From NCBI GenBank assembly GCA_965262615.1, contig OZ253545.1:1115113-1179112 (forward strand): a stretch of DNA of 64,000 bases, given 5' to 3'. The position numbers were made by a program, and so were the translations under genes. The notes beneath the pieces are model-generated. The model saw nothing but the letters and a program-made list of their open reading frames with translations, searched no databases and was not told where the DNA came from. This document shows positions 1 to 64,000 of this stretch, one piece after another (the stretch's first letter is position 1; the number at the start of each line of letters is the position of its first letter). Source of the DNA: Alphaproteobacteria bacterium (GTDB lineage: Bacteria; Pseudomonadota; Alphaproteobacteria; GM7ARS4; G965262615).

Positions 1-877
1 GGAAGATGCTCTGACGCTGGAGCAGTTGGCGCAGCAGGAATCCGATGATGAGGTGTTGCGGGAGGTGGCGGAATCCTTGTTGCCGCTGCATGGCGAATTA
101 ATGCAGGCGCGGTTTTTGACCATGATGGAGGGCGAGGCTGACCATCGGGATTGTTTCGTTGAGATTCATGCGGGCTCCGGCGGCACAGAGGCACAAGACT
201 GGGCGGAGATGTTGCTGCGCATGTATATGCGCTGGGCGAATCGCCGTGATTTTGCCTGTGATTTCATTGAGAACAATGCCGGACAAGAAGCCGGCATCAA
301 ATCGGCAACCATTCGCATTGATGGTGAGTATGCCTATGGCTGGCTGAAGCGGGAGTCGGGGGTTCATCGCTTGGTGCGGCTCTCGCCGTTTGATTCCGCC
401 ATGCGCCGTCATACCAGTTTTGCCTCAATCAAATGCTATCCGGTGATTGATGACTCCATTGATATTGTCATTGAGGATAAAGATTTACGCATTGACACCT
501 ATCGCGCTTCGGGCGCGGGCGGACAGCATGTCAACAAAACCGACAGTGCGGTGCGGATTACCCATTTGCCCACATCGCTGGTGGTGCAGTGTCAAAATGA
601 TCGCTCGCAGCATCGCAACAAGGCGGCGGCGATGACCATGCTCAAAGCCAAACTGTTTGAGCTGGAACTGCAAAAGCGCGAATCAGAAAAACAAGCCGGC
701 AGACAGGCGGAAAAGGACATCTCGTGGGGCAATCAAATTCGCTCCTATGTGCTCCATCCCTATCGCATGATCAAAGACCTGAGAACTCACCACGAGAGCG
801 GCAACACCGATGCGGTATTAGGTGGCGAAATTGATGCCTTCCTGCAGGCATCTCTTACCGCCCAGCTGGAGTCATGA
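1..877 (+). CDS. prfB: Peptide chain release factor 2 (RF2), 5'-truncated at window edge
   Basis: Reading frame is open from nt 2. Contains the GGQ motif region ([24 protein letters not shown]) and an RF2-type C-terminal domain. The N-terminal part, including any programmed frameshift site, lies outside the window. Confidence 0.9.
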
Positions 878-2203
878 GGATAAATTGATTTCATTCAAAA
901 CTTTTTGAGCTTCGGCATAACCTTGTTTGGCAGATTCCTTTAGCCATTTCAACGCTTCTTTAACATCCTGCGTTACACCCTCGCCTTTGAAATACACTCC
1001 ACCCAGAAGATATTGAGCTTTGGCAAGACCTTGTTCAGCAGCTTTTTTGTACCAATTGAACGCCTCTTTTTGATCCTGTGCTACACCCTCGCCATCGAAA
1101 TAAATCACACCTAGATTATACTGGGCTTCATCCAATCCTTGTTCAGCAGCTTTTTTAATCCACTTGACTGCTTCTTTTTGATTATGCGTCACAGCCTCGC
1201 CTTTGTGATACATCACACCTAGATTATATTGTGCTTCGGCATGACCTTGCCCAGCAGCTTTTTCAAACCACTTAACTGCTTCTTTTATATCCTGTGTCAC
1301 ACCCTCGCCATTGAAATAAGCCAAGCCTAGATTACATTGGGCTGGAACATGACCTTGCTGGACAGCTTTTTTATACCAATTGACTGCTTGGGTTGTATCT
1401 TTCGTAATACCATCGCCTTCATGATAAACCACACCAAGATTGTATTGGGCTTCGACAATACCTTGTTCAGCAGCTTTTTTGTACCAATTGAACGCTTGGG
1501 CTTTATCCTGTGCCACACCCTTGCCATTGGTATAAAACACCCCTAGATTATATTGTGCTTCGGCAAGACCTTGTTCAGCAGCTTTTTCAAACCACTTGAT
1601 TGCTTTTGTTTGATCTTGCGTCACACCATCGCCATTGGCATAAAACACCCCTAGATTACATTGGGACTCGGCATGACCTTGTTCAGCAGCTTTTTTGTAC
1701 CATTTCGCCGCTTTTTTATAATCTTGCGTCACTCCTTCACCCTTGGCATACATGATACCAAGATTGCATTGGGCTTTGGCATAACCTCGTTGGGCAGCTT
1801 TTTCAAACCATTTGGCAGCTTCGTTGTAATTCTTAATAGAAACACATTCTAAACCGTAGTTGAAATACCCCTGTGGAGAGCCAAAAAACAAACCCTCTAT
1901 AAATAAAACCAAATTTTTAATGCCAGTAGGAATGTCAGCATCTATGTTATTTGTCATTAGTTGCAACAGTTTAATAATTTTGTGGGGAAATCTAGCAATG
2001 CCAAAGAGGACAATCGCAAAGATTCCCAATTCTACTAACAATTCTTCCAGCTTATTCACTATTAAGCCAAAAGCGAAAAGCAATACACAGATGCCAACTG
2101 CCCCTACACAGAGACAAAGTAACATCGCAAGGGCTTTCTTCCAATTGCGAGGCGCGTACTCTTTGATGAATTCTAATATGATTTTCAAATTAGAATCAGC
2201 CAT
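872..2203 (-). CDS. Sel1-like repeat (SLR) protein with N-terminal membrane domain (two predicted TM helices, FFGSPxGYFxYGxEC motif) and about 9 Sel1 repeats
   Basis: Repeated ~36-aa units AxAQxNLGxMYxxGxGVxQDxxKAxxWxxKAAEQG are typical of Sel1/TPR-like repeats. The N-terminal architecture is shared with ORF 3511..4620. Confidence 0.85.
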
Positions 2204-2295
2204 GCACTGGACATACCATACTTGCCCCCCCTCCGTCCATGTTTTTCACAACACTGAGGCGATTAGGCGGCGACATTGACGAATTCCTGCAAGCA

Positions 2296-3495
2296 TCACT
2301 CACTGAGCAGCTGAAGTAAAGCTTCTTGGGCTGGAGCAAGTCCTTGCTCGGCAGCTTTTTGATACAATTCCATGGCTTTTTTCTTATTCTTTTCTAATCC
2401 CCCATAACCATCTTCATACATGAGACCAAGATTGAATTGTGCTTGGGCATACCCTTGATTGGCAGCTTGTTGCCACCAAAACACCGCTTTTTTTATATTC
2501 TCCTTCAATCCCCCCTCACCTTTGCCATACATCAGACCAAGAGAGGTTTGGGCTGAGGCAAATCCTTGCTCGGCAGCTTGTTGCCACCATTCCACCGCTT
2601 TTTTCTTATTCACCTTCACCCCCAGCCCGTTGTAATACATTATACCAAGATTGTTTTGGGCTTGGGTATACTCTTGTTGGGCAGATTTTTGATACAATTT
2701 CAACGCTTCTTCCATATCCCGCTTCAATCCCCCTTCGCCGTTTTGATACATCACACCAAGGTTGTTTTGGGCTGGAGCAAATCCTTGGTCGGCAGATTTT
2801 TGATACAATTCCAACGCTTTTTCATCATCTTGCGTCACCCCATAACCGTTGGAATACATCACACCAAGATTGTATTGAGCTTCGGCATGTTTTTGTTGGG
2901 CAGCTTTTTGATACCATTGCACCGCCTTTTCATAATCCTGCGTCACTCCATAACCGTTGGCATACATCACACCAAGATTGGATTGGGCTTCGGTATTCTC
3001 TTGCTCGGCAGCTTTTTGATACCAATACACCGCTTTTTCATAATCCTGCGTGACACCTATGCCATTTTCATACATCACACCAAGATTGTATTGAGCTTCG
3101 GCATGTTTTTGTTGGGCAGCTTTTTGATACCATTGCACCGCCTTTTCATCATCCTGTGTCACTCCCCAACCATTGTCATACATCACACCAAGATTGTTTT
3201 GGGAATCGGCATGACCTTGTTCAGCAGATTTTTGCCACCATTGCACCGCCTCTTCATCATCCTGCGTCACCCCATCACCGTTGAGATACATCCAACCAAG
3301 CTCTGCTTGAGATTCGGCATCCCCTTGTTTGGCAGATTGCAATATCTCATAGTGGGAGTCTGATAAGGCATCATTCGCCGCGCTCAAGGAAAAACATGTC
3401 ATGACAATGGCGAACAAAAACGCCGTGCGACTCACACGCCCCGCCGAGATATTTGCTTTATGCCAATTCATCCAATCACTATATCCCTCGTCCAT
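2296..3495 (-). CDS. Secreted Sel1-like repeat protein (signal peptide plus about 9 Sel1 repeats)
   Basis: Sel1 consensus repeats. N-terminus MDEGYSDWMNWHKANISAGRVSRTAFLFAIV; the true start is probably the internal ATG at 3471 (MNWHK), because the upstream codons coincide with a TTGCAA-N17-TATAGT promoter. Confidence 0.85.
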   Translation of the reverse strand: MDEGYSDWMNWHKANISAGRVSRTAFLFAIVMTCFSLSAANDALSDSHYEILQSAKQGDAESQAELGWMYLNGDGVTQDDEEAVQWWQKSAEQGHADSQNNLGVMYDNGWGVTQDDEKAVQWYQKAAQQKHAEAQYNLGVMYENGIGVTQDYEKAVYWYQKAAEQENTEAQSNLGVMYANGYGVTQDYEKAVQWYQKAAQQKHAEAQYNLGVMYSNGYGVTQDDEKALELYQKSADQGFAPAQNNLGVMYQNGEGGLKRDMEEALKLYQKSAQQEYTQAQNNLGIMYYNGLGVKVNKKKAVEWWQQAAEQGFASAQTSLGLMYGKGEGGLKENIKKAVFWWQQAANQGYAQAQFNLGLMYEDGYGGLEKNKKKAMELYQKAAEQGLAPAQEALLQLLSE

Positions 3496-3506
3496 GTTTT
3501 TGCAAC
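3472..3506 (-). promoter_or_regulatory. Sigma70-like promoter (TTGCAA-N17-TATAGT) ending 6 nt before the ATG at 3471; predicted leaderless transcript
   Basis: Read directly from the sequence. The same TTGCAA/TTGTGA-N16-17-TATAGT/TATAAT/TATGGT-N6-ATG arrangement recurs at 5676..5709, 7055..7088, 13078..13110 and 13675..13707. Confidence 0.5.
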
Positions 3507-3510
3507 ACTG

Positions 3511-4620
3511 TCATAATCTTTCTTTGATTTTATTCAAGGCTTCTTGAGCATCGCCATGACCTTGCTCGGCGGCTTGTTGCCACCATTCCATCGCTTTTTC
3601 CGTGTCTTGCGGGACACCCTCGCCAGTGAAATAAATGATGCCCAGATAGAACTGAGATTGGGTAAAACCTTGCTGGGCGGCTTTGGTAATCCATTGTGCC
3701 GCCTGCCGATCATTTGCTTCCACACCGTAGCCATCGTAATAAGCCACGCCCAGATTATGCTGAGCGAAAACAAAACCCTGTCCAGCCGCTTTTTTGAACC
3801 ATTTCACGGCTTGTGTTTGATCCCTCGTAATGCCATCACCATTGGCATACGCCATACCGAGATTATGCTGGGCGAGAACAAAACCCTGTCCAGCCGCTTT
3901 TTTATACCACCTGACGGCTTCTTTTTGATTCTGCGCGATGCCATCACCATTGGCATACGCCACAGCGAGATTGTGTCGGGCGAGAACAAAGCCTTTGTGG
4001 GCGGCTTTTGTGTACCATTTGACGGCTTCTTCTTGATCCTTCGTAATCCCATCACCGTTGGCATACGCCACGCCGAGATTGTATTGAGCAGCGCCAAGAT
4101 TTTGCTCCGCCGCTTTTGTGTACCACTTGACGGCTTGTGTTTGATCCTTCATAATCCCATAGCCATTGTGATAAGCCACACCCAGATTGAATTGGGCTTG
4201 GGCAAGACCTTGTTCAGCAGCTTTTTGAAACCATTTGCCAGCTTCGGTGTCATTCTGGCTCAAAAGACATTCCACACCGTATTGAAAATACCCGCGCGGC
4301 GAGCCGAAAAACAAACCCTCCACGAAGAAAAGCGATTTTTTAATGGAAGTTGCCATGTCATCATGTGACATCGGCGGCAATGATTGAATCATGGCGGGGG
4401 AAAACGCGGCAACGAGAAAGAGACAATTCAACAACAATCCCAAGACTTCTGGCAGTCTTCCCAGCCCATCCGTTGCCGCCATAAGGAGCAGAACAGGAAA
4501 ATTGCAACAAATAAGTCTTGCAAGAGCCTCCGACAAATCGCGAGGCAGTTGTTCTTTGATGAATTCTAATGTGATTTTGGTATCAGAAGCAATCATGCGC
4601 CGGACATACCACGACTGCAC
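3511..4620 (-). CDS. Sel1-like repeat protein with N-terminal membrane domain (paralog of 872..2203)
   Basis: Sel1 repeats plus the shared motif [23 protein letters not shown]. Likely start is MIASDTKITLEF (ATG at about 4596), preceded by the conserved sequence GGTATGTCCGGCGC-ATG. Confidence 0.85.
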   Translation of the reverse strand: MQSWYVRRMIASDTKITLEFIKEQLPRDLSEALARLICCNFPVLLLMAATDGLGRLPEVLGLLLNCLFLVAAFSPAMIQSLPPMSHDDMATSIKKSLFFVEGLFFGSPRGYFQYGVECLLSQNDTEAGKWFQKAAEQGLAQAQFNLGVAYHNGYGIMKDQTQAVKWYTKAAEQNLGAAQYNLGVAYANGDGITKDQEEAVKWYTKAAHKGFVLARHNLAVAYANGDGIAQNQKEAVRWYKKAAGQGFVLAQHNLGMAYANGDGITRDQTQAVKWFKKAAGQGFVFAQHNLGVAYYDGYGVEANDRQAAQWITKAAQQGFTQSQFYLGIIYFTGEGVPQDTEKAMEWWQQAAEQGHGDAQEALNKIKERL

Positions 4621-4711
4621 TTTTCAATCAATATTTTGACAACACCAAGAGGCGGTATTAGGTGGCGACATTGACAAATTTTTGCAGGCATCTTTGACTG
4701 CCCAATTGGAG

Positions 4712-5675
4712 TCATGATGATTTTTTAACTACACTCAAGGCTCTTCGAGCTGGGACATAACCTTGTTCATCAGCTTTTTCAAGCCACTTGACACCTTCTT
4801 TTTGATCCTGCGTCACACCCTCGCCTTTACCATAAGCCACACCTAGATTATATTGAGCTGGGGCATCACCTTGTTCGGCGGCTTTTCGCCACCACCGCAC
4901 CGCCTCCTCTTTATCCTTATCCACACCGTTGCCATTAAGATAAGCCAAGCCAAGATTGTATTGAGCTTTGGCATAATTTTGTTTGACAGCTTCTTTGTAC
5001 CATCGCACTGCTTTCTCTTCATCCTTACCCACACCATTGCCATTTTCATACATCACGCCAAGATTATATTGAGCTTGAACAATTCCTTGTTGGGCAGCTT
5101 CTTGCCACCACCGCACGGCTTCTGTTTGATTCTGCGTCACACCCTCGCCATTGAAATACATCACACCGAGATTATATTGTGCTTCGGCATGACCCTTCTG
5201 GGCTGCGCTTTTGAAGTGCTGCAACGCTTTTACCTTATTTGGCTTCATCACTATCACCACTGTAATACCTCATACCAAGCCTGAATGCTTCTTCGGCTTC
5301 GTATTTATTTTTCTTGTCTCGCATGAATAAAAGCTCGCCAAGAATTGGAATTCCGATGACTAAAACAATACTAATTGCAAAACCTGACAAAAGAACGAGC
5401 AGAACAACAAACCCCCAAAAAATGAAGGATGCATCCATATGTGCCACCAGCCAGTTTTCTTGCAAACTTGACAGAGCATCCGCCAATGCACTAATAGCTA
5501 GGGATGAAAAATAAACAATGGGAAGAAAGAATACCGCAAGCCAAAAAAAGTTATGCCAATACCTTGGCAGGTTCTTCATGAAGGCTGAAACTTCAGATTC
5601 TCTAAGGTCACCTATTACTTGATGCTCTGGACGCACAGAGGCTACAAAACCGCTAGTATTTTCATTCTCACCCAT
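4712..5675 (-). pseudogene. Sel1-like repeat gene split by a single-base frameshift (membrane N-terminal ORF 5235..5675 plus Sel1 C-terminal ORF 4712..5260)
   Basis: The two ORFs overlap by 26 nt in different frames. Removing one A from the homopolymer run in CCAAATAAGG near 5240 restores a continuous Sel1 repeat (GDSDEANKVKALQHFKSAAQKG). A perfect TTGCAA-N16-TATAAT promoter lies at 5682..5709. Confidence 0.6.
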
Positions 5676-5770
5676 CCTCCTATTATATCCCCGTCCATAT
5701 TTTTTGCAACACTTTGCGGGGATTCATCACAAGGGGTGGAGCTGGCGAGGGCGCAATTGATGCCTTGGCA

Positions 5771-7078
5771 TCACTCACTGTACAGTTGAAGTAAAGCCTC
5801 TCGGGCATCGGCATGACCTTGCTCAGCAGCTTTTTGCCACCATTTCACCACTTTTTCATAATTTCGCGCCACCCCCTCACCGTTGGCATACATCTCACCA
5901 AGATTGAATTGGGCTTCAGCATTCCCTTGTTTGGCAGCTTTTTGATACCACTGCACCGCTTTTTTCTGATCCTGCGTTACCCCCTCACCTTCGTCATACA
6001 TCATACCAAGATATAATTGTGCTAGGGCATAACCTTGTTTGGCAGCTTTTTGCCACCATTCTATCGCTTTTTCCATATTCTGCCTCAATCCCCCCTCACC
6101 ATCGGCATACATGACAGCAAGCATGAATTGGGCTTTGGCGACACCTTGTTGGGCAGCTTGTTGTAACCAGAACACCGCTTTTCCCTTATCCTGTGCCACC
6201 TCCTCACCGTTCACATACATGACACCAAGAGCTGTTTGAGCTAGGGCATCACCTTGTTGGGCAGCTTTTTGCCACCATTCTATCGCTTTTTCCTTATCCT
6301 GCCTCAATCCCCCCTGCCCTTTGCCGTACATGAGACCAAAATTATATTGGGCTTCAGCATTCCCTTGTTCAGCAGCTTTTTGCCACAATTCCACCGCTTT
6401 TTCATAATCTTGCGTCACTCCCTTACCGCCATGATACATCAAGCCAAGATTAAATTGAGCATCAGCATAATCTTGTTGGGCAGCTTTTGTGTACCACTTG
6501 ACCGCTTCTTTTTTATCCTGCGTCACACCATAGCCATTGGCATAAGCCACACCAAGATTATATTGAGCTGGAGCATCACCTTGCTCAGCTGCTTTTTGAT
6601 ACCATTGCACCGCTTTTTCATAATTTTGCGTCACCCCCTTACCGGACTCATACATGACACCAAGACCGAATTGGGCTTCGGCAATACCTTGCTCGGCAGC
6701 TTTTAGCCACCATTCCGCCGCTTTTTCATAATTCTGAGTCACCCCATAACCATTGGCATACATGACACCAAGAGAAAATTGGGCTTGAACAATATCTTGT
6801 TGGGCAGCTTTTTGATACCAGAACATCGCTTTTTCATAATCCTGCGTCACCCCCTCACCGTTGAAATACATAAAGCCAAGATTGTGTTGGGCTTCGGCAT
6901 CCCCTTGTTTGGCAGATTGCAATATCTCATATTGCTCATCTGATAACGCTACCGCCACTGAGCTCAAGGCAGGGAATGTAATAAAGACAGTGACAAGCAA
7001 GAACGCCGCGCGACTCACACGCCGCGCCGATATCTTTGTTTCGTTCCAATTCATCCAATCACTATACCCCTCGCCCAT
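5771..7078 (-). CDS. Secreted Sel1-like repeat protein (about 10 repeats)
   Basis: Sel1 consensus repeats and the MGEGYSDWMNWNETKISARRVSRAAFLL N-terminus. Probable true start at 7054 (MNWNE), downstream of the TTGCAA(7083-7088)-N16-TATAGT(7061-7066) promoter. Confidence 0.85.
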   Translation of the reverse strand: MGEGYSDWMNWNETKISARRVSRAAFLLVTVFITFPALSSVAVALSDEQYEILQSAKQGDAEAQHNLGFMYFNGEGVTQDYEKAMFWYQKAAQQDIVQAQFSLGVMYANGYGVTQNYEKAAEWWLKAAEQGIAEAQFGLGVMYESGKGVTQNYEKAVQWYQKAAEQGDAPAQYNLGVAYANGYGVTQDKKEAVKWYTKAAQQDYADAQFNLGLMYHGGKGVTQDYEKAVELWQKAAEQGNAEAQYNFGLMYGKGQGGLRQDKEKAIEWWQKAAQQGDALAQTALGVMYVNGEEVAQDKGKAVFWLQQAAQQGVAKAQFMLAVMYADGEGGLRQNMEKAIEWWQKAAKQGYALAQLYLGMMYDEGEGVTQDQKKAVQWYQKAAKQGNAEAQFNLGEMYANGEGVARNYEKVVKWWQKAAEQGHADAREALLQLYSE

Positions 7079-7116
7079 CTTTTTGCAACACTTAGCGACA
7101 CTGTGTCACCAATGGT

Positions 7117-7736
7117 GCATGAAACATTTGACCCTTTGTCTTTTATCTTCGTTTTTTCTATCGTCTGTGGCATTGGCGGAGTCCTCGTCGCCGTTTGATG
7201 CCATGGGGGTGCGTGATGTGATGGCATCGGCGCGGGCTGGCGACAAAGAGGCGCAACATGCCCTCGCCATGCGCTATTATCACGGACGCGGCATCAAGCA
7301 GAATCTGGAAAAGGCCTATGAGTGGCACACCAAAGCCGCCATGCAAGATCACAGCGAGTCGCTGAACGAATTGGGATGGATGCACCTCAACGGTGAGTTC
7401 GTGCCGCAAGACGAAGACATCGCCATCGCCTTTTATGAGCGTTCGGCGGCGTTGGGCAATCCTCATGGGTGTGCGCATCTGGCGGAGATTTTTGCCATGC
7501 GCGGCGACTTCATGAACGCCACCATGCACCTGATGATGGCCAGCGACCCCACCGCAAGCCGCTATGTCATGAGCATGGGACACGCCGACCCAGAACTCCT
7601 CAAAATGCAAATCATGGATGAACTCACCCCCGAGCAGCTCATCACCGCTCGCCACAACGCCATGACATGGCAGCATCAACGGCGCGACACCATGAACAAT
7701 CAATCGCCCCTGCCCTTTGCGGTGAGCTTTCAATAA
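7117..7736 (+). CDS. Divergent Sel1-like repeat lipoprotein/secreted protein
   Basis: Signal peptide MKHLTLCLLSSFFLSSVALA, then degenerate Sel1 repeats (DKEAQHALAMRYYHGRGIKQNLEKAYEWHTKAA...). Start chosen at the first ATG with a signal peptide; the ORF-track start at 6861 overlaps the converging Sel1 gene. Confidence 0.6.
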
Positions 7737-7875
7737 ATTATCGCTCATTCGCCCCGCTCCCCTTCACCGGGGGGCGAGGCGCGCGGCTTGTTTTGATGAT
7801 CGCTCACATGAATTGCCACACAGAGCGTGGCGCGCGAGGCATTGTTTTAATGATCACTTTTTGCTACAGTCCTTC

Positions 7876-9022
7876 TATGGATGGTCAGACACATGTCTCA
7901 CTGCGTCAAAAAATTGACCACATCCGCACGATCCTGTCGCAAGAATATCAAAGAAAACACAAAGTCCCCTGGATTATCGCCTATTCGGGCGGTAAAGACA
8001 GCACATTTCTTTTGCATCTTGTCATGGAGTGCCTGCACAATGTGCCTGAAGAAAAGCGGGTGCGTCCTGTTTATGTTGTGTCCAATGATACCCTTGTGGA
8101 AAGTCCGCTTGTGAGTGAGCATTTACACAAAAGCATGAAGAAAATCAAATCATCGGCAAAAAAGCTTAATCTGCCCATCACCGCCACAATCACAGAGCCA
8201 GCACATTCCGATTCCTTTTGGGTGCAAGTCATTGGCAAAGGATACCCAACGCCCAATCGTATGTTTCGCTGGTGCACCGACCGTCTTAAAATCAAGCCCT
8301 CAACGGAATTCATCAAAAAGCAAGTGAGCCAAAGCGGCAATGTGATTTTACTCATGGGGACACGCAAATCAGAAAGTGCCTCAAGAGCCGCATCCATCAA
8401 TCGCCACAAACGCAAAGGCAACAGCATTTACAGTGACCACAATTCGCTGGAGCATTGCAAGGTCTTGTCCCCCATCGTGGATTTTGAGGATGATGAACTA
8501 TGGACATTTCTTTTGCAATCCAAGCCCCCCTGGGGAGGCAGCTATCGCAATTTGATTACATTGTATCGCAATGCGCGCGGCGGCGAATGCCCCACCGTCT
8601 TGAGCAAAACCGAAGCCCCAGGGTGCGGTTCGGCATCGCCGCGTTTTGGCTGTTGGGTCTGCACCGTGGTGGAAAAGGATAGCAGTCTTGAAGGATTGGT
8701 GGATTCGGGCTTTGAGCAGTTTGAGGCATTGGTGGATTTTCGCTTATGGCTACTGGAAATAAGAAGTGACCCCACATATCGCCTCGCCATTGACCGCAGA
8801 GGCAAAATCCGCACGAGAAAAGACGGCACAATCATGCCAAGAGCCTTTACAATTAAGGCGCGTGAGAAAATTTTGCAAAAACTATTGGAACTGCAAGAAG
8901 AAATGGCGATGAAATTAATTACGCCCCAAGAGATTGAAACAATTCGCGAAATATGGCAAAAAGACAAAGTGATGTTGAACAAGTCACCACACAAAAACAC
9001 ACGCCCCGTGTGTGTCATCTAA
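7876..9022 (+). CDS. PAPS-reductase superfamily protein, DndC/SspD-like (PP-loop ATP pyrophosphatase with C-terminal cysteine cluster)
   Basis: PP-loop motif IAYSGGKDST, followed by a Cys-rich segment GGECPTV...PGCGS...FGCWVC typical of DndC-type DNA sulfur-modification proteins. AT-richer than surrounding genes. Start chosen at MDGQTHV (7876) to avoid overlap with the upstream gene. Confidence 0.6.
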
Positions 9023-9040
9023 TCAGTCGGAGTATTCCAA

Positions 9041-10825
9041 ATGACGACAGAAAATGACGACTTGACAATCAGAGAAATGCCTGTTGGGGAAATTCTCGGA
9101 GGAAAATTTCTCGTTCCAGAATATCAGCGCGGCTATCGTTGGAGTAGAGACGAGGTTATAGAACTTCTTGAAGACATTCAAGATGCCCTCAATGATGGCG
9201 ATGACTACTATTTCATTGGCTCTTTCAATTTGATTAACGATAATCCAAACAAACCTTTTGAGGTTGTTGATGGGCAACAAAGATTGACAACAATTTCATT
9301 AATCGCAAGAGAAGCGCGCTTTTTGTTGCAAAAAGAGACTTCTAATTTGGGAGAAGAAGGGGTGGTTCATCTTATGTCAGCCCTTCTTAAAATTTCAGAC
9401 GAGGTTGTTCACTTTGATCGAAAAAGTGAACGAGAAGGATTTGAAAAACTTATGAAAGGCGACGCTACGAGCCACGACCAAATGTCAGTTGCTTCGAAAG
9501 AAGTAAAAGAATTTATAAAAAGAAAAAAAGAAGAGACCTCTCATGTAGGAAATACCGATGAGCTTGTTAGGTATATGAATTACCTTCTCAACAATGTGAA
9601 GGTAGTTTTTATCGTTGTTAAAGATGAAAAGATTGCATACAAAATTTTTGAAGCTCTTAATCTTCGGGGCAAACCTCTTGGCACGATAGATTCAATAAGA
9701 ATTTTTGTGTTCCGAAATATCAACAGGGAAAAATTTGAGTACTGCTTCAAATTGTGGGAAGACTTGGAGAATACCATGAGAATGACCCACAAAAGAGTTG
9801 ATGACCTTATGACTCAAATGTTTAATACATTCTTTGAGTGTCATAGAGGCATTAGAATTGAGGAAAATCACTTGTTCTCTAAAGTGGAGAATTCCTTTAA
9901 GCAGGAAGCACAAGATGAAAAAGAAAAAGAAAAAGAAAGCCAGAAAATATATCTGGATTTTTTTGAGAAAATCGTATCTATAGATGGTGGTAGCAAGAAA
10001 AATTTTCCTAACTATTACTTGGCTTCTGTTAAGCATGACCATGACCTGTGGAAAAAATTGGATGTGCCGATTTTTTTCAGAGAAGCTTTGTGCGGAACTA
10101 AAATATGGGATGGAAATAAAATATGCAGAGCTCCCATTGCTGCTATGTTTCATGCGTTAAATATGCCAAAACCTCGCATTACAACAGAACAAGCTAACAA
10201 TATTATGCATGACATGTACAGCTTAATTTCTCGCCTTGAAGCGTTGGGAATTCTTCGCGGGCAAAATGTATCAAAATGCAATTCTCGGCTAGCTGCTTTT
10301 GCTAAAAAACTCATCTATACAGAAGAAAATTTTGAGACAATCGCTCAAGAACTTTTTCAAGGCATCCATGACCAAGTTGATGGGGTCATGTCTGATAAAG
10401 ATTTTAGAGTTGAAATGACGGCTAATAAAAAAGTCAGAAGAGACAAAGCAAAAAGATTATTGCGGGATATTGAATTTGCCCGTAACAAGCAACTTGCCAA
10501 TGTGGGTAAAGAAATTCACATTGAACACATTTTGCCTCAAAATCCAAATGAAAAAGATTGGAAAGATTTTTCAGTGGAAGATAGGGATTACCACACAAAT
10601 CGCATTGGTAATTTTGCTTTGTTATTGGATGTTGATAATCAAAGAATCGGCAATAAGCCTTTTGCTGATAAAGTGCTTGTATACGCCGAAAACACGATAA
10701 CAACAACGAATGAATTAGCCAAAAACACAGATTGGACAAAAGATGATATTGATGAACGCAGTAAGCGGCTGGCAAAAGAGATTGCTGGTGTATGGAATTT
10801 CCATTACTACAACCCCTCACCCTGA
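9041..10825 (+). CDS. DUF262 (ParB-like NTPase) plus DUF1524 (HNH/His-Me nuclease) protein, GmrSD/SspE-like modification-dependent restriction enzyme candidate
   Basis: N-terminal DUF262 signature (YQRGYRW...FIGSF...VVDGQQRLTT) and C-terminal DUF1524-like HxxH...N motif (IHIEHILPQNP...NRIGNFALL). Markedly AT-rich, with poly-A/T tracts. Confidence 0.65.
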   Translation: MTTENDDLTIREMPVGEILGGKFLVPEYQRGYRWSRDEVIELLEDIQDALNDGDDYYFIGSFNLINDNPNKPFEVVDGQQRLTTISLIAREARFLLQKETSNLGEEGVVHLMSALLKISDEVVHFDRKSEREGFEKLMKGDATSHDQMSVASKEVKEFIKRKKEETSHVGNTDELVRYMNYLLNNVKVVFIVVKDEKIAYKIFEALNLRGKPLGTIDSIRIFVFRNINREKFEYCFKLWEDLENTMRMTHKRVDDLMTQMFNTFFECHRGIRIEENHLFSKVENSFKQEAQDEKEKEKESQKIYLDFFEKIVSIDGGSKKNFPNYYLASVKHDHDLWKKLDVPIFFREALCGTKIWDGNKICRAPIAAMFHALNMPKPRITTEQANNIMHDMYSLISRLEALGILRGQNVSKCNSRLAAFAKKLIYTEENFETIAQELFQGIHDQVDGVMSDKDFRVEMTANKKVRRDKAKRLLRDIEFARNKQLANVGKEIHIEHILPQNPNEKDWKDFSVEDRDYHTNRIGNFALLLDVDNQRIGNKPFADKVLVYAENTITTTNELAKNTDWTKDDIDERSKRLAKEIAGVWNFHYYNPSP

Positions 10826-11190
10826 GGGTGATTCTAGCAAATCTAATAACGCTTGAATTTTTATTGGTTTTTTCATGAGATGGAGCGTCATGCCGCGAGG
10901 TGATTCCACCGAATTTCGTGATTCCATCGCCTCGCCGCTGAGCATAATCAGATGGGTGATGCCCAGCGCGCGCCACTCATCTGCTGGTGGGGTGCGTGCG
11001 GCGTGGGAGGCTGTCTGGCGGTCGTAAATGAGAGTCACTCGTTTGTGCGGCGGCGGTGCGGTGAGCTCCTTCTTTTGCTTGACCTCTATTTTTGCTATGA
11101 CTTGCTCTATGATGCGTTTGAGTTCCCGCAAGAACAATGCGTCACTGACATCCAGAATCACAAGGTGATGGCGACTTTTCATATTTTTCA
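10817..11190 (-). CDS. Possible single-domain response-regulator receiver (CheY-like) protein
   Basis: C-terminal ...GITHLIMLSGEAME...HLMKKPIKIQALLDLLE resembles the receiver-domain alpha4-beta5-alpha5 region. Its start overlaps the divergent L,D-transpeptidase start, so the call is weak. Confidence 0.3.
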
Positions 11191-11704
11191 CACCCCTCAC
11201 ACTCCTTTTCGCGCCCATGCGGGCATTGTCAGATGGCGGCACCATACCATCTCTTGCCTGCTGGGCAAAGCGGGCGTGACGCGCCACAAGAAAGAAGGCG
11301 ATGGCGCAACGCCCGTGGGCATCATGCGGGGACACGCATTGTTCTACCGCAGCGACCGCATCCCGCCGCCGCCGTGCCCCATCACCCCCCGACCCATCCG
11401 CCGCTCCATGCGCTACTGTGATGACCCCGCCTCCCCTCTTTACAACCGCCTGTTTTTCACCTCATCCCCGCCGTCATGTTCTCATGAGCGATTGTGGCGC
11501 AATGACGGCATCTACGACATCATCCTCATCCTCACCCACAATCGCCACCCCAAAGTCGCGGGACACGGCAGCGCAATCTTCATTCATCTAGCAGACAATG
11601 AAACCTCCCACACCCAAGGCTGCATAGCTTGTCACTATGACGATTTGTGCAATTTGTTGTCTCATGTCTCTCGCTCAAGTCGCTTTATCATCCATCCCTC
11701 ATGA
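11174..11704 (+). CDS. L,D-transpeptidase (YkuD/ErfK) domain protein
   Basis: GDGATPVG ... HGSAIFIHLADNETSHTQGCIACHYDDL matches the YkuD catalytic His / S-x-GC-I-R/A motif. The exact start is uncertain. Confidence 0.55.
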   Translation, partial: TFHIFHTPHTPFRAHAGIVRWRHHTISCLLGKAGVTRHKKEGDGATPVGIMRGHALFYRSDRIPPPPCPITPRPIRRSMRYCDDPASPLYNRLFFTSSPPSCSHERLWRNDGIYDIILILTHNRHPKVAGHGSAIFIHLADNETSHTQGCIACHYDDLCNLLSHVSRSSRFIIHPS

Positions 11705-11766
11705 TGCGTCTTTCCCCGCACCCCGTCCAATTGCAACAAAGCGATGGAATATGGTAGGATAAGGGT

Positions 11767-13053
11767 ATGTCTGACAAAGCACCCAAAGCCATTGACAAAA
11801 CTAGTGAACCTGTGCCTGAGCCCACAAAAGACACTACCAGCAGTGGGTTGGATTATGTGCATCCTGATGCCGTTAACAAATTTATGAACCTGACGTTGGA
11901 CAAAATACCTGAGCAATTGCTCGAGCTTTTAGGTGGAACTGCTTTTTTATTAGCTCTTTTTTATTTTTCTGCCATCATTATTAAAAAATGGTTGGAAGCT
12001 TTAACACTTTATTCCAAAGATGTTACTGCACATTCGGCTATGAAGCGTTCCCTCTATGCCTCCCTCTATGCCTTTATCGTTATATTTGCTACAACAGCTA
12101 TTTATTCAGCGATTGTAACTATCGAAGATTTATTGCCCGAAGAAGGGCAAGATGAATACGAGCGTGGTATAAGGTATTATTACGGGATTGGCGTACCAAA
12201 AGATTACAAGAAAGCAGCTGAATGGTATCAAGAAGCTGCCGACCAAGGACTCGCCCAAGCCCAAAATAATCTTGGTGTGAGGTATGAGCGCGGCGAGGGT
12301 GTACCACAGGATTATGAAAAAGCGGTGGAATGGTATCAAGAGGCTGCCGACCAAGGACTCGCCCAAGCCCAAAACAATCTTGGTGTGATGTATGCCAACG
12401 GTTATGGGGTGACACAGGATTATAAAAAAGCGGTGGAATGGTATCAAAAAGCTGCCAAGCAAGGAAATGCCCAAGCCCAAAACAATCTTGGTGATATGTA
12501 TTACAGTGGTGATGGTGTGCCACAGGATTATAAAAAAGCGGTGAAATTCTATCAAGAAGCTGCCGACCAAGGACTCGCCCAAGCCCAAAGCAATCTTGGT
12601 TGGATGTATTACAACGGTTATGGTGTGACGCAGGATAGAAAAGAAGCTGTGGAATGGTGGCAAAAAGCTGCCGAGCAAGGATTCGCCAAAGCCCAGTTTA
12701 ATCTTGGTGCGGCGTATATCAAAGGTGATGATGTTAAGCAGGATTATGAAAAAGCGTTTGAATGGTATCAAAAAGCTGCCGAGCAAGGTTATGTCCAAGC
12801 CCAAACCAGTTTTGGTTTCATGTATGCCATGGGGCAGGGGGTGACGCAGGATTATAGAAAAGCGAAGGAGTGGTGGGAAAAAGCTGCCGACCAAGGGGAT
12901 GCCCAAGCCCAATTCAATCTTGGTTGGATGTATGAACACGGTGACGGGGTGACGAAAGATATAAAAAAAGCGATTGAATGGTATGAAAAAGCTGCCAAGC
13001 GAGGTCTTGAGGTAGCTATAGATGCTCTCAAAAGATTAAATAAAAACAAGTGA
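11767..13053 (+). CDS. Sel1-like repeat protein with N-terminal TM segments
   Basis: About 8 Sel1 repeats and a C-terminal ...AIDALKRLNKNK tail shared with paralogs. Upstream TTGCAA-N17-TAGGAT. Confidence 0.85.
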   Translation: MSDKAPKAIDKTSEPVPEPTKDTTSSGLDYVHPDAVNKFMNLTLDKIPEQLLELLGGTAFLLALFYFSAIIIKKWLEALTLYSKDVTAHSAMKRSLYASLYAFIVIFATTAIYSAIVTIEDLLPEEGQDEYERGIRYYYGIGVPKDYKKAAEWYQEAADQGLAQAQNNLGVRYERGEGVPQDYEKAVEWYQEAADQGLAQAQNNLGVMYANGYGVTQDYKKAVEWYQKAAKQGNAQAQNNLGDMYYSGDGVPQDYKKAVKFYQEAADQGLAQAQSNLGWMYYNGYGVTQDRKEAVEWWQKAAEQGFAKAQFNLGAAYIKGDDVKQDYEKAFEWYQKAAEQGYVQAQTSFGFMYAMGQGVTQDYRKAKEWWEKAADQGDAQAQFNLGWMYEHGDGVTKDIKKAIEWYEKAAKRGLEVAIDALKRLNKNK

Positions 13054-13077
13054 TACCATCGCCATCTCTTCCGTGTT

Positions 13078-13650
13078 GTGAAGAATGTGGCGATGGGATA
13101 TGGTGAGGGGATGGGTTGGAATAAAGCAAATGTATTGGCGAGGCGTGGTGGTGGCACGGCGTTTTTGTTTGCCATTGTCGTCATTGCTCATACGGGCTGG
13201 ATGGCGAGCGTGGCTCATGCTGATGCAACGGAAGAAGTGCAACAATGGATAGAATTCGCGAAGGGAGGCAGTGCCTTTTACCAAAACGAGGTTGGTTCTG
13301 CGTATGCCGATGGTCGGGGTGTCACGAAGGATTATGAAGAAGCGGTGTTCTGGTATCGCAGAGCCGCCGAACAAGGAAATGCCCTCGCCCAAGCCAATCT
13401 TGGGGTGATGTATAGGGATGGGATGGGTGTCACGCAGGATGATGAGGAAGCGGTGGAATGGTGGAAAAAAGCCGCCGAGCAAGAGAATGCCATAGCTCAA
13501 TTCAATCTTGGGGTGATGTATGGCAAGGGGATAGGCGTGGCACAGAGTGATGAAAAAGCCGTCTATTGGCTCACAAAAGCCGCCGAACAAGGCGATGAAG
13601 ATGCAACAGAAGTTCTCAAAACATTAGAAGAGTTAGAAAACAACAAGTGA
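13078..13650 (+). CDS. Secreted Sel1-like repeat protein (4 repeats)
   Basis: Signal peptide ...IAHTGWMASVAHA. Probable start at 13111 (MGWNK), after TTGTGA-N17-TATGGT-N6. The 3' 250 bp is about 95% identical to 37385..37630. Confidence 0.85.
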   Translation: MKNVAMGYGEGMGWNKANVLARRGGGTAFLFAIVVIAHTGWMASVAHADATEEVQQWIEFAKGGSAFYQNEVGSAYADGRGVTKDYEEAVFWYRRAAEQGNALAQANLGVMYRDGMGVTQDDEEAVEWWKKAAEQENAIAQFNLGVMYGKGIGVAQSDEKAVYWLTKAAEQGDEDATEVLKTLEELENNK

Positions 13651-13674
13651 TACTATCCCCATCTCTTCCGTGTT

Positions 13675-14565
13675 GTGAAGAATGTGGCGATGGGATATGG
13701 TGGGGGCATGAATTGGAATAAAGCAAATGTATTGGCGAGGCGTGGTGGTGGCATGGCTTTTTTGTTTGTCATTGTCGTCACATCTTTTTCCTTGAGTGCG
13801 GTGGCGGAGGATGACTTATCACAATTGGAAATTCTGGCAGAACAGGGGAATCCCTACGCCCAAAACGATCTTGGTGTCATGTATGAGGGCGGTGAGAGGG
13901 TGACGCAGGATTATGAAAAAGCGGTGTTTTGGTATCAACGCGCCGCTGAGCAGGGGTATGATGTCGCCCAATCCAATCTTGGCAATATGTATGACAGAGG
14001 CGATGGGGTGGCGCAGGATTATGAAGAGGCGGCTGAGTGGTATCAAAAAGCTGCTGAACAAGGCTATGCCCAAGCCCAATACAATCTTGGTGTGATGTAT
14101 GCTGAAGGTGAAGGGGTGATGCGAGATTATGAAAAGGTGGTGGAATGGTGGCAAAAAGCTGCCGACCAAGGTTTTGCCGATGCCCAATACAATCTTGGCT
14201 GGCTCTATTACTACGGCGAGGGAGTGACGCAGGATTATCAAAAAGCGGCTGAGTGGTATAGGCAAGCTGCTGGGCAAAATCATCACATTGCTCAGGCTCG
14301 GCTGGGTGTCATGGTTGCCAAGGGTTATGGGGTGAGGCAGGATGATGAAAAAGCGATGGAATGGTATCAAAAAGCGGAGGGACAAATCAAAAAGGATGCT
14401 GAGCGGGGCGATGACTATGCTCAATACACTCTTGGCTGGCTTTATGCTCAAGGTGGCGGAGCCAATCCCAGCATGCAACAGGCGATAAAATGGCTACGCA
14501 AAGCCGCAGAGCAAGGGAGTTCATTTGCTCACGATGAGCTCAAAAGATTAGAAAAAAACAACTAA
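13675..14565 (+). CDS. Secreted Sel1-like repeat protein
   Basis: Sel1 repeats. Probable start at 13708 (MNWNK), after the same promoter arrangement. Confidence 0.85.
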   Translation: MKNVAMGYGGGMNWNKANVLARRGGGMAFLFVIVVTSFSLSAVAEDDLSQLEILAEQGNPYAQNDLGVMYEGGERVTQDYEKAVFWYQRAAEQGYDVAQSNLGNMYDRGDGVAQDYEEAAEWYQKAAEQGYAQAQYNLGVMYAEGEGVMRDYEKVVEWWQKAADQGFADAQYNLGWLYYYGEGVTQDYQKAAEWYRQAAGQNHHIAQARLGVMVAKGYGVRQDDEKAMEWYQKAEGQIKKDAERGDDYAQYTLGWLYAQGGGANPSMQQAIKWLRKAAEQGSSFAHDELKRLEKNN

Positions 14566-14582
14566 TTCGCGCGCCTCTCTCA

Positions 14583-15257
14583 TCATTCGCGTTTTCCGAA
14601 TATTGCCGTGCCGATTCGGATGTGGGTTGCGCCGGCGTTGATGGCGTCTTCAAAGTCGTTGCTCATGCCCATGCTGAGCTGCGAGAGATGGCACCGTTTT
14701 GCCAGCTGTGCCAGCTCATTAAAATAGCGTTTGCCCTGACCGATGGGCGGCAGACACATCAGCCCCACGATTGGCAGGTGTGCGGAGCGCATGGCATCAA
14801 TGAGGCGGGGTGCGTCTTGGGGTGCGATTCCCGCTTTTTGCGTCTCTGCTGCCGCATTGACCTGCACAAACAAGGATGGATTTCTGCCCGTGCCGTCCCG
14901 CTCCCGCACGAATGGCTCAATGAGGCTGTGGCGATCAAACGCGTGAATGACATCACACACCCCCATGATTTTTTTCACCTGCCGCCGTTGCAACGCGCCG
15001 ATATGATGCAGCACCACATGAGGATGCTCTTGTTTCAGCTCATGCCATTTCCCATGAATCTCATCCATGCGATTCTCCCCAAAATCCCCATGCCCCACAT
15101 TGATGGCTTCACGAATAGAATCGCTGGATTGCTGTTTAGACACCGCAATCAAGGTGATTGATTGTCGCCGCTCCCCCGCCACAGCCGCAACCCGCCGTGT
15201 GATGGATTCAATCCGTTCCCTAATGGTTGTGTCATTGCCCATAATGTGTCTTTTCAC
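14583..15257 (-). CDS. yggS: YggS/PLPHP family pyridoxal-phosphate homeostasis protein
   Basis: LIAVSKQQSSDSIREAINVGHGDFGENRMDE matches the YggS N-terminal PLP-binding region. About 220 aa, typical length. Confidence 0.8.
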   Translation of the reverse strand: MKRHIMGNDTTIRERIESITRRVAAVAGERRQSITLIAVSKQQSSDSIREAINVGHGDFGENRMDEIHGKWHELKQEHPHVVLHHIGALQRRQVKKIMGVCDVIHAFDRHSLIEPFVRERDGTGRNPSLFVQVNAAAETQKAGIAPQDAPRLIDAMRSAHLPIVGLMCLPPIGQGKRYFNELAQLAKRCHLSQLSMGMSNDFEDAINAGATHIRIGTAIFGKRE

Positions 15258-15306
15258 GCCCGCAAATCAATTGCAACAAAATGATGAAATGTGGTAGGGT
15301 GGAGGC

Positions 15307-16536
15307 ATGAGCGACCAAGAAACAAAAACAGAGCTTCAACAGAATATCTTTTCCGTCACGCAAACAATTCCTAAAGAGTGGCAAAAGCCTACGGTGATAG
15401 GTATTTTGTTGCTCACTTTTTATTATTTTTCAACCACTATTATTAAGGATTGGCTTCGCCTTGTCATTATTTATGATTACGACTACCTACAGGATGCTTT
15501 AGATGCACTTTTTCATTTTTTTATTGTAGCATCTGTTTTATTTGCACTATGGCTAGTGGTGCAAATTGCCAAGCTATTACTGGAAGAAACTCAAGATGAA
15601 GCAAAAAAAGCTGCTGAGAAAGGAATACCTGAAGGTCAATACAGTCTTGGTTTGAAGTACTACTTTGGCAATGATGTGCCACAAGATTACGAGAAAGCGG
15701 TGGAATGGTGGCAAAAAGCTGCCCAACAAGGGATTGTCGAAGCCCAATACAATCTTGGTGTGATGTATGAGCGCGGTATGGGGGTGACGCAAAATTATGA
15801 AAAAGCGGTGGAATGGTATGAAAAAGCTGCCCAACAAGGGCTTGCCAAAGCCCAATACAATCTTGGTGTGATGTATGAGTTCAGTAAGGGAGTGGTGCAG
15901 AATTATGAAAAAGCGGTGCAATGGTATCAACAAGCTGCCCAACAAGGCGATGCCGATGCCCAATTCAATCTTGGTGGAATGTATGACAGAGGTTATGGGG
16001 TGGTGCAGGATTATGAAAAAGCGGTGGAATGGTATGAAAAAGCTGCCCAACAAGGGCTTGCCAAAGCCCAATACAATCTTGGTGGAATGTATAACAGAGG
16101 TGATGGGGTGACGCAGGATTACGAAAAAGCGGTGCAATGGTTTCAAAAAGCTGCCGAACAAGGTCTTGCAGAAGCTCAATACAATCTTGGTGGAATGTAT
16201 AACAGAGGTAATGGGGTGATGCAGAATTATGAAAAAGCGGTGGAATGGTGGCAAAAAGCTGCCCAACAAGGGATTGTCGAAGCCCAATCCAATCTTGGTA
16301 CGATGTATGATTTGGGTAGAGGAGTAAAGAAGAGTAAAGAAAAAGCTTTGGAATGGTATCAAAAAGCTGCCCAACAAGGTAATGCCCCAGCCCAATTCAA
16401 TCTTGGTTTAATGTATGCCAACGCTGATGGGGTGACGCAGGATTTGGAAAAAGCGAAGGAATGGATTAAAAAAGCTGCCGACCAAGGGCTTGAGGTAGCT
16501 ATAGATGCTCTCAAGGAATTAGAAAAAAAGAAGTGA
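15307..16536 (+). CDS. Sel1-like repeat protein with N-terminal TM segments
   Basis: About 9 Sel1 repeats. Upstream TTGCAA-N18-TAGGGT. C-terminal AIDALKELEKKK. Confidence 0.85.
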   Translation: MSDQETKTELQQNIFSVTQTIPKEWQKPTVIGILLLTFYYFSTTIIKDWLRLVIIYDYDYLQDALDALFHFFIVASVLFALWLVVQIAKLLLEETQDEAKKAAEKGIPEGQYSLGLKYYFGNDVPQDYEKAVEWWQKAAQQGIVEAQYNLGVMYERGMGVTQNYEKAVEWYEKAAQQGLAKAQYNLGVMYEFSKGVVQNYEKAVQWYQQAAQQGDADAQFNLGGMYDRGYGVVQDYEKAVEWYEKAAQQGLAKAQYNLGGMYNRGDGVTQDYEKAVQWFQKAAEQGLAEAQYNLGGMYNRGNGVMQNYEKAVEWWQKAAQQGIVEAQSNLGTMYDLGRGVKKSKEKALEWYQKAAQQGNAPAQFNLGLMYANADGVTQDLEKAKEWIKKAADQGLEVAIDALKELEKKK

Positions 16537-16604
16537 CACAGCCCTTGTCTTTTCACGAACGCCGTTCAGTTGCAACGCCTCATGAGCTGTGGTAGGGTGG
16601 CAAT

Positions 16605-17348
16605 GTGACAGATATTATCTCATCCCTCAAAGATATATTCCAAGAGTGGCACACGCTTATAGTGTTCCTTGCTGTTGCTTATTTTTTACCCAATATTATT
16701 AATAAATGGTCAGCTTTTGGGAAAAAAGATACAGACGCAACTAGAAAAATTGCCGAGAACGGAGAGCCCGACGGTCAAGACAATCTTATTTTTGTGCCAC
16801 AGGATGACGAGCAAACGGTGGAGTGGTGTCAAGAAGCTGCCGACCAAGGGATTGCCGAAGCCCAATACAATCTTGGTGAGATGTATCGCAGAGGTTATGG
16901 AGTAACGCAGAATTATGAAAAAATGGTGGAATGGTGGCAAAAAGCTGCCGACCAAGGATTTGCCGAAGCTCAATACAATCTTGGTGTGGCTTACGAAAAT
17001 GGGGTTGGTGTAAAAAAGGACTATAAAAAGGCGGTGCAATGGTATCAAAAAGCCGCGATGCAAGGTCATGCCAATACCCAAAACAATCTTGGTGGGATGT
17101 ATTCCAACGGTTATGGGGTAACGCAGAATATGGAAAAAGCGGTGGAATGGTGGCAAAAAGCTGCCAAACAAGAAAATGCCTCAGCCCAATACAATCTTGG
17201 CTTGATGTATGCCAACGGTGATGGTGTGACGCAGGATTATGAAAAAGCGAAGGAATGGTTGCAAAAAGCTGCACTGCAGGGGCATGATGATGCAGGGAAA
17301 ACTATTTTTAAATTAGAGGTATTGGAAGAATTAGCAAAAAAGAAGTGA
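16605..17348 (+). CDS. Sel1-like repeat protein
   Basis: About 5 Sel1 repeats with an N-terminal hydrophobic segment. Upstream TTGCAA-N17-TAGGGT. Confidence 0.8.
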   Translation: MTDIISSLKDIFQEWHTLIVFLAVAYFLPNIINKWSAFGKKDTDATRKIAENGEPDGQDNLIFVPQDDEQTVEWCQEAADQGIAEAQYNLGEMYRRGYGVTQNYEKMVEWWQKAADQGFAEAQYNLGVAYENGVGVKKDYKKAVQWYQKAAMQGHANTQNNLGGMYSNGYGVTQNMEKAVEWWQKAAKQENASAQYNLGLMYANGDGVTQDYEKAKEWLQKAALQGHDDAGKTIFKLEVLEELAKKK

Positions 17349-17932
17349 CACGATTCTTGTCTCTCTGGTTCATGACATCGGCTCACCACGCCGAGAGTGA
17401 CAGCGATGCCACAATTATAAGCCTTCTGCCAAGAGGACGCATCGCTTGTGTGGTGCGTTATTATGATGCCGCCGTTCCGCACCGCGCCGCCATCATCGCC
17501 CGCTTGCACACCATCGCGCGCGCCCGCCGAATTCAATTGTTCGTCTCTGTCATGAAGGGTCACCCTCTGCCGCACACCATCAAAACCATTCACATCTCAT
17601 CATGGTATTGTGCGCGCAATCTTGTCTCTTCATGGCGGCACAAACACTATACCGTCAGCACCTCTATTCATTCAGTGGCAGAATGGACACGCGCGCTACA
17701 ATACAATCCCACCTATTGCCTGATTTCGCCGATTTATGCAACAGGCGACAAAAAGGCTTTGCCGCGTTCCATCCGTTCCGCCATTCTTGCATCATCACAA
17801 CCCCACAACTTTCCTCGCCTGTTGGCATTGGGAGGCATCACGAATCGCACACCCATAGACAAGCGGTTCTATGGCAGAGCGATGCGGCGCGGTTTTACAT
17901 CCGCCATCAATCCATCTACAATAAAAACATGA
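17345..17932 (+). CDS. Possible thiamine-phosphate synthase/TenI-family protein
   Basis: C-terminal YCLISPIYATGDKKALP...LLALGGIT resembles the ThiE motif (GvGpifpTxTK ... aIGGI). Weak. Confidence 0.35.
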   Translation: MTRFLSLWFMTSAHHAESDSDATIISLLPRGRIACVVRYYDAAVPHRAAIIARLHTIARARRIQLFVSVMKGHPLPHTIKTIHISSWYCARNLVSSWRHKHYTVSTSIHSVAEWTRALQYNPTYCLISPIYATGDKKALPRSIRSAILASSQPHNFPRLLALGGITNRTPIDKRFYGRAMRRGFTSAINPSTIKT

Positions 17933-20451
17933 AAAACGATTCCTATCAGCACCAAACTCAGGAACTCTATTGGCAGCAGCAGTGGAAGCAAAACGGAGTC
18001 TTTCGCACCGACCTCACTCGCGCGGGCAGCGTTTATTATGTCTTAGAGATGTTTCCGTATCCGTCTGGGCGGATTCACATGGGGCATGTGCGCAACTACA
18101 CGCTGGGTGACATCGTGGCGCGGCTGAAAAAAATGCAAGGACACACGGTGCTGCATCCGATGGGATGGGATGCGTTCGGTCTGCCCGCCGAAAACGCCGC
18201 CCGATTGAAAAACTCCCATCCAAGAGACTGGACTTATGACAACATCAAAACAATGCGCGCTCAACTGCAACGCATGGGGTTTGGCTACGATTGGACGCGT
18301 GAAATCGCCAGCTGTCACCCCGACTACTACAAGCACGAGCAAAAAATGTTTCTGGACTTTCTCGCAAAAGATTTGCTTTATCGCAAGGAATCCATCGTCA
18401 ATTGGGACCCGGTGGAGCAAAGCGTCCTCGCCAATGAACAGGTCATAGACGGCAGAGGATGGCGGTCGGGAGCGGAGGTGCAGCAGAAAAAACTCACCCA
18501 ATGGTTCATGCGCATCTCGCGCTATAGTCAAGAACTGCTGGATGACCTGGCACACCTCACCCAATGGTCGCCCAAAGTCATTCACATGCAGGAAAACTGG
18601 ATTGGCAAAGGCACAGGGGCTCGGGTGCATTTTCGCCATGATAGCCAGCCCGCCATTGATGTCTTCACCACCCGCCCTGATACATTGTTTGGCGCGTCCT
18701 TTCTCGCCATCGCCGCCGCCCATCCCCTTGCCGAACGCCTCGCACGCGACGATGCCAAACTCGCCCGATTCATCAAGGAGTGCCTGCAATCATCCACCAA
18801 AGAACAAGACCAAGCCACCACCGACAAAAAAGGCTACGACACAGGGCTGCGCTATCCTCATCCGCTGGTGGAGGGGCAAGACCTGCCTTTGTATGTCGCC
18901 AATTTCATCATCATGGAGTATGGCACGGGGGCGATTTTTGGGTGTCCCGCTCATGATGAGCGCGATCACGAATTTGCCCGCCGCCACCACCTGCCCATTC
19001 GCCAAGTCATTGAACCGCCTTCAGGCGAACCCCATCACGACTGCTGGACGGGAGACGGAACGCTCATCAATTCGCAATTTCTCAATGGACTCACCGTGGA
19101 ACAAGCAAAGCAAAAAATGATTGACCATCTCACAAGGCACAAACACGGCGCAAGCGAGGTGACCTATCGTTTGCGGGATTGGTGCGTGTCGCGCCAGCGT
19201 TACTGGGGATGCCCCATTCCTGTCGTCTATTGTGATGCCTGCGGCATGATGCCCCTCTCCCCCGCCGACCTCCCCGTGCTGCTGCCCGAAGATGTGGATT
19301 TCAGCCAGCAAGGCAATCCGCTCAGCCGTCACGAAGGGTGGCTGGCGGCGCAATGCCCTCAATGCGGCGGCACGGCGCGGCGAGAATCCGACACATTGGA
19401 TACTTTTTTTGAGTCCTCATGGTATTTTGCTCGCTTCGTCTCACCCCGAGCCAGCACCGCCTATGACGCCGATGCCTTCGCCAAAGCCATGCCGGTGGAT
19501 CTCTATGTGGGAGGCATTGAACACGCCGTGCTGCACCTGCTCTATGCTCGTTTTTTCATGCGGGCATTGCGGGATTGCGGCTACCGTGCCGTCAATGAAC
19601 CCTTTGCCGCTTTGCTCACCCAAGGGATGGTGTGTCATCAAAGTTATCAGCGAGCGGACGGCTCATGGGTTGAACCCAAAGATGTGCGCGCGCAAGATGG
19701 TGGATGGGTGGATGCTCACGGCATGACGGTCACCCCGCAACGCATTGAGAAAATGAGCAAGTCCAAATCCAATGTGATAGACCCCGATGATATTCTGCAC
19801 ACCTACGGCGCGGATGTGGCGCGCCTGTTTATTGTGTCGGATTCGCCGCCGATGCGCGATTTTGAATGGCGCGAGGATGGAGTCAAGGGCACGGCGCGCT
19901 ATCTCAAGCGGCTGTGGAAAGTTGTCACGCAATCATCCACTGAGCCGCCAGCCGCCAGCGACACCACACAAGACGAGCTCTTGCAAAAAAAACAACACCA
20001 AACCATTGATGCCGTCACCCAAGCCTACGACCAGCACCATTTCAATCGCGTGGTGGCACTGCTCCACAGCTTCACCAATGACATTGAAAACACCCCCCAT
20101 GTCTCGCCATCAATACGCCACAATGCCGCATTAACACTGGTGCAATTGTTTCATCCCATCATTCCCCACATCACCGAAGAAATGCACAAAAAGCTGGGCG
20201 GCAAATCGCTGTTGGCAACATCGGCTTTTCCTATTGCCGATGGAGCATTTTTGACAGATGACACCGTGACCATCGCCGTGCAAATCAATGGCAAACTGCG
20301 CGGACAAATAAAAATGGTAACGGGCAGTGATGAGGAATCCGTTATTGCCGCCGCCAAACAACTGGACAACGCGGCAAAATACCTGCAAAAAGGTAAGATT
20401 GGTAAGGTTATTTTCGTTCCCAACCGCCTAATCAATTTGATCGTGTCGTGA
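17930..20451 (+). CDS. leuS: Leucine--tRNA ligase
   Basis: HIGH motif (HMGHVRNYT), KMSKS motif, and CP1 editing-domain-like regions. Start at MKNDSYQ. Confidence 0.93.
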
Positions 20452-20463
20452 GTGAGGGCTATG

Positions 20464-22020
20464 TCAATTGTGTTGTGTTAGTTTTTTGAGAATATCTTGA
20501 GCTTTGGCATCGCCTTGTTCGGCAGCTTTTTGCAACCAAAGCACCGCTTTTACAAGATTCTTCTTTACCCCCTCACCTCTGCCATACATCACACCAAGAT
20601 TGTATTGGGCTTCAGTATGACCCTGATCGGCAGCTTGTTGCCACCATTCCACCGCTTTTTGCTTATTCTTCGTCCCCCCCTCACCTTTGCCATACATCAC
20701 ACCAAGAATGTATTGGGCATCGGCATCCCCTTGGTCGGCAGCTTTTTGCAACCATTTTGACGCTTCTTTCTTATTCTCCTTCAATCCCCCCTCACCGTTG
20801 TAATACATCCCACCAAGATTGTGCTGAGCTAGAGCATGACCTTGGTCGGCAGATTTTTGAAGCCATTTTAAGGCTTCTTTCTTATTCTCCTTCAATCCCC
20901 CTTCACCGTTGTAATACATCACGCCAAGATTGGCTTGGGCGTTGGCAAGTCCTTGGTCGGCAGCTTTTTGATACCATTCCACCGCTTTTTCATAATCCTG
21001 CTTCACCCCCTTACCGTTGTAATACTTGATACCAAGATTGTATTGGGCTTCTGCAAGCCCTTGTTGGGCAGCTTTTTCATAACATTTCACCGCCTCCTTT
21101 GTATCAGTGTCAACGCCTCGCCCAGATTCATACATCCCACCAAGATTGATTTGAGCTAGAGCATAGCCCTGTTTGGCAGCTTTTTGATACCATTCCACCG
21201 CTTTTTCATAATCCTGCTTCAGTCCCCCATCACCGTTGGCATACATCACACCAAGATTAGATTGCGCTTCGGCATGACCTTGGTCGGCAGCTTTTTGATA
21301 CCATTCCACCGCTTTTTTCTTATCCTGCGTCACACCCCTACCATGCTCATACATCACACCAAGATTGTATTGGGCTGGGATAAGTCCTTGTTTAGCAGAT
21401 TTTTTCATCCATTTCAAAGATTCTTCCTTATTTTCCTTCACTCCCTCGCCGTTGTAATACATCACGCCAAGATTGAGTTGGGCTGGAGCATCCCCTTGGT
21501 CGGCAGCTTTATGATACCAAAACACCGCTTTTTCATCATCCTGTGCAACGCCATCCCCCAATTTATAAGCCACACCAAGATTGTATTGGGCTAGGGCAAT
21601 ACCTTGCTCCGCAGCTTGTTGCCACCATTCCAACGCTTTTTTCTTATCCTGCGTTACCCCTTTAGGACTGTGATACATCACACCAAGATTGAATTGGGCT
21701 AGGGCATCCCCTTGTTGGGCAGCTTTTTGATACCATTCCGCCATTTGCTCGTCATCCTGTGGCACACCATTGCCAAAGTAATTATAATTATAATTATAAT
21801 TATTGATAATTTGATTATTGATAAAAGTATTGTTTTGACCTTCGGGCTTGCCTTTCTCGGCAGCTTTATCTTTTTTAAACAAAGATTTAACAATGAGGAT
21901 GCACCCCAAAACACCCAAAACAAAAATGAGTGACAGAAAAACTACCACTATATCCTTGTAATCCTCTGGAAAAATCTCTTTGAGGAATGGGGTCATATCT
22001 GCAAGACCTGATAAAGTCAT
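20464..22020 (-). CDS. Sel1-like repeat protein with N-terminal TM and an Asn/Tyr low-complexity linker (NNYNYNYNY)
   Basis: About 11 Sel1 repeats. The linker is encoded by an (AATTAT)x4 hexanucleotide repeat at 21780..21803. Confidence 0.85.
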   Translation of the reverse strand: MTLSGLADMTPFLKEIFPEDYKDIVVVFLSLIFVLGVLGCILIVKSLFKKDKAAEKGKPEGQNNTFINNQIINNYNYNYNYFGNGVPQDDEQMAEWYQKAAQQGDALAQFNLGVMYHSPKGVTQDKKKALEWWQQAAEQGIALAQYNLGVAYKLGDGVAQDDEKAVFWYHKAADQGDAPAQLNLGVMYYNGEGVKENKEESLKWMKKSAKQGLIPAQYNLGVMYEHGRGVTQDKKKAVEWYQKAADQGHAEAQSNLGVMYANGDGGLKQDYEKAVEWYQKAAKQGYALAQINLGGMYESGRGVDTDTKEAVKCYEKAAQQGLAEAQYNLGIKYYNGKGVKQDYEKAVEWYQKAADQGLANAQANLGVMYYNGEGGLKENKKEALKWLQKSADQGHALAQHNLGGMYYNGEGGLKENKKEASKWLQKAADQGDADAQYILGVMYGKGEGGTKNKQKAVEWWQQAADQGHTEAQYNLGVMYGRGEGVKKNLVKAVLWLQKAAEQGDAKAQDILKKLTQHN

Positions 22021-22054
22021 CTCCCCATCCTATCACATTCCATCATTTTTTGTG

Positions 22055-23326
22055 CTATGAAATTGAGCGAATCATTTTTTTTCTTTTGTTGAGAAGATAT
22101 TCCATTGGTCTGTCACCCTTGATGCGATTGCAATTGCCACACAATAATTGCAGATTTTCCAACTCATTAGACCCGCCAAGGGATTTGGGGATGATGTGGT
22201 CTATTTCAAGATGCTGTGGTTCAAACGAAGTTCCACAGCCATTGCATTTTCCGCCTTGCTTGCCAAACAAGGTTTCTTTATCGGTATTGGTGATTTTTCT
22301 TTTGTGGTCTATATCCGTGCGTTTGGGGATGTCTTCTCGGTAGATGGGTTCTGTGCCTAACAGGTCTTGAACTTCTTTATGAAGACGCATTTTGACCAGT
22401 TCAAAAGCTTTTTCCGACACATCAATGCCAATCCATTGTCGCCCTAGTTTTTCAGCCGCCACACAAGTTGTCGCGCAGCCGCAAAATGGATCAAGCACCA
22501 CATCCCCTTCATTGCTGGAAGCCTCAATGACGCGGGTGAGAAGCTTCAGTGGCTTTTGCGTGGGATAGCCCACATATTCTGTTTTGCTTCTGGCGGCGAT
22601 GCGTATAATCCACCAGTTTTCCAGCAATTTGCCGCGCTTTCTTTGTTCCAACACATCTTCTTGGGAAACAGAGCCATCGGCAGACATCGCACCGACTAAT
22701 CCCTGCTCTTTTTTTTTGTAAGGAACACGCATGGCGGTGTTGTTAAAAGTCCATTGGTCGGTTTTGGCATACCAGAAAATCGTATCACTTTTTCTGTTGA
22801 ACTGCTTCATGTTGGGTGAGCCGGGGCCATGATAGCACCACACAATCTCATTGATGAGACGATTATTGCCAAAAATGGTATCCATGAGTAGTTTCAAATA
22901 GTGGCTTGCTGTGGGGTCACAATGCAGATAGACACTGCCCGTATCTTTAAGAATACGCTTTATTTCCATCAGCCTCACCGCCATATAGATGAGATAATAC
23001 TTTGCCGAACGGCTGCCGATGCGTCCGACGGCATCAAGATACTCATACAGGTTGGGGTGGCGATCATTGATTTGATTGTGCCACGCATCGTCCATTGTGT
23101 CGGGCGACCATATGTCGGTAAAAGATGCTCCCTCTGCCGTTGTGCCAATGGGTGCGTGAAATTGTCTGCCTTTATTGAAGGGCGGGTCAAGATAAATCAA
23201 GTCTATGGAATTGCTGTTGATTCCTCGCAAAATGGGAAGATTGTCGTGACAAAAAATCGTGCTTGGTTTGAGAGTGGCTTGATGCAACATCCCTTTTACT
23301 ATCCATATTTTTTGCATCAAATGCAA
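22055..23326 (-). CDS. DNA methyltransferase (beta-class N6-adenine/N4-cytosine, DPPF motif) fused to a C-terminal HNH endonuclease domain
   Basis: Motif IV IYLDPPF precedes motif I VLDPFCGCATTC (beta-class order). C-terminal CNGCG...HLEIDHIIPKSLGG...NLQLLCGNCNRIKGDRP is an HNH signature. Confidence 0.8.
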   Translation of the reverse strand: MHLMQKIWIVKGMLHQATLKPSTIFCHDNLPILRGINSNSIDLIYLDPPFNKGRQFHAPIGTTAEGASFTDIWSPDTMDDAWHNQINDRHPNLYEYLDAVGRIGSRSAKYYLIYMAVRLMEIKRILKDTGSVYLHCDPTASHYLKLLMDTIFGNNRLINEIVWCYHGPGSPNMKQFNRKSDTIFWYAKTDQWTFNNTAMRVPYKKKEQGLVGAMSADGSVSQEDVLEQRKRGKLLENWWIIRIAARSKTEYVGYPTQKPLKLLTRVIEASSNEGDVVLDPFCGCATTCVAAEKLGRQWIGIDVSEKAFELVKMRLHKEVQDLLGTEPIYREDIPKRTDIDHKRKITNTDKETLFGKQGGKCNGCGTSFEPQHLEIDHIIPKSLGGSNELENLQLLCGNCNRIKGDRPMEYLLNKRKKMIRSIS

Positions 23327-23337
23327 GAGTGATGATG

Positions 23338-24726
23338 TTAATCAAGCAAATACAATGTGGCGAGGCTTAGGAAGGTGAAAAATCCGATGACATCGGTGAG
23401 GGCGGTGACGCATGGACCCGATGCCACGGCGGGGTCAATGGTGAGGCGATGAAAAAGCCACGGCATGAGTGCGCCCAGCAATCCCGCCAATGCCAGATTG
23501 GCGATCATGGCGACCAGCAGCAATAATCCCAAAGACAGATCCCCGAGCCACAACCAGATGACACCAATGGCAACGCATCCCAACAAAACGCCGCCGATGG
23601 TATTGACGAAAACCTCGCGGGTGATGGTGCGGATGAGATTGTCGCCTCCCAACTCCTTCATGGCAAGGGCGCGCACGGTGACTGTCAGGCTTTGGACGGC
23701 GGCAATGCCGCTCATGGATGCCACCATGGGCATGAACATGGCAAGGGCGACAATTTGTTCAATGGCATGGGTGAATTGGGCAACCACCAATGCGGTGGCA
23801 AAAGTGGCACACAAATTGAACATGAGCCATCCCACCCGAGAGCGCAGAATTCCCCATTGGCTGGGTGTGCCGCCATCGGTGGCAACGCCTCCCAAATGCA
23901 GAAAGTCTTCTTTTGCCTGATCATCAATGACGCCCACCACATCATCAATGGTGATGATGCCCAGCAGGCGTCCTTCAGAATCCACCACCGGATGGGAGGC
24001 GATGTTTTGATCGCGAAAGAAAAAGGCAACCTCTTCTTGCGATGTGGTCACTTCAATGGGACGCAAATGATCTCGCATCAGTGATGTCACACTTTGATTG
24101 CGCTTGCCTCGCACCAGTGTGTCCAGCGTCACCACCCCCAACGGATGTTGACGCACATCCACCACCTGTACATCAAAAAAATTGGCGGGCAGGGAGTCGT
24201 CTTGTTGCAGATGGGAAAGAGTTTGTCCCACCGTCCAATGAGAGGGAATGGCAACGATTTCGCTTTGCATCAAGCGTCCTGCGGTTTTCTCGGGATAGGA
24301 TAAGCCCACCTCAAGAAAACGCCGCTTTTGTTTGGAAAGACGATGACCAATATCAGCGCGCATATCCACAGGCAATGATTCCACAACCGCCGTGACATCA
24401 TCGGTGGGCAGATGCTCCAATGCTTTGGCAATGCGCGCCACGCCCAGTGAGGAAACCACCCCATGCCATGACGAATCATCCAGTTCGGTGAGAATATGAG
24501 GCAAAACATCATCGCTCATGCGAGAGAGCAGCGTGCGGGCTCGTTCCTGCTCCATTTGTTTGACAATGCGCGCCACCACCGCCCCGCCCCACGCCGAGCC
24601 ATGACGATGCAGGGCGGCATCATCATCGTGATTCAAAGCATCCGACATCAATTGATACTGCTGTTCAAATTCCAGCGCGTCAGATTGCCGTCCATCTCCC
24701 TTGACCGAGTGGCGATCATGAGCCAT
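23338..24726 (-). CDS. mgtE: Magnesium transporter MgtE
   Basis: MgtE N-domain, a tandem CBS pair and a five-TM C-terminal domain with typical MgtE motifs. Start set at MAHDRH (24726); the ORF-track start would run across the tRNA gene. Confidence 0.85.
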   Translation of the reverse strand: MAHDRHSVKGDGRQSDALEFEQQYQLMSDALNHDDDAALHRHGSAWGGAVVARIVKQMEQERARTLLSRMSDDVLPHILTELDDSSWHGVVSSLGVARIAKALEHLPTDDVTAVVESLPVDMRADIGHRLSKQKRRFLEVGLSYPEKTAGRLMQSEIVAIPSHWTVGQTLSHLQQDDSLPANFFDVQVVDVRQHPLGVVTLDTLVRGKRNQSVTSLMRDHLRPIEVTTSQEEVAFFFRDQNIASHPVVDSEGRLLGIITIDDVVGVIDDQAKEDFLHLGGVATDGGTPSQWGILRSRVGWLMFNLCATFATALVVAQFTHAIEQIVALAMFMPMVASMSGIAAVQSLTVTVRALAMKELGGDNLIRTITREVFVNTIGGVLLGCVAIGVIWLWLGDLSLGLLLLVAMIANLALAGLLGALMPWLFHRLTIDPAVASGPCVTALTDVIGFFTFLSLATLYLLD

Positions 24727-24779
24727 CTTAATTACTCCTATGACATTTGTGCCCGACAATGCTCTGCCCGACAATGCGA

Positions 24780-24866
24780 TGGTGCGGTCGAGAAGACTCG
24801 AACTTCCACGGGATCGCTCCCACAACGCCCTCAACGTTGCGCGTCTACCAGTTCCGCCACGACCGC
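24780..24866 (-). tRNA. tRNA-Leu (anticodon GAG), type II with long variable arm, CCA encoded
   Basis: Reverse complement reads GCGGTCG...CAACG-TTGAGGG-CGTTG...long variable arm...TCGACCGCACCA. The 7/7 acceptor stem, anticodon stem-loop and TpsiC-like GTTCGAGTC were folded by eye. Confidence 0.8.
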
Positions 24867-24907
24867 ACAACCATCACAATACCCCTAGCACATCTGATGA
24901 TGCCATT

Positions 24908-25051
24908 CAATGGACGGTCAGTGATTGTGTTCCCTATCCTGATGCCGTGCAATTCATGGAAGACACCATTGCCGCCATTCAATGGACGGTCAGTGATTGC
25001 GTTCCCTACCCTGATGCCGTGCAATTCATGGAAAACACCATTGCCGCCATT
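24908..25051 (+). repeat. 72-bp perfect-phase tandem duplication (2 copies, 3 mismatches) covering the lipB start region
   Basis: Seen directly in the sequence: CAATGGACGGTCAGTGATTG(T/C)GTTCCCTA(T/C)CCTGATGCCGTGCAATTCATGGAA(G/A)ACACCATTGCCGCCATT occurs twice. Confidence 0.9.
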
Positions 25052-25585
25052 CATCATGGCAAAGCGGCGGAAACCGTGTGGCTCTTGTCTCATCCTCACT
25101 GTTATGTGAGTGGCAAACGCACCGAATATGCTCACATTCTCAATCAATCGGCAGCTCTGCCTTTGTATTGCTCCGTCAGAGGCGGCTCGGTCAGCTGGCA
25201 TGGAACGGGGCAGCGCATCGCTTACATCATGGTGAATCTGAAAAAACGCGGCTGGCACGACATCAGACAATTTGTCGTGGCACTGGAGAACTGTCTCATT
25301 GACACAATGGGCGAATGGAACATCAAAGCACAACGCAATGACAGACATCATGGCGTGTGGGTGAATGGTTCTATGGTGGCATCTGTTGGTTTGGCGGTGC
25401 GTCATGGCATCAGTTGGCATGGCGTGGCGGTCAATCTCACCAATGATTTGACTCCCTACGATGCCATCCTGCCCTGTGGCATGAAGCCGCAATTGGTGAG
25501 CTCTCTCGCCGCACAAGGATATAGCATCACACATGATGCATGGGATGCCGCCTTTGCTCATCACTGTGCCAGATGGCTTCAATGA
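24956..25585 (+). CDS. lipB: Octanoyltransferase (lipoyl(octanoyl) transferase)
   Basis: N-terminus MEDTIAAIQWTVSDCVPYPDAVQFME... aligns with the E. coli LipB N-terminus. Conserved VWLLSHP, RGGxxTYHGPGQ-like (RGGSVSWHGTGQ) and catalytic-region motifs. Confidence 0.8.
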   Translation: MEDTIAAIQWTVSDCVPYPDAVQFMENTIAAIHHGKAAETVWLLSHPHCYVSGKRTEYAHILNQSAALPLYCSVRGGSVSWHGTGQRIAYIMVNLKKRGWHDIRQFVVALENCLIDTMGEWNIKAQRNDRHHGVWVNGSMVASVGLAVRHGISWHGVAVNLTNDLTPYDAILPCGMKPQLVSSLAAQGYSITHDAWDAAFAHHCARWLQ

Positions 25586-25593
25586 GGGCTTCA

Positions 25594-26907
25594 ATGAGCG
25601 ATTCTCCTCTCATTCTTCCTTTTACCAATCATCAGTTGTTTCATGATGCGCCGCGTCAAGTGGTGGCGGCAAAGGGTGTGTATTACACCAAAGACAATGG
25701 CGAGCCACTGCTGGACGGCACATCCGGCTTGTGGTGCGTCAATGCGGGACACAGCCGCACCGCCATCACCAAAGCCATTGCCGCTCAAACCGAGACGCTG
25801 GATTATGCTCCCGCCTTTCAGATGGGACATCCCACCGCTTTTGCCTTGGCGGAGCGTTTGAGCTCCCTCATGCCGCCGCCCATTCATCATGTGATGTTTG
25901 TCTCATCGGGGTCTGAGGCGGTGGAGAGCGCGCTTAAATTGGCTATACGCTATCACCGTTTGCGTCATCCTTCTTTTGAAGGCACACCTTTCGTTATTGC
26001 GCGACAGCGTAGTTATCATGGTGTCTGTTGGGGAGGCGTGACGGTGGGCGGCATTGTCAATAACCGAGTGCCCTTTGAGCGATGGACTCACACGGCGGTG
26101 GAATTTGTCAGAGCCTTTGATGATATACCCCAAAACCTCATGCAGCCGCACTTTCCGCCTCATGGCGGCATTGAGCGCGCCGATGATGTTCTTGCCATCA
26201 TTGAAAAACACGGCGCAGATGCCATTGCCGCCGTCATCATGGAGCCCGTCTCTGGCTCGGCGGGCGTTCTCGTGCCGCCTGATGGTTATTTGCAGCGAGT
26301 CAATGACATCTGTCAAACCTACGAGATTCCGCTCATTTTGGATGAGGTCATCACCGCCTTTGGGCGACTGGGTGACATCACCGCCGCCAGTCGTTTTCAT
26401 CTCAAGCCAGACATGATTTGTTGTGCCAAAGGTCTCACCAATGGCACTGTTCCCATGGGCATGGTGGGGGTTTCTCGTGCCATTATGGACACCATTAGAA
26501 ACGCTGTGTCTCATCCCTATCAGATTGAATTTCCGCACGGCTTTACCTATAGCGGCCATCCCCTTGCCTGTGCGGCGGCTGATGCCGCGCTCACCATTTA
26601 TCAAACGGAAGACCTATTTGCGCGGTCAAGAGAGATGGAGTCGTTTTTTGCCGATGGGATTCATTCTTTGGGTGATCTTGCCGCCGTTTGCGACATCCGC
26701 TCCATCGGCATGATGGCAGCCATTGAGCTGAAGCCGCAAGGTCATTCAAGTCAGCGGGCGTTTGATGTTTACAATCGCCTGTTTCACAAGGGATTTCTCG
26801 TGCGCACCACCGGTGACACCATTGCCCTGTCGCCCCCTCTCATCATTGGACACGAACACATTGAGCAATTGATTGAAAATCTGCGAACGGAAATTGCCGC
26901 CAGCTGA
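25594..26907 (+). CDS. Class-III (omega) aminotransferase, beta-alanine/omega-amino acid--pyruvate type
   Basis: SGSEAVESALKLA, DEVITAFGRLG and the PLP-lysine motif CCAKGLTNG. Confidence 0.85.
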   Translation: MSDSPLILPFTNHQLFHDAPRQVVAAKGVYYTKDNGEPLLDGTSGLWCVNAGHSRTAITKAIAAQTETLDYAPAFQMGHPTAFALAERLSSLMPPPIHHVMFVSSGSEAVESALKLAIRYHRLRHPSFEGTPFVIARQRSYHGVCWGGVTVGGIVNNRVPFERWTHTAVEFVRAFDDIPQNLMQPHFPPHGGIERADDVLAIIEKHGADAIAAVIMEPVSGSAGVLVPPDGYLQRVNDICQTYEIPLILDEVITAFGRLGDITAASRFHLKPDMICCAKGLTNGTVPMGMVGVSRAIMDTIRNAVSHPYQIEFPHGFTYSGHPLACAAADAALTIYQTEDLFARSREMESFFADGIHSLGDLAAVCDIRSIGMMAAIELKPQGHSSQRAFDVYNRLFHKGFLVRTTGDTIALSPPLIIGHEHIEQLIENLRTEIAAS

Positions 26908-26920
26908 ACTATTTTTGCGG

Positions 26921-27190
26921 CTATGTCTGCGCCATGTTTTTGATTGCCTTGTTGAGGCGTGACACCATGCGGGACACTGTCTTTTGGTGAAAAATCCCCT
27001 TGCGGGCGGCTCGTTGCAGTTCGGGTTCTACCTGTTTGAAGCCGAGCCGCGCGGCTTGTTCATCGTTATTGGCGATGGCGAGGCGTGTTTTTTTCACCAT
27101 CGTGCGCACTCGCGAGCGTCGCTCACGATTGATCTGCGTATGGCGCGCCGTCACACGCATACGCTTGATGGCTGAACGAATATTTGGCAT
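26921..27190 (-). CDS. rpsT: 30S ribosomal protein S20
   Basis: MPNIRSAIKRMRVT...RERRSRVRT is the characteristic S20 N-terminus; 89 aa. Confidence 0.9.
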   Translation of the reverse strand: MPNIRSAIKRMRVTARHTQINRERRSRVRTMVKKTRLAIANNDEQAARLGFKQVEPELQRAARKGIFHQKTVSRMVSRLNKAIKNMAQT

Positions 27191-27235
27191 GAATACCTCT
27201 CAATCCATTTGTGCCAATCATTGCGTGTCCTGTCA

Positions 27236-28048
27236 ATGCCCGAGCTGCCAGAAATTGAGACTCTCAAACGCTCCCTTGAGCCACTGGTGCTGAGACGGCG
27301 CATTGAGCGGGTCACCGTCTTTCAGCCTCATTTACGTTTTGCGGTGGCGGCGGATTTTGCTCGCCGTTGCCGTCATCAAACCATTCATGAATTGCAACGG
27401 CGCGGCAAGTATTTGTTGTGGAGAATGGACACAGACCAATTGCTCATTCATTGCGGCATGGCGGGCAGTCTGCACTACCATGCACGCAGAAGCGACCGCC
27501 GCAAGCATGACCATGTCATCATTGAACTGTCGGACGGCTTTGTTCATTATCATGATTCCCGCCGCTTCGGCTTAATGAGACTGATTTCCCACGAACACAA
27601 CGACACGGCTCTTGATACTTTAGGCAAAGAGCCTCTCAGTGATGACTTTACCGCAGACTGGCTATTAGATGTCTGTGGCGCGCAAAAAAGCGTCACCATA
27701 AAAACATTGCTGATGAATCAACATCTAATCGCGGGCTTGGGCAATATTTATGTGTGTGAGGCTTTGTATGAGGCACGAATTCATCCCGCTCGCACCGCAA
27801 AAACTATTTCGGGTGACGAAAGCATCATTCTTGTTGATGCCATCCGCCACACACTGCTCGCCGCCATTCAAAGCGGCGGCTCCACCATTCGTGATTACCG
27901 CAACAGTATGGGGGATACCGGATATTTTCAACATCATTTTAAGGTGTATGGAAGAGATAATGAACCATGCGCGAATTGTGATAATTACATTGTCAAAGAA
28001 AAAATGAACGGAAGAAGTAGTTTTTTTTGTCCTTCTTGTCAAAAATAA
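27236..28048 (+). CDS. mutM: Formamidopyrimidine-DNA glycosylase
   Basis: N-terminal MPELPEIETLKRSLE (catalytic Pro2/Glu3), H2TH region and a C-terminal CxxC...CxxC zinc finger. Confidence 0.9.
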   Translation: MPELPEIETLKRSLEPLVLRRRIERVTVFQPHLRFAVAADFARRCRHQTIHELQRRGKYLLWRMDTDQLLIHCGMAGSLHYHARRSDRRKHDHVIIELSDGFVHYHDSRRFGLMRLISHEHNDTALDTLGKEPLSDDFTADWLLDVCGAQKSVTIKTLLMNQHLIAGLGNIYVCEALYEARIHPARTAKTISGDESIILVDAIRHTLLAAIQSGGSTIRDYRNSMGDTGYFQHHFKVYGRDNEPCANCDNYIVKEKMNGRSSFFCPSCQK

Positions 28049-28063
28049 TGTGGTAGGTTAGAC

Positions 28064-28285
28064 ATGTCAGTTATGAAAATCCCACACCTAACAGAAGAAA
28101 TACTGAAAGCAAATGCAGATTATGACGCATGGCAAAATACACAGCGTCCATATAAGCAAGACAAAAAGATTGCCGAAGTCATGAGAGAAGCAAAAGGGCG
28201 CGGCTACATGACAAAAGATGACCTTGTGGCAGCTGCAGAAGTGGAAAGCACTCTAGAAATAAAACAGGTGCAAAGAAAATTCTGA
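28064..28285 (+). CDS. Hypothetical small protein in a low-GC islet
   Basis: ORF only. The adjacent out-of-frame ORF 28312..28590 may be a continuation, which would make this a disrupted gene. Confidence 0.25.
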   Translation: MSVMKIPHLTEEILKANADYDAWQNTQRPYKQDKKIAEVMREAKGRGYMTKDDLVAAAEVESTLEIKQVQRKF

Positions 28286-28603
28286 CACAATCATCAAACA
28301 GGTTACCGAAATTGCCTTTGCTCCTGATTGTGATGAGAAAAATCCGCGTTACAATTTTACAAAGAATTCACGGTGTCAACTGGGCGATGGCAAGTGTTAT
28401 TTTGCATTTTATTTTCCTGAAAGAATATCCGATTGTGGATATAAGAGCGATGGCAAGCGTAGGTGGTGTAACAAATTACAATTACAGCTTTGATAAATGG
28501 TGGGAATATACTTTGATTTGTCGCGAAGCTGCTAAAAAACACAATATAACCATGCGTGAGCTGGACAGAGTATTGGATGATAGACAGGCAAAGGAATTGA
28601 TGA

Positions 28604-28816
28604 TTATTTCTTCTTTGGCTTTGCATCCAACTTTTCGGCTTCCGCCTCCAACAAAATCGCGATGCCTTCTTTTATTGGATATGCCAGTTTCGCCTTGTCA
28701 CTAATTAGGCGTTGGGTTTTTTCGTCATACCGTAGTTTTCCGCCGCTCACCGGGCAGATTAAAAACTCAAGCAGCGAGGTATCAAAAGAATTAGACATCA
28801 AAGGAATTCCCGTCAT
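28604..28816 (-). CDS. Trm112/YcaR-like (UPF0434) small zinc-ribbon protein
   Basis: LLEFLICPVSGGKLRYDEKTQRLISDKAKLAYPIKEGIAILLEAEA matches the Trm112p-like family pattern. Confidence 0.6.
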   Translation of the reverse strand: MTGIPLMSNSFDTSLLEFLICPVSGGKLRYDEKTQRLISDKAKLAYPIKEGIAILLEAEAEKLDAKPKKK

Positions 28817-28824
28817 CAGTCATC

Positions 28825-29373
28825 TTATCTCATCCATTCATCATTTTGCAAGACTATTGGTTCATGGTGATGATGACGGGCAAACCGCCAGACATCCTCG
28901 CCGCGTAACGCCAGTGTCATGTCATTGACGAGAGGATGCACATAGACGCGTCCACCATTTCGCACTTGGTCATCCAGCAATAATCGCACCCGATGGTGGG
29001 TGTCGTTCATCACAGCCAGTGGCGTGACCGAACCAACGGGAACATGAAGACATTTCAGCACGCGCGCCTCATCGGCAAACGAGAGCCGCCGTGTGCCTAG
29101 ATTTTTTGCCACCGTCTGCCATGAGACGCGACAATTCGCACGGCATGTCAAAAGATACAAAGTCTTTGCATCACTTTCCGTTACACAGAGATTTTTGGTG
29201 TGAATGCCGTTGGGCAGTGCGTCATGAACGGCGGACGCATCCTCCACGCGCGGCGTGGGCGGATGCCGCCACAACTGCCATTCAATGGCAAGGGAATCCA
29301 ATTGGTGCAACAGATGAGTGACAACGGGCGGTAATGTGCCGTCAGCCTCACCGTTCCACAATGTAATGGTCAT
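28825..29373 (-). CDS. YbaK/ProX-like aminoacyl-tRNA deacylase domain protein
   Basis: KNLCVTESDAKTLYLLTCRANCRVSWQTVAKNLGTRRLSFADEARV...GSVTP resembles the YbaK editing-domain core. Confidence 0.45.
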   Translation of the reverse strand: MTITLWNGEADGTLPPVVTHLLHQLDSLAIEWQLWRHPPTPRVEDASAVHDALPNGIHTKNLCVTESDAKTLYLLTCRANCRVSWQTVAKNLGTRRLSFADEARVLKCLHVPVGSVTPLAVMNDTHHRVRLLLDDQVRNGGRVYVHPLVNDMTLALRGEDVWRFARHHHHEPIVLQNDEWMR

Positions 29374-29915
29374 CTATCGTCGGCAAAGCGGTCATGATTA
29401 AAGACATAGTCGCGTCCTTCCGCCGCCGCATGGCACAAAATACACCCGGTGCGTTCGCCCTTTGCCACTCGTCCAGCCAACGCAATGGCTCTGTTGTTTT
29501 TCATCACCGTGCCATCGGGGGCATACTTGACCCAAAACCAATTGCGGTTTTCCTCATCATATCCCTTCTCACGCTGCACCATCACGGTGATTGCCTTGAG
29601 ATAGCGCGCGGGATTGGCTGACACCCGTTCCACCGTCACCCCCGCAGGACCGTAATTGCGTTTGACAAGCACCCACATTTTTTTGCCGCCAATGCTCATT
29701 TGACGCTCCAAAAACTCCAGCACAAAACCGTGTGGCTCAACGCCCTCATAGAATTTCACATGAACGGGATTATCCCCCACCAGACGCATTTTCTTCAAGC
29801 CAAACCACAAGCCTTGAGCAAAACGAATGTCATCGGACTTGCCAAACTGCTGAGCGGAAGCATCAACCGTCCATAAGAGTGCAACGGACAATGTCCATGC
29901 CCATAGCCATCTCAT
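29370..29915 (-). CDS. Periplasmic mono-haem c-type protein, cytochrome P460/c'-beta-like
   Basis: Signal peptide; about 160-aa mature protein with a single CxxCH (CILCH) near the C-terminus, as in the P460 family. Confidence 0.4.
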   Translation of the reverse strand: MRWLWAWTLSVALLWTVDASAQQFGKSDDIRFAQGLWFGLKKMRLVGDNPVHVKFYEGVEPHGFVLEFLERQMSIGGKKMWVLVKRNYGPAGVTVERVSANPARYLKAITVMVQREKGYDEENRNWFWVKYAPDGTVMKNNRAIALAGRVAKGERTGCILCHAAAEGRDYVFNHDRFADDR

Positions 29916-32677
29916 TTTATTTTCTCCAGGCGCGCGGCGCAGTATTTGACCTCCGCAATCTTGCCAAAGGGATCCAAGGCATCATTGGTGAGTTTATTGA
30001 CGGCGGCATCCTCATAGCAAAACGGCATAAAAACCATGCCTTCGGGAATCTGCCTGTCCTCTCGCACATGGGTTTCAATGCGTCCCCGCCGCGTCTCCAA
30101 CGCGACACTGTCACCGATGCCCAGACGCAAGCGTTTCATTTCCTTAGGGGATAAATGCACAAAGGCGCGCGGCTCAATGGCATCCAGCACGCCCGCCCGC
30201 CGCGTCATAGAGCCGGTGTGCCAGTGCTCCAGCAAGCGTCCCGTGGTGAGAATGAGCGGATACTCCTCATCGGGCTGTTCATCGGGCGGCACAATGTCGG
30301 CACTGACCAAGCGTCCGCGTCCCGATTCGGTGGGAAAGCCATCGCCGAAAATGACAAACTCGCCCTCGGATTCCTCGCTGTCACAGGGATACACCACCCA
30401 TCCCTCTTTTTGCAAACGCTTCCACGAAATGCCCTTCATAGACGGCACACAGCTGCGCAATTCCTCATAAATCTCGCCCTCATCGGTGTAGCTCCAATTG
30501 AGTCCCATGCGATTGGCGAGGTCTTGAATAATCCGCCAATCATGACGCGCCTCACCGGGGGGCGACACCGCTTGGCGTCCCAACTGCACATAGCGGTCGG
30601 TGTTGGTGAAACTGCCGGTCTTTTCGGGAAACGCAGAGGCGGGCAGAATCACATCGGCAAGATAGGCGGTCTCGGTGAGGAAAATATCCTGCACCACCAA
30701 ATGCTCAAGGCGAGCCAATGCCTCGCGCGCATGGTGCGCGTCTGGGTCTGACATGGCGGGGTTCTCGCCCATGATGTACAAGCCCTTGATGGAACGCTCA
30801 TAGATGGCTTTCATAATCTCCACCACCGTCAAGCCCTTGTTGGCATTGAGGCTTGTGCCCCATTTTTTCTCAAAAAAGGCGCGCGTGTCATCATCATCCA
30901 CAGGCTGATAGTCGGGAAAGACCATGGGAATGAGCCCCATGTCGGACGCGCCCTGCACATTGTTTTGTCCCCGCAAAGGATGAAGCCCCGTGCCTTGTCT
31001 GCCCACCTGCCCGGTGAGCAGTGCCAGTGAGATCAAACAGCGAGCATTGTCAGTGCCATGCACATGCTGCGAGACGCCCATGCCCCAAAAAATCATGGCT
31101 CGGTCGGCTTTGCCATACAAAAGAGCCATCTCACGAATGACTTCGGCATCCACGCCACAAATGGGCGACATGGCTTCGGGGGAGAAATCCGCCACATGAT
31201 TTTTAATCTCTTCAAAGCCTTGCGTGTGAGTCTCCACATATTGTTTGTCCACCAAGCCCTCACTGATGATGACATTAATCATGGCGTTCAGCAGAGCCAC
31301 ATCAGTGCCCGCTCTGAACTGCACCGCGTGGGTGGCGTAGCGCGCCAGTTCATTGGCGCGCGGGTCTAGCACAATCAGCTGCGTTCCCTTCTTGGCGGCA
31401 TTTTTGATAAAAGTCGCCGCCACAGGATGATTTTGTGCCGGGCGCGCCCCAATCACAATGGCGACATCGGCGTGTGCCACATCAGAGACGGGAGCGGTCA
31501 CCGCACCGGAGCCAATGGTCTCCATCAATGCCGCCACCGATGACGCATGGCACAAGCGCGTGCAGTGATCCACATGATTATTACGAAAGCCCGTCCGCAC
31601 CAATTTTTGAAACAAATAAGCTTCCTCATTAGAGCCCTTAGCACAGCCAAATCCCGCCAGAGCATCAATGCCCGCCTCATCGCGCAGACGCACCAAGCCA
31701 GAGGCGGCGTAATCCAGAGCCTCATCCCAACTGGCTTCGCGAAAATGAGTCAACGGATTGCTGGGATCAAGGCGTTCTTCGGCGTTTTTGGGCGCGCCCT
31801 CACGGCGAATCAGCGGCTTGGTCAGACGATGAGGATGAGTCACATAGTCAAAGCCAAAGCGTCCCTTGACACACAAGCGTTGTTCATTGGCAGGGCCATC
31901 TCGTCCATCCACCGCAATGATGTCATTGCCCTTGGTGTGAAAGGTCAATTGACACCCCACCCCGCAATAAGGACACAAACTCTCCACATGGTCATCCGCC
32001 TTCAATGCACCCATGCCTTTGTCATCCAGCAGTGAGCTCTCCATCAATGCCCCCGTCGGACACGCCTGCACACACTCTCCGCATGACACACAACTGCTCG
32101 CGCCCATAGGGTCATCAAAGTCAAAGACAATCTTCGCCCCCGCCCCCCGATACGCCATGCCAATCACATCATTGACCTGCACATCGCGACACGCCCGCAC
32201 ACACAAATTACAATGAATACACGCATCCAAATGCACCGCCATGGCGTGATGACTGAGGTCAGGTGACGGCACATGAGATGATTCGCGCGCCGCAAAACGA
32301 CTGGAGGTGACTTCAACCGCATCCGCCATTTTCCAAAAATGCGAGTCATCATCATGGGCGCGCGTGCGTGGCGGCTGGTCAGCGACAAGCAATTCCATCA
32401 CCATGCGGCGAGAATCACGAGAGCGGTCATCTTTGCTCTGCACCACCATGCCTTCGGTGGGCTGGCGAATACAGGATGCCGATAGCACGCGCTCGCCCTC
32501 AATGTGCACCATGCAGGCGCGACAATTGCCGTCAGGCTCATAACCCACCTCATCGGCGTGACACAAATGGGGCAGCAGTGTGCCTTCTCGTTTGGCAACC
32601 TGCCAGATGGTCTCCCCTTCCCGAGCCTCCACATCACGCCCGTCCAAGCGAAACCGTATCGTTCTGTCCATTTTCAT
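29912..32677 (-). CDS. NAD-dependent formate dehydrogenase alpha subunit (FdsA/FdhF-type molybdopterin oxidoreductase with NuoG-like N-terminus)
   Basis: N-terminal 2Fe-2S ferredoxin and 4Fe-4S clusters (NuoG-like), the CPYCGVGCQL molybdopterin 4Fe-4S motif, then MopB and MopB-CT domains. Start at MKMDRTIRF overlaps the upstream stop (ATGA). Confidence 0.85.
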   Translation of the reverse strand: MKMDRTIRFRLDGRDVEAREGETIWQVAKREGTLLPHLCHADEVGYEPDGNCRACMVHIEGERVLSASCIRQPTEGMVVQSKDDRSRDSRRMVMELLVADQPPRTRAHDDDSHFWKMADAVEVTSSRFAARESSHVPSPDLSHHAMAVHLDACIHCNLCVRACRDVQVNDVIGMAYRGAGAKIVFDFDDPMGASSCVSCGECVQACPTGALMESSLLDDKGMGALKADDHVESLCPYCGVGCQLTFHTKGNDIIAVDGRDGPANEQRLCVKGRFGFDYVTHPHRLTKPLIRREGAPKNAEERLDPSNPLTHFREASWDEALDYAASGLVRLRDEAGIDALAGFGCAKGSNEEAYLFQKLVRTGFRNNHVDHCTRLCHASSVAALMETIGSGAVTAPVSDVAHADVAIVIGARPAQNHPVAATFIKNAAKKGTQLIVLDPRANELARYATHAVQFRAGTDVALLNAMINVIISEGLVDKQYVETHTQGFEEIKNHVADFSPEAMSPICGVDAEVIREMALLYGKADRAMIFWGMGVSQHVHGTDNARCLISLALLTGQVGRQGTGLHPLRGQNNVQGASDMGLIPMVFPDYQPVDDDDTRAFFEKKWGTSLNANKGLTVVEIMKAIYERSIKGLYIMGENPAMSDPDAHHAREALARLEHLVVQDIFLTETAYLADVILPASAFPEKTGSFTNTDRYVQLGRQAVSPPGEARHDWRIIQDLANRMGLNWSYTDEGEIYEELRSCVPSMKGISWKRLQKEGWVVYPCDSEESEGEFVIFGDGFPTESGRGRLVSADIVPPDEQPDEEYPLILTTGRLLEHWHTGSMTRRAGVLDAIEPRAFVHLSPKEMKRLRLGIGDSVALETRRGRIETHVREDRQIPEGMVFMPFCYEDAAVNKLTNDALDPFGKIAEVKYCAARLEKIK

Positions 32678-34401
32678 GAGATTCCTACCTCCTGTGGAAA
32701 AAATCTTAACGCACAGTCTATCGGATTTCCAGCCGCTTGTCCAAGCCCACAAATAGAGGCATCTCGCATGGCACTCACCAGCTGTGTGAGCAGTGGTGCG
32801 TTCCACTGATTTTTCTCCAGCAACGCCACCGCCTTTTCCGTTCCCACACGACAGGGGGTGCATTGTCCGCAGCTCTCATCTTCAAAAAAGCGCAACAGAT
32901 TGACAACCACATCGCGCACCGAATCTTTGTCAGAAAACACCACCACCGCCGCCGAGCCCAAAAAGCACCCGTGTTCCTCCAATTGACCAAAATCCAATGG
33001 AATGTCCGCCATGCTGGCAGGCAGCACCCCACCTGATGCCCCACCGGGCAGATAGCCTTTGAATTCATGTCCGTCTTCCATGCCATCACAATGCTCATGG
33101 AGCAATTCGTTCATGGTGATGCCCGCCGCCGCCACCTTAACACCGGGATTTTTCACCCTGCCCGAGACCGAAAAGGAATGAATTCCCTTGAAATCCCCCT
33201 TGCCCAAAGAGGCATACCATGACGCTCCTTTTTCCATGATGTCACGAATCCAATACACCGTCTCCACATTTTGATTGAGTGTGGGTTTGCCAAAGAGTCC
33301 CACCGTTGAAATATACGGCGGCTTGTGACGAGGCATCCCCCGCTTGCCTTCAATGCTTTCAATCATGGCGGATTCTTCGCCGCAGATATATGCTCCCGCG
33401 CCGCGCCGCACATGAATGGCGGGCAAGGACGGCAATGAGGTATTCACAACGGTCAATTCTTTCATCAGCATGTGATGAATGGCGGGATACTCATCTCGCA
33501 GATAGATATAGATGGCTTGTGCCTCCACCGCCCATGCGGCAATGAGCGCGCCCTCCAAGAAACGATGAAGATCCTTTTCCATGTAGTATTTGTCTTTGAA
33601 GGTGCCTGGCTCGCCTTCATCGGCATTGATGGTCAGCAAGCGCGGTTTGGAGGCGGCTCGCACAAATTTCCATTTTTGCGCCGCAGGAAAGCCCGCGCCG
33701 CCTTTGCCGCGCAGATTCGCCTGCCCCAGCTGTTCAATCACCTGTTCGGGATCATGTTGCCCCGCCACGCACGCCTCATACAAACGATACCCCCCCTCGC
33801 GGCGATAGATGCCAAAATCTCTGTAGGATGGCACGACAGGGGCGATGTCTTTTTTGCTGACGGTCTTTTTGATGTCCGCCAAAGTGCTGTGTGCCAAATG
33901 GTGCTGCCCCACGACCGTGACGGGAGCTTCATCGCATCGTCCCATGCAGGGAGCCGCCACCACCCGCACGGAATCATCGTTTTGCCACTGTTTTTGAGCC
34001 TCCGCCAACAGGGATGATGCTCCCCGCAACGCACAACTGATGCTGTCACACACCCGCACGGTGATGTGCGGCACGGTGGCATCATCGGCACAAATATCAA
34101 AGTGAGCGTAAAAGCTCGCCACTTCAAACACTTCGGCAAGGGGCAGACGCAAAATCTCCGCCAGTGCCACCAAATGACGATGAAACAATGCTCTTTGCGA
34201 ATCCTGCAATCGGTGCAAATACTCCACCAACAAATCTCGGCGCAAGGGCATTGCTCCTAACAGAGCGCGCACTTCCTTGAGTGATGCCTCATCGGCTTGC
34301 CGTCCCTTCGGATAAGGGACATACATGCTTTGCGGCATATTTTTGCGTCCTTCCTTCAGGGTCTTGGTGTTCATGAATTGACAATGACCCATAACCACCA
34401 T
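32674..34401 (-). CDS. Fused gamma-beta subunit of NAD-linked formate dehydrogenase (NuoE-like 2Fe-2S plus NuoF-like FMN/NADH/4Fe-4S)
   Basis: NuoE-type cysteines (CDSISC), the NuoF FMN motif GKGGAGFPAAQKW, and 4Fe-4S ESCGQCTPCR. Confidence 0.85.
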   Translation of the reverse strand: MVVMGHCQFMNTKTLKEGRKNMPQSMYVPYPKGRQADEASLKEVRALLGAMPLRRDLLVEYLHRLQDSQRALFHRHLVALAEILRLPLAEVFEVASFYAHFDICADDATVPHITVRVCDSISCALRGASSLLAEAQKQWQNDDSVRVVAAPCMGRCDEAPVTVVGQHHLAHSTLADIKKTVSKKDIAPVVPSYRDFGIYRREGGYRLYEACVAGQHDPEQVIEQLGQANLRGKGGAGFPAAQKWKFVRAASKPRLLTINADEGEPGTFKDKYYMEKDLHRFLEGALIAAWAVEAQAIYIYLRDEYPAIHHMLMKELTVVNTSLPSLPAIHVRRGAGAYICGEESAMIESIEGKRGMPRHKPPYISTVGLFGKPTLNQNVETVYWIRDIMEKGASWYASLGKGDFKGIHSFSVSGRVKNPGVKVAAAGITMNELLHEHCDGMEDGHEFKGYLPGGASGGVLPASMADIPLDFGQLEEHGCFLGSAAVVVFSDKDSVRDVVVNLLRFFEDESCGQCTPCRVGTEKAVALLEKNQWNAPLLTQLVSAMRDASICGLGQAAGNPIDCALRFFPQEVGIS

Positions 34402-34705
34402 GATTGCAAGCTCAGCTATCCGATAAAATCAGCTGAATATCGCGCAATCTTTATTGACGAGGCGAGTCTTTTGCCAGTCATGTTTTGGGATGCCTCACCT
34501 TTTGGGATGCCTCATCGGCCTGCCGTCCCTTCGGATAAGGGACATACATGCTTTGCGGCATATTTTTGCGTCCTTCCTTCAGGGTCTTGGTGTTCATGAA
34601 GCGACAATGACCCATAACCGCCATGATTGCAAGCTCAGCTATCCGATAAAATCAGCTGAATATCGCGCAATCTTTGTTGATGGGGTGAGTCTTTTGCGAG
34701 CCATG
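34283..34705 (+). repeat. Tandem duplication, period 223 bp (two ~200-bp copies, about 97% identical), covering the fdsGB 5' end and intergenic region
   Basis: GATGCCTCATCGGC(T/C)TGCCGTCCCTTCGGATAAGGGACATACATGC... recurs at 34283 and 34506. Confidence 0.9.
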
Positions 34706-35954
34706 TGTTGGCGCGCTGCGTGTGACGCTGTGCACTTTCGCCATCCCCCATGAGCAGGCTGCGTTCTGCCAGAGCCAGTTCGGCGAGTCCCATGTTGCCA
34801 TTGCGTCCTGCCGCCGTGCTGTAAAAATGCCACGCCATGATGTTGTCGGATTCCTCCACCAGCACCAATTCCAATGCCTGCAACACCAGTGGCAGCAACG
34901 ATTCATCATTCATCGCCAGTGCGGCTTGCGCCCATCCCATTAAAATGAGCGGATGATTATCGCTCAGCTCCACCGCGCGCGCATACGATATGACGGCGGC
35001 ATGAGGCTGACCGTGTTCAAACAAAATCTGCCCTCGCAGTTCGTGCAGGTATGGGTCGTTTTCTCGCCCTTGCAAAAGTCCATCAATGATTGCCAGTGCA
35101 GTGTTCACATCCCCCGCTCGGTGGTGCACAATGGCTTTGGCGTAGTGACTGCCGAAGGAGTTGGGGTGAGTGGCGTAGAAATCAAGCACTTCATTGGGGG
35201 GCAGTAAAAACCCTTTGAGTTTGGCAACCATGCGCTCATGACGCATCTCATCGTGGGGATGATGGCAGCAGTCGTGCGGTTCATGATGCAGATGCTCCGC
35301 CATGAGGCGAATGCGCTCACCACTGAGAGGGTGGGTGAGTTGATAGGGGTCTATGTCCAAGCCTTGTTCTTTTTCTGCCAGCATGGAGAGGAATGAGTAT
35401 AGCCCTCCCACCGATTGTCCGCTGTTTTGCAGATAACTGACGGCGGCTTGGTCTGCCAGCGTCTCGTTGTGACGAAATTCCTCCAGCAACAGGCGATTGC
35501 CCACATTGGGCATGGCGATGACCCCCGCCAGCCCCACATCAAACTGCCCGCCTGCCATGGCGGCGGCACTGAGCAGCATGGTCATGAGATTGAAGATGCT
35601 GGTGTCAAAGGCGGCATCCTGCAGACGCAACAAATGCCCGCCGGTGATGTGTCCGATTTCGTGCGCCAGCACCCCCTTGACCTCATCGGCATTGCGGGTG
35701 TTCATCAAAAGCCCACTGTGCAAAAACATCCGTTGCCCCTCGGTGACAAAGGCATTGATGGATGAGTCGTTCAGCACCACCATCTGCACGGTGCCGAAAT
35801 CCAGCCCGCCCGCCGCAGCCAAAGGATACGCCCAAGAGTTAAGAGTGTCTTCAATTTCAGCGTCGCGAATGATGCTCGCAGCGGGGGTTGATGACGCAAC
35901 CACGCTCACCCACGACATCAGCACAAGAAAAATAAAGCGTTTCATAAAGGTCAT
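34635..35954 (-). CDS. M48-family zinc metalloprotease with C-terminal TPR domain (BepA/YfgC-like), periplasmic
   Basis: Signal peptide, HEIGHITGGH zincin motif and C-terminal TPR-like repeats. The 3' end lies inside copy 2 of the tandem duplication. Confidence 0.8.
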   Translation of the reverse strand: MTFMKRFIFLVLMSWVSVVASSTPAASIIRDAEIEDTLNSWAYPLAAAGGLDFGTVQMVVLNDSSINAFVTEGQRMFLHSGLLMNTRNADEVKGVLAHEIGHITGGHLLRLQDAAFDTSIFNLMTMLLSAAAMAGGQFDVGLAGVIAMPNVGNRLLLEEFRHNETLADQAAVSYLQNSGQSVGGLYSFLSMLAEKEQGLDIDPYQLTHPLSGERIRLMAEHLHHEPHDCCHHPHDEMRHERMVAKLKGFLLPPNEVLDFYATHPNSFGSHYAKAIVHHRAGDVNTALAIIDGLLQGRENDPYLHELRGQILFEHGQPHAAVISYARAVELSDNHPLILMGWAQAALAMNDESLLPLVLQALELVLVEESDNIMAWHFYSTAAGRNGNMGLAELALAERSLLMGDGESAQRHTQRANTWLAKDSPHQQRLRDIQLILSDS

Positions 35955-35999
35955 AGTATGATATAATCATGACGGTTAGCAAGGCAAAGGGCAAGAATC

Positions 36000-37652
36000 A
36001 TGAACAACAAAAAACTCATCGCATGGATTGCCATCACCGTCATTGCCCACACGGGATGGACAATGGGCGTGGCTCATGCCGATGAAACGGTAGATTTGCA
36101 CCAATTGATGGAAGACGCTCAACAAGGCGATGCCGATGCCCAATTCTATCTTGGGTTGATGTATGGCAATGGCGCGGGTGTCACGCAGGATTATGAGGCA
36201 GGCATCTATTGGGTCACAAAAGCCGCGGAACAATGGCATGCCGATGCCCAATACGCTCTTGGGGTGTTTTATAAAAATGGCGATGGTGTGGCACAGAATT
36301 ATGAGAAAGCCGTGTATTGGTATCAAAAAGCCGCGGCGCAAGGAAATGCCGATGCCCAATACGATCTTGGGTTGATGTATGGCAAGGGCGCAGGTGTCAC
36401 GCAGGATTATGAGGCAGGCATCTATTGGTTCACAAAAGCCGCAGAGCAAAACCATGCTGATGCAATAGAAATACTCAAGGAATTAGGCATGGCTCATGAA
36501 ACGGACGAATTGCACCATTTGATGGAACGCGCCCAGCAAGGCGACTCCGTATCCCAATTCTATCTTGGGACGATGTATGAACAGGGCAGAGGTGTCTCTC
36601 GAGATGTTGGACAAGCGGTGCAATGGTATCAAAAAGCCGCCAAGCAAGGATTTGCCCAAGCCCAATACAACCTTGGGTGGATGTATGAAAATGGCACAGG
36701 TGTTCCGCAAGATGATGAACAGGCGGTAGAATGGTATCAAAAAGCCGCGGCACAAGGACTTGCCAATGCTCAAAACAATCTGGCGGAGATGTATCGCGAG
36801 GGCAGAGGTGTTCCGCAGGATGATGAGCAAGCGTTGGAATTGTATCTAAAATCCGCCGAGCAAGGATATGATCGCGCTCAAACCACTATGGGCTGGATGT
36901 ATGACAATGGCATTGGTGTTGTGCAAGATTATGAGCAAGCCGCGCAATGGTTCACAAAAGCCGCGGTGCAAGGATTTGCCCGAGCTCAAAGTAATCTTGC
37001 TATGATGTATCTTCATGGCAGAGGTGTTCCGCAGGATTATGAGCAAGCCGCGCAATGGTGGAGAAAAGCCGCAAGGCAAGGCTATGCCAAGGCTCAATTC
37101 AATCTTGGGCTGATGTATCACAATGGAGATGGGGTTGCACAGGACGATGAGCAAGCTTTGTATTGGTGGGAGAAAGCCGCAAGACAAGGAAATAAAGATG
37201 CAATAGAAGCTCTCAAAATATTAGGCATGGCTGATGAAACGGACGAATTGCACCAATTGAGAGAACGCGCCGAGCAAGGCGATGCCGATGCCCAAAACTA
37301 TCTTGGTGTGATGTATAACACTGGCATGGGTGTGACGCAGGATAAAAAAGAAGCCGTGGAATGGTTCAAAAAATCCGCCGAACAAGGAAATGCCCTCGCC
37401 CAAGCCAATCTTGGAGTGATGTATAGGGATGGGATGGGTGTCACGCAGGATGATGAGGAAGCTGTGGAATGGTGGAAAAAAGCCGCAGAGCAAGAAAATG
37501 CCGTAGCCCAATACAATCTTGCTGTGATGTATGGCAAGGGAATCGGCGTGGCACAGAGTGATGAAAAAGCCGTCTATTGGTTCACAAAAGCCGCCAAACA
37601 AGGCGATGTTGATGCAATAGAAGTTCTCAAGAAATTAGGCATCACCGACTGA
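36000..37652 (+). CDS. Secreted Sel1-like repeat protein (550 aa; three tandem modules each ending DAIE-LK-LGM)
   Basis: Signal peptide ...IAHTGWTMGVAHA and about 13 Sel1 repeats. The last module is about 95% DNA-identical to 13380..13625. Confidence 0.85.
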   Translation: MNNKKLIAWIAITVIAHTGWTMGVAHADETVDLHQLMEDAQQGDADAQFYLGLMYGNGAGVTQDYEAGIYWVTKAAEQWHADAQYALGVFYKNGDGVAQNYEKAVYWYQKAAAQGNADAQYDLGLMYGKGAGVTQDYEAGIYWFTKAAEQNHADAIEILKELGMAHETDELHHLMERAQQGDSVSQFYLGTMYEQGRGVSRDVGQAVQWYQKAAKQGFAQAQYNLGWMYENGTGVPQDDEQAVEWYQKAAAQGLANAQNNLAEMYREGRGVPQDDEQALELYLKSAEQGYDRAQTTMGWMYDNGIGVVQDYEQAAQWFTKAAVQGFARAQSNLAMMYLHGRGVPQDYEQAAQWWRKAARQGYAKAQFNLGLMYHNGDGVAQDDEQALYWWEKAARQGNKDAIEALKILGMADETDELHQLRERAEQGDADAQNYLGVMYNTGMGVTQDKKEAVEWFKKSAEQGNALAQANLGVMYRDGMGVTQDDEEAVEWWKKAAEQENAVAQYNLAVMYGKGIGVAQSDEKAVYWFTKAAKQGDVDAIEVLKKLGITD

Positions 37653-37682
37653 TTCCCCCTCGCCTTGAGGCAAGGACAGGCA

Positions 37683-38114
37683 TCAAAAAAGTGCCGTGGC
37701 AACCATTCCCAACAGAGCCACCATCACGCTCACAAGAACAACAATCACCCGCGTCGCAAAGAGATTGAAAGCCTGCAACAACACATTGATATCTTCCTTA
37801 ATTTCAGTTCGCGCCTGAGCGATTTGAGTTTCCAGTTTGGCGATTTGAGTTTCCAGTTTGGCGTTATTTTCATTATTTTCAGCTCGCGCCTGAGCGATTT
37901 GAGCTTCCAGTTTGGCGATTTGAGCTTCCAGTTTGGCGATTTTGGTCTCCAGTTTGGCGATATCTTCCTTCGTGGCAAAATTCTTGCCTTGCTCTTTGAT
38001 GGTGGCAACATCCACCTTCAGAGCAACCACATCCGCTTTGAGGGCGACCACATCATCATACAAGCCATTCGCCTTGCGATGTTCGGTTGGTTTTTGTTCC
38101 GTCTGGATAGTCAT
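37683..38114 (-). CDS. Small coiled-coil protein with C-terminal TM anchor (DUF1640/CCDC90-like, tail-anchored)
   Basis: ...ALKADVVALKVDVATIKE...FATKEDIAKLE(IAKLEAQ)n...RVIVVLVSVMVALLGMVATALF. The ATKxDL/I motif and C-terminal TM resemble DUF1640. Start set at MTIQTEQ because the ORF-track extension is the promoter. Confidence 0.55.
   Translation of the reverse strand: MTIQTEQKPTEHRKANGLYDDVVALKADVVALKVDVATIKEQGKNFATKEDIAKLETKIAKLEAQIAKLEAQIAQARAENNENNAKLETQIAKLETQIAQARTEIKEDINVLLQAFNLFATRVIVVLVSVMVALLGMVATALF
37804..37957 (-). repeat. In-frame 21-bp tandem repeats (about 5 copies; heptad IAKLE(A/T)Q) nested within a ~75-bp repeat
   Basis: GATTTGAG(T/C)TTCCAGTTTGGC repeated on the plus strand. 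Confidence 0.85.
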
Positions 38115-38183
38115 GGTGGTTAGAATATGTGCATTTGCAGGGTTTGTCAATGCCAAGATGCCTTACGGTCATTGCAGATGACC
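38115..38183 (-). promoter_or_regulatory. Conserved promoter TTGACA-N17-TATTCT-N7-ATG plus upstream palindrome GGTCATTGCAGATGACC (38167..38183)
   Basis: Promoter and palindrome are conserved upstream of 4 of the 5 DUF1640-like paralogs (41657..41735, 45649..45715, 46249..46300). Confidence 0.5.
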
Positions 38184-38294
38184 ATGAGCAAGAGAAAACA
38201 TCACTCAAAACATTGGGCATACCCAACTAATTCGCCCTCGCTCTTGCTTTTTGCCATTGGTTTTTGTATGGGTGGCGTGCCCAATGGCAATCAA

Positions 38295-39476
38295 ATGAGG
38301 ATAGCTCCATTGAATGATCGACATCTCCCGTCTCGCCGCAGTGCCATTCCCTCATTTATTGTGATGGACATGATGGCGAAGGCATCGGCACTGGAACGGC
38401 GCGGGGTGAAGGTCATGCGTTTGGAGGCGGGCGCGCCGGACACCGCTCCGCCGCCCGCCATCCTCAAACAACTGGCACACACCCTCACCAAGCGCAATTT
38501 TGGCTACACCGATTCCACCGGAACGCCCCAGCTCAAAGAACGCATTGCATGGCTCTATGGGCATCGCTATGGGCTTGAGATTGACCCATCCCGCATCGTC
38601 ATCTCCAGTGGCTCATCGGCGTGTCTGACTCTGGCACTGCTGGCGGCGTTTGAGCATGGGGATGTGATTGCTCTGCCGCGTCCGTGTTATCCCGCCTATC
38701 GCCCCATGGCGGAGGCGTTGGGTCTGCGGGTGGTGGATATGCCGCTCACGGATGAGGACGGCTGGTGTCTGACGGCGCGTCATATTGAGCAGTGTGAGAC
38801 CAAACCGAGCGGCATCATTCTCACCAATCCCGCCAACCCCACCGGCGCACTGATGGACGAACACCAACTGGCAACCATTGCTGATTATTGCCGACATAAT
38901 GGTATCCGCATCATCAGCGATGAGATTTATCACGATGTCACCGATGATGACCACACAGCTCACAGCATCCTCTCGTTTGACCCCGATGCCATCGTGACCA
39001 GTGGCTTTTCCAAGTTTTTTGCGCTGCCGGGCTGGCGTGTGGGCTGGATGATCGCGCCTGTCGCTTTTGCCTCCTCCCTGCTGGCATTACAGCAAAATCT
39101 CTATGTCGCGCCGCCCAGCGCAGGACAAGAACTCGCGATTTCCATGCTACAAGAAGAGGTTATGGACACCATGAAACACCATGTACGGCGATGGAATGAC
39201 AACCGCAATGTTTTGTTGCGGTTTATTGAGCAAAGCCCACTCAGTCTGACGGCTCAGCCGCGCGGCGGATTTTACATTTATTGCGATGCCGCCGCCGTCA
39301 CCCATGACAGCGTGGCGTGGTGTGATGAGATATTGCATCGTCATCATGTGGCACTGGCGGCGGGCGTGGATTTTGACCCCGTGGACGGTCATAAATTCGT
39401 GCGTTTTTCCTTCTGCCGACCAAACAATGAGATTACTACTGCCTGCAAGATTCTCGACAAAGTGTTTAATTCTTAA
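38295..39476 (+). CDS. Class I/II (aspartate/aromatic-type) PLP aminotransferase
   Basis: PLP-lysine motif SGFSKFFALPGWRVGW and N-terminal ...SAIPSFIVMDMMAKASALERRG. Confidence 0.8.
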   Translation: MRIAPLNDRHLPSRRSAIPSFIVMDMMAKASALERRGVKVMRLEAGAPDTAPPPAILKQLAHTLTKRNFGYTDSTGTPQLKERIAWLYGHRYGLEIDPSRIVISSGSSACLTLALLAAFEHGDVIALPRPCYPAYRPMAEALGLRVVDMPLTDEDGWCLTARHIEQCETKPSGIILTNPANPTGALMDEHQLATIADYCRHNGIRIISDEIYHDVTDDDHTAHSILSFDPDAIVTSGFSKFFALPGWRVGWMIAPVAFASSLLALQQNLYVAPPSAGQELAISMLQEEVMDTMKHHVRRWNDNRNVLLRFIEQSPLSLTAQPRGGFYIYCDAAAVTHDSVAWCDEILHRHHVALAAGVDFDPVDGHKFVRFSFCRPNNEITTACKILDKVFNS

Positions 39477-39553
39477 CCGTGAAAAAGCTGTTTTATCAGC
39501 CTCATCAGTGTGATACAATCGCGGCGGTCAATTGATGGCGCGAGGAGTTTGGT

Positions 39554-41077
39554 GTGGAAAAATTCTTTGAATACATTTTCCCAAAAAAAATCAGTACGAG
39601 GTCGCGAGTCTGTCTCTTATTCCTTGTACCCGCATTGTCCATTTTAATCCTTCTTCCATCAATTCTTGAAGCTTGGAATCAACCTCCATTGCCAAGCCAA
39701 TTTTTCTATTCTTTAATTACGGTAACAGGATTTCTGCTTTTTGCTTTGATTTTATCATTAATAAAAGATTTTGAAAAATCATCCGAGCCAACGCGTGACA
39801 TAGCTAAAGACTTACATGATATGCTTCCTGAATTGGCGTTGTATATCACCGAACAATTGGTATCGGATAACATAAAAAATATGCAAAAGAAAGAAGCAAC
39901 AAGACAATTTAATCTTGGTGTCAAACATTTATTTGGCAAGGGTGTTAAAAAAAATGCACAAAAAGCATTCCTCCACTTTGAAGCAGCCGCCCAACAAGGG
40001 GATGCCTACGCCCAATTCAATCTTGCTTTGATGTATAGGAATGGCAAAGGAGTGGCACAAAATGATAAGAAAGCCCTGTATTGGTATCAAAAAGCCGCCC
40101 AACAAGGGGATGCTAGAGCCCAATTCAATCTTGCTTGGATGTATCATGAGGGCAAAGGAGTGGCACAGAATGATGAGAAAGCCCTGTATTGGTATCAAGA
40201 ATCCGCCCAACAAGGGGATGCTAGAGCCCAATTCAATCTTGCTTTAATGTATCATGAGGGCAAAGGAGTGGCACAAAATGATGAGAAAGCCCTGTATTGG
40301 TATCAAAAAGCCGCCCAACAAGGGAATGCCAAAGCCCAATTCAATCTTGCTTGGATGTATGATGAGGGCAAAGGAGTGGCACAGAATGATGAGAAAGCTG
40401 TGTATTGGTATCAAGAATCCGCCCAGCAAGGGGATGCCAAAGCCCAATTCAATCTTGCTTGGATGTATGATGAGGGCAAAGGAGTGGCACAAAATGATAA
40501 GAAAGCACTATATTGGTATCAAGAATCCGCACAACAAGGAAGTGCCAGAGCCCAAATCAGTCTTGGGATGGCTTATGTTGGCGGAAAAGGTATTTCACAG
40601 GATTATCATGAGGCGATGCAATGGTTCAAAAAAGCCGCAGAACAAGGGAGTACCGATGCCCAAAACAATATTGGCTTTATGTATGCCACTGGCATGGGTA
40701 TTAAACCAAATGAGAAAAAAGCAGTGCATTGGCTCACAAAAGCTTCAGAGCAAGGATTTGCCATAGCCCAATTCAATCTCGCTGTGGTGTATGAAAGTGT
40801 GACACAGAATGATCAAAAAGCGAAGCACTGGTATCAAAAAGCCGTCCAGCAAGTTAGTGACGAAACCAAATTCACTCAGCAAGAAGAGCAGGAGAGGATC
40901 AAAGAAGCGGAACAAGAAGGGGATGCCAATTCCTTGTATCTTCTTGGCGTGAGATACGCCATTGGCGAAGAAGTCACGCGAGATTATGAAAAAGCGGCGC
41001 ACTGGTTCACCCAAGCATCTCAGCTGAACTTTATTCAAGCCACGCGAGCTCTTGAATTGCTGAAAAAAGTCAAATAA
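39554..41077 (+). CDS. Sel1-like repeat protein with N-terminal TM segments (AQFNLAxMYxEGKGVAQNDxKA variant)
   Basis: About 11 Sel1 repeats. Confidence 0.85.
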   Translation: MEKFFEYIFPKKISTRSRVCLLFLVPALSILILLPSILEAWNQPPLPSQFFYSLITVTGFLLFALILSLIKDFEKSSEPTRDIAKDLHDMLPELALYITEQLVSDNIKNMQKKEATRQFNLGVKHLFGKGVKKNAQKAFLHFEAAAQQGDAYAQFNLALMYRNGKGVAQNDKKALYWYQKAAQQGDARAQFNLAWMYHEGKGVAQNDEKALYWYQESAQQGDARAQFNLALMYHEGKGVAQNDEKALYWYQKAAQQGNAKAQFNLAWMYDEGKGVAQNDEKAVYWYQESAQQGDAKAQFNLAWMYDEGKGVAQNDKKALYWYQESAQQGSARAQISLGMAYVGGKGISQDYHEAMQWFKKAAEQGSTDAQNNIGFMYATGMGIKPNEKKAVHWLTKASEQGFAIAQFNLAVVYESVTQNDQKAKHWYQKAVQQVSDETKFTQQEEQERIKEAEQEGDANSLYLLGVRYAIGEEVTRDYEKAAHWFTQASQLNFIQATRALELLKKVK

Positions 41078-41101
41078 AGCTCAAACTACACGGGGTAAAC
41101 A

Positions 41102-41312
41102 ATGGACATGGCTCATACTGATTTGCAACAATTGATGGAGCGCGCTCAACAAGGCGATGCCCTCAGCCCAAAACAGTCTGGGGTGCATGTATGAACAAGG
41201 CAGAGGTGTCACGCAGGATTATGAAGAAGCCGTGCGATGGTTCAAAAAAGCCGCGAGGCAAGGAAATAAAGCTGCCATAAAATCCCTCAAAATTTTAGGC
41301 ATGACCGACTAA
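41102..41312 (+). pseudogene. Degenerate fragment of a Sel1-like repeat gene (internal stop), ending ...KILGMTD*
   Basis: MDMAHTDLQQLMERAQQGDA...(stop)...RGVTQDYEEAVRWFKKAARQGNKAAIKSLKILGMTD is homologous to the module boundaries of the 36000..37652 gene. Confidence 0.6.
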
Positions 41313-41326
41313 TTCAAGGGTTTTCG

Positions 41327-41656
41327 TCACTTCAAAATAAGTGTCACCAGAATGCCCACAAGGGACACAATCACTCCCGCCAGAGCCACAATCACTCGCG
41401 CAGCGGCGCGATTGACGGCATCCAACAACTCATTTTTCGCCTTATCAATCTTGCCATCCACGACCGATATTTTGTCCAGCAGTTCAGCTCGCAAATCGGC
41501 AACATCTTCCTTCGTGGCAAAATGATTGCACTGCTCCTTGATGGTGGCAACATCCACTTTGAGAGTCACCACATCCGCTTTGAGAGCGACCACATCATCA
41601 TGCAAGCCATTCGCACCGCGATGCTTTGGTGGTTCTTGATTCGTTTCTATCGTCAT
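41327..41656 (-). CDS. DUF1640/CCDC90-like small coiled-coil tail-anchored protein
   Basis: Paralog of 37683..38114, with the same C-terminal TM and the FATKEDVADL motif. Confidence 0.55.
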   Translation of the reverse strand: MTIETNQEPPKHRGANGLHDDVVALKADVVTLKVDVATIKEQCNHFATKEDVADLRAELLDKISVVDGKIDKAKNELLDAVNRAAARVIVALAGVIVSLVGILVTLILK

Positions 41657-41808
41657 GGTGATGAGAGTATGGGCATTTCAAGAATTTGTCAATGGCAAGA
41701 CGCATTACGATCATTGCAGATGACCATGAGGCAAGAGTCACCATCATTCAAAAAAGAGCAGTTGCAATTGCGTCTTAACTTTGCCATCCAAAAGCGGTAT
41801 AAAAGCCC

Positions 41809-42307
41809 CATGATGATTGCACGGTTGCTCGCCATCATAATGTTGCTCATGAGTGTCACCGCAACTTCCAGTCACGGCGAGATGATGCGCGTCAAAGGCA
41901 TGGGGGGAATCTTCAATTTTGCCAAGGACAATAATTTTGCCTACGGCGCGGAGGTCACCCTGCCTTCACTCTTTTTGCCTTTGGGCTTGAATTTTGATGT
42001 GGGATTTCTCGCCACCGACCGCCGCGCCGTCTACGGCTACGCCGCCATTGAACGCGCTTTTTATGTTGATGACGACTGGCGCATCATCCCCTCATTGGCG
42101 ATGGGATACTACGAACAAAAGGACGATAAAGATCTCGGATTTGAACTCAACTTCAAATCGGGCGGCGAGATTGCCTACCGCTTTGCTCACAACGCATGGG
42201 CGGGAATTTCGGCTTTTCATATCTCCAACGCCTCGCTCAGCAGTCATAATCCGGGCACGGAGCTCTTTGTCTTCACCCTCACCTACGATGTCAGTATAAT
42301 TCCATGA
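41809..42307 (+). CDS. Possible outer-membrane lipid A deacylase (PagL-like) / small beta-barrel protein
   Basis: Signal peptide, about 145-aa mature protein with alternating hydrophobic beta-strand pattern, and an FHISNAS (His-x-Ser) motif near the C-terminus. Confidence 0.35.
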
Positions 42308-43254
42308 GCGAGCGCATTCACGACTCCATCACCGACCTCATTGGCAAAACGCCTCTGTTGCGCCTCAATCGCTTTGCGCGCTTTCACCAGTGCGAGGCGG
42401 AGCTCATCGCCAAACTGGAGCTTCTCAATCCTCTTTCATCGGTGAAGGATCGCATCGGGCTTGCCATGATTGATGATGCCGTGGCAGCGGGACGCATCAC
42501 CGCAAACACCACCATCATAGAACCCACATCCGGCAACACGGGCATTGCTCTGGCATTCGTGGCAGCCGCCCGAGGGCTGAAACTCATTTTAACCATGCCC
42601 GCCAGCATGTCTGTGGAACGCCGCAAAATGCTCCAATTGCTGGGCGCACAAACCCATCTCACCGACCCCGCCCGAGGCATGAAGGGCGCGATTGAAAAAG
42701 CACACGAACTGCACAAAGAAATCAAGGATTCCATCATTTTGCAACAGTTTGAAAATCCCGCCAATCCAACCATTCATCGCCACACCACGGCGCAAGAAAT
42801 ATGGCACGATGTGGGCAGGCGGCTGGATATTTTCGTCTCGGGCGTGGGAACGGGCGGCACGGTGACCGGCGTGAGTGAGGTCATCAAAGAGCAGCACCCC
42901 GCCCTTCATGTGGTGGCGGTAGAACCCGAAGACTCCCCCGTTCTGTCGGGAGGCACGGCGGGACCCCACAAAATTCAAGGCATTGGCGCAGGCATGATTC
43001 CCAAAAATCTCAACCAACAAATGATTGATGAGGTCATCACCATCAGCAACGAGACGGCGTTTGAGACGGCGCGCACGGTGGCGCGTCTTGAGGGCTTGGC
43101 GGTAGGCATTTCATCGGGGGCGGCTCTGGCGGCGGCTTTAGAGGTGGGACAGCGAGCCCAAAACAAAGGCAAACGAATCCTTGTCATTCTGCCGTCCGCC
43201 GCCGAACGCTACCTCTCCACCGAGCTTTTTTCCGATGGCATGGATACCAAATAA
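42304..43254 (+). CDS. cysK: Cysteine synthase A (O-acetylserine sulfhydrylase)
   Basis: PLP-lysine motif SVKDRIG, GNTGIALA, and TGGT/SSGA loops. Confidence 0.9.
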   Translation: MSERIHDSITDLIGKTPLLRLNRFARFHQCEAELIAKLELLNPLSSVKDRIGLAMIDDAVAAGRITANTTIIEPTSGNTGIALAFVAAARGLKLILTMPASMSVERRKMLQLLGAQTHLTDPARGMKGAIEKAHELHKEIKDSIILQQFENPANPTIHRHTTAQEIWHDVGRRLDIFVSGVGTGGTVTGVSEVIKEQHPALHVVAVEPEDSPVLSGGTAGPHKIQGIGAGMIPKNLNQQMIDEVITISNETAFETARTVARLEGLAVGISSGAALAAALEVGQRAQNKGKRILVILPSAAERYLSTELFSDGMDTK

Positions 43255-43308
43255 CCGTGAAGAATTTTGGTATTGACAAATTCTGCAAATTCACATATTC
43301 TCACCATC

Positions 43309-43590
43309 ATGACGACAGAGACGAAGCAAAAAAAAGAATATCTCACGGTGACGGCAAAAACCTATCGCTTGAAGAGCGGTCGCGCTCTTCTCATGGTGGA
43401 TTTTACCACTCATGAAAGTGTCGCCGCCCTGCAAAGTGACGATGCTGTCAGTTTGTTGCGGGGAGATATCGCTCAACTGCGTGAAGAAATTGAGAGGGCG
43501 AAAAATGAAGTGATCTATGCCATCAATCGCGCCGCTGTGGGAGTCATTGTTTCTTGTGTGATCGTTATGGTGGCAATCATTCTTAAGTGA
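43309..43590 (+). CDS. DUF1640/CCDC90-like small coiled-coil tail-anchored protein
   Basis: Paralog. Preceded by TTGACA-N17-TATTCT-N7-ATG. Confidence 0.5.
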   Translation: MTTETKQKKEYLTVTAKTYRLKSGRALLMVDFTTHESVAALQSDDAVSLLRGDIAQLREEIERAKNEVIYAINRAAVGVIVSCVIVMVAIILK

Positions 43591-44348
43591 CCCTCTCTCG
43601 CCATGAGATGGAATTCTATGCCAGCCACATCATGCTCCCGCAGATTGGCGGCAGGGGACAAGAAAAAATCGGGCGTGCCAAAGTGCTGGTGGTGGGTGCG
43701 GGAGGCATCGGCACACCCCTCATCATCTATCTGACTACTGCGGGCGTGGGAACAATCGGCATCGCCGATGATGACACCGTTGAAACCAGCAATTTGCAAC
43801 GCCAAATTCTCTACCGCCAAAACCACATCGGCGCGCTCAAAACCACCACCGCCATTGATGAAGCACGCGCCATCAATTCCGCCGTCACCCTCATTCCTCA
43901 CCCCCAACGCATGGATGATGACACTCTTGCCCACATCCTGCCGAGCTATGACATCATTGCCGATGGCTCGGACAACATCACCACCGCTCACTGTCTCAAT
44001 AAAGCGGCGGTCAAACAGGGCAAAATCCTCATCAAGGCATCGGTGAGCGGCTGGAGCGGACAAATCACCACCATCATGGGCGGCAATACAAACGCTCCCT
44101 GCTACGCCTGCCTCTTTCCACCATCGGACACCGATGCCAACGCTCCTTCATGCGTTGAGCAAGGGGTTCTCAATATGGCGGTGTGTGTCATGGCGGGATG
44201 GCTCGGTGCGGAGGTCATCAAGTGCATTATCGGGACGGGACAATCCCTCAAAGGACGACTCCTCCTCTATGACGCGCTGCAAGCGTCCATGCACACCATC
44301 CAATACGATAAAAATCCCAGCTGCCCCGTCTGTGCCGCTAGGGTTTGA
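43587..44348 (+). CDS. ThiF/MoeB/HesA-family E1-like adenylyltransferase
   Basis: Rossmann motif VLVVGAGGIGTP, and CxxC pairs (CYAC ... CPVC). Confidence 0.8.
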   Translation: MTLSRHEMEFYASHIMLPQIGGRGQEKIGRAKVLVVGAGGIGTPLIIYLTTAGVGTIGIADDDTVETSNLQRQILYRQNHIGALKTTTAIDEARAINSAVTLIPHPQRMDDDTLAHILPSYDIIADGSDNITTAHCLNKAAVKQGKILIKASVSGWSGQITTIMGGNTNAPCYACLFPPSDTDANAPSCVEQGVLNMAVCVMAGWLGAEVIKCIIGTGQSLKGRLLLYDALQASMHTIQYDKNPSCPVCAARV

Positions 44349-44871
44349 CCTGAATGCTACAGCCCCTCGTCATGTAATAGCGCGGGCTATCATCATCGTC
44401 TCTTGCCAACAAGCCAAAGCGTTGCGGGTCATAGGCGTAGGAAATGGTCTGTTCGCGCGGGCGATAGCGATAGGGAAACTGACGAATATACATTGATTGA
44501 ATGTCATGAGCCTCTTGTTCTCGCATTGCATAGCGCACGCGCTCGCTGTAGTCACCAAAGCGTTCCTGATGCTTATTGCGGTGCTGCATATGATGCACCA
44601 GTTCATGCACCAAAATAGAGACTGCGCACACATTCATCGCCCGTCCCATATCGTCACGCAAATAAACCGTCCGCTCCTCAATGTGATAAAATGCCACCAC
44701 CGCACACCGTCGTCCCCCACACGCCATCTCTTGCAACGAATCCGATGACGCAAAAACCACCGAAGGGGTCTCCGAAGGCATGTCATAGCCAGAGACGCTC
44801 GCCACCCACAGCAATAACGAGGCAACCATATCTGTCAAAGAACTGACTCCAGAGTGAATCATGATACTCAC
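44338..44871 (-). CDS. Putative secreted HExxH zinc metallopeptidase-like protein
   Basis: N-terminal hydrophobic segment and a single HELVHHMQH motif. The family was not recognised. Confidence 0.3.
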   Translation of the reverse strand: MSIMIHSGVSSLTDMVASLLLWVASVSGYDMPSETPSVVFASSDSLQEMACGGRRCAVVAFYHIEERTVYLRDDMGRAMNVCAVSILVHELVHHMQHRNKHQERFGDYSERVRYAMREQEAHDIQSMYIRQFPYRYRPREQTISYAYDPQRFGLLARDDDDSPRYYMTRGCSIQVKP

Positions 44872-44981
44872 CTATAGTCTCAATGACAAGATGAATGAGG
44901 CATGAATTGGGAAAGAATTTCAAGCTGTGAGATTCTTGGCAAAGTGTTTAATTCTTAATGGGAATATGGTAAGCTGCCACC

Positions 44982-45352
44982 ATGAGAACCACCCGCCTTA
45001 TCACATGGATTGCCATTGTCGTCATTGCTCATACGGGCTGGATGCCGAGCGTGGCTCATGCCGAAGAAGATGCCATAGCCCAATACAATCTTGGGGTGGA
45101 TTATTACAACGACAAGGACTACCTACAAGCAGCGTATTGGTGGAAAAAAGCCGCCGAACAAGGGAATGCCAATGCTCAAACCACTCTGGCGTTGATGTAT
45201 TACGATGGCACAGGTGTCACACAGGACGGTCTGCAGGCGGCGTATTGGTTCAAAAAAGCCGCAGAACAAGGACATAAAGGGGCGATAAAAGCCCTCAAGA
45301 AGGAAATAAAGATGCGATAAAAGCCCTCAAAACATTAGGCATGACCAACTAA
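44982..45352 (+). CDS. Short secreted Sel1-like repeat protein, C-terminus disrupted by a 32-bp duplication
   Basis: Signal peptide IAHTGWMPSVAHA and 2 Sel1 repeats. The GCGATAAAAGCCCTCAA direct repeat causes a premature stop at 45320; removing the insertion restores ...KALKTLGMTN*. Confidence 0.6.
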
Positions 45353-45366
45353 TTCAAGGGGTTTTA

Positions 45367-45648
45367 TCATTTAAGAATTAGTGTTACCAGAATGCCGCCC
45401 AGAGCCACAATCACTCCCACGAGAGCCACAATCACCCGCACGGCAAAGCGATTGATGGCTTCCAACAACTCATTTTTCGCCTCAATGACATCTTTTTTGG
45501 TGGCAAAATGATTGCACCGCTCCTTGATGGTGGCAACATCCACCTTGAGATCCACCATATCATCACGCGAGCCATTGGCACCGCGATGCTTGGGTGTTTT
45601 CTGCACCTCGCGATGCTTTGGTGGTTCTTGCTGCGTTTCCATTGTCAT
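45367..45648 (-). CDS. DUF1640/CCDC90-like small coiled-coil tail-anchored protein
   Basis: Paralog with the same promoter and C-terminal TM. Confidence 0.5.
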   Translation of the reverse strand: MTMETQQEPPKHREVQKTPKHRGANGSRDDMVDLKVDVATIKERCNHFATKKDVIEAKNELLEAINRFAVRVIVALVGVIVALGGILVTLILK

Positions 45649-45735
45649 GGTGATGAGAATATGTGCGTTTGCAGGGTTTGTCAATAACAAAATTCTTCAC
45701 GGTCATTTGGCATGACCATGAGGCAAGGGTTTTCG

Positions 45736-46248
45736 TCACTTCAAAATAAGTGTCACCAAGATGCCCACAAGAGACACAATCACTCCCACAAGAGTCACAA
45801 TCACCCGCGTAGCAACGCGATTGAAAGCTTCTAACACCTCATTTTTTGCCTTCTCAATCTTGTGATCCGTGGCTGACATTTTCTCCAGCAGTTCAGCTCG
45901 CAGTTCAGCCATGTCAGCTCGCAGTTCGGCGATGTTTTCCCTATTGTCAGCTCGCAGTTCGGCGATGTTTTCCCTATTGTCAGCTCGCAGTTCGGCGATG
46001 TTTTCCTTATTGTCAGCTCGCGCCTCAGCAATTTGAGTTTCCAGCTTGGCGATTTGAGCTTCCAGTTTGGCGATTTTGGTCTCCAACTTGGCGATATCTT
46101 CCTTCGTGGCAAAATTCTTGCCTTGCTCTTTGATGGTGGCAACATCCACCTTCAGAGCGACCACATCCGCTTTGAGGGCGACCACATCATCATACAAGCC
46201 ATTCGCCTTGCGATGTTCGGTTGGTTTTTGTTCCGTCTGGATAGCCAT
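45736..46248 (-). CDS. DUF1640/CCDC90-like small coiled-coil tail-anchored protein with two in-frame repeat arrays
   Basis: Paralog. Contains (ADNRENIAELR)x3 and the IAKLE heptad array. Confidence 0.55.
   Translation of the reverse strand: MAIQTEQKPTEHRKANGLYDDVVALKADVVALKVDVATIKEQGKNFATKEDIAKLETKIAKLEAQIAKLETQIAEARADNKENIAELRADNRENIAELRADNRENIAELRADMAELRAELLEKMSATDHKIEKAKNEVLEAFNRVATRVIVTLVGVIVSLVGILVTLILK
45913..46011 (-). repeat. In-frame 33-bp tandem repeat (3 copies)
   Basis: GTCAGCTCGCAGTTCGGCGATGTTTTCCCTATT occurs 3 times on the plus strand. Confidence 0.9.
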
Positions 46249-46280
46249 AGTGGTTAGAATATGTGCATGTCAAGCGTTTG

Positions 46281-47615
46281 TCAATCACAAGATGCCTCAC
46301 GGTCATTTGGCATGAATTGGGCAAGAATTTCATGCAGCTGCTGCCACGCTTCACGCAGTGCCTGTGGTGCGATGCAATACGGTGGCATCATATAGACCAC
46401 ATTACCCAACGGACGCAGCAACAGCCCGCGCCGCAACGCCTCTTCGCCAATGGCTGTGCCAATGGTGGCGTGATAGCCTTCATCCTTGCCATCAATGGTG
46501 AAGGCGGCAATCGTTCCCATGATGCGCGGCTTGGTGATGTGAGGCAGAGTCATGATGTCTTGCATGGCGGTGTGATGAATGTGTTCTATGGCGCGAATGC
46601 GCGTCCATGTGTCGTCCGCATCAAACAGCTGCAATGATGCCAGTGCCGCGGCGCATGCCAATGGATTGGCGGTGTAGGAATGACCATGAGCAAAAAAGTG
46701 TCCCCCATCATGAGCAAAAGCCTCATAGATATGGTTCTGAATGATGGTCGCCGCAAGGGGAAGCGTGCCACCAGTCAATCCTTTGGCACAACAGAGAATG
46801 TCCGGCTGGTGTGCCAATTGGTCGCTGGCGAACAATGAGCCCAAGCGTCCAAAGGCGGTCATGACTTCGTCAAAAATAATAAGCGCATCGCTTTTGGTGC
46901 GAATCATGGCAACCGCCTCATTGAAAAAACGCCTTGAGCTCATCCGCATGCCACTCGCTCCCTGCACCAACGGCTCTAAAATGACCGCATTGAGAGTGTG
47001 CCCGTTGGTGTGCAAGTGTTCAGATAGTGTCTCAAGGGCGCGCTCTTCGGTCACGCCCATTGCGTTGTCATGCAGCCATGTCTCGGGATACGAGGTGAAA
47101 TGAAACGGATAGAGCAAGGATTCAAACCCCTCATAGAGCTGGCATGAGACCCCCGCCGCCATCGCCCCCATGGTGTCACCGTGATAGCCTCCCTCCAATG
47201 CCAGAAAGTGCTTGGGTTCTTTGCCCTTTTTGCGCCAGTAGAGCCATGCCATTTTGAGAGCAATTTCAACGGCGCACGAGCCATTATCGGAGAAAAACAC
47301 CCGCTGCAATGATGATGGTGTCACCCGCGCCAGATGCTCTGCCACCCGCACCGCGCCCTCATGAGTCACACCGGCAAACAACACATGAGACAATCGCTCA
47401 CTTTGTTTGTGAATGGCTTTCATGATGGCAGGATGACGATGACCGTGGGTCACCACCCACCACGAAGAGATGAGATCCTGATAGCCGCGATCCGTTTCAT
47501 CATAGAGAACACTGCCTTCAGCTCGCGTGATGACCAACGGCGCACCGCCCTTATCAAACGGATGCCACAAATGAGTCGCGTCTAAAGACGAAAGATTATG
47601 TGGAAACGCCATCAA
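46281..47615 (-). CDS. bioA: Adenosylmethionine-8-amino-7-oxononanoate aminotransferase
   Basis: Class-III aminotransferase with PLP-lysine motif CCAKGLTGG, in a bio operon. Confidence 0.88.
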   Translation of the reverse strand: MMAFPHNLSSLDATHLWHPFDKGGAPLVITRAEGSVLYDETDRGYQDLISSWWVVTHGHRHPAIMKAIHKQSERLSHVLFAGVTHEGAVRVAEHLARVTPSSLQRVFFSDNGSCAVEIALKMAWLYWRKKGKEPKHFLALEGGYHGDTMGAMAAGVSCQLYEGFESLLYPFHFTSYPETWLHDNAMGVTEERALETLSEHLHTNGHTLNAVILEPLVQGASGMRMSSRRFFNEAVAMIRTKSDALIIFDEVMTAFGRLGSLFASDQLAHQPDILCCAKGLTGGTLPLAATIIQNHIYEAFAHDGGHFFAHGHSYTANPLACAAALASLQLFDADDTWTRIRAIEHIHHTAMQDIMTLPHITKPRIMGTIAAFTIDGKDEGYHATIGTAIGEEALRRGLLLRPLGNVVYMMPPYCIAPQALREAWQQLHEILAQFMPNDREASCD

Positions 47616-48010
47616 ACAAGATGGTGAATTTTTTCATGATGCCCTTGAGGGGATTTTGAGTTTTTGCCATCACGACCATCCAAATAGGTCTTGTAGAAAA
47701 GATTGTGATAGTGAGCAATGAGCTGTGTGACATCATTGTCATCTTCCACTCTAAAAACACGCACATTTCTGACACACTGACCAAACCACTCATGATGTGC
47801 CACCATCTCTTGCAAGGCACTGACGCACTCCAGCCAAGAAGATGCTCCCAAATAGACACTGCCCTGCACATTGACCAAAGCATACTTCTTGAAAACATCA
47901 CCAATGGCTTTGTAGGCATTTTGATAGGAAGTGGGACATTCTCGCTCCAGACACTTTGTGTCCATATCAAACACCACGGCATAAGTTGAACTGCTGGTTT
48001 TCGGTGTCAT
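47612..48010 (-). CDS. vapD: VapD-family (Cas2-fold) endoribonuclease-like protein
   Basis: YAVVFDMD...YQNAYKAIGDVFKKYALVNVQGSVYLG...EWFGQCVRNVRVFRVEDDNDVTQ parallels H. pylori/Haemophilus VapD (YALAFDL...QGSVYV...EWFKKSVRDIRAFKVEDFSD). Confidence 0.75.
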   Translation of the reverse strand: MTPKTSSSTYAVVFDMDTKCLERECPTSYQNAYKAIGDVFKKYALVNVQGSVYLGASSWLECVSALQEMVAHHEWFGQCVRNVRVFRVEDDNDVTQLIAHYHNLFYKTYLDGRDGKNSKSPQGHHEKIHHLV

Positions 48011-48027
48011 GGTTCTAATTTAATCAA

Positions 48028-48807
48028 TTACGATAACGATAGCAAGCTTGTGTCATAAGGCGGATGGCGGGCAAAAAATTCTTCTGACAATGGCTGATGA
48101 AACGGCAGATGACCGACAATTGACACATCACCATAACGCTCAATTGCGGACGCGTTTTCATCATCGGCGTCTCCCACCAACACGACTCCCGCCACCTCAA
48201 TGCCGTGCAGACGCAATGCCTGCAGTGTCAAACAGGTATGATTGATCGTTCCCAGAGCGGTGCGCGCCACCACAATCGCCGATGCTTGCCACAAGGCAAA
48301 GGCATCAATCATGAATTGGGAATCATTGAGAGGCACCATCACGCCGCCTGCGCCTTCAATGATGAGAGGGGCATCATCAGGAGTTGGCGGTGTCAATTGG
48401 TCAAGGGCAATGGTGACTCCTTCGGCGGCGGCGGCTTCATGAGGCGAGCGCGCCAGCTGAAAATCATAGGCGGGAGGTGCGGCAACCACGCCGCCCAGTG
48501 ATGCCACACGAGATGAATCATCCGTGCCGCTCTCGTCTCGTCCGCATTGAATCGCCTTCCAGTAAGCCCCGCCACCATGATGCAGCAACCACGCCGCCAC
48601 CACGGTTTTACCCACATTGGTATCGCTTCCTGTGACAATCATACGAGGTGTCATATTGTCTTTTTGGCTGTCTTTTTGGGTCATGATAGCCGCCGCGCCA
48701 CACGATAGGCAATTTTCCAATCCACAATCAAGGGTGTCTGTTGACGCACCACCCACGCTCGCTCGCCGAAGGGCGCGCCTTTGTATGAGGCGGCGGCGGT
48801 GTGACAT
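48028..48807 (-). CDS. bioD: Dethiobiotin synthetase
   Basis: P-loop VTGSDTNVGKT. True start is probably the internal Met (MTPRMIVTG). Confidence 0.85.
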   Translation of the reverse strand: MSHRRRLIQRRALRRASVGGASTDTLDCGLENCLSCGAAAIMTQKDSQKDNMTPRMIVTGSDTNVGKTVVAAWLLHHGGGAYWKAIQCGRDESGTDDSSRVASLGGVVAAPPAYDFQLARSPHEAAAAEGVTIALDQLTPPTPDDAPLIIEGAGGVMVPLNDSQFMIDAFALWQASAIVVARTALGTINHTCLTLQALRLHGIEVAGVVLVGDADDENASAIERYGDVSIVGHLPFHQPLSEEFFARHPPYDTSLLSLS

Positions 48808-49463
48808 CCTGTCATTTTCAATTGACGCACAAAGGCGCGCGGGGAGGCGGCAAACTGCTCATGAACAATGGTCTCAGATGCGAGTGTATCGCAATGAGCG
48901 AGACGCAGCCATTCATCCAGTTCAGACGCGCACGGCAGAGGCAGCAATCCATGACGCAACGCCCGCGAGCCAATCAATCGCCGCCATGACGACCAGCTCT
49001 GTGCCAACGGCACAGAAAACGCCAGCAAGCCTCCATCCGCCACCAACGATGCCAGTTTTTCCAGTGCTCGCGCGCCATCATTCATCCAGTGAAGCCCCAT
49101 GTTGATGGTGACAAGATCAAAGATGCCCGCCCGCACCGCCAGCCGATTCACATCCCCCACCACACGCCCCACAGATGATGACACTTCCCGCATCATGGCA
49201 TGACTGCAATCCATCATCACGACACGACCCGTCGCCACCGTTCCATAACGACAACGCGCCTCATACAATGCACCCGTGCCACACGCCACATCCAACCAGT
49301 GGCGCGGCGCATCATGAACCGACAGCATCCGCGCCAAATGGGCGGCAATGGTCTTTTGCACCGTTGCCCATTCATCATAGTGAGGCGCGGCGCGTGAGAA
49401 ATTAGCATGACACTCACGAACCGACATGAGACATACAGTCACGAATGGCGGCGGCACAGTCAT
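48681..49463 (-). CDS. bioC: Malonyl-ACP O-methyltransferase
   Basis: SAM motif I LDVACGTGAL, and MGLHWMND. Confidence 0.8.
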   Translation of the reverse strand: MTVPPPFVTVCLMSVRECHANFSRAAPHYDEWATVQKTIAAHLARMLSVHDAPRHWLDVACGTGALYEARCRYGTVATGRVVMMDCSHAMMREVSSSVGRVVGDVNRLAVRAGIFDLVTINMGLHWMNDGARALEKLASLVADGGLLAFSVPLAQSWSSWRRLIGSRALRHGLLPLPCASELDEWLRLAHCDTLASETIVHEQFAASPRAFVRQLKMTGCHTAAASYKGAPFGERAWVVRQQTPLIVDWKIAYRVARRLS

Positions 49464-50043
49464 GAGGATGGGTCACAGGCAGCAGGTGATTGCCATCATC
49501 ACACCAGCGCACAGGCTTTATGGTGCATTGTGGTGACACAATGGCATCGCGCCGTCCCGCCAAAGACACAATGGGAACATGGCTCTTGTGCAGTTGCTCA
49601 AGAGGTTTCCGTCCATCCCATGTGGCAAGCCAGTGCAATCCCTCGTCCAGACGCTGCCAGTTGTAGCGGCAGTGCGGCATGGATGACACACCACACGCTC
49701 TATGAAAATTCGCCACCGTCTCTTGCGGCGATGTTTGCAGACGCTGCCTCATGGCGCGCAACGCGGCTTTGGTGTCAGAAGTGACAAAATGACTAAACCC
49801 ATTGATGCTCACATATCCATCATACACGACTGGCTGCATGAGCAGCCATAAAAATCCGAGAGAATGTCCCACCGCCACAGTTTTGTGTGCCGTCTTCTCA
49901 TGCCATTGCGGCGTGCCACTAAATCCCAAATTGATGTGGTTCACGGGTTCATCATGCCACAGCGAATCAACGAACCGCCACAGACGCTCATCCCACGCCC
50001 AGCCATGAACAAAAAGGATGGTCATGATGATTTCTCCTGCCAT
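49414..50043 (-). CDS. bioH: Pimeloyl-ACP methyl ester esterase (BioH-like alpha/beta hydrolase)
   Basis: LFVHGWAWDERLW and the nucleophile elbow GHSLG, in bio-operon context. Confidence 0.75.
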   Translation of the reverse strand: MAGEIIMTILFVHGWAWDERLWRFVDSLWHDEPVNHINLGFSGTPQWHEKTAHKTVAVGHSLGFLWLLMQPVVYDGYVSINGFSHFVTSDTKAALRAMRQRLQTSPQETVANFHRACGVSSMPHCRYNWQRLDEGLHWLATWDGRKPLEQLHKSHVPIVSLAGRRDAIVSPQCTIKPVRWCDDGNHLLPVTHPHDCAAAIRDCMSHVGS

Positions 50044-51197
50044 GACAACAAAAGGCTCGCCACACGGTCTATATCATCCTTGCGATGCGCGGCAGACAAG
50101 GAAAGACGCAAGCGCGCCGTGTGCGGCGGCACGGTGGGCGGACGCACAGCAGGCACAAAAAAGCCATGCTCATAAAGAAAATCCGATGCCGCCAGAGCGC
50201 GCTCATTAGAACCCATAATAATAGGCACAATAGGCGTGTCATGGGACGGGCAATTCAATTGATCGCCTAGAAATTGTCTGAGGCGTTTGCCATGTGCCAT
50301 AACACTCTGTCTCAGGTAATTCCATTGATTCATATTGTCAAACACCGCCTCAATGGCTCCCAGCACGGGCGGCGGCAGAGCGGTGGAATAAACCAGTCCC
50401 CCCGCTTTTTGCAGCAACAGCTGAGCGATGGTGTCATTGCAAAAACACACCGCGCCATAACAGCCATACGCCTTGCCAAAAGTCGCCGTGATGATGCCGC
50501 TCGGCATGGCGCGCGCCAAGCCGTGTCCATTTTTGCCCAACACACCAAAGGCATGGGCATCATCCAACAGCAGCAACGCATCGTATTCAGCTGCCAATGA
50601 TTGCAACATCGCCACATCACAGCAATCACCATCCATGCTAAACAGCGTGTCTGACACAATAAAACGACACAAATTTTTATCTCGGTCACGCTCAAGCAAT
50701 GATGCCAAGTGGTCATAATCCAAATGACGATATCGCCGCATACGCGCACCCGCCGTGCGCACGCCGTGATACAAACTGGCATGATTGAGACGATCCATAT
50801 AGACCATAGAATCAAAAGGTAGAAGTGATTTATCCAAAACAGACGCTAACACACTGCCGTTACAGGAAAATCCATTGCCAAAAATAATGGCACGGGGCAT
50901 TTCTTTCGCCGCCGCCATGCGCGCCTCCAATTGCGCCACCGCCGTGAGTGATGCTCCCAGCAGGCGCGAGCCATTCATCCCCGTGCCATAGCGTTGCAAC
51001 CATCGCTGCGCACCCTCACGCACCACCTCATGATGACTCAGTCCCAAATAGTCATTGCTGGCGTAATTGACCAGTGTCCGACCACCAATGACCACCTCAC
51101 CAGCATCATAAGTCTCCACATGGGTTAAATGACGCAACGCTCCCTGCCTTTGCAATGCGCGCAAATAATCATCATAATAGGACAGCAATTGAGTCAT
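50022..51197 (-). CDS. bioF: 8-amino-7-oxononanoate synthase
   Basis: AONS/KBL family; PLP lysine in TFGKAYG; LDDAHAFGVLG. Confidence 0.85.
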   Translation of the reverse strand: MTQLLSYYDDYLRALQRQGALRHLTHVETYDAGEVVIGGRTLVNYASNDYLGLSHHEVVREGAQRWLQRYGTGMNGSRLLGASLTAVAQLEARMAAAKEMPRAIIFGNGFSCNGSVLASVLDKSLLPFDSMVYMDRLNHASLYHGVRTAGARMRRYRHLDYDHLASLLERDRDKNLCRFIVSDTLFSMDGDCCDVAMLQSLAAEYDALLLLDDAHAFGVLGKNGHGLARAMPSGIITATFGKAYGCYGAVCFCNDTIAQLLLQKAGGLVYSTALPPPVLGAIEAVFDNMNQWNYLRQSVMAHGKRLRQFLGDQLNCPSHDTPIVPIIMGSNERALAASDFLYEHGFFVPAVRPPTVPPHTARLRLSLSAAHRKDDIDRVASLLLSWQEKSS

Positions 51198-52194
51198 GAG
51201 CGACACACTATCACATTTTGGCAGATATCCCACCACGCGTCTGCGGCGTTTGCGTCAGCATGAGTGGCTGCGTCTTTTGGTGCGAGAGCATGAGCTGCGT
51301 CCTCATCACCTGATCATGCCTCTGTTTGTTCATGACCATCCTTCCACTCCCATTGAATCTCTGCCCACCCACCACAGATTGAGCCTTGATGACCTTTTGC
51401 ACAAAGCGGACGAATGTCTGCAGCACGGCATCACCGCCATTGCCCTGTTTGCCGTGATTGACGACACACTCAAAGATGACAAAGGCTCGCACGCCCTGCA
51501 AGAGGATAATCTGCTCTGTCGCGCCATAGCCCATGTGAAGAAGCATCACCCCCAATTGGGAGTCATTGCCGATGTGGCTCTTGACCCTTTCACCAGTCAC
51601 GGACACGATGGCATCGTGCGTGACGGCACAATTCTCAATGATGAGACCGTGGCGGTGCTGTGTCGCCAAGCGGTGCTGCAAGCTCACGCGGGAGCAGACA
51701 TCATCGCCCCCTCCGACATGATGGATGGACGCATTGCCGCCATTCGGCAGTCACTGGACGAATCACATCACACCCATTGTCTGATTTTATCTTATGCCGC
51801 AAAGTATGCCTCGGCATTTTATGGTCCTTTTCGTGATGCCGTGGGCAGCCGCTCTTTGCTGGGCACGAGTGATAAAAAAACCTACCAGATGGATTGTCAC
51901 AACAGACGCGAGGCATTGCGAGAAATCGCCCTTGATATTGATGAAGGAGCGGACATGGTCATGGTGAAGCCAGCCCTGCCCTATTTGGATGTCATTTGTC
52001 ATGCGGCGCAATCGTTTGCCGTGCCTTTGTTTGCCTATCAGGTGAGCGGTGAGTATGCCATGCTGCGTCATGGCAGCTCGCACCTCTCTTATGATGATTG
52101 TCTGCTGGAGTCTTTGGTCGCCATTCGCCGTGCGGGCGCACAAGCCATTGTGTCGTATGGCGCATTGGATGCCGCACGACTGCTCACATCATGA
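51196..52194 (+). CDS. hemB: Porphobilinogen synthase (delta-aminolevulinic acid dehydratase)
   Basis: Active-site region SDMMDGRI plus other conserved ALAD motifs. Confidence 0.88.
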   Translation: MSDTLSHFGRYPTTRLRRLRQHEWLRLLVREHELRPHHLIMPLFVHDHPSTPIESLPTHHRLSLDDLLHKADECLQHGITAIALFAVIDDTLKDDKGSHALQEDNLLCRAIAHVKKHHPQLGVIADVALDPFTSHGHDGIVRDGTILNDETVAVLCRQAVLQAHAGADIIAPSDMMDGRIAAIRQSLDESHHTHCLILSYAAKYASAFYGPFRDAVGSRSLLGTSDKKTYQMDCHNRREALREIALDIDEGADMVMVKPALPYLDVICHAAQSFAVPLFAYQVSGEYAMLRHGSSHLSYDDCLLESLVAIRRAGAQAIVSYGALDAARLLTS

Positions 52195-53309
52195 CCACAC
52201 CGCCACTGCAAGGCATCACCGTCATTGACTGCAGCCGTGTGCTGGCGGGACCCTTTGCCACCATGATTTTGAGCGATCTTGGCGCGCGCGTCATCAAAGT
52301 AGAATCCGAGACCGGTGATGACGCACGCGCCATTGGGCCCTTTGTCAATGGACAATCCCTCTATTTTGCCTCACTCAATCGCGGCAAGGAAAGCGTCACC
52401 CTCAATCTCAAAAAAGACAGCCACCGCTCGCTCTTTGAAGACATGCTCGCCACCGCCGACATTCTGGTGGAGAACTTTCGCCCCGGCGTGATGCAACGAC
52501 TGGGCTACGACTGGCTCACCCTTCATGAACGCTATAAACGGCTGATTCTGGCATCCATCAGTGGCTTTGGGCAGGAAGGGACGCGGCGCGCAAAGCCCGC
52601 CTATGACATCATCATTCAAGCCATGAGCGGCATGATGAGCATCAATGGTGAGGAAAACAGCGAGGGGGTGCGGGTCGGCACATCCATCGGCGACATGACG
52701 GCTGGACTCTATGGCGTGGCGGGCATTCTCGCCGCCCTTCACAAGCGGCACAGCAGCGGCGTGGGGTCTCATGTGGACATCGCCATGCTGGATTGTCAGG
52801 TCGCCCTGCTGGAAAATGCCCTCGTGCGCTATGCCAGTGACGGCATTGTGCCGCGCCCCATTGGTAATCGTCATCCCAGCATCACCCCCTTTGCCAGTTT
52901 TCAAACCAAAGATCGTCCCATTGTCATTGCCTGTGGCAATGACGCACTGTTTGCCTCTTTGTGTCGGGCTCTCAAGCAGCCGCAGTGGCTTGATGACACA
53001 CGCTTTGCCACCAATGACCAACGCACCAAACATCACCATCAGCTGCACCAACTGATTGAATCGTGCCTTGCCACCAAGACCGCCGATGAATGGATTGATA
53101 TGCTGGAGAAAAACGCCATCCCCGTGGGACTCATTCGCACCGTGGCTGAGGTGTGTGACGACAAGAATCTACGCGCCCGCCGTATGCTGGTCGCGGTGCA
53201 TGACACCGCCGCAGGCCCCATCACCGTGAGTGGCAACCCCATCAAAATCAGCAACTGCCCCGATGATGACACACGACCACCACCACCCCTCAAAAAGCCT
53301 CTTGCATAA
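52191..53309 (+). CDS. Family III CoA-transferase (CaiB/BaiF-like)
   Basis: N-terminal GITVIDCSRVLAGPFATMILSDLGARVIKVE is a family-III CoA-transferase signature. Confidence 0.8.
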   Translation: MTTPPLQGITVIDCSRVLAGPFATMILSDLGARVIKVESETGDDARAIGPFVNGQSLYFASLNRGKESVTLNLKKDSHRSLFEDMLATADILVENFRPGVMQRLGYDWLTLHERYKRLILASISGFGQEGTRRAKPAYDIIIQAMSGMMSINGEENSEGVRVGTSIGDMTAGLYGVAGILAALHKRHSSGVGSHVDIAMLDCQVALLENALVRYASDGIVPRPIGNRHPSITPFASFQTKDRPIVIACGNDALFASLCRALKQPQWLDDTRFATNDQRTKHHHQLHQLIESCLATKTADEWIDMLEKNAIPVGLIRTVAEVCDDKNLRARRMLVAVHDTAAGPITVSGNPIKISNCPDDDTRPPPPLKKPLA

Positions 53310-53348
53310 TCAATAAAGTCATGGCAAAAGAAAACGAGGAATAATACG

Positions 53349-54860
53349 ATGATAAAATCGGGCAGTCTTGCAAAAGGCATTACGACAATCTTTTTCTTTG
53401 GCATCATTGCGTATGGTTTGGCTCTCGCCTTTCCCATAGAGGGAGCGTGTAGCCTCACCAGTGCTTCATTGGATGCCCGTATCAATCACGCCATTTGCCC
53501 CATCAGCAGCAGTTTGGCGTCCTTGGTGTTTTTCACCGTGCCGTTTTTTGGTGGCGAAGCCATGTTTGTGGTCTTGTTGCTCATCGGCACGGCTCTTGTG
53601 CTCACTTTTTATCTCAATTTTGTCAATATCAGAGGCTTGAGGCAATCGTGGCGCGTGCTCAAAAAAGGACGCACAAAGGAAAAAGAAGGCGCAGGCGAAC
53701 TCAGTCACTTTCAAGCCATGACCGCCGCCCTTTCGGGAACGGTGGGACTGGGAAATATTGCTGGAGTCGCCATTGCCATCTCCATCGGAGGACCGGGCGC
53801 AATCTTTTGGATGGTGGTCGCAGGATTTCTCGCCATGGCAACCAAATTCGCCGAATGCACCATCGGACACCAATACCGACACATTCGCAAAGATGGCAGT
53901 GTCTCGGGCGGGGCGATGTATTATCTCACCATTGGACTTGGGGAACGGCGAATGCCCATGCTGGGCAGTGTTCTGAGCTCGGCTTTTGCGCTGTTTTGTG
54001 TGGGCGTTTCCCTCGGAGCCGGCAACATGTTTCAAGCCAACCAAGCCTTTGAACAACTGGACAGTGTGGTCTCTCACAGTCTGCTGGGTTATGGCTGGCT
54101 CTTTGGCACGGTGGTGGCGGTGATGGTGGCTTTTGTCATTATTGGCGGCATCAAAAGCATCGGCAGAGTCACCGAAAAACTCGTGCCCACCATGGGCGCG
54201 ATTTATATCATCGGCTGTCTTTTGATTATTATGACGCATATCGGTCAGCTGCCCGAAACTTTTGCTAAAATCATACACCAAGCCTTCACCCCCGATGCCC
54301 AATACGGCGGCATCATTGGCGTGATGATGTGGGGCTTTCGCCGCGCTCTGTTCTCCAATGAGGCGGGACTGGGCTCTGCCCCCATTGCCTATGCCGCCGT
54401 CAAGACAAAAAACTCCGCCTCCGTAGGATACATCGCCCTGCTGGGGCCCTTTATTGACACAGTCGTCATTTGCACCATGACGGGACTCGTGATTGTCATC
54501 AGTGGCTCCTATCTCGGCACGGAAGGGCTCACAGGAGTCACCATGACCTCCCAAGCCTTTGCATCGGTTGCTTCTTGGTTTCCCTATGTGCTCACGGTGG
54601 CGATTTTATTGTTCTCGTTCTCCACCCTCATCACATGGTCTTATTATGGACTGAAGGGCTGGAGCTTTTTGTTTGGTGAGAGCAAATTCACCGAAGGCGT
54701 GTTCAAGACACTCTTTTGCGTCTGTATTGTTGTGGGAGCGGCGATGGATGTGACCCAAATCGTCAATTTGTCCGATGCCATGATCTTCCTCATGCTTGTG
54801 CCTAATTTGGTGGGACTCATCATCTTCGCCCCCACCATCCGAAAACATTTGGCTTCATAA
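53349..54860 (+). CDS. Alanine/glycine:cation symporter (AGCS family)
   Basis: GGPGAIFWMVVAGFLAMATKFAEC motif; about 11 TM segments; 503 aa. Confidence 0.85.
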   Translation: MIKSGSLAKGITTIFFFGIIAYGLALAFPIEGACSLTSASLDARINHAICPISSSLASLVFFTVPFFGGEAMFVVLLLIGTALVLTFYLNFVNIRGLRQSWRVLKKGRTKEKEGAGELSHFQAMTAALSGTVGLGNIAGVAIAISIGGPGAIFWMVVAGFLAMATKFAECTIGHQYRHIRKDGSVSGGAMYYLTIGLGERRMPMLGSVLSSAFALFCVGVSLGAGNMFQANQAFEQLDSVVSHSLLGYGWLFGTVVAVMVAFVIIGGIKSIGRVTEKLVPTMGAIYIIGCLLIIMTHIGQLPETFAKIIHQAFTPDAQYGGIIGVMMWGFRRALFSNEAGLGSAPIAYAAVKTKNSASVGYIALLGPFIDTVVICTMTGLVIVISGSYLGTEGLTGVTMTSQAFASVASWFPYVLTVAILLFSFSTLITWSYYGLKGWSFLFGESKFTEGVFKTLFCVCIVVGAAMDVTQIVNLSDAMIFLMLVPNLVGLIIFAPTIRKHLAS

Positions 54861-54882
54861 TCCGAGCTCATGAAAATAGAAA

Positions 54883-54910
54883 AGCCCAAGCCCCGAAAGG
54901 CTTGAGCTTT
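54883..54910. terminator. Bidirectional rho-independent terminator hairpin (10-bp stem, 1 mismatch, loop CCGAAA)
   Basis: AGCCCAAGCC-CCGAAA-GGCTTGAGCT, flanked by T-rich sequence on the minus strand and TTT on the plus strand. It sits between the convergent symporter and the pqqA-like ORF. Confidence 0.6.
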
Positions 54911-54932
54911 CCCTACCGAATGGCTGAAGCTC

Positions 54933-55010
54933 TTAGACTTCGGCGCAAGCGTAGCTGTTGATTTCCAAACCAACGCTCACTTCGGTGACCTTAGGTGTGT
55001 TCCAAGACAT
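54933..55010 (-). CDS. pqqA: PqqA-like 25-aa RiPP precursor peptide (coenzyme PQQ precursor family)
   Basis: MSWNTPKVTEVSVGLEINSYACAEV aligns position-by-position with Methylorubrum PqqA (MKWAAPIVSEICVGMEVTSYESAEI), including the crosslinked E-x-x-x-Y pair. An AAGGAG RBS lies 7 nt upstream. Missing from the ORF track because it is under 60 aa. Confidence 0.7.
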   Translation of the reverse strand: MSWNTPKVTEVSVGLEINSYACAEV

Positions 55011-55161
55011 GGCACGACTCCTTTAGGGTTGACAAAACGATGAACTCCCGTTCACTTGTCGCCAACATAGACTTCTTGTGTGAATAGAAAATGAAAATGA
55101 TAATGATTTGCAAAAAAATACAACAAAATTAACTAAGGGAATTAATTTGACACACGGCAAA

Positions 55162-55458
55162 TTATGGCAGTTTTCTTGGGTCTTTTACCACCCTACGAAT
55201 TCTACGGTCTTTGATCATCTTGCGTCTTTTCGCAATCCCCTCTTTCAAGGGGAAGTCAGGGCACAACCCATGTGCTTTGGCATTAGCCATCATAACCAAA
55301 AAACTATGTGTGTATGGCGGCATCTCATCATCATCCTCCACCAAGATGGTGCTTGCGTTTTTACCTTCACGCAAAAGCTGTCTTTTTAATGCGATCGTTT
55401 CGGGCGGGTCATTAGGCTTGATCGGTGCTTGTTTGGGTGTCCATTCAAATGTGCTCAT
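55162..55458 (-). CDS. Hypothetical protein (98 aa)
   Basis: ORF only; no family recognised. Confidence 0.3.
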   Translation of the reverse strand: MSTFEWTPKQAPIKPNDPPETIALKRQLLREGKNASTILVEDDDEMPPYTHSFLVMMANAKAHGLCPDFPLKEGIAKRRKMIKDRRIRRVVKDPRKLP

Positions 55459-55472
55459 GACGACACCCTTAA

Positions 55473-55778
55473 CTAATCATCGCTGCCGCACTTGCCCTCG
55501 CCGATACAAATGGCATAGGCTGATGCGCCCACAACAATCATGGTGGGCACAGCCGATATGACCGTGGCGGCGGCATCACAGGTATCAAACTGTTTAATCA
55601 GCTGCTCCTTTGTGAACGGCGGACGACGCTTATTCTCAAGGGCATCCTTATAGCGCACCAGTTCCACCTCAAGGGCACTCTTACACGCCGAGCCATAAGG
55701 CACAAGCACCGTGGACTTGCCAACACTGCACCCCGTCAGCACAACAGACACCATCAATAAAGAAAAAATCCTCATCAT
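55473..55778 (-). CDS. Small lipoprotein (lipobox LTGC) with C-terminal hydrophobic segment; tandem paralog 1
   Basis: MMRIFSLLMVSVVLTGCSVGKSTVLVPYGSACKSALEVELVRYKDALE...; about 65% identical to the next gene. Confidence 0.55.
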   Translation of the reverse strand: MMRIFSLLMVSVVLTGCSVGKSTVLVPYGSACKSALEVELVRYKDALENKRRPPFTKEQLIKQFDTCDAAATVISAVPTMIVVGASAYAICIGEGKCGSDD

Positions 55779-56125
55779 CCACCTCCACCACCTTGACTAT
55801 TTGTCGGTGGCGGTGGCCCATCGTCATCATCAGAGCCGCATTTGCCTTCACCGAGACAGAAGGCATACGCCGATGCTCCCACAACAATAATCGCCGGCAC
55901 CGCCGAGACCACCGTCGCCACCGAATCACAGTCATCAAACTGATTGATCAAATCATCCTTTGAGAACGATGGGCGACGCTTGCGCTCCAACTCATCCTCA
56001 TGACGCACCAACTCCACTTCAAGAGCATCCTTACACGCCGTCCCAAAAGGAACAAGAACCGTGGACTTGCCAATGCTACACCCCGAAATCAAGGCACATA
56101 AACCCAGTAAGAACAAAAATCTCAT
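55775..56125 (-). CDS. Small lipoprotein (lipobox ISGC); tandem paralog 2 with Asp/Pro/Gly-rich tail
   Basis: MRFLFLLGLCALISGCSIGKSTVLVPFGTACKDALEVELVRHEDELE... The exact start is ambiguous (Met at 56125 or further upstream). Confidence 0.55.
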   Translation of the reverse strand: MRFLFLLGLCALISGCSIGKSTVLVPFGTACKDALEVELVRHEDELERKRRPSFSKDDLINQFDDCDSVATVVSAVPAIIVVGASAYAFCLGEGKCGSDDDDGPPPPTNSQGGGGG

Positions 56126-56173
56126 AACCTTTCTCTCCTCAACTCGTAGGGTCATTGTGCCACAAATTGTCAC

Positions 56174-57646
56174 TCAATTCAAATCTTTTTTGCCATAATT
56201 ATGCCCCCACGAAGGCACTCGCAAACTGCCCTCTTGCAATTCCACCGATGACGAGACTTCCACAGACTCCCTGTGTTCAGCAGGAATGGCATCATCCTCG
56301 CTTTGCTGCGGTGCTTGAAATAGTGGCAGCTCATCATTTGGCGGTTTGCGGTGTTCTGTCACCTGTGGTGAGTCATGATGAGAAACCTCATCGGTAAAAT
56401 CATTTTCTTTGGCGATGGATTCATGAACCGCCGCTGGCTGATGAGACGGTATCGGCGGTATCGGCGGTGACTGCGTCACCGCCTCTTGTGTCATCTTTTC
56501 CTCGTTTTTCCTCCACCAATTCCACCAGCTTTTTTTCTTGTCTGTCTGCTGCTCCTCGTGATGCACTGGCGGCGATGACGGCTGTGCTTCGCCCTGTCTC
56601 AAATCAAAGGGATGAGCCGCCCCATCGTCATGAGGCTCATAGTGGTGATTGTGTTGCTCAAATCCGGACGCAATGATGGTCACTCGCAAGGAATCATTCA
56701 TGGTGGTATCATGAATGACACCACAATTAATTTCCGCCAGTGCCATGCGCTGCCGCACCGCTTGAATAATCTTGGGCATTTCGTCAGCAGCCACATTGCC
56801 TGTCACATTGATGAGCATCCTCTTGGCTTGCCCCATTTGATGATTATCCAGCAATTGATGAGACGATAACGCCTTTTCCAAAGCCTTATGAGCGCGATCC
56901 TGACCGCGCGCCTGTCCGCTTGCCAGCTGGGCTCGCCCGCCGCGCAGCAGCACTCGTTTGACATCGGCAAAGTCCAAATTAATCAGCCCCTGCTTCAAAA
57001 CCAAATCACTCACCGCCCGCACCGATTCGGCAAGAACATCATTCATCATCGCCAAACCCTTTTGAAAACTGCCCTGTTCACCGTCTTGCTGAAATTCCAG
57101 CAGCTTTTCATTAGCTCCCACAATCAATGTATCGGTCAATGGAGCCAGTCGCTTCAGGGCATCTTGAGCAATGACCTGCTTGCCAAATTCCCAGTCAAAG
57201 GGCGTTGTCACAAAAGACACCGTCAAAATATTCATCTCTCGTGCCAGACGCGCCACAAAAGGAGTCGCCCCCGAACCCGTGCCGCCACCCAGTGTTGACA
57301 CAATAAACAATAAGCTCAAACCCTCAAGGGCGACACGCAACGCCTGCTCCGCCTCTTGAGCCGCACGATAGCCAATATCGGGATCCATGCCCGCTCCCGC
57401 TCCCCCCGTCAATTGAGGACCCAACTGAATGTGATAGGGAACATCAACACTGGCGAGATCTTGTGCATCCGTGTTGGCAGCCATCATGCGAATATCCGTG
57501 ATATCACGCTGCGCCAAACTATTGATCGCATTGCCGCCGCCGCCGCCAATACCAATGACACCAATTTCACATGTGCCAAAAGTAAGTCCAGCATCAGACC
57601 GAGAATGCGAGCCCCCATGAGGAATAGAAAAGTCACTGGTCATCAT
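56174..57646 (-). CDS. ftsZ: Cell division GTPase FtsZ (long C-terminal linker)
   Basis: GGGTGSG tubulin signature (STLGGGTGSGATPFVARLARE), NAINSL and T7-loop motifs. Confidence 0.92.
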   Translation of the reverse strand: MMTSDFSIPHGGSHSRSDAGLTFGTCEIGVIGIGGGGGNAINSLAQRDITDIRMMAANTDAQDLASVDVPYHIQLGPQLTGGAGAGMDPDIGYRAAQEAEQALRVALEGLSLLFIVSTLGGGTGSGATPFVARLAREMNILTVSFVTTPFDWEFGKQVIAQDALKRLAPLTDTLIVGANEKLLEFQQDGEQGSFQKGLAMMNDVLAESVRAVSDLVLKQGLINLDFADVKRVLLRGGRAQLASGQARGQDRAHKALEKALSSHQLLDNHQMGQAKRMLINVTGNVAADEMPKIIQAVRQRMALAEINCGVIHDTTMNDSLRVTIIASGFEQHNHHYEPHDDGAAHPFDLRQGEAQPSSPPVHHEEQQTDKKKSWWNWWRKNEEKMTQEAVTQSPPIPPIPSHQPAAVHESIAKENDFTDEVSHHDSPQVTEHRKPPNDELPLFQAPQQSEDDAIPAEHRESVEVSSSVELQEGSLRVPSWGHNYGKKDLN

Positions 57647-57661
57647 GATCTCCTTTGCATG

Positions 57662-58801
57662 TTACGAAAAACCCATTGCCGCGTTGCGATCACTGTTGGC
57701 AAAAGGCGACTGAAAAACTCGTTCATCCGTTGGGACTTTCGGATTCTCATTGGCAATGGGAGCAATGGGCAGTGGCTTGCTCTTTGAGAGTGGTGGCATC
57801 ACGCCGCCCATCACAGAATACGCCATTGCCAACAATTCCACCATGCGATCGGCAAAGAGAGGTTCTTGGGTCACCGTCCTCATGGCGCGATTCCATTGGC
57901 GTTGCATCAAACCAATCATGCCCTTTGCCCGCACTTTATCTTGTGCCACAATCCAATCAAACGCACCGCCAATGCCAACCTCCAACGGCTTGAGTTCATC
58001 AGCCAGCCAGACCACCATATCTTGCACAATGCCGCGCAAGCGATCCCCCAGCGCATCATTGCCACGCAAACCAAAAGACTTCAAAAACTGCCACGATTGA
58101 TAAACCGATAAAAGCAACGCCTTCCTCACACAGCGCACCAATTGATCAAAGCCCTTTTTGTCAAATCCTATGCGACACAATACATTATTCTTGAAAGCAA
58201 CATACAATACCTCCCCCTCACCCATGTGAATGTACGCCACCCCATCCTTTTTTTGCTGCTCCGATGCAAAGTACTGAGCCGCATCATAGGTCGCCGAGCG
58301 CACCCCCGCCAGACGAACGCCCATGTGCTCGGTCAATTGCTCCAATTTCTGATACAACTCTTCGGTCACCGCCAACGCACACACAGGATAACAGCCCACG
58401 CCATTCTCCAATCGCCGCGTTCCCACACTGGCATGACATTGGCGATATCCCCGCTGTTTCAGCAGCAATGACATTTCTTCCATCACCGCTTTCCGACAGA
58501 CTTGGTCATCAGGCACACCATGACACGCAATCTCGGCTTCAAAAGTCACAAACCAACTCTCACCAGAATCATGACACAGAGGAAGATCAATATACAACTG
58601 ATCAATGGTCACATTGGCTTTTTGTTCGGCATCACGCAACAATTGCGTCCACAGCTCTGTGGGGTCATCATCTTTATAGAGAGAGTCCGTGACATAAGAC
58701 TGAGGCATTAATTGCCGCCCATTGCCCACGCGCTCAATCATCACACAGCTGGGACGGGTTGTGCCGATGGATAAAATACCGATCAATTGTCGTCCCATCA
58801 T
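57662..58801 (-). CDS. ftsA: Cell division protein FtsA
   Basis: Actin-fold ATPase. Position between ftsQ and ftsZ; N-terminal LIGILSIGTT phosphate-1-like motif. Confidence 0.8.
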   Translation of the reverse strand: MMGRQLIGILSIGTTRPSCVMIERVGNGRQLMPQSYVTDSLYKDDDPTELWTQLLRDAEQKANVTIDQLYIDLPLCHDSGESWFVTFEAEIACHGVPDDQVCRKAVMEEMSLLLKQRGYRQCHASVGTRRLENGVGCYPVCALAVTEELYQKLEQLTEHMGVRLAGVRSATYDAAQYFASEQQKKDGVAYIHMGEGEVLYVAFKNNVLCRIGFDKKGFDQLVRCVRKALLLSVYQSWQFLKSFGLRGNDALGDRLRGIVQDMVVWLADELKPLEVGIGGAFDWIVAQDKVRAKGMIGLMQRQWNRAMRTVTQEPLFADRMVELLAMAYSVMGGVMPPLSKSKPLPIAPIANENPKVPTDERVFQSPFANSDRNAAMGFS

Positions 58802-59553
58802 CCCGCCTCTCCGTGATGAGCAATCATGGAAAAAAGAATATTGGCTGGCTGGCGGGCATCAATAATTTGAGGTTTTTTGTGCAAGTGCCGCTCCAGTGCA
58901 TCGGTACGCAAAAACGCACGCCACGAGGCGGCAACATCATTCTCCGCCAGCATGATGCGAGTGTCATGATTCACAAAAATATCCCAGCGACCATCCACAT
59001 AGTGATAAAGGGTCACATCATGCCCCAGCAACGGATAATTCAGCGTCAAATGCCACACAGCCATTGATTCCTGAGGTGACGGATTGCCTTTGAAAATGGG
59101 CAAATCATAGGCATTCAAGTCTTCCACATCGCTTAGATGAAACCCCTCTTCATCCAAAAGGGCAAAATTGCCATCGGCAGTGATGTGAATCATGGCAGGA
59201 ATGCGCTCGGTAATCATCAAACGCACCACACCATGACTCAAACGCTGAAGCTGAGCACTCGCCACCAACGGCAATGAGCTCACACGCCTCTGAGCCTCAC
59301 CCAATGAAAATCCATACAGAGCATCCCCTGTTGCAATCTGTAGTGCATCCAATAAGGTTTGTTCGGGTATTTTTGCTTCACCATAGATGTCAATCCGCTC
59401 TATGCGCGGCATGTCTTTGACACTCCACACCATCAAAGACATGAACAAGAGCCCCAGCACAATTGTGCGCCCGTGCCATCTGCCAAGAGTCACGCCTCGG
59501 TGCTCCTTAATCTCATCTTGACATGTGAAGGGATTATCATGCAATTGGCTCAT
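58798..59553 (-). CDS. ftsQ: Cell division protein FtsQ
   Basis: Single N-terminal TM, POTRA-like region, and position in the dcw cluster. Confidence 0.75.
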   Translation of the reverse strand: MSQLHDNPFTCQDEIKEHRGVTLGRWHGRTIVLGLLFMSLMVWSVKDMPRIERIDIYGEAKIPEQTLLDALQIATGDALYGFSLGEAQRRVSSLPLVASAQLQRLSHGVVRLMITERIPAMIHITADGNFALLDEEGFHLSDVEDLNAYDLPIFKGNPSPQESMAVWHLTLNYPLLGHDVTLYHYVDGRWDIFVNHDTRIMLAENDVAASWRAFLRTDALERHLHKKPQIIDARQPANILFSMIAHHGEAG

Positions 59554-60452
59554 TGTGCCGCCTCCAAAATAGTTGTGACCAATTGATCAAACGCAATGCC
59601 ACGATGCGCCGCCATTGCCGGCAGCAAAGAATGAGAGGTCAAACCGGGCTGAGTGTTGATTTCCAAAAAATACAATCCCGCCTCACCGTGACTTTCGTCA
59701 AACAAAAAGTCCGACCGACTGACGCAAGAACATCCCATCGTGCGATGCATGGCAAGAGCCCACCGCTGAGCTTGGGTCGTGATGGCATCAGGCACTGTGG
59801 CGGGAATATGATACTGCGTTGCGGCATCATCATACTTGGCGTTATAATCATAGAACGATTGCGCCGGGACAATTTCCATAACATCCAGTGGCTCATCATT
59901 GAGAATTCCCACGGTGAGTTCTCGCCCATCAATGTGCTGTTGCACCATCAAGACATCGCCGTGCTGCCATGACGCAATAACATCGGGCAGTTGTTTCTCA
60001 TCATGGACAATGGTCACGCCGACGCTAGAGCCCTCGCTGATGGGCTTGATGACAAACGGCAACGCCATGACATCGGCAATGGTATGCCATTTCTTTCTGG
60101 CAAGAAGCTGATGGTGCGGCACGCGCATAGAGAGCATGGAAGCAATGCTGGCAGAGGCGTGTTTATCCATCGCAATGGCAGAGGCATGCACCGAAGAGTG
60201 GGTATGGGGAATGTGCATGGATTCAAGCAAGCCCTGCACCGTGCCATCCTCACCCCATGTGCCGTGCAGGGCGTTAAAGACAATGGTGTTGTCATCAAGT
60301 GCGTCCATCCACGCACGATTGGGCGCATCGCCCACATCCACTGCCTTTACATGGTGGTGCTTTTTGAGCGCGTCCGCAACGCATCGCCCGCTCTCCAAAG
60401 AGACCTCGCGTTCCGCTGACCATCCACCCATCAAGACAACAATCTTTTTCAT
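59550..60452 (-). CDS. ddl: D-alanine--D-alanine ligase
   Basis: ATP-grasp motifs. MKKIVVLMGGWSAEREVSLESG is the typical Ddl N-terminus. Confidence 0.9.
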   Translation of the reverse strand: MKKIVVLMGGWSAEREVSLESGRCVADALKKHHHVKAVDVGDAPNRAWMDALDDNTIVFNALHGTWGEDGTVQGLLESMHIPHTHSSVHASAIAMDKHASASIASMLSMRVPHHQLLARKKWHTIADVMALPFVIKPISEGSSVGVTIVHDEKQLPDVIASWQHGDVLMVQQHIDGRELTVGILNDEPLDVMEIVPAQSFYDYNAKYDDAATQYHIPATVPDAITTQAQRWALAMHRTMGCSCVSRSDFLFDESHGEAGLYFLEINTQPGLTSHSLLPAMAAHRGIAFDQLVTTILEAAQ

Positions 60453-61360
60453 GACACTCTTCCCATGCGTTCAATCTCCCATTCCAGCGTAATGCCGCTG
60501 TGTTCAGCCACGGCATGGCGAATGGCGTTGCCCAGTTGCTCCAAATCTGAGGCGCGCGCGCCTCCTTTGTTGATCATAAAGTTGCAATGATGAGGTGCGA
60601 GAGCCGCGTCTCCCACTGTCATGTGACGGCATCCCGCTTGGTCAATCAGCTGCCACGCCTTATGCTGTGGCGGATTTTTGAAAATACTGCCGCCCGTGCG
60701 CGCCTTGATGGGCTGAGTGCGCCGTCTTTGGTGACGCATATCAGCCATGCGCGCGGCGATCTCATCACGAGATGCCTTCACGGTGCGTAAAATCGCCGCC
60801 ACAATAATCCAATCGCGAGGAATAGCACTGTGACGATAGCTAAAGTCATTTGATGTCATACCATGCTCATGCCACTGTCCGTTGCCATCAAAGGCGAAGA
60901 TGGTTTTGACACAATCACCCATGGCTCTGCCGTATGCTCCGGCATTCATGCGTAATGCGCCGCCGATGGTGGCGGGAATGTTGGCGAGAAATTCCAATCC
61001 CCCGCGCCCAGCCCGCAAACACGCTCGCGCCAACTGCACGGTGCGCACTCCTGCTTCCACAAACACCTCATCGGCAGACATTTCGTATTGATTCAAACGA
61101 TGCAAACGCACCGTCACGCCATCCAAACCGCCATCACGAATGATCACATTGGACATCGCCCCCACCACATGAACAGGCAAAACTGATGACTGCCGTGCCA
61201 CAAGAAATTTCCGCAATTGGTCGGTGTTGAATGGTTCAAAGAGCATGGCGGCATGCCCCCCCGCGCCAAACCATGACCACTGCCCCACAGGGGCATTCGC
61301 CTGCCAGTGTCCTTCAATATGCTCATAGGGTGTCATGGCGGGTGTCACGGCGGCTCTCAT
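60449..61360 (-). CDS. murB: UDP-N-acetylenolpyruvoylglucosamine reductase
   Basis: FAD-binding PCMH domain (GGGSN-like IGGALRMNAGAYG) and dcw-cluster position. Confidence 0.85.
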   Translation of the reverse strand: MRAAVTPAMTPYEHIEGHWQANAPVGQWSWFGAGGHAAMLFEPFNTDQLRKFLVARQSSVLPVHVVGAMSNVIIRDGGLDGVTVRLHRLNQYEMSADEVFVEAGVRTVQLARACLRAGRGGLEFLANIPATIGGALRMNAGAYGRAMGDCVKTIFAFDGNGQWHEHGMTSNDFSYRHSAIPRDWIIVAAILRTVKASRDEIAARMADMRHQRRRTQPIKARTGGSIFKNPPQHKAWQLIDQAGCRHMTVGDAALAPHHCNFMINKGGARASDLEQLGNAIRHAVAEHSGITLEWEIERMGRVS

Positions 61361-62793
61361 GATATTTTCCTCTGACTTTCATGACCCTCGCTGAGCCGAT
61401 GAAACAGTTGTTTGCTCCAACCTCCAATAGACCCCGCCCCCATGCAGACAACAATGGCATCATCGCCCGCCATGTCATGAACCATGCTTGCCAATTGGTG
61501 CGGTTGCTTCAGACGCATCACGGTGGGATGCCCTGCGGCGCGCAATTCATCCGCCAGACGGTCGGCATCATATCCCGCAATGGGACGCTCCCCCGCTTCA
61601 TAGACATCGGCAATGATGATGCCGTCAGCATCATTGAACGCCGCGAGAAATTGATTAAACACATCCCTAAGGCGAGAGTAGCGATGAGGCTGATGAACGG
61701 CAATCAATGACCGCTTGCCATAATGCTCCCGCGCCGCTTGCAGTGTGGCATGAATTTCTGTGGGATGATGGGCATAATCATTGATGACCACCACGCCTCG
61801 TGATGTCACCCCCATGATTTGAAAGCGTCTGTGGACACCGCCAAATGAGGCAATGCCCTTTTGAATGGCGGCAATATCAACGCCCATGCACAGTGCGGTG
61901 GCAATGGCTGCCAAAGCATTGGATAAATTATGACGCCCCACCATTGGTAGCGTGATGGCAAAAGAGTCACACGATTGCACGACTCCATCCCGCAGCACCA
62001 CATCACATTGCCATCCCAATCCTTTTTTCTTCGCATTGATGGCGCGCACATCGGCATGGGCTGCAAAGCCGTAGGTGATGACTCTTCTGCCGTCTCCCAT
62101 GCGGGCTCGCATTTCTTGAACATTGTGGGAATCCATATTGAGAATGGCGCATCCATAAAATGGGATGGTGGCGATGAATTCATCAAAGGCGCGCCGCAAG
62201 GCGGCAAAATCACCGTAATGATTGATGTGTTCGGCATCAATGTTGGTGACAACGGCAAATTCGGGATGATAATGAACAAACGACCCATCGGATTCATCGG
62301 TCTCCGCCAACAAAAAATCCCCCGTTCCCAAACGCACATTAGAGCCCCACTCCTCAATCACCCCGCCATTGACCACAGTGGGTGATAATTGAGCGTGCTC
62401 CAAAACATGCGCCAACAAGGATGTGGTGGTGGTTTTGCCATGGGACCCCGCAACGGCAATGGCGCGCTTGAAATGCATCAATTCCGCCAGCATGGTGGCA
62501 CGAGAAATGATGGGAATGCGCCGTTCACGCGCCCCTTGCAGTTCCACATTATCAGAGCCAATGGCGGAGGAATAAACCACCACAGATGCTTCACCCAGAT
62601 GAGCGACATCATGCCCGATGGCAATATCAATGCCGCGAGCGCGCAAGCGGTGCACATTGGCATTGTCGCTGATATCACTGCCGCGCACGGTGCATCCCAT
62701 GTCATGAAGCAGTTCGGCAATGCCACTCATGCCGATGCCGCCGATACCGACACAATGAATCACATAATCTTTGAATGGCAGTAAGGCGGTCAT
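61357..62793 (-). CDS. murC: UDP-N-acetylmuramate--L-alanine ligase
   Basis: Mur ligase P-loop GSHGKTTTT; N-terminal HCVGIGGIGMSGIAE. Confidence 0.9.
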   Translation of the reverse strand: MTALLPFKDYVIHCVGIGGIGMSGIAELLHDMGCTVRGSDISDNANVHRLRARGIDIAIGHDVAHLGEASVVVYSSAIGSDNVELQGARERRIPIISRATMLAELMHFKRAIAVAGSHGKTTTTSLLAHVLEHAQLSPTVVNGGVIEEWGSNVRLGTGDFLLAETDESDGSFVHYHPEFAVVTNIDAEHINHYGDFAALRRAFDEFIATIPFYGCAILNMDSHNVQEMRARMGDGRRVITYGFAAHADVRAINAKKKGLGWQCDVVLRDGVVQSCDSFAITLPMVGRHNLSNALAAIATALCMGVDIAAIQKGIASFGGVHRRFQIMGVTSRGVVVINDYAHHPTEIHATLQAAREHYGKRSLIAVHQPHRYSRLRDVFNQFLAAFNDADGIIIADVYEAGERPIAGYDADRLADELRAAGHPTVMRLKQPHQLASMVHDMAGDDAIVVCMGAGSIGGWSKQLFHRLSEGHESQRKIS

Positions 62794-63863
62794 AATTGTC
62801 TCCTCAGCATGGTGCGCGCCAATAATGCCAGTTTTGTCGCCGCTTTGAAATGAGACATCCGTTCTGAGGCACGGCTCATGGATGTCATTGTCTGAGGTGA
62901 TGTCATCAATTGATTCAAATGCCGATGCAGCTGCCGATCTGCTTGAGGCTGTTCATTCACCACGATGGCTGCACCGTGATGGGCAACGGCGCGCGCATTG
63001 TCATCTTGATGATGGTTCGCCGCATGGGGATACGGAATGAGGATGAGCGGCAGCCGCATGGCGGTTGCCTCGGCAATGGTGGATGCACCCGCACGGGCAA
63101 TCAACACATCACAGCGGCGATAGAAATCACTCATATCGTCAAAAAACGGACGCACATCGTGCGTCACCGCCAGTGATTCATAGTGCTGCCGCACCCGATT
63201 CTCATCCTCGCGCCGCGCTTGATGCAAAACGGTAATTGTCTCTTTGTGTGCCAGCTGTCCAATGGCGGACGGCACGATGTCGGATAGAGCGTGTGCTCCC
63301 TGTGAGCCCCCCAACACGCCAATAGTGAATGATGATGTGTCTTTTTTTGTGAATTCACGCGTCATTGCACGAATTGGGACACCCACAAGAGTTATTTTCT
63401 TTTTCCATCGCTTAATAACTGAATTTGGCTTGGTGTGGGCAAATGACAGAGCGATGGCGGATGCCAGCCGTGCGCCATAGCGATTGACTCGTCCCAGCAC
63501 GGCATTTTGTTCATGAATGATGAGGGGTAATGCCATCAGCCGTGCGGCAATCATGGCGGGAATGGCGGCATAGCTGCCGAAAGTCACCACCAGATGCACA
63601 TTTTTTTGCCGAAACAGCCGCATCACCCGCCAAAGCCACATCGGCATCAGCCACATCATGCGCAGAATTCGTCCTCGCACACCGTGCGGCATGGCAAGCA
63701 CAAGGCTTCCATCAGGTGTGCCGTAACGCGCCCCTCTGACATCGGTGACAAAATGACTGGCAACATGCTGCTCACCCAAAGCGTCAGCAAAGGCAAGAGC
63801 GGGAAAGACATGCCCTCCCGTGCCGCCAGTGGCAATCGCAACACACCCGCGCACCATGTTCAT
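62790..63863 (-). CDS. murG: UDP-GlcNAc:undecaprenyl-PP-MurNAc-pentapeptide GlcNAc transferase
   Basis: N-terminal IATGGTGGHVFPALA and GT28 C-terminal domain. Start at MNMVRG overlaps the ftsW stop (ATGA). Confidence 0.88.
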   Translation of the reverse strand: MNMVRGCVAIATGGTGGHVFPALAFADALGEQHVASHFVTDVRGARYGTPDGSLVLAMPHGVRGRILRMMWLMPMWLWRVMRLFRQKNVHLVVTFGSYAAIPAMIAARLMALPLIIHEQNAVLGRVNRYGARLASAIALSFAHTKPNSVIKRWKKKITLVGVPIRAMTREFTKKDTSSFTIGVLGGSQGAHALSDIVPSAIGQLAHKETITVLHQARREDENRVRQHYESLAVTHDVRPFFDDMSDFYRRCDVLIARAGASTIAEATAMRLPLILIPYPHAANHHQDDNARAVAHHGAAIVVNEQPQADRQLHRHLNQLMTSPQTMTSMSRASERMSHFKAATKLALLARTMLRRQL

Positions 63864-64000
63864 GACACCTCCTTTTGCCGACTCAAATTGAGCGATAGGG
63901 CAATGGTGAGCAATGCCCCCCACAACGCCGACCCGCCATAAGAGACAAATGGAAACGCAATGCCCGTGGGAGGCATCAGTTGCACATTGGTGGCAATATG
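63860..64000 (-). CDS. ftsW: Cell division protein FtsW, 3' end only
   Basis: Translates to ...QLMPPTGIAFPFVSYGGSALWGALLTIALSLNLSRQKEVS*, the conserved SEDS C-terminal motif (PxTGIPLPFISYGGSS). Confidence 0.75.
   Translation of the reverse strand, partial: HIATNVQLMPPTGIAFPFVSYGGSALWGALLTIALSLNLSRQKEVS

Follow-up and report, generated by a model that had tools for sequence, protein, structure and literature searches.

The conserved DNA block that precedes five paralogous genes (g1 to g5) is probably best explained as a promoter abutting the start codon, with the leader peptide read from it being an artefact and a palindrome farther upstream being a hitch-hiker at the junction between neighbouring units. 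First, the motif TTGACA-N17-TAYTCT-N7-ATG was found exactly five times in the window, i.e., the whole 64 kb stretch of DNA that was analyzed (50% G+C), versus 0.02 matches expected from shuffled sequences. Second, all five matches are located directly 5' of the family genes (Table 1). Third, an alignment of the five upstream regions yielded, in gene orientation, the shared block ...CTCTTGCC-TCAT-GGTCAT-N5-ATGACC-N16-TTGACA-N17-TATTCT-N7-ATG; g1, for example, has a spacer of 17 nt and the 7-nt discriminator AACCACC. In a consensus scan, four of the promoters matched at 10 of 12 hexamer positions, at a spacer length of 17 nt, the exception being g2 with TACTCT. The first-pass annotation of this DNA had assigned TATTCT to four copies, g2 among them; the motif is real in all five copies, and g2 is the one with the deviant -10 hexamer. 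The promoter that had been ascribed to the fifth copy, g3, matches the motif exactly. It is well supported by the sequence that the conserved block is a sigma-70-type promoter, and each family gene would carry its own, with a consensus -35 element, a 17-bp spacer and a TANNNT -10 element. The stop codon of bioA (46281-46283) falls within the -35 hexamer of g5.

Table 1. Coordinates of the family genes, their promoters and palindromes, and of further features of the window.
Feature	Position	Strand	Description
g1 gene	37683..38114	-	143 aa, tail-anchored coiled-coil protein, true start MTIQTEQ
g1 core promoter and start	38112..38150	-	-35 TTGACA 38145-38150; -10 TATTCT 38122-38127; ATG 38112-38114
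g1 palindrome	38167-38183	-	GGTCAT-CTGCA-ATGACC, exact
g2 gene	41327..41656	-	109 aa
g2 core promoter and ATG	41654..41692	-	-35 41687-41692; -10 TACTCT 41664-41669; ATG 41654-41656
g2 palindrome	41709-41725	-	GGTCAT-CTGCA-ATGATC, one mismatch
g3 gene	43309..43590	+	93 aa, most diverged paralog
g3 core promoter and ATG	43273..43311	+	-35 43273-43278; -10 43296-43301; ATG 43309-43311
g3 right half-site remnant	43251..43256	+	ATAACC; ATGACC in other strains
g4 gene	45367..45648	-	93 aa
g4 core promoter and ATG	45646..45684	-	-35 45679-45684; -10 45656-45661; ATG 45646-45648
g4 palindrome	45701-45717	-	GGTCAT-GCCAA-ATGACC, exact; 3' of g5 stop, followed by T-rich tract
g5 gene	45736..46248	-	170 aa
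g5 core promoter and ATG	46246..46284	-	-35 46279-46284; -10 46256-46261; ATG 46246-46248
g5 half palindrome	46301..46317	-	right arm ATGACC intact 46301-46306; degenerate left arm 46312-46317
Sel1-repeat region (example)	872-7078
Sel1-repeat region (example)	11767-17348
Sel1-repeat region (example)	20464-22020
Sel1-repeat region (example)	36000-37652
Sel1-repeat region (example)	39554-41312
Sel1-repeat region (example)	44982-45352
Second promoter-like module	11740-11766	+	leaderless-type geometry
Second promoter-like module	15280-15306	+	leaderless-type geometry
Second promoter-like module	22021-22047	-	leaderless-type geometry
Third module	3472-3515	-
Third module	5676-5719	-
Third module	7055-7098	-
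Third module	13067-13110	+
Third module	13664-13707	+

The module was compared across 16 distinct genomic loci with many strain alleles, taken from metagenome contigs that encode relatives of the family, and the promoter module was found at all 16. Across 12 paralogous loci, the information content amounted to 2.0 bits for both the -35 hexamer and the ATG, 1.79 bits for the -10 hexamer, 1.40 bits for the spacer, 1.28 bits for codons 2-13 and 1.21 bits for the discriminator. The -35 hexamer was TTGACA in all five window copies and at all 16 loci, with a single strain allele reading TTGATA, and the spacer was 17 nt throughout. The -10 hexamer took the forms TATTCT, TACTCT, TATTTT, TATCCT, TAGTAT and TATTAT, with CATTCT (locus K) and TAATTA/AATTAT (L022) as exceptions. 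The ATG was invariant except for one GTG allele on a low-coverage (3.8x) contig, and its distance to the -10 hexamer was 7 nt in 30 of 32 alleles, 8 nt in L022 and 23 nt in locus J. The variation between copies resembles a small mutational scan, in which the inner -10 bases and the 7-nt discriminator drift across loci and TA...T and the two spacings stay constant.

The loci L022-L024, which stem from a second sample set and a more distant population, carry TAGTAT or TATTAT as -10 hexamer and GGCTACT or TGTTGCC as discriminator. Despite these changes, they keep TTGACA, the 17-nt spacer, TA...T and a distance of about 7 nt to the ATG. This pattern is expected of a promoter and would reflect selection on promoter geometry, not on a peptide. 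The comparison of g3 with g1 points in the same direction, since the g3 protein is only 35% identical to that of g1 and its promoter differs at few positions. At 1.4 bits, the 17-nt spacer is more conserved than a plain sigma-70 promoter needs; it could hide a further binding site, or its conservation could be due to recent ancestry combined with gene conversion. In locus J (L012-L014, 3949-4000, +), a 16-nt insertion was observed that is a partial duplication of the -10 hexamer and the discriminator and is conserved in contigs from two samples.

The distance from the promoter to the ATG is 36 nt and frequently contains no stop, so that gene callers would extend the open reading frame through the promoter and produce an 'LTNPANAHIL' N-terminus. 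The in-frame translations of the promoter are MALTNPANAHILT, MLLTNPANAHILI and MVLTNSANSHILT. It had been proposed before that the promoter lies in frame with the gene and that callers read it as a spurious leader, and both points were borne out. The promoter-encoded extension is present in 7 of the 32 public protein predictions of the family, including MSLTNSANAYILIT..., MLLTNPANAHILIA..., MVLTNAANAHILIT... and a 39-residue version; several more have 2-3 extra residues, and for the majority of public homologs, MTIQTEQ is the predicted start. The in-frame sequence TTG ACA AAT TCT TGA places a stop in the spacer of g2 and g5. A stop or frameshift between the -35 hexamer and the ATG occurs in 14 of the 32 distinct promoter-plus-start alleles, g2 and g5 included, and the frame of locus J is broken by its 16-nt insertion. 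The extension is devoid of ATG codons, its sole possible start being a TTG two codons before the -35 hexamer. A translated leader peptide was rejected on the grounds of these stops and frameshifts. It is well supported that the LTNPANAHIL / MALTNPANAHILT N-terminus is an artefact, i.e., promoter DNA read as protein. The true start of the family would be the ATG of MT(I)QTEQ, which matters for annotation.

The -10 hexamer ends 7 nt before the ATG, and its first T is located 13 nt before the start codon. The discriminator ends in C or T at position 7, and the A of the ATG follows as position 8. RNA polymerase initiates 7-8 nt after the -10 element, at a purine preceded by a pyrimidine. From this arrangement we infer promoter activity with transcription beginning at the A of the ATG, a purine after a pyrimidine 8 nt past the -10 element. 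The mRNA would be leaderless or nearly so, and translation would proceed without a Shine-Dalgarno sequence; a scan of 15 nt (-18 to -4) detected no such sequence before the ATG of any family gene in the window. The spacing had been taken earlier to predict a leaderless mRNA or one with a very short leader, and the geometry fits this prediction. The gap of 23 nt in locus J indicates that strict leaderlessness is not obligatory and that a short leader is tolerated. Overall, leaderless expression of the family is the best reading, and a rather probable one.

Comparable architectures are known. A TANNNT located some 12 nt before the start codon is a published signature of leaderless genes (PMC3160421), and experiments in Deinococcus showed that a -10 element next to the open reading frame drives leaderless expression, provided that the proximity is right (PMC12340547). 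Leaderless genes with a -10 element adjoining the reading frame have been described in Deinococcus-Thermus, Actinobacteria and others (PMC12340547, PMC3160421, PMC4007540, PMC3898074). The family resembles them in that TANNNT begins 13 nt before the AUG, a Shine-Dalgarno sequence is lacking and the -10 element is the only signal upstream of the reading frame in this respect. Unlike many leaderless promoters, which have no clear -35 element, it has a perfect one at 17 nt. Unlike the documented leaderless phyla, the host is an uncultured bacterium of Gram-negative type (LpxK, BamE and PagL genes), and the architecture described here is read from sequence.

A different account would place the transcription start farther upstream. 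The conserved block would then be a transcribed 5' leader, with the ATG used by Shine-Dalgarno-independent initiation and, in the extreme form, with the LTNPANAHIL extension translated from the upstream TTG. Such a leader would suit the stretch before the ATG, which is G-poor and unstructured, as well as the unusually high conservation of the spacer and the tolerance of 23 nt in locus J; an obvious Shine-Dalgarno sequence is also absent in about half of the window genes examined. However, almost all of the 16 diverged loci have kept a perfect TTGACA and, at exactly 17 nt from it, TANNNT, whereas the intervening sequence drifts. Moreover, no conserved sequence was found upstream of -42 in loci G, J, K, L, L022 and L024, which indicates that a shared upstream promoter does not exist, and the extension, which lacks an ATG, is interrupted in the 14 alleles mentioned above. 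A transcribed leader is considered very improbable, and the promoter abutting the ATG is retained as the preferred explanation.

The palindrome GGTCAT-N5-ATGACC, with one mismatch allowed, occurred three times in the window versus 0.27 times expected. Counted from the A of the ATG, it extends from -69 to -53 with its centre at -61, and it is separated from the -35 hexamer by a fixed gap of 16 nt, not by about 17 nt as given initially. It is intact at three of the five window copies and at 5 of 16 loci, namely g1, g2, g4, a paralog absent from the window (B') and one L011 gene. Promoters that lack it are no less conserved. For g5, a partly degenerate palindrome had been reported. A remnant was confirmed, but it lies at 46301-46317, outside the interval 46249-46300 to which it had been assigned, and its left arm is replaced by the C-terminal codons of bioA. 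For g3, which had been described as lacking the palindrome, it is true that no intact copy is present, but the right half has been kept as ATAACC; the left half is the 3' end of cysK, whose stop codon (43252-43254) lies inside the right arm. The right arm likewise persists in L011-H, where the 3' end of a 232-aa open reading frame takes the place of the left arm.

The left arm and loop, together with the preceding CGAAAACCCTTG, align with the 3' flanks of g2 and g4 (z = 7-11), and these flanks, on the opposite strand, encode the final residues LGMT(D/N) and the stop of convergent Sel1-repeat genes. This homology marks the left arm as a relic of the neighbouring cassette and not as part of the promoter unit. 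The palindrome would lie outside the core module, at the junction of the promoter unit's 5' edge with the conserved 3' flank of the family gene before it. As a relic, this flank would derive from the terminal codons of a convergent Sel1 gene in antisense orientation, and the palindrome would be limited to copies with such a neighbourhood. From this we infer that it lacks a function of its own or has an accessory role at most. This reading as a junction or hitch-hiking feature is somewhat favoured; it ranks before an accessory transcription factor site and, in third place, a hairpin at the 3' end of the preceding gene.

Several properties of the palindrome would suit a site at which a dimeric transcription factor modulates those promoters that carry it. 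Among 18 distinct module sequences from five loci (11 if the comparison is confined to the 35 nt of the palindrome region), the 6-bp arms do not vary except at one C/T position, while the 5-nt loop occurs in four variants and the right flank varies. In addition, the distance to the -35 hexamer is fixed, and the motif occurs nowhere but at family modules in about 200 kb of the organism's DNA. Class I activators such as CRP bind at -61.5, and LysR-type regulators bind at about -65 to sites of the form T-N11-A. The family palindrome is comparable, as it consists of two inverted 6-bp arms separated by 5 bp (17 bp in total) and keeps a fixed distance to the -35 hexamer; with its centre at -61, it would act as an upstream class I- or LysR-type site and not as a promoter-occluding operator. 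Unlike at such sites, the core promoter is near consensus, its -35 element not obviously needing an activator, the palindrome is missing from most family promoters and a regulator gene is not nearby. The conservation is also asymmetric, extending about 15 nt to the left (TTGCCTCATGGTCAT) and about 7 nt to the right, the left arm is accounted for by its homology to the Sel1/family 3' flanks, and the symmetry is missing in the homologous intergenic region of L023 (GGGGAT-GCCAA-ATGACT). A transcription factor site is considered unlikely.

To our knowledge, the half-site matches no nameable regulator, and a DNA-binding regulator domain was not found among the approximately 50 window ORFs scanned. 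The first-pass annotation had gone further and viewed the palindrome as the operator of a dimeric regulator controlling the whole family. This view was not upheld, given the intact palindrome at 5 of 16 loci only, its centre outside the RNA polymerase footprint and a window without a regulator gene. The related idea that g3 has escaped such control would fit most copies, not one.

A role in RNA was also considered. In tandem arrays, the palindrome would form a hairpin behind the preceding family gene, at its 3' end, serve there as terminator, insulator or stabiliser, and have been copied together with the duplicated units. The g4 hairpin, at -14.7 kcal/mol (z = -4.6) and followed by AGAATTTTGT, was flagged as terminator-like and was the sole variant to pass the terminator scan, but the hairpins of g1 and g2 were no better than shuffled sequence (z = -1.9 and -1.2) and the other variants lack a U-tract (GTAAGGCATCTTGG). 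Similarly, the palindrome follows the stop codons of g5, paralog B' and the first L011 gene by about 15 nt, but it is also present where the same strand has no upstream gene (g1, B'). At the two positions where its pairing is imperfect, the sense strand, but not the other strand, has G-U wobbles. Covariation or compensatory change was not seen in the palindrome, and a possible extended stem of 13 bp is broken in 8 of the 11 sequences. A hairpin function is judged quite improbable. No Rfam 15 family matched at gathering score anywhere in the window. With regard to an invertible promoter or site-specific recombination, a recombinase domain was not found among the window ORFs scanned, and the arms comprise only 6 bp. 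The palindrome, for which the junction reading is retained, is of little value unless a binding protein is found; the occurrence of GGTCATNNNNNATGAYC at promoters outside the family modules would favour a regulator.

The genomic surroundings of the modules differ between strains. The family genes are arranged tail-to-tail with Sel1-repeat genes, and the cassettes differ between co-assembled strains. The window contains about 15 Sel1-repeat genes, set among what is otherwise core chromosome (prfB-like gene, leuS, formate dehydrogenase, bio operon, murG-ftsZ cluster). Expansions on this massive scale are seen in bacteria that live in association with hosts. The organism's loci also carry lpxK, bamE, pagL and genes of the tetrahydromethanopterin pathway. 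Two Sel1 remnants were observed: a 3'-end relic (LKTLGIPN-stop, 38204-38230, +) lies between the g1 module and an aminotransferase gene, and the Sel1 ORF at 44982-45352 (+) stops at 45320, with a typical Sel1 C-terminus (LKTLGMTN-stop, 45335-45352) just beyond, so that this gene appears truncated or frameshifted.

Rearrangements were found at or beside the modules. The Sel1-g4-g5 cassette is flanked by 23-nt direct repeats (GAAATTCTTKCCCAATTCATGCC; 44899-44921 and 46309-46331, -). It is absent from L002-L004, where a single repeat copy with a degenerate module remnant forms the end of bioA (7554-7572), and the C-terminus of BioA reads FMPNDREASCD in strains with the cassette versus FMPHSSRH in those without. 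The last codons of both cysK and bioA consist of module DNA. Paralog B' (149 aa), located between g2 and pagL in L001-L007, is missing from the window, and the g2 upstream region (41693-41780, -) is a chimera of the B' and B modules (compared with L001, 3812-4417), which points to the loss of B' through recombination between modules. Between L015 (1-3700) and L012 (890-4970), hemC-hemD-tsaD is inverted between two oppositely oriented family paralogs with the junction at the module, and the L015 gene joins the upstream flank of one paralog to the coding region and downstream sequence of the other. Variants of the loop and of the flanks are also mixed between loci in the form of short patches. 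Thus, the modules appear to act as substrates of homologous recombination, which would explain part of their sequence uniformity.

In multigene families of surface or variable proteins, conserved 5' regions can serve as recombination anchors. The present family is similar in that the modules and 5' coding ends are its most conserved parts, copy number and order differ between co-occurring strains, and the junctions of a deletion, an insertion/deletion and an inversion lie at or beside family modules. It is different in that every copy has a complete promoter of its own and that signs of a single expression site or a site-specific recombinase are lacking.

The family products comprise 93-170 aa. 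Their common N-terminus, MTIQTEQKPxxHR.ANGLxDDVVALKVDVATIKEQ, is followed by coiled-coil repeats, which vary in number, and the C-terminal tail is hydrophobic. Their initial description as DUF1640-like was not sustained beyond an architectural resemblance. PF07798 (DUF1640/CCDC90-like) scored 21.0 bits for g5, 16.9 bits for g3 and gave no match for g1, g2 and g4, versus a gathering threshold of 33.5 bits; the shared feature is a short coiled coil with one C-terminal transmembrane helix. A distant relative (P0031) likewise matched PF07798 below threshold. No fitting family was found in Pfam, NCBIfam or PHROGs, where only sub-threshold coiled-coil noise was obtained. Among 5.8 billion proteins, 32 relatives were detected, all from a handful of ENA/Logan metagenome assemblies and none from NCBI, and a scan of GTDB genomes with the family alignment yielded no relatives. 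In JGI metagenomes, the module DNA gave 0 matches, and the family profile detected one distant relative, which is of high GC and lacks the module. By these searches, the family is an orphan that appears restricted to a lineage known from few metagenomes.

The module was absent from IMG/VR, where the sole matches were short coiled-coil ones to phage tail-anchored proteins that have a weak XhlA/'hemolysin' similarity, not significant for the window proteins. On an IMG/VR phage contig (L018, 1324-1698, +), a 124-aa ORF was observed that encodes a coiled coil with NLKVDVATIKE and a C-terminal transmembrane helix and matches phrog_1193 ('hemolysin'; E = 5.5e-05), which we take to be XhlA-like. The architecture, which equals that of the family, gives a hint that the family may be distantly connected to XhlA-like proteins of phages.

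The promoter of this orphan family appears to be an ordinary, well conserved promoter of the leaderless type, i.e., a known kind of element in a fresh example. As such, it offers a clean natural case of a consensus -35/-10 promoter fused to the start codon at no fewer than 16 loci. The same start architecture was seen elsewhere in the window. TANNNT was found 6-7 nt before candidate ATGs 22 times, compared with about 1-3 times at any other distance; about five of these matches are coding artefacts of Sel1 repeats and most of the others come from paralogous families and hence are not independent. A weaker peak was present in other loci of the organism (7 at 6-7 nt versus about 1 per other distance). 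Upstream of leuS, TTTACA-N17-TACAAT-aaaaac-ATG (17885-17931, +) leaves 6 nt to the ATG, and for an M48 peptidase gene (35945, -) and bioF (51197, -), a -10-like element is located 7 nt before an ATG.

Two further modules precede Sel1-repeat genes. The second, aTTGCAAcaaaatgatggaatgTGgTAGGAT-N6-ATG with an extended -10 element, directly precedes three of them (3 matches versus 0.01 expected). The third, gtgTTGCAAaaa...TATAGT-gattgg-ATG or gtgTTGTGA...TATGGT-N6-ATG, belongs to another Sel1 subfamily, whose products start with MNW(H/N)KAN. Between bioD and bioA, a 132-aa ORF (47612-48010, -) with sub-threshold similarity to VapD (35 bits versus a cut-off of 100) was observed, with a -10-like element 6 nt before its ATG.

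As the same architecture is present at the Sel1 families and leuS, it is not special to the coiled-coil family, which suggests that leaderless expression may be common in this organism. The more promising lead is the pattern at the level of the organism, in which many starts adjoin a -10 element and Sel1 and coiled-coil cassettes recombine. As a tentative extension, many genes of the organism may be leaderless, chiefly those of the strain-variable Sel1 and tail-anchored coiled-coil families, with the modules serving as homology anchors for gain, loss, patching and inversion of cassettes between co-occurring strains. If true, this would be a system in which recombination diversifies proteins with a putative role at the surface or in host interaction.

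Follow-up and report, generated by a model that had tools for sequence, protein, structure and literature searches.

A solitary vapD gene lies intact between bioD and bioA in a small clade of uncultured bacteria

The locus is a biotin operon with the order bioF-bioH-bioC-bioD-vapD-bioA, carried entirely on the minus strand of the window, the 64-kb stretch of DNA that was analysed. The first gene, bioF (8-amino-7-oxononanoate synthase, 50022..51197; TIGR00858, E 2e-108), is divergent from hemB, and its start was placed by comparison with the related loci L001 and L002. It is followed by a bioH-like esterase gene (49414..50025), bioC (malonyl-ACP O-methyltransferase, 48681..49463), bioD (dethiobiotin synthase, 48028..48684; TIGR00347, E 2e-30, and PF13500), vapD (47612..48010) and bioA (adenosylmethionine-8-amino-7-oxononanoate transaminase, 46281..47612; TIGR00508, E 2e-143, over the curated cutoff). 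A preliminary description of this DNA had named the biotin genes bioF-H-C-D-A. TIGRFAM and Pfam profiles bear this out for BioF, BioD, BioA and BioC, the last by methyltransferase Pfam domains and a TIGR02072 match (E 1e-32) under the curated cutoff, while support for BioH is weak (no Pfam match, and TIGR01738 at only E 1e-5). The place of the bioH-like gene between bioF and bioC is conserved in relatives. The surroundings are chromosomal core (dcw cluster, hemB), with no mobile DNA nearby.

The vapD gene begins 17 nt downstream of bioD on the same strand, as had been reported, across a spacer (48011..48027) that is largely conserved in relatives. At its other end the sense strand reads TGATG (47610..47614), in which the vapD stop codon TGA (47614..47612) and the bioA start codon ATG (47612..47610) have one base in common. 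The preliminary description placed this overlap (47612..47615) at the bioA stop; because bioA is downstream of vapD on the minus strand, the overlap is with the bioA start. In relatives the vapD stop is TAA, followed after 9 nt by the same bioA start, which in L025 is a GTG codon. With the bioD start set as in L001 and L002, bioD overlaps bioC by 4 nt. All other operon junctions are gene overlaps, and vapD alone is bordered by gaps in relatives.

A simple consensus scan found no promoter-like or terminator-like site on the minus strand at either vapD junction. A terminator-like hairpin at 47607..47626 was considered as a vapD-bioA terminator and dismissed, since it lies on the plus strand and thus the wrong one. 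RNA at the bioD-vapD and vapD-bioA junctions folds no better than shuffled sequences (z-scores 0.1 to 0.6). Neither vapD nor bioA is preceded by a Shine-Dalgarno motif, an absence that is uninformative because most genes of this lineage have none.

The small nucleases of the VapD family resemble Cas2 and work as dimers; some are known as the toxin half of VapXD, VapYD or VapWD pairs, others as the products of solitary genes. The ORF at 47612..48010, which has an ATG start and encodes 132 aa followed by the TGA stop, was first noticed for its VapD signatures, and its product is a genuine VapD-family protein. When compared with PDB chains by phmmer, it matched the VapD proteins of Xylella (5dyr, E 6.9e-12), H. 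influenzae (6zi0, E 1.1e-11) and H. pylori (3ui3, E 8.8e-11), and its homologs throughout the library are named VapD or ‘virulence factor’. Of the two structures previously cited for VapD, 3UI3 is indeed VapD; 3EXC is the Cas2 protein SSO8090. Scores under cutoff for both NCBIfam VapD (NF041506, E 1.2e-8; 35 bits, far under the curated 100) and Pfam CRISPR_Cas2 (PF09827, E 4.5e-4; 20.8 bits, gathering cutoff 23.8) mark the protein as a divergent member. An exact-sequence look-up returned no identical sequence on record.

The 132-aa product contains the VapD motifs QGSVY (residues 49–53) and EWFGQCVRNVRVFRVED (residues 74–90). Alignment to 6zi0 and 5dyr places D15 (codon 47966..47968), within YAVVFDMD, at the position of the catalytic D7 of H. 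pylori HP0315 (PMC3351183) and H. influenzae VapD; this residue is invariant in the clade and in all 57 outgroup VapDs. By alignment, S51 (codon 47858..47860) in the QGSVY turn is the equivalent of HP0315 S43. The position holds Ser or Thr in 57 of 57 outgroup VapDs and Ser in the window and four relatives, the catalytic Ser having been lost among the clade orthologs only in L004, which has Gly. Loss of the catalytic Asp and/or Ser is the mark of VapW, an inactive VapD that serves as an antitoxin, and the window protein retains both. The second acidic residue, HP0315 D76 on strand beta-4, is absent, as the aligned residue is N82 (codon 47765..47767) in the window and the whole clade. Asp is not universal here in the VapD family (Asp in 47 and Asn in 10 of the 57 outgroup VapDs), and Asn also occupies this position in the Xylella VapD (5dyr, VSNVQ), for which RNase activity has been measured all the same (PMC4687846). 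The window VapD is probably an active nuclease.

An AlphaFold2 monomer model built from a 62-sequence alignment reached a pLDDT of ~95 over residues 11–100 and superseded an earlier, moderate model from a 5-sequence alignment (pLDDT 67). Foldseek matched the stretch encoded by 47693..47986, and its top nine matches were all VapD/VapW entries (best TM 0.75–0.82, rmsd 1.7–2.1 Å), among them 3ui3_A (rmsd 2.0 Å), 6zn8_A (rmsd 1.7 Å, TM 0.82) and 9kan_A. The E-value was about 1e-7 for VapD compared with about 1e-3 for Cas2. Beyond this fold lies a lineage-specific C-terminal tail of residues 109–132 (47612..47686 with the stop codon), which arose by a 62-nt insertion (47623..47684) as seen in a DNA alignment with L001, L002 and L004. 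The tail occurs in the window and L024 only, is predicted to be disordered (pLDDT about 42) and has a GC3 of 0.24. Neither the window nor any of the loci retrieved contains a further copy of the insertion.

The best structural match to the model is HP0315 (3UI3), likewise a small solitary VapD with a Cas2-like ferredoxin fold, which does not belong to any toxin-antitoxin pair (PMC3351183). Both proteins have the catalytic Asp (D7/D15) and, in the QGS-x-Y turn, the Ser (S43/S51). However, they are only about 30% identical, HP0315 has Asp rather than Asn at position 76, and the window VapD carries an extra 9-residue N-terminal extension and the 24-residue disordered C-terminal one. HP0315 also adjoins an antitoxin-related gene, HP0316, whereas the window vapD sits inside a biosynthetic operon. 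Among solved structures the best sequence match is Xylella fastidiosa VapD (5DYR), which shares with the 148–152-aa ‘virulence factor’ VapDs of Haemophilus/Pasteurella both an FDMDT-x-CL N-terminal motif and the Asn at the D76 position, as in the window. These Xylella and Pasteurellaceae proteins are at most 45% identical to the window VapD, have a different host operon and bear at the C-terminus a long helical extension that has no relation to the window tail; the Xylella gene, unlike that of the window, resides on plasmid pXF51. The toxin components of VapXD, VapYD and VapWD (H. influenzae 6ZN8, C. jejuni 9KAN) are homologous to the window VapD as well. 6zn8_A superposes at 1.7 Å with 33% identity, and the window protein has kept the catalytic Asp and Ser.

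Five relatives were available for comparison (L001, L002, L004, L024 and L025; BioD 85–99% identical), from at least four metagenome samples. The preliminary description would have regarded vapD as a passenger if it were absent or pseudogenised in close relatives, but the bioD-vapD-bioA order and an intact vapD were found in all five, and the vapD frame is the only one open in all six clade members. The gene is kept intact under moderate purifying selection, with a dN/dS of 0.29–0.64 and a bootstrap interval under 1 for 10 of 15 pairs, compared with 0.09–0.15 for bioA and 0.18–0.30 for bioF/bioH. Its non-synonymous rate is 3–8 times that of bioA and bioD. Across five members, 68 of 108 core positions are invariant. 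The substitutions nonetheless reach the motifs: L001 carries G50D at a position invariant in the 57 outgroup VapDs, and L004 carries Y33T, S51G and V52F, all at positions invariant in the same set (S51 as Ser or Thr). These changes speak against catalysis being strictly conserved throughout the clade, some of whose members may do without it in its canonical form. Since the clade has little depth (dS up to about 0.5), the persistence of vapD could also owe something to there having been too little time for its loss.

The earlier finding of no partner antitoxin ORF held up when we searched the locus and its relatives. No VapX/VapY (SH3-like) or VapW antitoxin gene is adjacent, as the neighbors are bioD, whose gap to vapD leaves no room for a partner gene, and the overlapping bioA. 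Two ORFs that could have concealed a partner were rejected: a 128-aa alternative-frame ORF (47596..47982), interrupted in three relatives, and a 94-aa antisense ORF (47705..47989), interrupted in two. No ORF other than vapD is conserved in any frame at this site among the six clade members, and neither the window nor L001, L002 or L004 contains a second VapD/VapW homolog.

The base composition of vapD sets it apart from its operon. In four genomes its GC content is 0.44–0.46 compared with 0.52–0.58 for the bio genes, about 9 points lower, although amino-acid composition could account for part of this difference. The nearest VapD homologs from other lineages share no more than 46% identity. The window’s lineage is absent from the GTDB representative genomes, where one VapD was found at 45% identity, and a JGI metagenome scan recovered no clade members, only relatives of no more than 45% identity. 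For BioD, identity to the nearest homologs from other lineages does not exceed 58%, and the named ones are mostly Magnetococcales MAGs, in which bioD stands alone. The next BioD lineage out, at 58%, does not have the bioD-vapD-bioA arrangement and instead has a Sel1-repeat gene after bioD. The VapD family is common on small mobilizable plasmids (276 plasmid records). The low GC, the gaps that flank vapD, the distance of its homologs, the frequency of the family on plasmids and the different gene order after bioD in other lineages suggest that the ancestor of the clade acquired vapD horizontally.

Distant solitary VapDs lie co-directionally inside other housekeeping clusters, as zwf-pgl-vapD-gnd and carB-vapD-greA; in the first of these, on a Pasteurellaceae-like contig (assigned by eye from its sequences), a vapD of the ‘virulence factor’ type follows pgl by 10 nt. 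The context had been called unusual, which is overstated in view of these clusters and of the roughly 50% of VapD homologs that have no associated antitoxin (PMC11980593). We found no literature tying VapD to biotin genes.

We think it probable that the window carries an antitoxin-less, horizontally acquired VapD nuclease that has become fixed in the bio operon and is expressed with it. On this account, vapD would have entered the common ancestor of the small uncultured clade by horizontal transfer, inserting into the narrow space that separates bioD from bioA. As a gene that lacks its own promoter, terminator and partner, vapD is most likely transcribed on the bio messenger, to judge from a simple scan that detected no consensus signals. 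The bioF-bioH-bioC-bioD-vapD-bioA transcript would then be translated with vapD and bioA in tandem, and in the window, ribosomes finishing vapD would terminate on the bioA start codon. Being intact and under purifying selection, vapD acts like a solitary VapD that has become fixed; its level would follow bio-operon expression, and the cell may draw some benefit from it. As mobile genes that settle in housekeeping operons go, the case is neat but rather unexceptional.

An alternative that we consider unlikely, yet worth weighing, is that translation of bioA relies on ribosomes coming through vapD and that this is the main reason why the frame survives, such that a clean loss of vapD would be costly while the VapD protein itself matters little. 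The closeness of the two genes fits this idea, as bioA has no Shine-Dalgarno motif and starts either 9 nt past the vapD stop or, in the window, overlapping it. So do the rapid non-synonymous change of vapD, the replacement in L001 and L004 of motif residues that the family otherwise keeps unchanged (the catalytic Ser among them), and the 62-nt insertion that remodelled the 3′ end of the gene without harm. However, dN/dS values of 0.3–0.4 indicate constraint on the amino acids beyond that needed for an open frame alone, the invariant core positions point the same way, and a missing Shine-Dalgarno motif says little in a lineage where most genes lack one. A toxin whose antitoxin is encoded elsewhere or is a small RNA, and which stabilises the locus or arrests growth, seems to us very unlikely. 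In VapXD, VapYD and VapWD the toxin is VapD, and the Asp and Ser needed for toxicity (PMC11980593) are retained in the window protein, but known VapD antitoxins are encoded beside the toxin (PMC11980593), and here there is no adjacent small gene, no conserved overlapping ORF and no paralog in the window or three related loci. A biotin operon in a core region of the chromosome, away from mobile DNA, has no need of addiction either. Nothing points to a classical addiction module, and the proposal that vapD is the remnant of one gained no positive evidence.

The preliminary description had also suggested a regulatory RNase acting on bio mRNA, and this too gained no positive evidence. What favours recruitment as such a nuclease, or as a growth brake when biotin shortage derepresses the operon, is circumstantial: purifying selection on vapD, its steady place among the bio genes in six genomes and its likely expression together with them. 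We rate such recruitment as highly improbable, since neither junction has a conserved RNA structure, the motifs are degraded in two relatives, and solitary VapDs in unrelated clusters (pentose phosphate; carB-greA) point to opportunistic insertion with no pathway-specific role. That vapD is an orphan Cas2 left from a CRISPR-Cas adaptation module is scarcely credible. Cas2 has in common with the window VapD a ferredoxin-like fold with an N-terminal catalytic Asp on strand beta-1, and the Pfam CRISPR_Cas2 and PADLOC Cas2 (E 1e-8) models match weakly. These matches are clearly weaker than those to VapD, in fold as well as in sequence, where the solved structures matched are all VapD and none is Cas2. 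The neighbors are bioD and bioA rather than cas1, and no CRISPR-like repeats, arrays or Rfam CRISPR families were detected in the 64-kb window.

Returning to the favored reading of a fixed, antitoxin-less VapD expressed with its host operon, the locus is a clean natural example of a solitary VapD that is tolerated, intact and probably expressed from a housekeeping operon in several genomes. It leaves the existing picture of VapD and biotin synthesis otherwise unchanged. What VapD proteins act on in the cell, and to what end, is still poorly understood, and about half of the family is antitoxin-less (PMC11980593). A bolder version, to which we give little credence, is that VapD was recruited as a starvation-coupled, antitoxin-less effector controlled purely by the host operon; having neither promoter nor antitoxin, it would be made only when biotin is scarce and the bio operon derepressed. 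VapD would then cut RNA or DNA, slowing growth or tuning the bio messenger and BioA output, and the solitary VapDs of the zwf-pgl-gnd and carB-greA clusters would reflect a general strategy rather than chance insertion. The six orthologs described here offer a possible comparative system for the toxicity of antitoxin-less VapDs and for the selection that keeps them.

The vapD ORF (47612..48010, minus strand) opens with ATG and encodes 132 aa, with the motifs QGSVY at residues 49–53 and EWFGQCVRNVRVFRVED at residues 74–90, just as the preliminary description had it. Bio operon genes were identified with TIGRFAM and Pfam, and their starts were placed by reference to the relatives. On the minus strand the order is bioF (50022..51197; TIGR00858, E 2e-108), a bioH-like gene (49414..50025), bioC (48681..49463; TIGR02072, E 1e-32, below the curated cutoff, with methyltransferase Pfam domains), bioD (48028..48684; TIGR00347, E 2e-30), vapD and bioA (46281..47612; TIGR00508, E 2e-143). 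The gene in the bioH position, which has only a partial match to TIGR01738 at E 1e-5 and no Pfam match, could encode a diverged pimeloyl-ACP methyl ester esterase; in relatives its gene calls overlap bioC by 50 nt. The 17-nt spacer between bioD and vapD (48011..48027) was also described correctly. The overlap at 47612..47615, in contrast, had been assigned to the wrong end of bioA. Because bioA lies downstream of vapD, it is the bioA start that is involved, and its ATG has one base in common with the vapD stop (TGATG on the sense strand).

When the window protein was compared with all PDB chains by phmmer, significant matches were to VapD proteins only: Xylella VapD (5dyr, E 6.9e-12), H. influenzae VapD (6zi0/6zn8, E about 1e-11) and H. 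pylori VapD (3ui3, E 8.8e-11). The NCBIfam VapD model matched with an E-value of 1.2e-8, although the score of 35 bits falls short of its strict cutoff of 100 bits. When 1.84 billion cluster representatives were searched exhaustively, 213 homologs were obtained, with a single cluster above 50% identity and the next at 45%, while a profile search collected more than 5,500 family members whose source names include VapD, ‘virulence factor’ and ‘endoribonuclease VapD’. An AlphaFold2 model built from 62 family sequences has a core (residues 11–100) with pLDDT of about 95 and disordered ends (5 residues at the N-terminus and 21 at the C-terminus). In a Foldseek search of the PDB with this model, VapD structures rank first, including 6zn8_A (rmsd 1.7 Å, TM 0.82), 3ui3_A (rmsd 2.0 Å) and 9kan_A. 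That the ORF is instead an orphan Cas2 seems scarcely credible: the PADLOC Cas2 model does match at E 1e-8, but the Pfam Cas2 match is weak and under threshold, Cas2 structures score about four orders of magnitude worse than VapD by Foldseek E-value, and the 64-kb window holds no CRISPR-like array.

Mutagenesis found D7, L13, S43 and D76 of the H. pylori VapD, HP0315, to be important (PMC3351183), and an Asp and a Ser form the catalytic pair, loss of either or both of which defines the inactive VapW antitoxins (2025 census, PMC11980593). The D7 and S43 equivalents are present in the window protein as D15 and S51. Judged from these residues together with the VapD matches and fold, the window protein is a divergent but complete VapD, in keeping with the original assignment. 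Unlike HP0315, it has N82 at the D76 position, where 57 outgroup VapDs carry D (47/57) or N (10/57); the N variant is found in Xylella VapD, whose RNase activity has been measured (PMC4687846).

Five close-relative loci from public assemblies carry vapD between bioD and bioA: L024 (ERZ23497239), L002 (ERZ26695794), L001 (a 179-kb contig of ERZ26695794), L004 (ERZ23497010) and L025 (ERZ23497109), with VapD identities to the window of 92, 84, 80, 77 and 75%, respectively, and 85% for BioD in L004. L024 and L025 are short contigs on which flanking genes are seen as ends only. The gene is neither missing nor pseudogenised at any of these orthologous operons, and the loss in close relatives that the preliminary description had named as evidence against its reading is therefore not seen. 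The bioD-vapD spacer and the bioA start are kept, and the vapD frame is the only one open in all six clade members. Pairwise dN/dS for vapD is 0.29–0.64, with a bootstrap 95% interval below 1 in 10 of 15 pairs; on the same genomes it is 0.09–0.15 for bioA, 0.05–0.12 for bioD and 0.18–0.30 for bioF/bioH. Substitutions at residues invariant in the 57 outgroup VapDs (33, 50, 51 and 52, with S/T allowed at 51) occur in L001 (G50D) and L004 (Y33T, S51G, V52F), which suggests that canonical catalysis may be relaxed in this branch. The L004 ortholog (6621..6947) reads QGGFY versus QGSVY elsewhere, so that the catalytic Ser is gone from an intact frame; it would count as VapW-like, i.e. inactive, by the published criterion.

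The GC content of vapD is 0.44–0.46 in four genomes, versus 0.52–0.58 for the five bio genes, and in L001 and L002 vapD alone is bounded by short gaps, every other operon junction being an overlap. VapD family members are common on small mobilizable plasmids (276 plasmid records) and rare in phages (2 records). An insertion of 62 nt (47623..47684), shared by the window and L024, took the place of the ancestral vapD stop (TAA), adding a low-GC3 tail of 24 residues, predicted to be disordered, and creating the overlap with bioA. No further copy of the insert was found in the window or the retrieved loci.

We consider it likely that the clade ancestor acquired an antitoxin-less VapD nuclease gene horizontally, and that the gene became fixed, would be carried on the bio transcript with its translation in tandem with that of bioA, and has been retained by moderate purifying selection. 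Its placement within the operon, as first proposed, is supported by the shared strand and by a consensus scan that detected nothing resembling a promoter or terminator on the minus strand at either the bioD-vapD or the vapD-bioA junction. The vapD gene could also be an entrenched passenger, maintained mainly since bioA translation depends on it, which we regard as rather unlikely. Junction RNA folds no better than shuffled sequence, and the absence of a Shine-Dalgarno motif before vapD and bioA is uninformative because most genes of the lineage lack one.

It is quite improbable that this VapD is a toxin whose antitoxin remains unseen. The preliminary description saw no obvious partner, and none emerged here: a small gene does not fit in the 17-nt gap, and a tblastn search covering the window, L001, L002 and L004 turned up no additional VapD/VapW copy. 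Alternative-frame and antisense ORFs over vapD, considered as a hidden partner, are interrupted in relatives. It appears very improbable that this VapD was recruited to regulate bio mRNA, or growth when biotin is limiting.

The presence of VapD in the bio operon had been called unusual. The biotin setting is indeed undocumented, with no literature found that links VapD to biotin genes, but it is not exceptional. An associated antitoxin is missing from about half of the VapD family (PMC11980593). Two of the nearest retrievable VapD relatives beyond the clade, 42–45% identical to the window protein, are likewise solitary and co-directional with their neighbors. One (L012, 5986..6432, on a contig judged Pasteurellaceae-like by eye) follows pgl by 10 nt in the order zwf-pgl-vapD-(271-aa ORF)-gnd, and records from Haemophilus influenzae and Pasteurella list the same 148-aa protein as ‘virulence factor’. 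The other (L003, 4308..4745, Methylococcaceae MAG) is flanked by carB and greA and ends 3 nt short of greA. Co-directional insertion of solitary VapD into housekeeping clusters thus recurs.

Sampling outside the clade is thin. Clade members were found in neither GTDB species representatives nor the JGI metagenome collection, and no exact-sequence records of window proteins were found; the relatives come solely from a handful of assemblies in ENA, namely ERZ26695794 and those of three ‘PANK22-1’ samples. BioD homologs outside this poorly sampled lineage reach at most 58% identity, in the 901-bp contig L023, where a Sel1-repeat gene (755..901) directly follows bioD. Named BioD matches at about 50% identity are mostly Magnetococcales MAGs, and bioD stands alone in both Magnetococcales contigs looked at.

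The window is chromosomal core, with a dcw cluster including ftsZ, as well as hemB, cysK-like and thiF-like genes. Sel1-repeat genes are numerous (36000..37652(+), 39554..41077(+), 44982..45320(+); one has 12 repeats, Pfam E 3e-146) and, with the L023 gene after bioD, suggest a host-associated lifestyle for the lineage. Small-protein paralogs of 107–170 aa flank the bio operon (41327..41656(-), 43267..43590(+), 45367..45690(-), 45736..46248(-)), with further repeat copies at 37790..37960; their number and position vary among the window, L001 and L002. All of them combine a coiled coil with a membrane helix at the C-terminus (N-terminus ..QEPPKHRGANGL.DDVVALKADV.., C-terminus ..VGILVTLILK), follow a conserved leader (..ccatattctcatcacc ATG) and match Pfam CCDC90-like/DUF1640 only weakly; one copy contains 33-nt tandem repeats. 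Just downstream of the one tRNA gene that the window contains (tRNA-Leu GAG, 24780..24866), a 72-nt tandem duplication (24902..25045) lies within an ORF in perfect register, its copies 96% identical.

Follow-up and report, generated by a model that had tools for sequence, protein, structure and literature searches.

A stand-alone pqqA gene, very probably separated from its pqqBCDE genes, in a putatively sponge-associated alphaproteobacterium

Peptides of the PqqA family are short, about 20 to 40 aa, with an N-terminal W-x-x-P leader motif, and a position directly upstream of pqqB is typical of their genes without defining them. The stretch of alphaproteobacterial DNA analyzed here, referred to below as the window, is 64,000 nucleotides long and contains a 25-codon open reading frame (ORF) that resembles pqqA. 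It does not lie directly upstream of pqqB; its neighbors are a symporter gene, small ORFs, and the dcw cluster. Judged alone, the window presents a precursor without a pathway. This raises the questions of whether such a short ORF is a pqqA gene and, if it is, where the genes that process its product are located.

The ORF runs on the minus strand at 54933..55010, where it reads (from 55010 to 54933) ATG TCT TGG ... GTC TAA, i.e., 25 codons plus a stop, and its product is MSWNTPKVTEVSVGLEINSYACAEV. The first-pass annotation had identified this peptide as PqqA-like, including the Glu/Tyr pair, and two family models judged against their curated cut-offs bear this out. The PqqA equivalog model TIGR02107 matched across all 21 of its positions (1-21) with 41.5 bits (cut-off, 20; E value, 8e-11), and PF08042 (PqqA) gave 29.1 bits (cut-off, 21.1; E value, 1e-6). 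Even with an estimated 1,000 or so small ORFs in the window, these scores far exceed a chance match. The 25-aa peptide has W3 and P6 of the leader motif, and the cross-link pair is conserved as E16-I-N-S-Y20. It aligns with the annotated PqqA peptides of Azospirillum, Sphingomonas, Sinorhizobium, and others, and a PDB sequence search returned 0 matches. A tblastn search of plasmids agrees with the assignment: every annotated match was named pqqA, all hosts were Alphaproteobacteria, and the best match, from Azospirillum thermophilum, showed 68% identity. On these sequence matches, we identify the 25-codon ORF as a real pqqA gene, encoding the peptide precursor of PQQ.

The surroundings of the gene are as they had first been described. 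A Na/Ala symporter gene (53349..54860, plus strand) converges on pqqA, and upstream of it, on the minus strand, lie a hydrophilic 98-aa ORF and a pair of small paralogous lipoproteins, with the lipoboxes LTGC and ISGC. Further upstream is a dcw cluster with the order murG-murC-murB-ddl-ftsQ-(379-aa ORF)-ftsZ, in which the 379-aa ORF in the ftsA position had no family match in Pfam. The two lipoproteins (55473..56173, minus strand) are about 100-117 aa long, share a conserved C-terminal GEGKCGSDD, and likewise had no Pfam family match; a contig of the same species (L065) carries three such paralogues at 12261..13412. The reported absence of flanking pqqBCDE genes extends to the whole window: neither Pfam scans of essentially every long ORF nor tblastn with the PqqB-E proteins of A. 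thermophilum (L001) found pqqB, pqqC, pqqD, or pqqE anywhere in the 64 kb. A PQQ-dependent dehydrogenase was also absent from the 64 kb by Pfam scans and by tblastn with the Azospirillum XoxF methanol/ethanol dehydrogenase, and the fetched loci of the clade showed none either. The pqqA ORF was the sole match in the window to the PqqA-E and dehydrogenase queries, and it is the single pqqA in the 64 kb. The flanking sequence, at least 9 kb toward one side and 55 kb toward the other, thus contains no pqq or quinoprotein gene.

Other parts of the window contain several further gene groups. At least 14 genes for Sel1-repeat proteins, with 3-12 repeats each, are spread over 872..41077 (e.g., 872-2203, 2296-3495, 3511-4620, 4712-5260, 5771-7078, 11767-13053, 13078-14565, 15307-17348, 20464-22020, 36000-37652, and 39554-41077). 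Sel1 repeats are a eukaryote-like repeat family, and such an expansion is typical of host-associated bacteria. A gene for a PAPS-reductase-like protein adjoins one for a GmrSD-type (DUF262/DUF1524) endonuclease at 7667..10825, and a DNA methylase-HNH nuclease fusion is encoded at 22055..23326; both regions are possible DNA-modification or restriction modules. A gene group at 29370..34401 (minus strand) codes for a cytochrome P460-like protein, for the alpha subunit of a molybdopterin formate dehydrogenase, with Fe-S domains, and for a subunit similar to NuoE/NuoF; together they resemble an NAD-linked formate dehydrogenase, which would be consistent with C1 metabolism.

We looked for the gene at the same site in relatives, which were located through the adjacent symporter and hence independently of the peptide. 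L065, an ENA contig of 556 kb from sample ERZ26695794, belongs to the same species, with neighboring proteins 92-99% identical, and carries an identical pqqA at the syntenic site. Another locus (L061, 95% nucleotide identity) ends inside pqqA, and the last 18 codons encode the same residues. A much more distant relative is L062, from Logan run SRR28167753, whose neighboring proteins are only 28-66% identical to those of the window (HemB, 63%; symporter, 66%; Ddl, 54%; FtsZ, 43%). Its gene order is kept (bio genes-hemB-CoA transferase-symporter-[pqqA]-ftsZ-[ftsA-position ORF]-ftsQ-ddl), and the pqqA between symporter and ftsZ encodes MSWNTPSVSEVSVGLEINSYACAEV, which differs from the window peptide at 2 residues and retains the Glu/Tyr pair. 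The coding sequence is 88% identical at the nucleotide level, with 3 synonymous and 2 nonsynonymous codon changes, compared with 66-70% for the neighboring genes. Start, stop, an AGGAG-type ribosome-binding site (RBS), and a hairpin with a T-run after the stop are all kept in L062, whereas the intergenic DNA cannot be aligned beyond ~28 nt upstream of the ATG, and a ros/mucR gene replaces the 98-aa ORF and the lipoproteins. The reading frame is thus conserved in relatives, as the first-pass annotation would have it for a genuine gene. The automated gene calls on both the L062 and L065 records omit it.

The signals around the ORF that were noted at first pass, an AAGGAG 7 nt upstream and a terminator hairpin downstream, are both present. 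The Shine-Dalgarno sequence AAGGAG occupies 55018..55023 (minus strand) with a 7-nt spacer to the ATG, and the block CAACCCTAAAG(A)GGAG around it is kept in L062. An intrinsic terminator lies at 54866..54913 (minus strand) and consists of a GC-rich hairpin of 16 bp (54913..54878) followed by a U-rich tail (ATTTTCAT); the hairpin folds with a minimum free energy of -27.4 kcal/mol (z = -3.4), and 0 of 200 shuffled sequences folded equally well. A hairpin and T-run also follow the pqqA stop in L062 and in two further loci with solitary pqqA genes (L055 and L025), with different stem sequences. A match to the Rhizobiales small RNA Atu_C9 at 54874..54910 (plus strand) stayed below the Rfam gathering score (19.9 bits; threshold, 40) and was rejected; it coincides in position with the terminator hairpin, which it probably reflects. 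On the 5' side, the AT-rich intergenic region at 55024..55161 (minus strand) is the presumed promoter site; a sigma-70 consensus scan upstream of pqqA found no site. Because L062 keeps pqqA while its upstream gene is ros/mucR rather than the 98-aa ORF, the comparison suggests that pqqA carries its own promoter. Within the coding sequence, synonymous sites in the 3' half (GAAATCAACAGCTACGCTTGCGCCGAAGTCTAA; 54942..54975 and homologues) are nearly invariant among genomes in which the remaining genes share only ~60% identity. An RNA-level function of this half might be imagined, but the pattern is likely explained more simply by preferred codons (ATC, AAC, AGC, TAC, TGC, and GAA) in a highly expressed gene.

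For a broader sample of homologues, representative genomes only were scanned with a restrictive, degenerate DNA pattern (W-N-T-P-x3-E-x3-G-x-E-I-N-x-Y-A-C). The scan yielded 59 loci, all alphaproteobacterial and mostly from metagenome-assembled genomes (MAGs). At ~43 of these, the peptide gene lies directly 5' of pqqB(CDE), sometimes in 2-3 tandem copies (tandems occur in L006, L014, L054, L056, and L059), and at the other ~16 it stands alone in the 8 kb available. On one contig, a solitary gene (L010) and one linked to a cluster (L052) encode identical peptides. Only 3 residues separate the window peptide from the cluster-linked peptides of L014 and L056 (MSWNTPKITEIAVGLEINSYACAEV), and because of this we regard the former as an ordinary PQQ precursor type. 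The Glu-x-x-x-Tyr pair is invariant in 65 of 65 distinct homologous sequences, a count to be read with the fact that the pattern itself required the pair; L062, found independently of the pattern, has it as well. None of the 59 loci is syntenic with the window, and only the pqqA coding sequence aligns. Since the design of the pattern biases codon-position statistics on these homologues, selection was judged from L062, L061, and L065 instead.

The location of the pathway genes can be approached through relatives. The third-best symporter match comes from OZ255830.1, the nearest complete genome, which is a circular alphaproteobacterial MAG of 1.63 Mb; the same chromosome holds L055, a solitary pqqA whose product (MSWNTPKIVEVSVGLEINSYACAEV) ranks among the two nearest to the window peptide. 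A PqqC search found P0180 on OZ255830.1, within a pqqB-pqqC-pqqD-pqqE locus (L064; PqqC at 10001-10891) whose flanks, ~9 kb ahead of pqqB and 8.5 kb beyond pqqE, contain no pqqA-like ORF; the pattern scan found a single pqqA in this genome. With P0180 as the query, the nearest relatives were P0257 (74% identity) and P0255 (72%). The former lies on a 147-kb contig of ERZ26695794 (L066; PqqC at 10001-10828), the same sample as L065, and the latter on a 10-kb contig of SRR28167753 (L067; PqqC at 2064-2900), the same sample as L062. Both contigs carry pqqBCDE and are syntenic, with pqqBCDE followed by a small ORF, exbB-exbD-exbD-tonB, and the nuo genes from nuoA onward (exbB through nuo at 12828-20828 in L066 and 4975-10196 in L067), and neither has a pqqA in the fetched sequence. 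Taken together, the L064, L066, and L067 clusters have no pqqA within the about 1 to 9 kb of sequence available upstream of pqqB, nor elsewhere in the fetched loci. In this clade, PqqC is 275-296 aa long and carries an N-terminal extension compared with the ~250 aa of most homologues. One might speculate that the TonB energizing system beside the PQQ synthesis genes relates to the uptake of lanthanides or other metals.

Sequence composition ties these clusters to the organisms with the stand-alone gene. Tetranucleotide correlations were 0.97 between L066 and positions 20-64 kb of the window, 0.96 between L066 and L065, and 0.95 between L067 and L062, against 0.93 for a same-genome control (L063 to L064) and 0.1-0.7 for unrelated alphaproteobacterial loci. 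GC content was 52.8% in L066 and 52.9% in L065, and the two contigs have coverages of 8.45x and 10.37x, respectively. Clustering at 90% identity gave 15 members for the symporter and 10 for PqqC, both mostly from ENA with two Logan members each, and no assembly among the cluster members had the symporter and PqqC on one contig. From sample co-occurrence, composition, and coverage, we infer strongly that pqqBCDE very probably lies far from this site in the genome of the window organism.

We therefore consider it highly likely that the window gene is a functional, autonomously expressed pqqA, separated from pqqBCDE, and that this pqqA would most likely be the main, and possibly the only, precursor gene of its genome. 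The first-pass annotation had suggested a stand-alone extra copy served by a pqq cluster elsewhere. The stand-alone part and the cluster elsewhere agree with our findings, as pqqBCDE genes occur elsewhere, on contigs or at loci that come from related organisms and very probably from this one; the "extra" part does not fit as well. Such a redundant copy would add to or fine-tune the supply from a primary pqqA beside pqqBCDE or elsewhere, like pqqA2 and pqqA3 of strain AM1 (PMC11317620). Multiple copies are common, as seen in the tandems and in the contig with identical orphan and cluster-linked peptides, and there are precedents in the literature (PMC11317620, PMC4109929). In this clade, however, the three pqqBCDE loci are without a pqqA of their own in the fetched flanks, which makes the window pqqA more likely to be the principal gene than an extra one, and both the complete relative OZ255830.1 (by pattern scan) and the 64-kb window have a single copy. 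An additional copy is thus an improbable account of this gene.

It is very improbable that the peptide is a PqqA-like precursor for a different radical-SAM/SPASM maturase with a product other than PQQ, a recruitment that had also been proposed at first pass and to which its physical separation from pqqBCDE, and nothing beyond that, would point. Radical_SAM, SPASM, and PqqD-like domains were absent from the window ORFs scanned with Pfam and from the syntenic L062 and L065, leaving the 64 kb with no radical-SAM or RiPP-recognition gene. The peptide also matches the PqqA equivalog model from end to end and is nearly identical to alphaproteobacterial copies upstream of pqqB, from which it differs by 3 residues, and the solitary pqqA contexts across genomes show no recurrent neighbor that would indicate an alternative maturase. 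A mycofactocin MftA-type or other radical-SAM RiPP precursor, which would be recognized by an adjacent maturase and RiPP-recognition protein, was rejected in the same way, as neither gene adjoins pqqA. Finally, a chance ORF or an unexpressed, decaying relic, as might be suspected from the very short length and the missing consensus promoter, is effectively refuted by the model E value and by L062, where frame, start, stop, RBS, and terminator persist within unalignable intergenic DNA and the coding sequence is better conserved than its neighbors.

Stand-alone pqqA genes in methylotrophs, to which the first-pass annotation had alluded, are indeed on record. In Methylosinus trichosporium OB3b, with pqqBCDE and pqqFG clusters, pqqA is unlinked and was originally unpredicted, and it is expressed at about the level of mxaFI while pqqBCDE expression is far lower, at a modest level (PMC3615186). 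The arrangement proposed here matches that of OB3b most closely: in both cases, an alphaproteobacterial PqqA is encoded away from pqqBCDE by a single small ORF that would form its own transcription unit and that automated annotation missed. The two differ in neighborhood, since the gene described here sits between the tail of the dcw cluster and the Na/Ala symporter, and in host, which here is probably sponge associated and has many Sel1-repeat genes. Methylorubrum extorquens AM1 has the orphans pqqA2 and pqqA3 (PMC11317620), and Methylophilaceae have 3-12 pqqA copies with one pqqBCDE set (PMC4109929); in Methylovorus, the supply of PqqA is described as rate-limiting in work cited by PMC11317620. 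In these bacteria too, stand-alone pqqA genes feed one pqqBCDE set elsewhere in the genome, but pqqA is also retained in front of pqqB, which makes the orphans extra copies, whereas the clusters of the present clade have none. The canonical pqqABCDE arrangement on the A. thermophilum plasmid (L001) offers a further contrast. Its peptide shares 68% identity, the W..P...E...G.E...Y core, and the ...YACA tail with the window peptide, but its gene lies ~200 nt upstream of pqqB and beside a PQQ-dependent methanol/ethanol dehydrogenase gene.

By analogy with the established pathway, the peptide would be bound by the chaperone PqqD, and the radical-SAM enzyme PqqE would link the Glu16 gamma-carbon with the Tyr20 ring, in keeping with the C-C bond that this radical-SAM/SPASM enzyme forms between glutamate and tyrosine (PMC5715301). 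Proteases, PqqB, and PqqC would then complete the cofactor, the cross-linked pair being released and oxidized to PQQ in these later steps. The precursor gene would thus act as a mini-gene between the dcw cluster tail and the symporter, with its own RBS, its own terminator, and presumably its own promoter, while pqqBCDE would be transcribed from a distant locus that lacks pqqA and, in the closest relatives, adjoins exbBD-tonB and nuo. Separate placement would allow much higher expression of the precursor, as PQQ synthesis needs, and such a mini-gene, whose RBS is strong and whose terminator is tight, would suit the known requirement that precursor transcripts greatly outnumber those of the enzymes. 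In L055 (5691-5768) and L025 (5979-5902), which are more distant members of the clade, the solitary pqqA genes converge on a homologous gene of ~395 aa (44% identity) and not on a symporter, so the mini-gene holds at least 2 different chromosomal sites within the clade. A bolder proposal, which we put forward tentatively and think unlikely as a whole, is that the only pqqA of this clade is permanently uncoupled and moves between sites as an RBS-ORF-terminator unit, that its independent regulation (e.g., by methanol or lanthanides) controls PQQ supply, and that the peptide may serve the symbiosis in a second way, for example through metal handling or cross-feeding.

The peptide variant ...EVSVGLEINSYACAEV is common only to the window, L062, L055, and L025. 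The last of these is the MAG GM202ARS2, assigned to "Ca. Methylospongiales," a group of sponge-associated alphaproteobacteria with small genomes that are predicted methylotrophs (PMC7313196), and the order GM7ARS4 has also been reported from Halisarca (PMC12391866). The window organism is therefore most likely, and plausibly, a sponge-associated alphaproteobacterium, and it may have a C1-oxidizing lifestyle. The many Sel1-repeat genes and the putative NAD-linked formate dehydrogenase fit this Methylospongiales-like picture.

What we know of PQQ biosynthesis is unchanged by this gene, as unlinked pqqA genes have already been documented in methane- and methanol-using bacteria. Its value lies mainly in annotation. 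Gene callers skip the 25-codon pqqA, which is absent from the public records of the relatives, and consequently a genome of this lineage would appear to have pqqBCDE without a precursor. The split arrangement supports the idea that these sponge-associated bacteria may synthesize their own PQQ, which would fit the proposal of methylotrophy in "Ca. Methylospongiales," and in this way the gene adds a little to what can be said about metabolism in a lineage of sponge symbionts.
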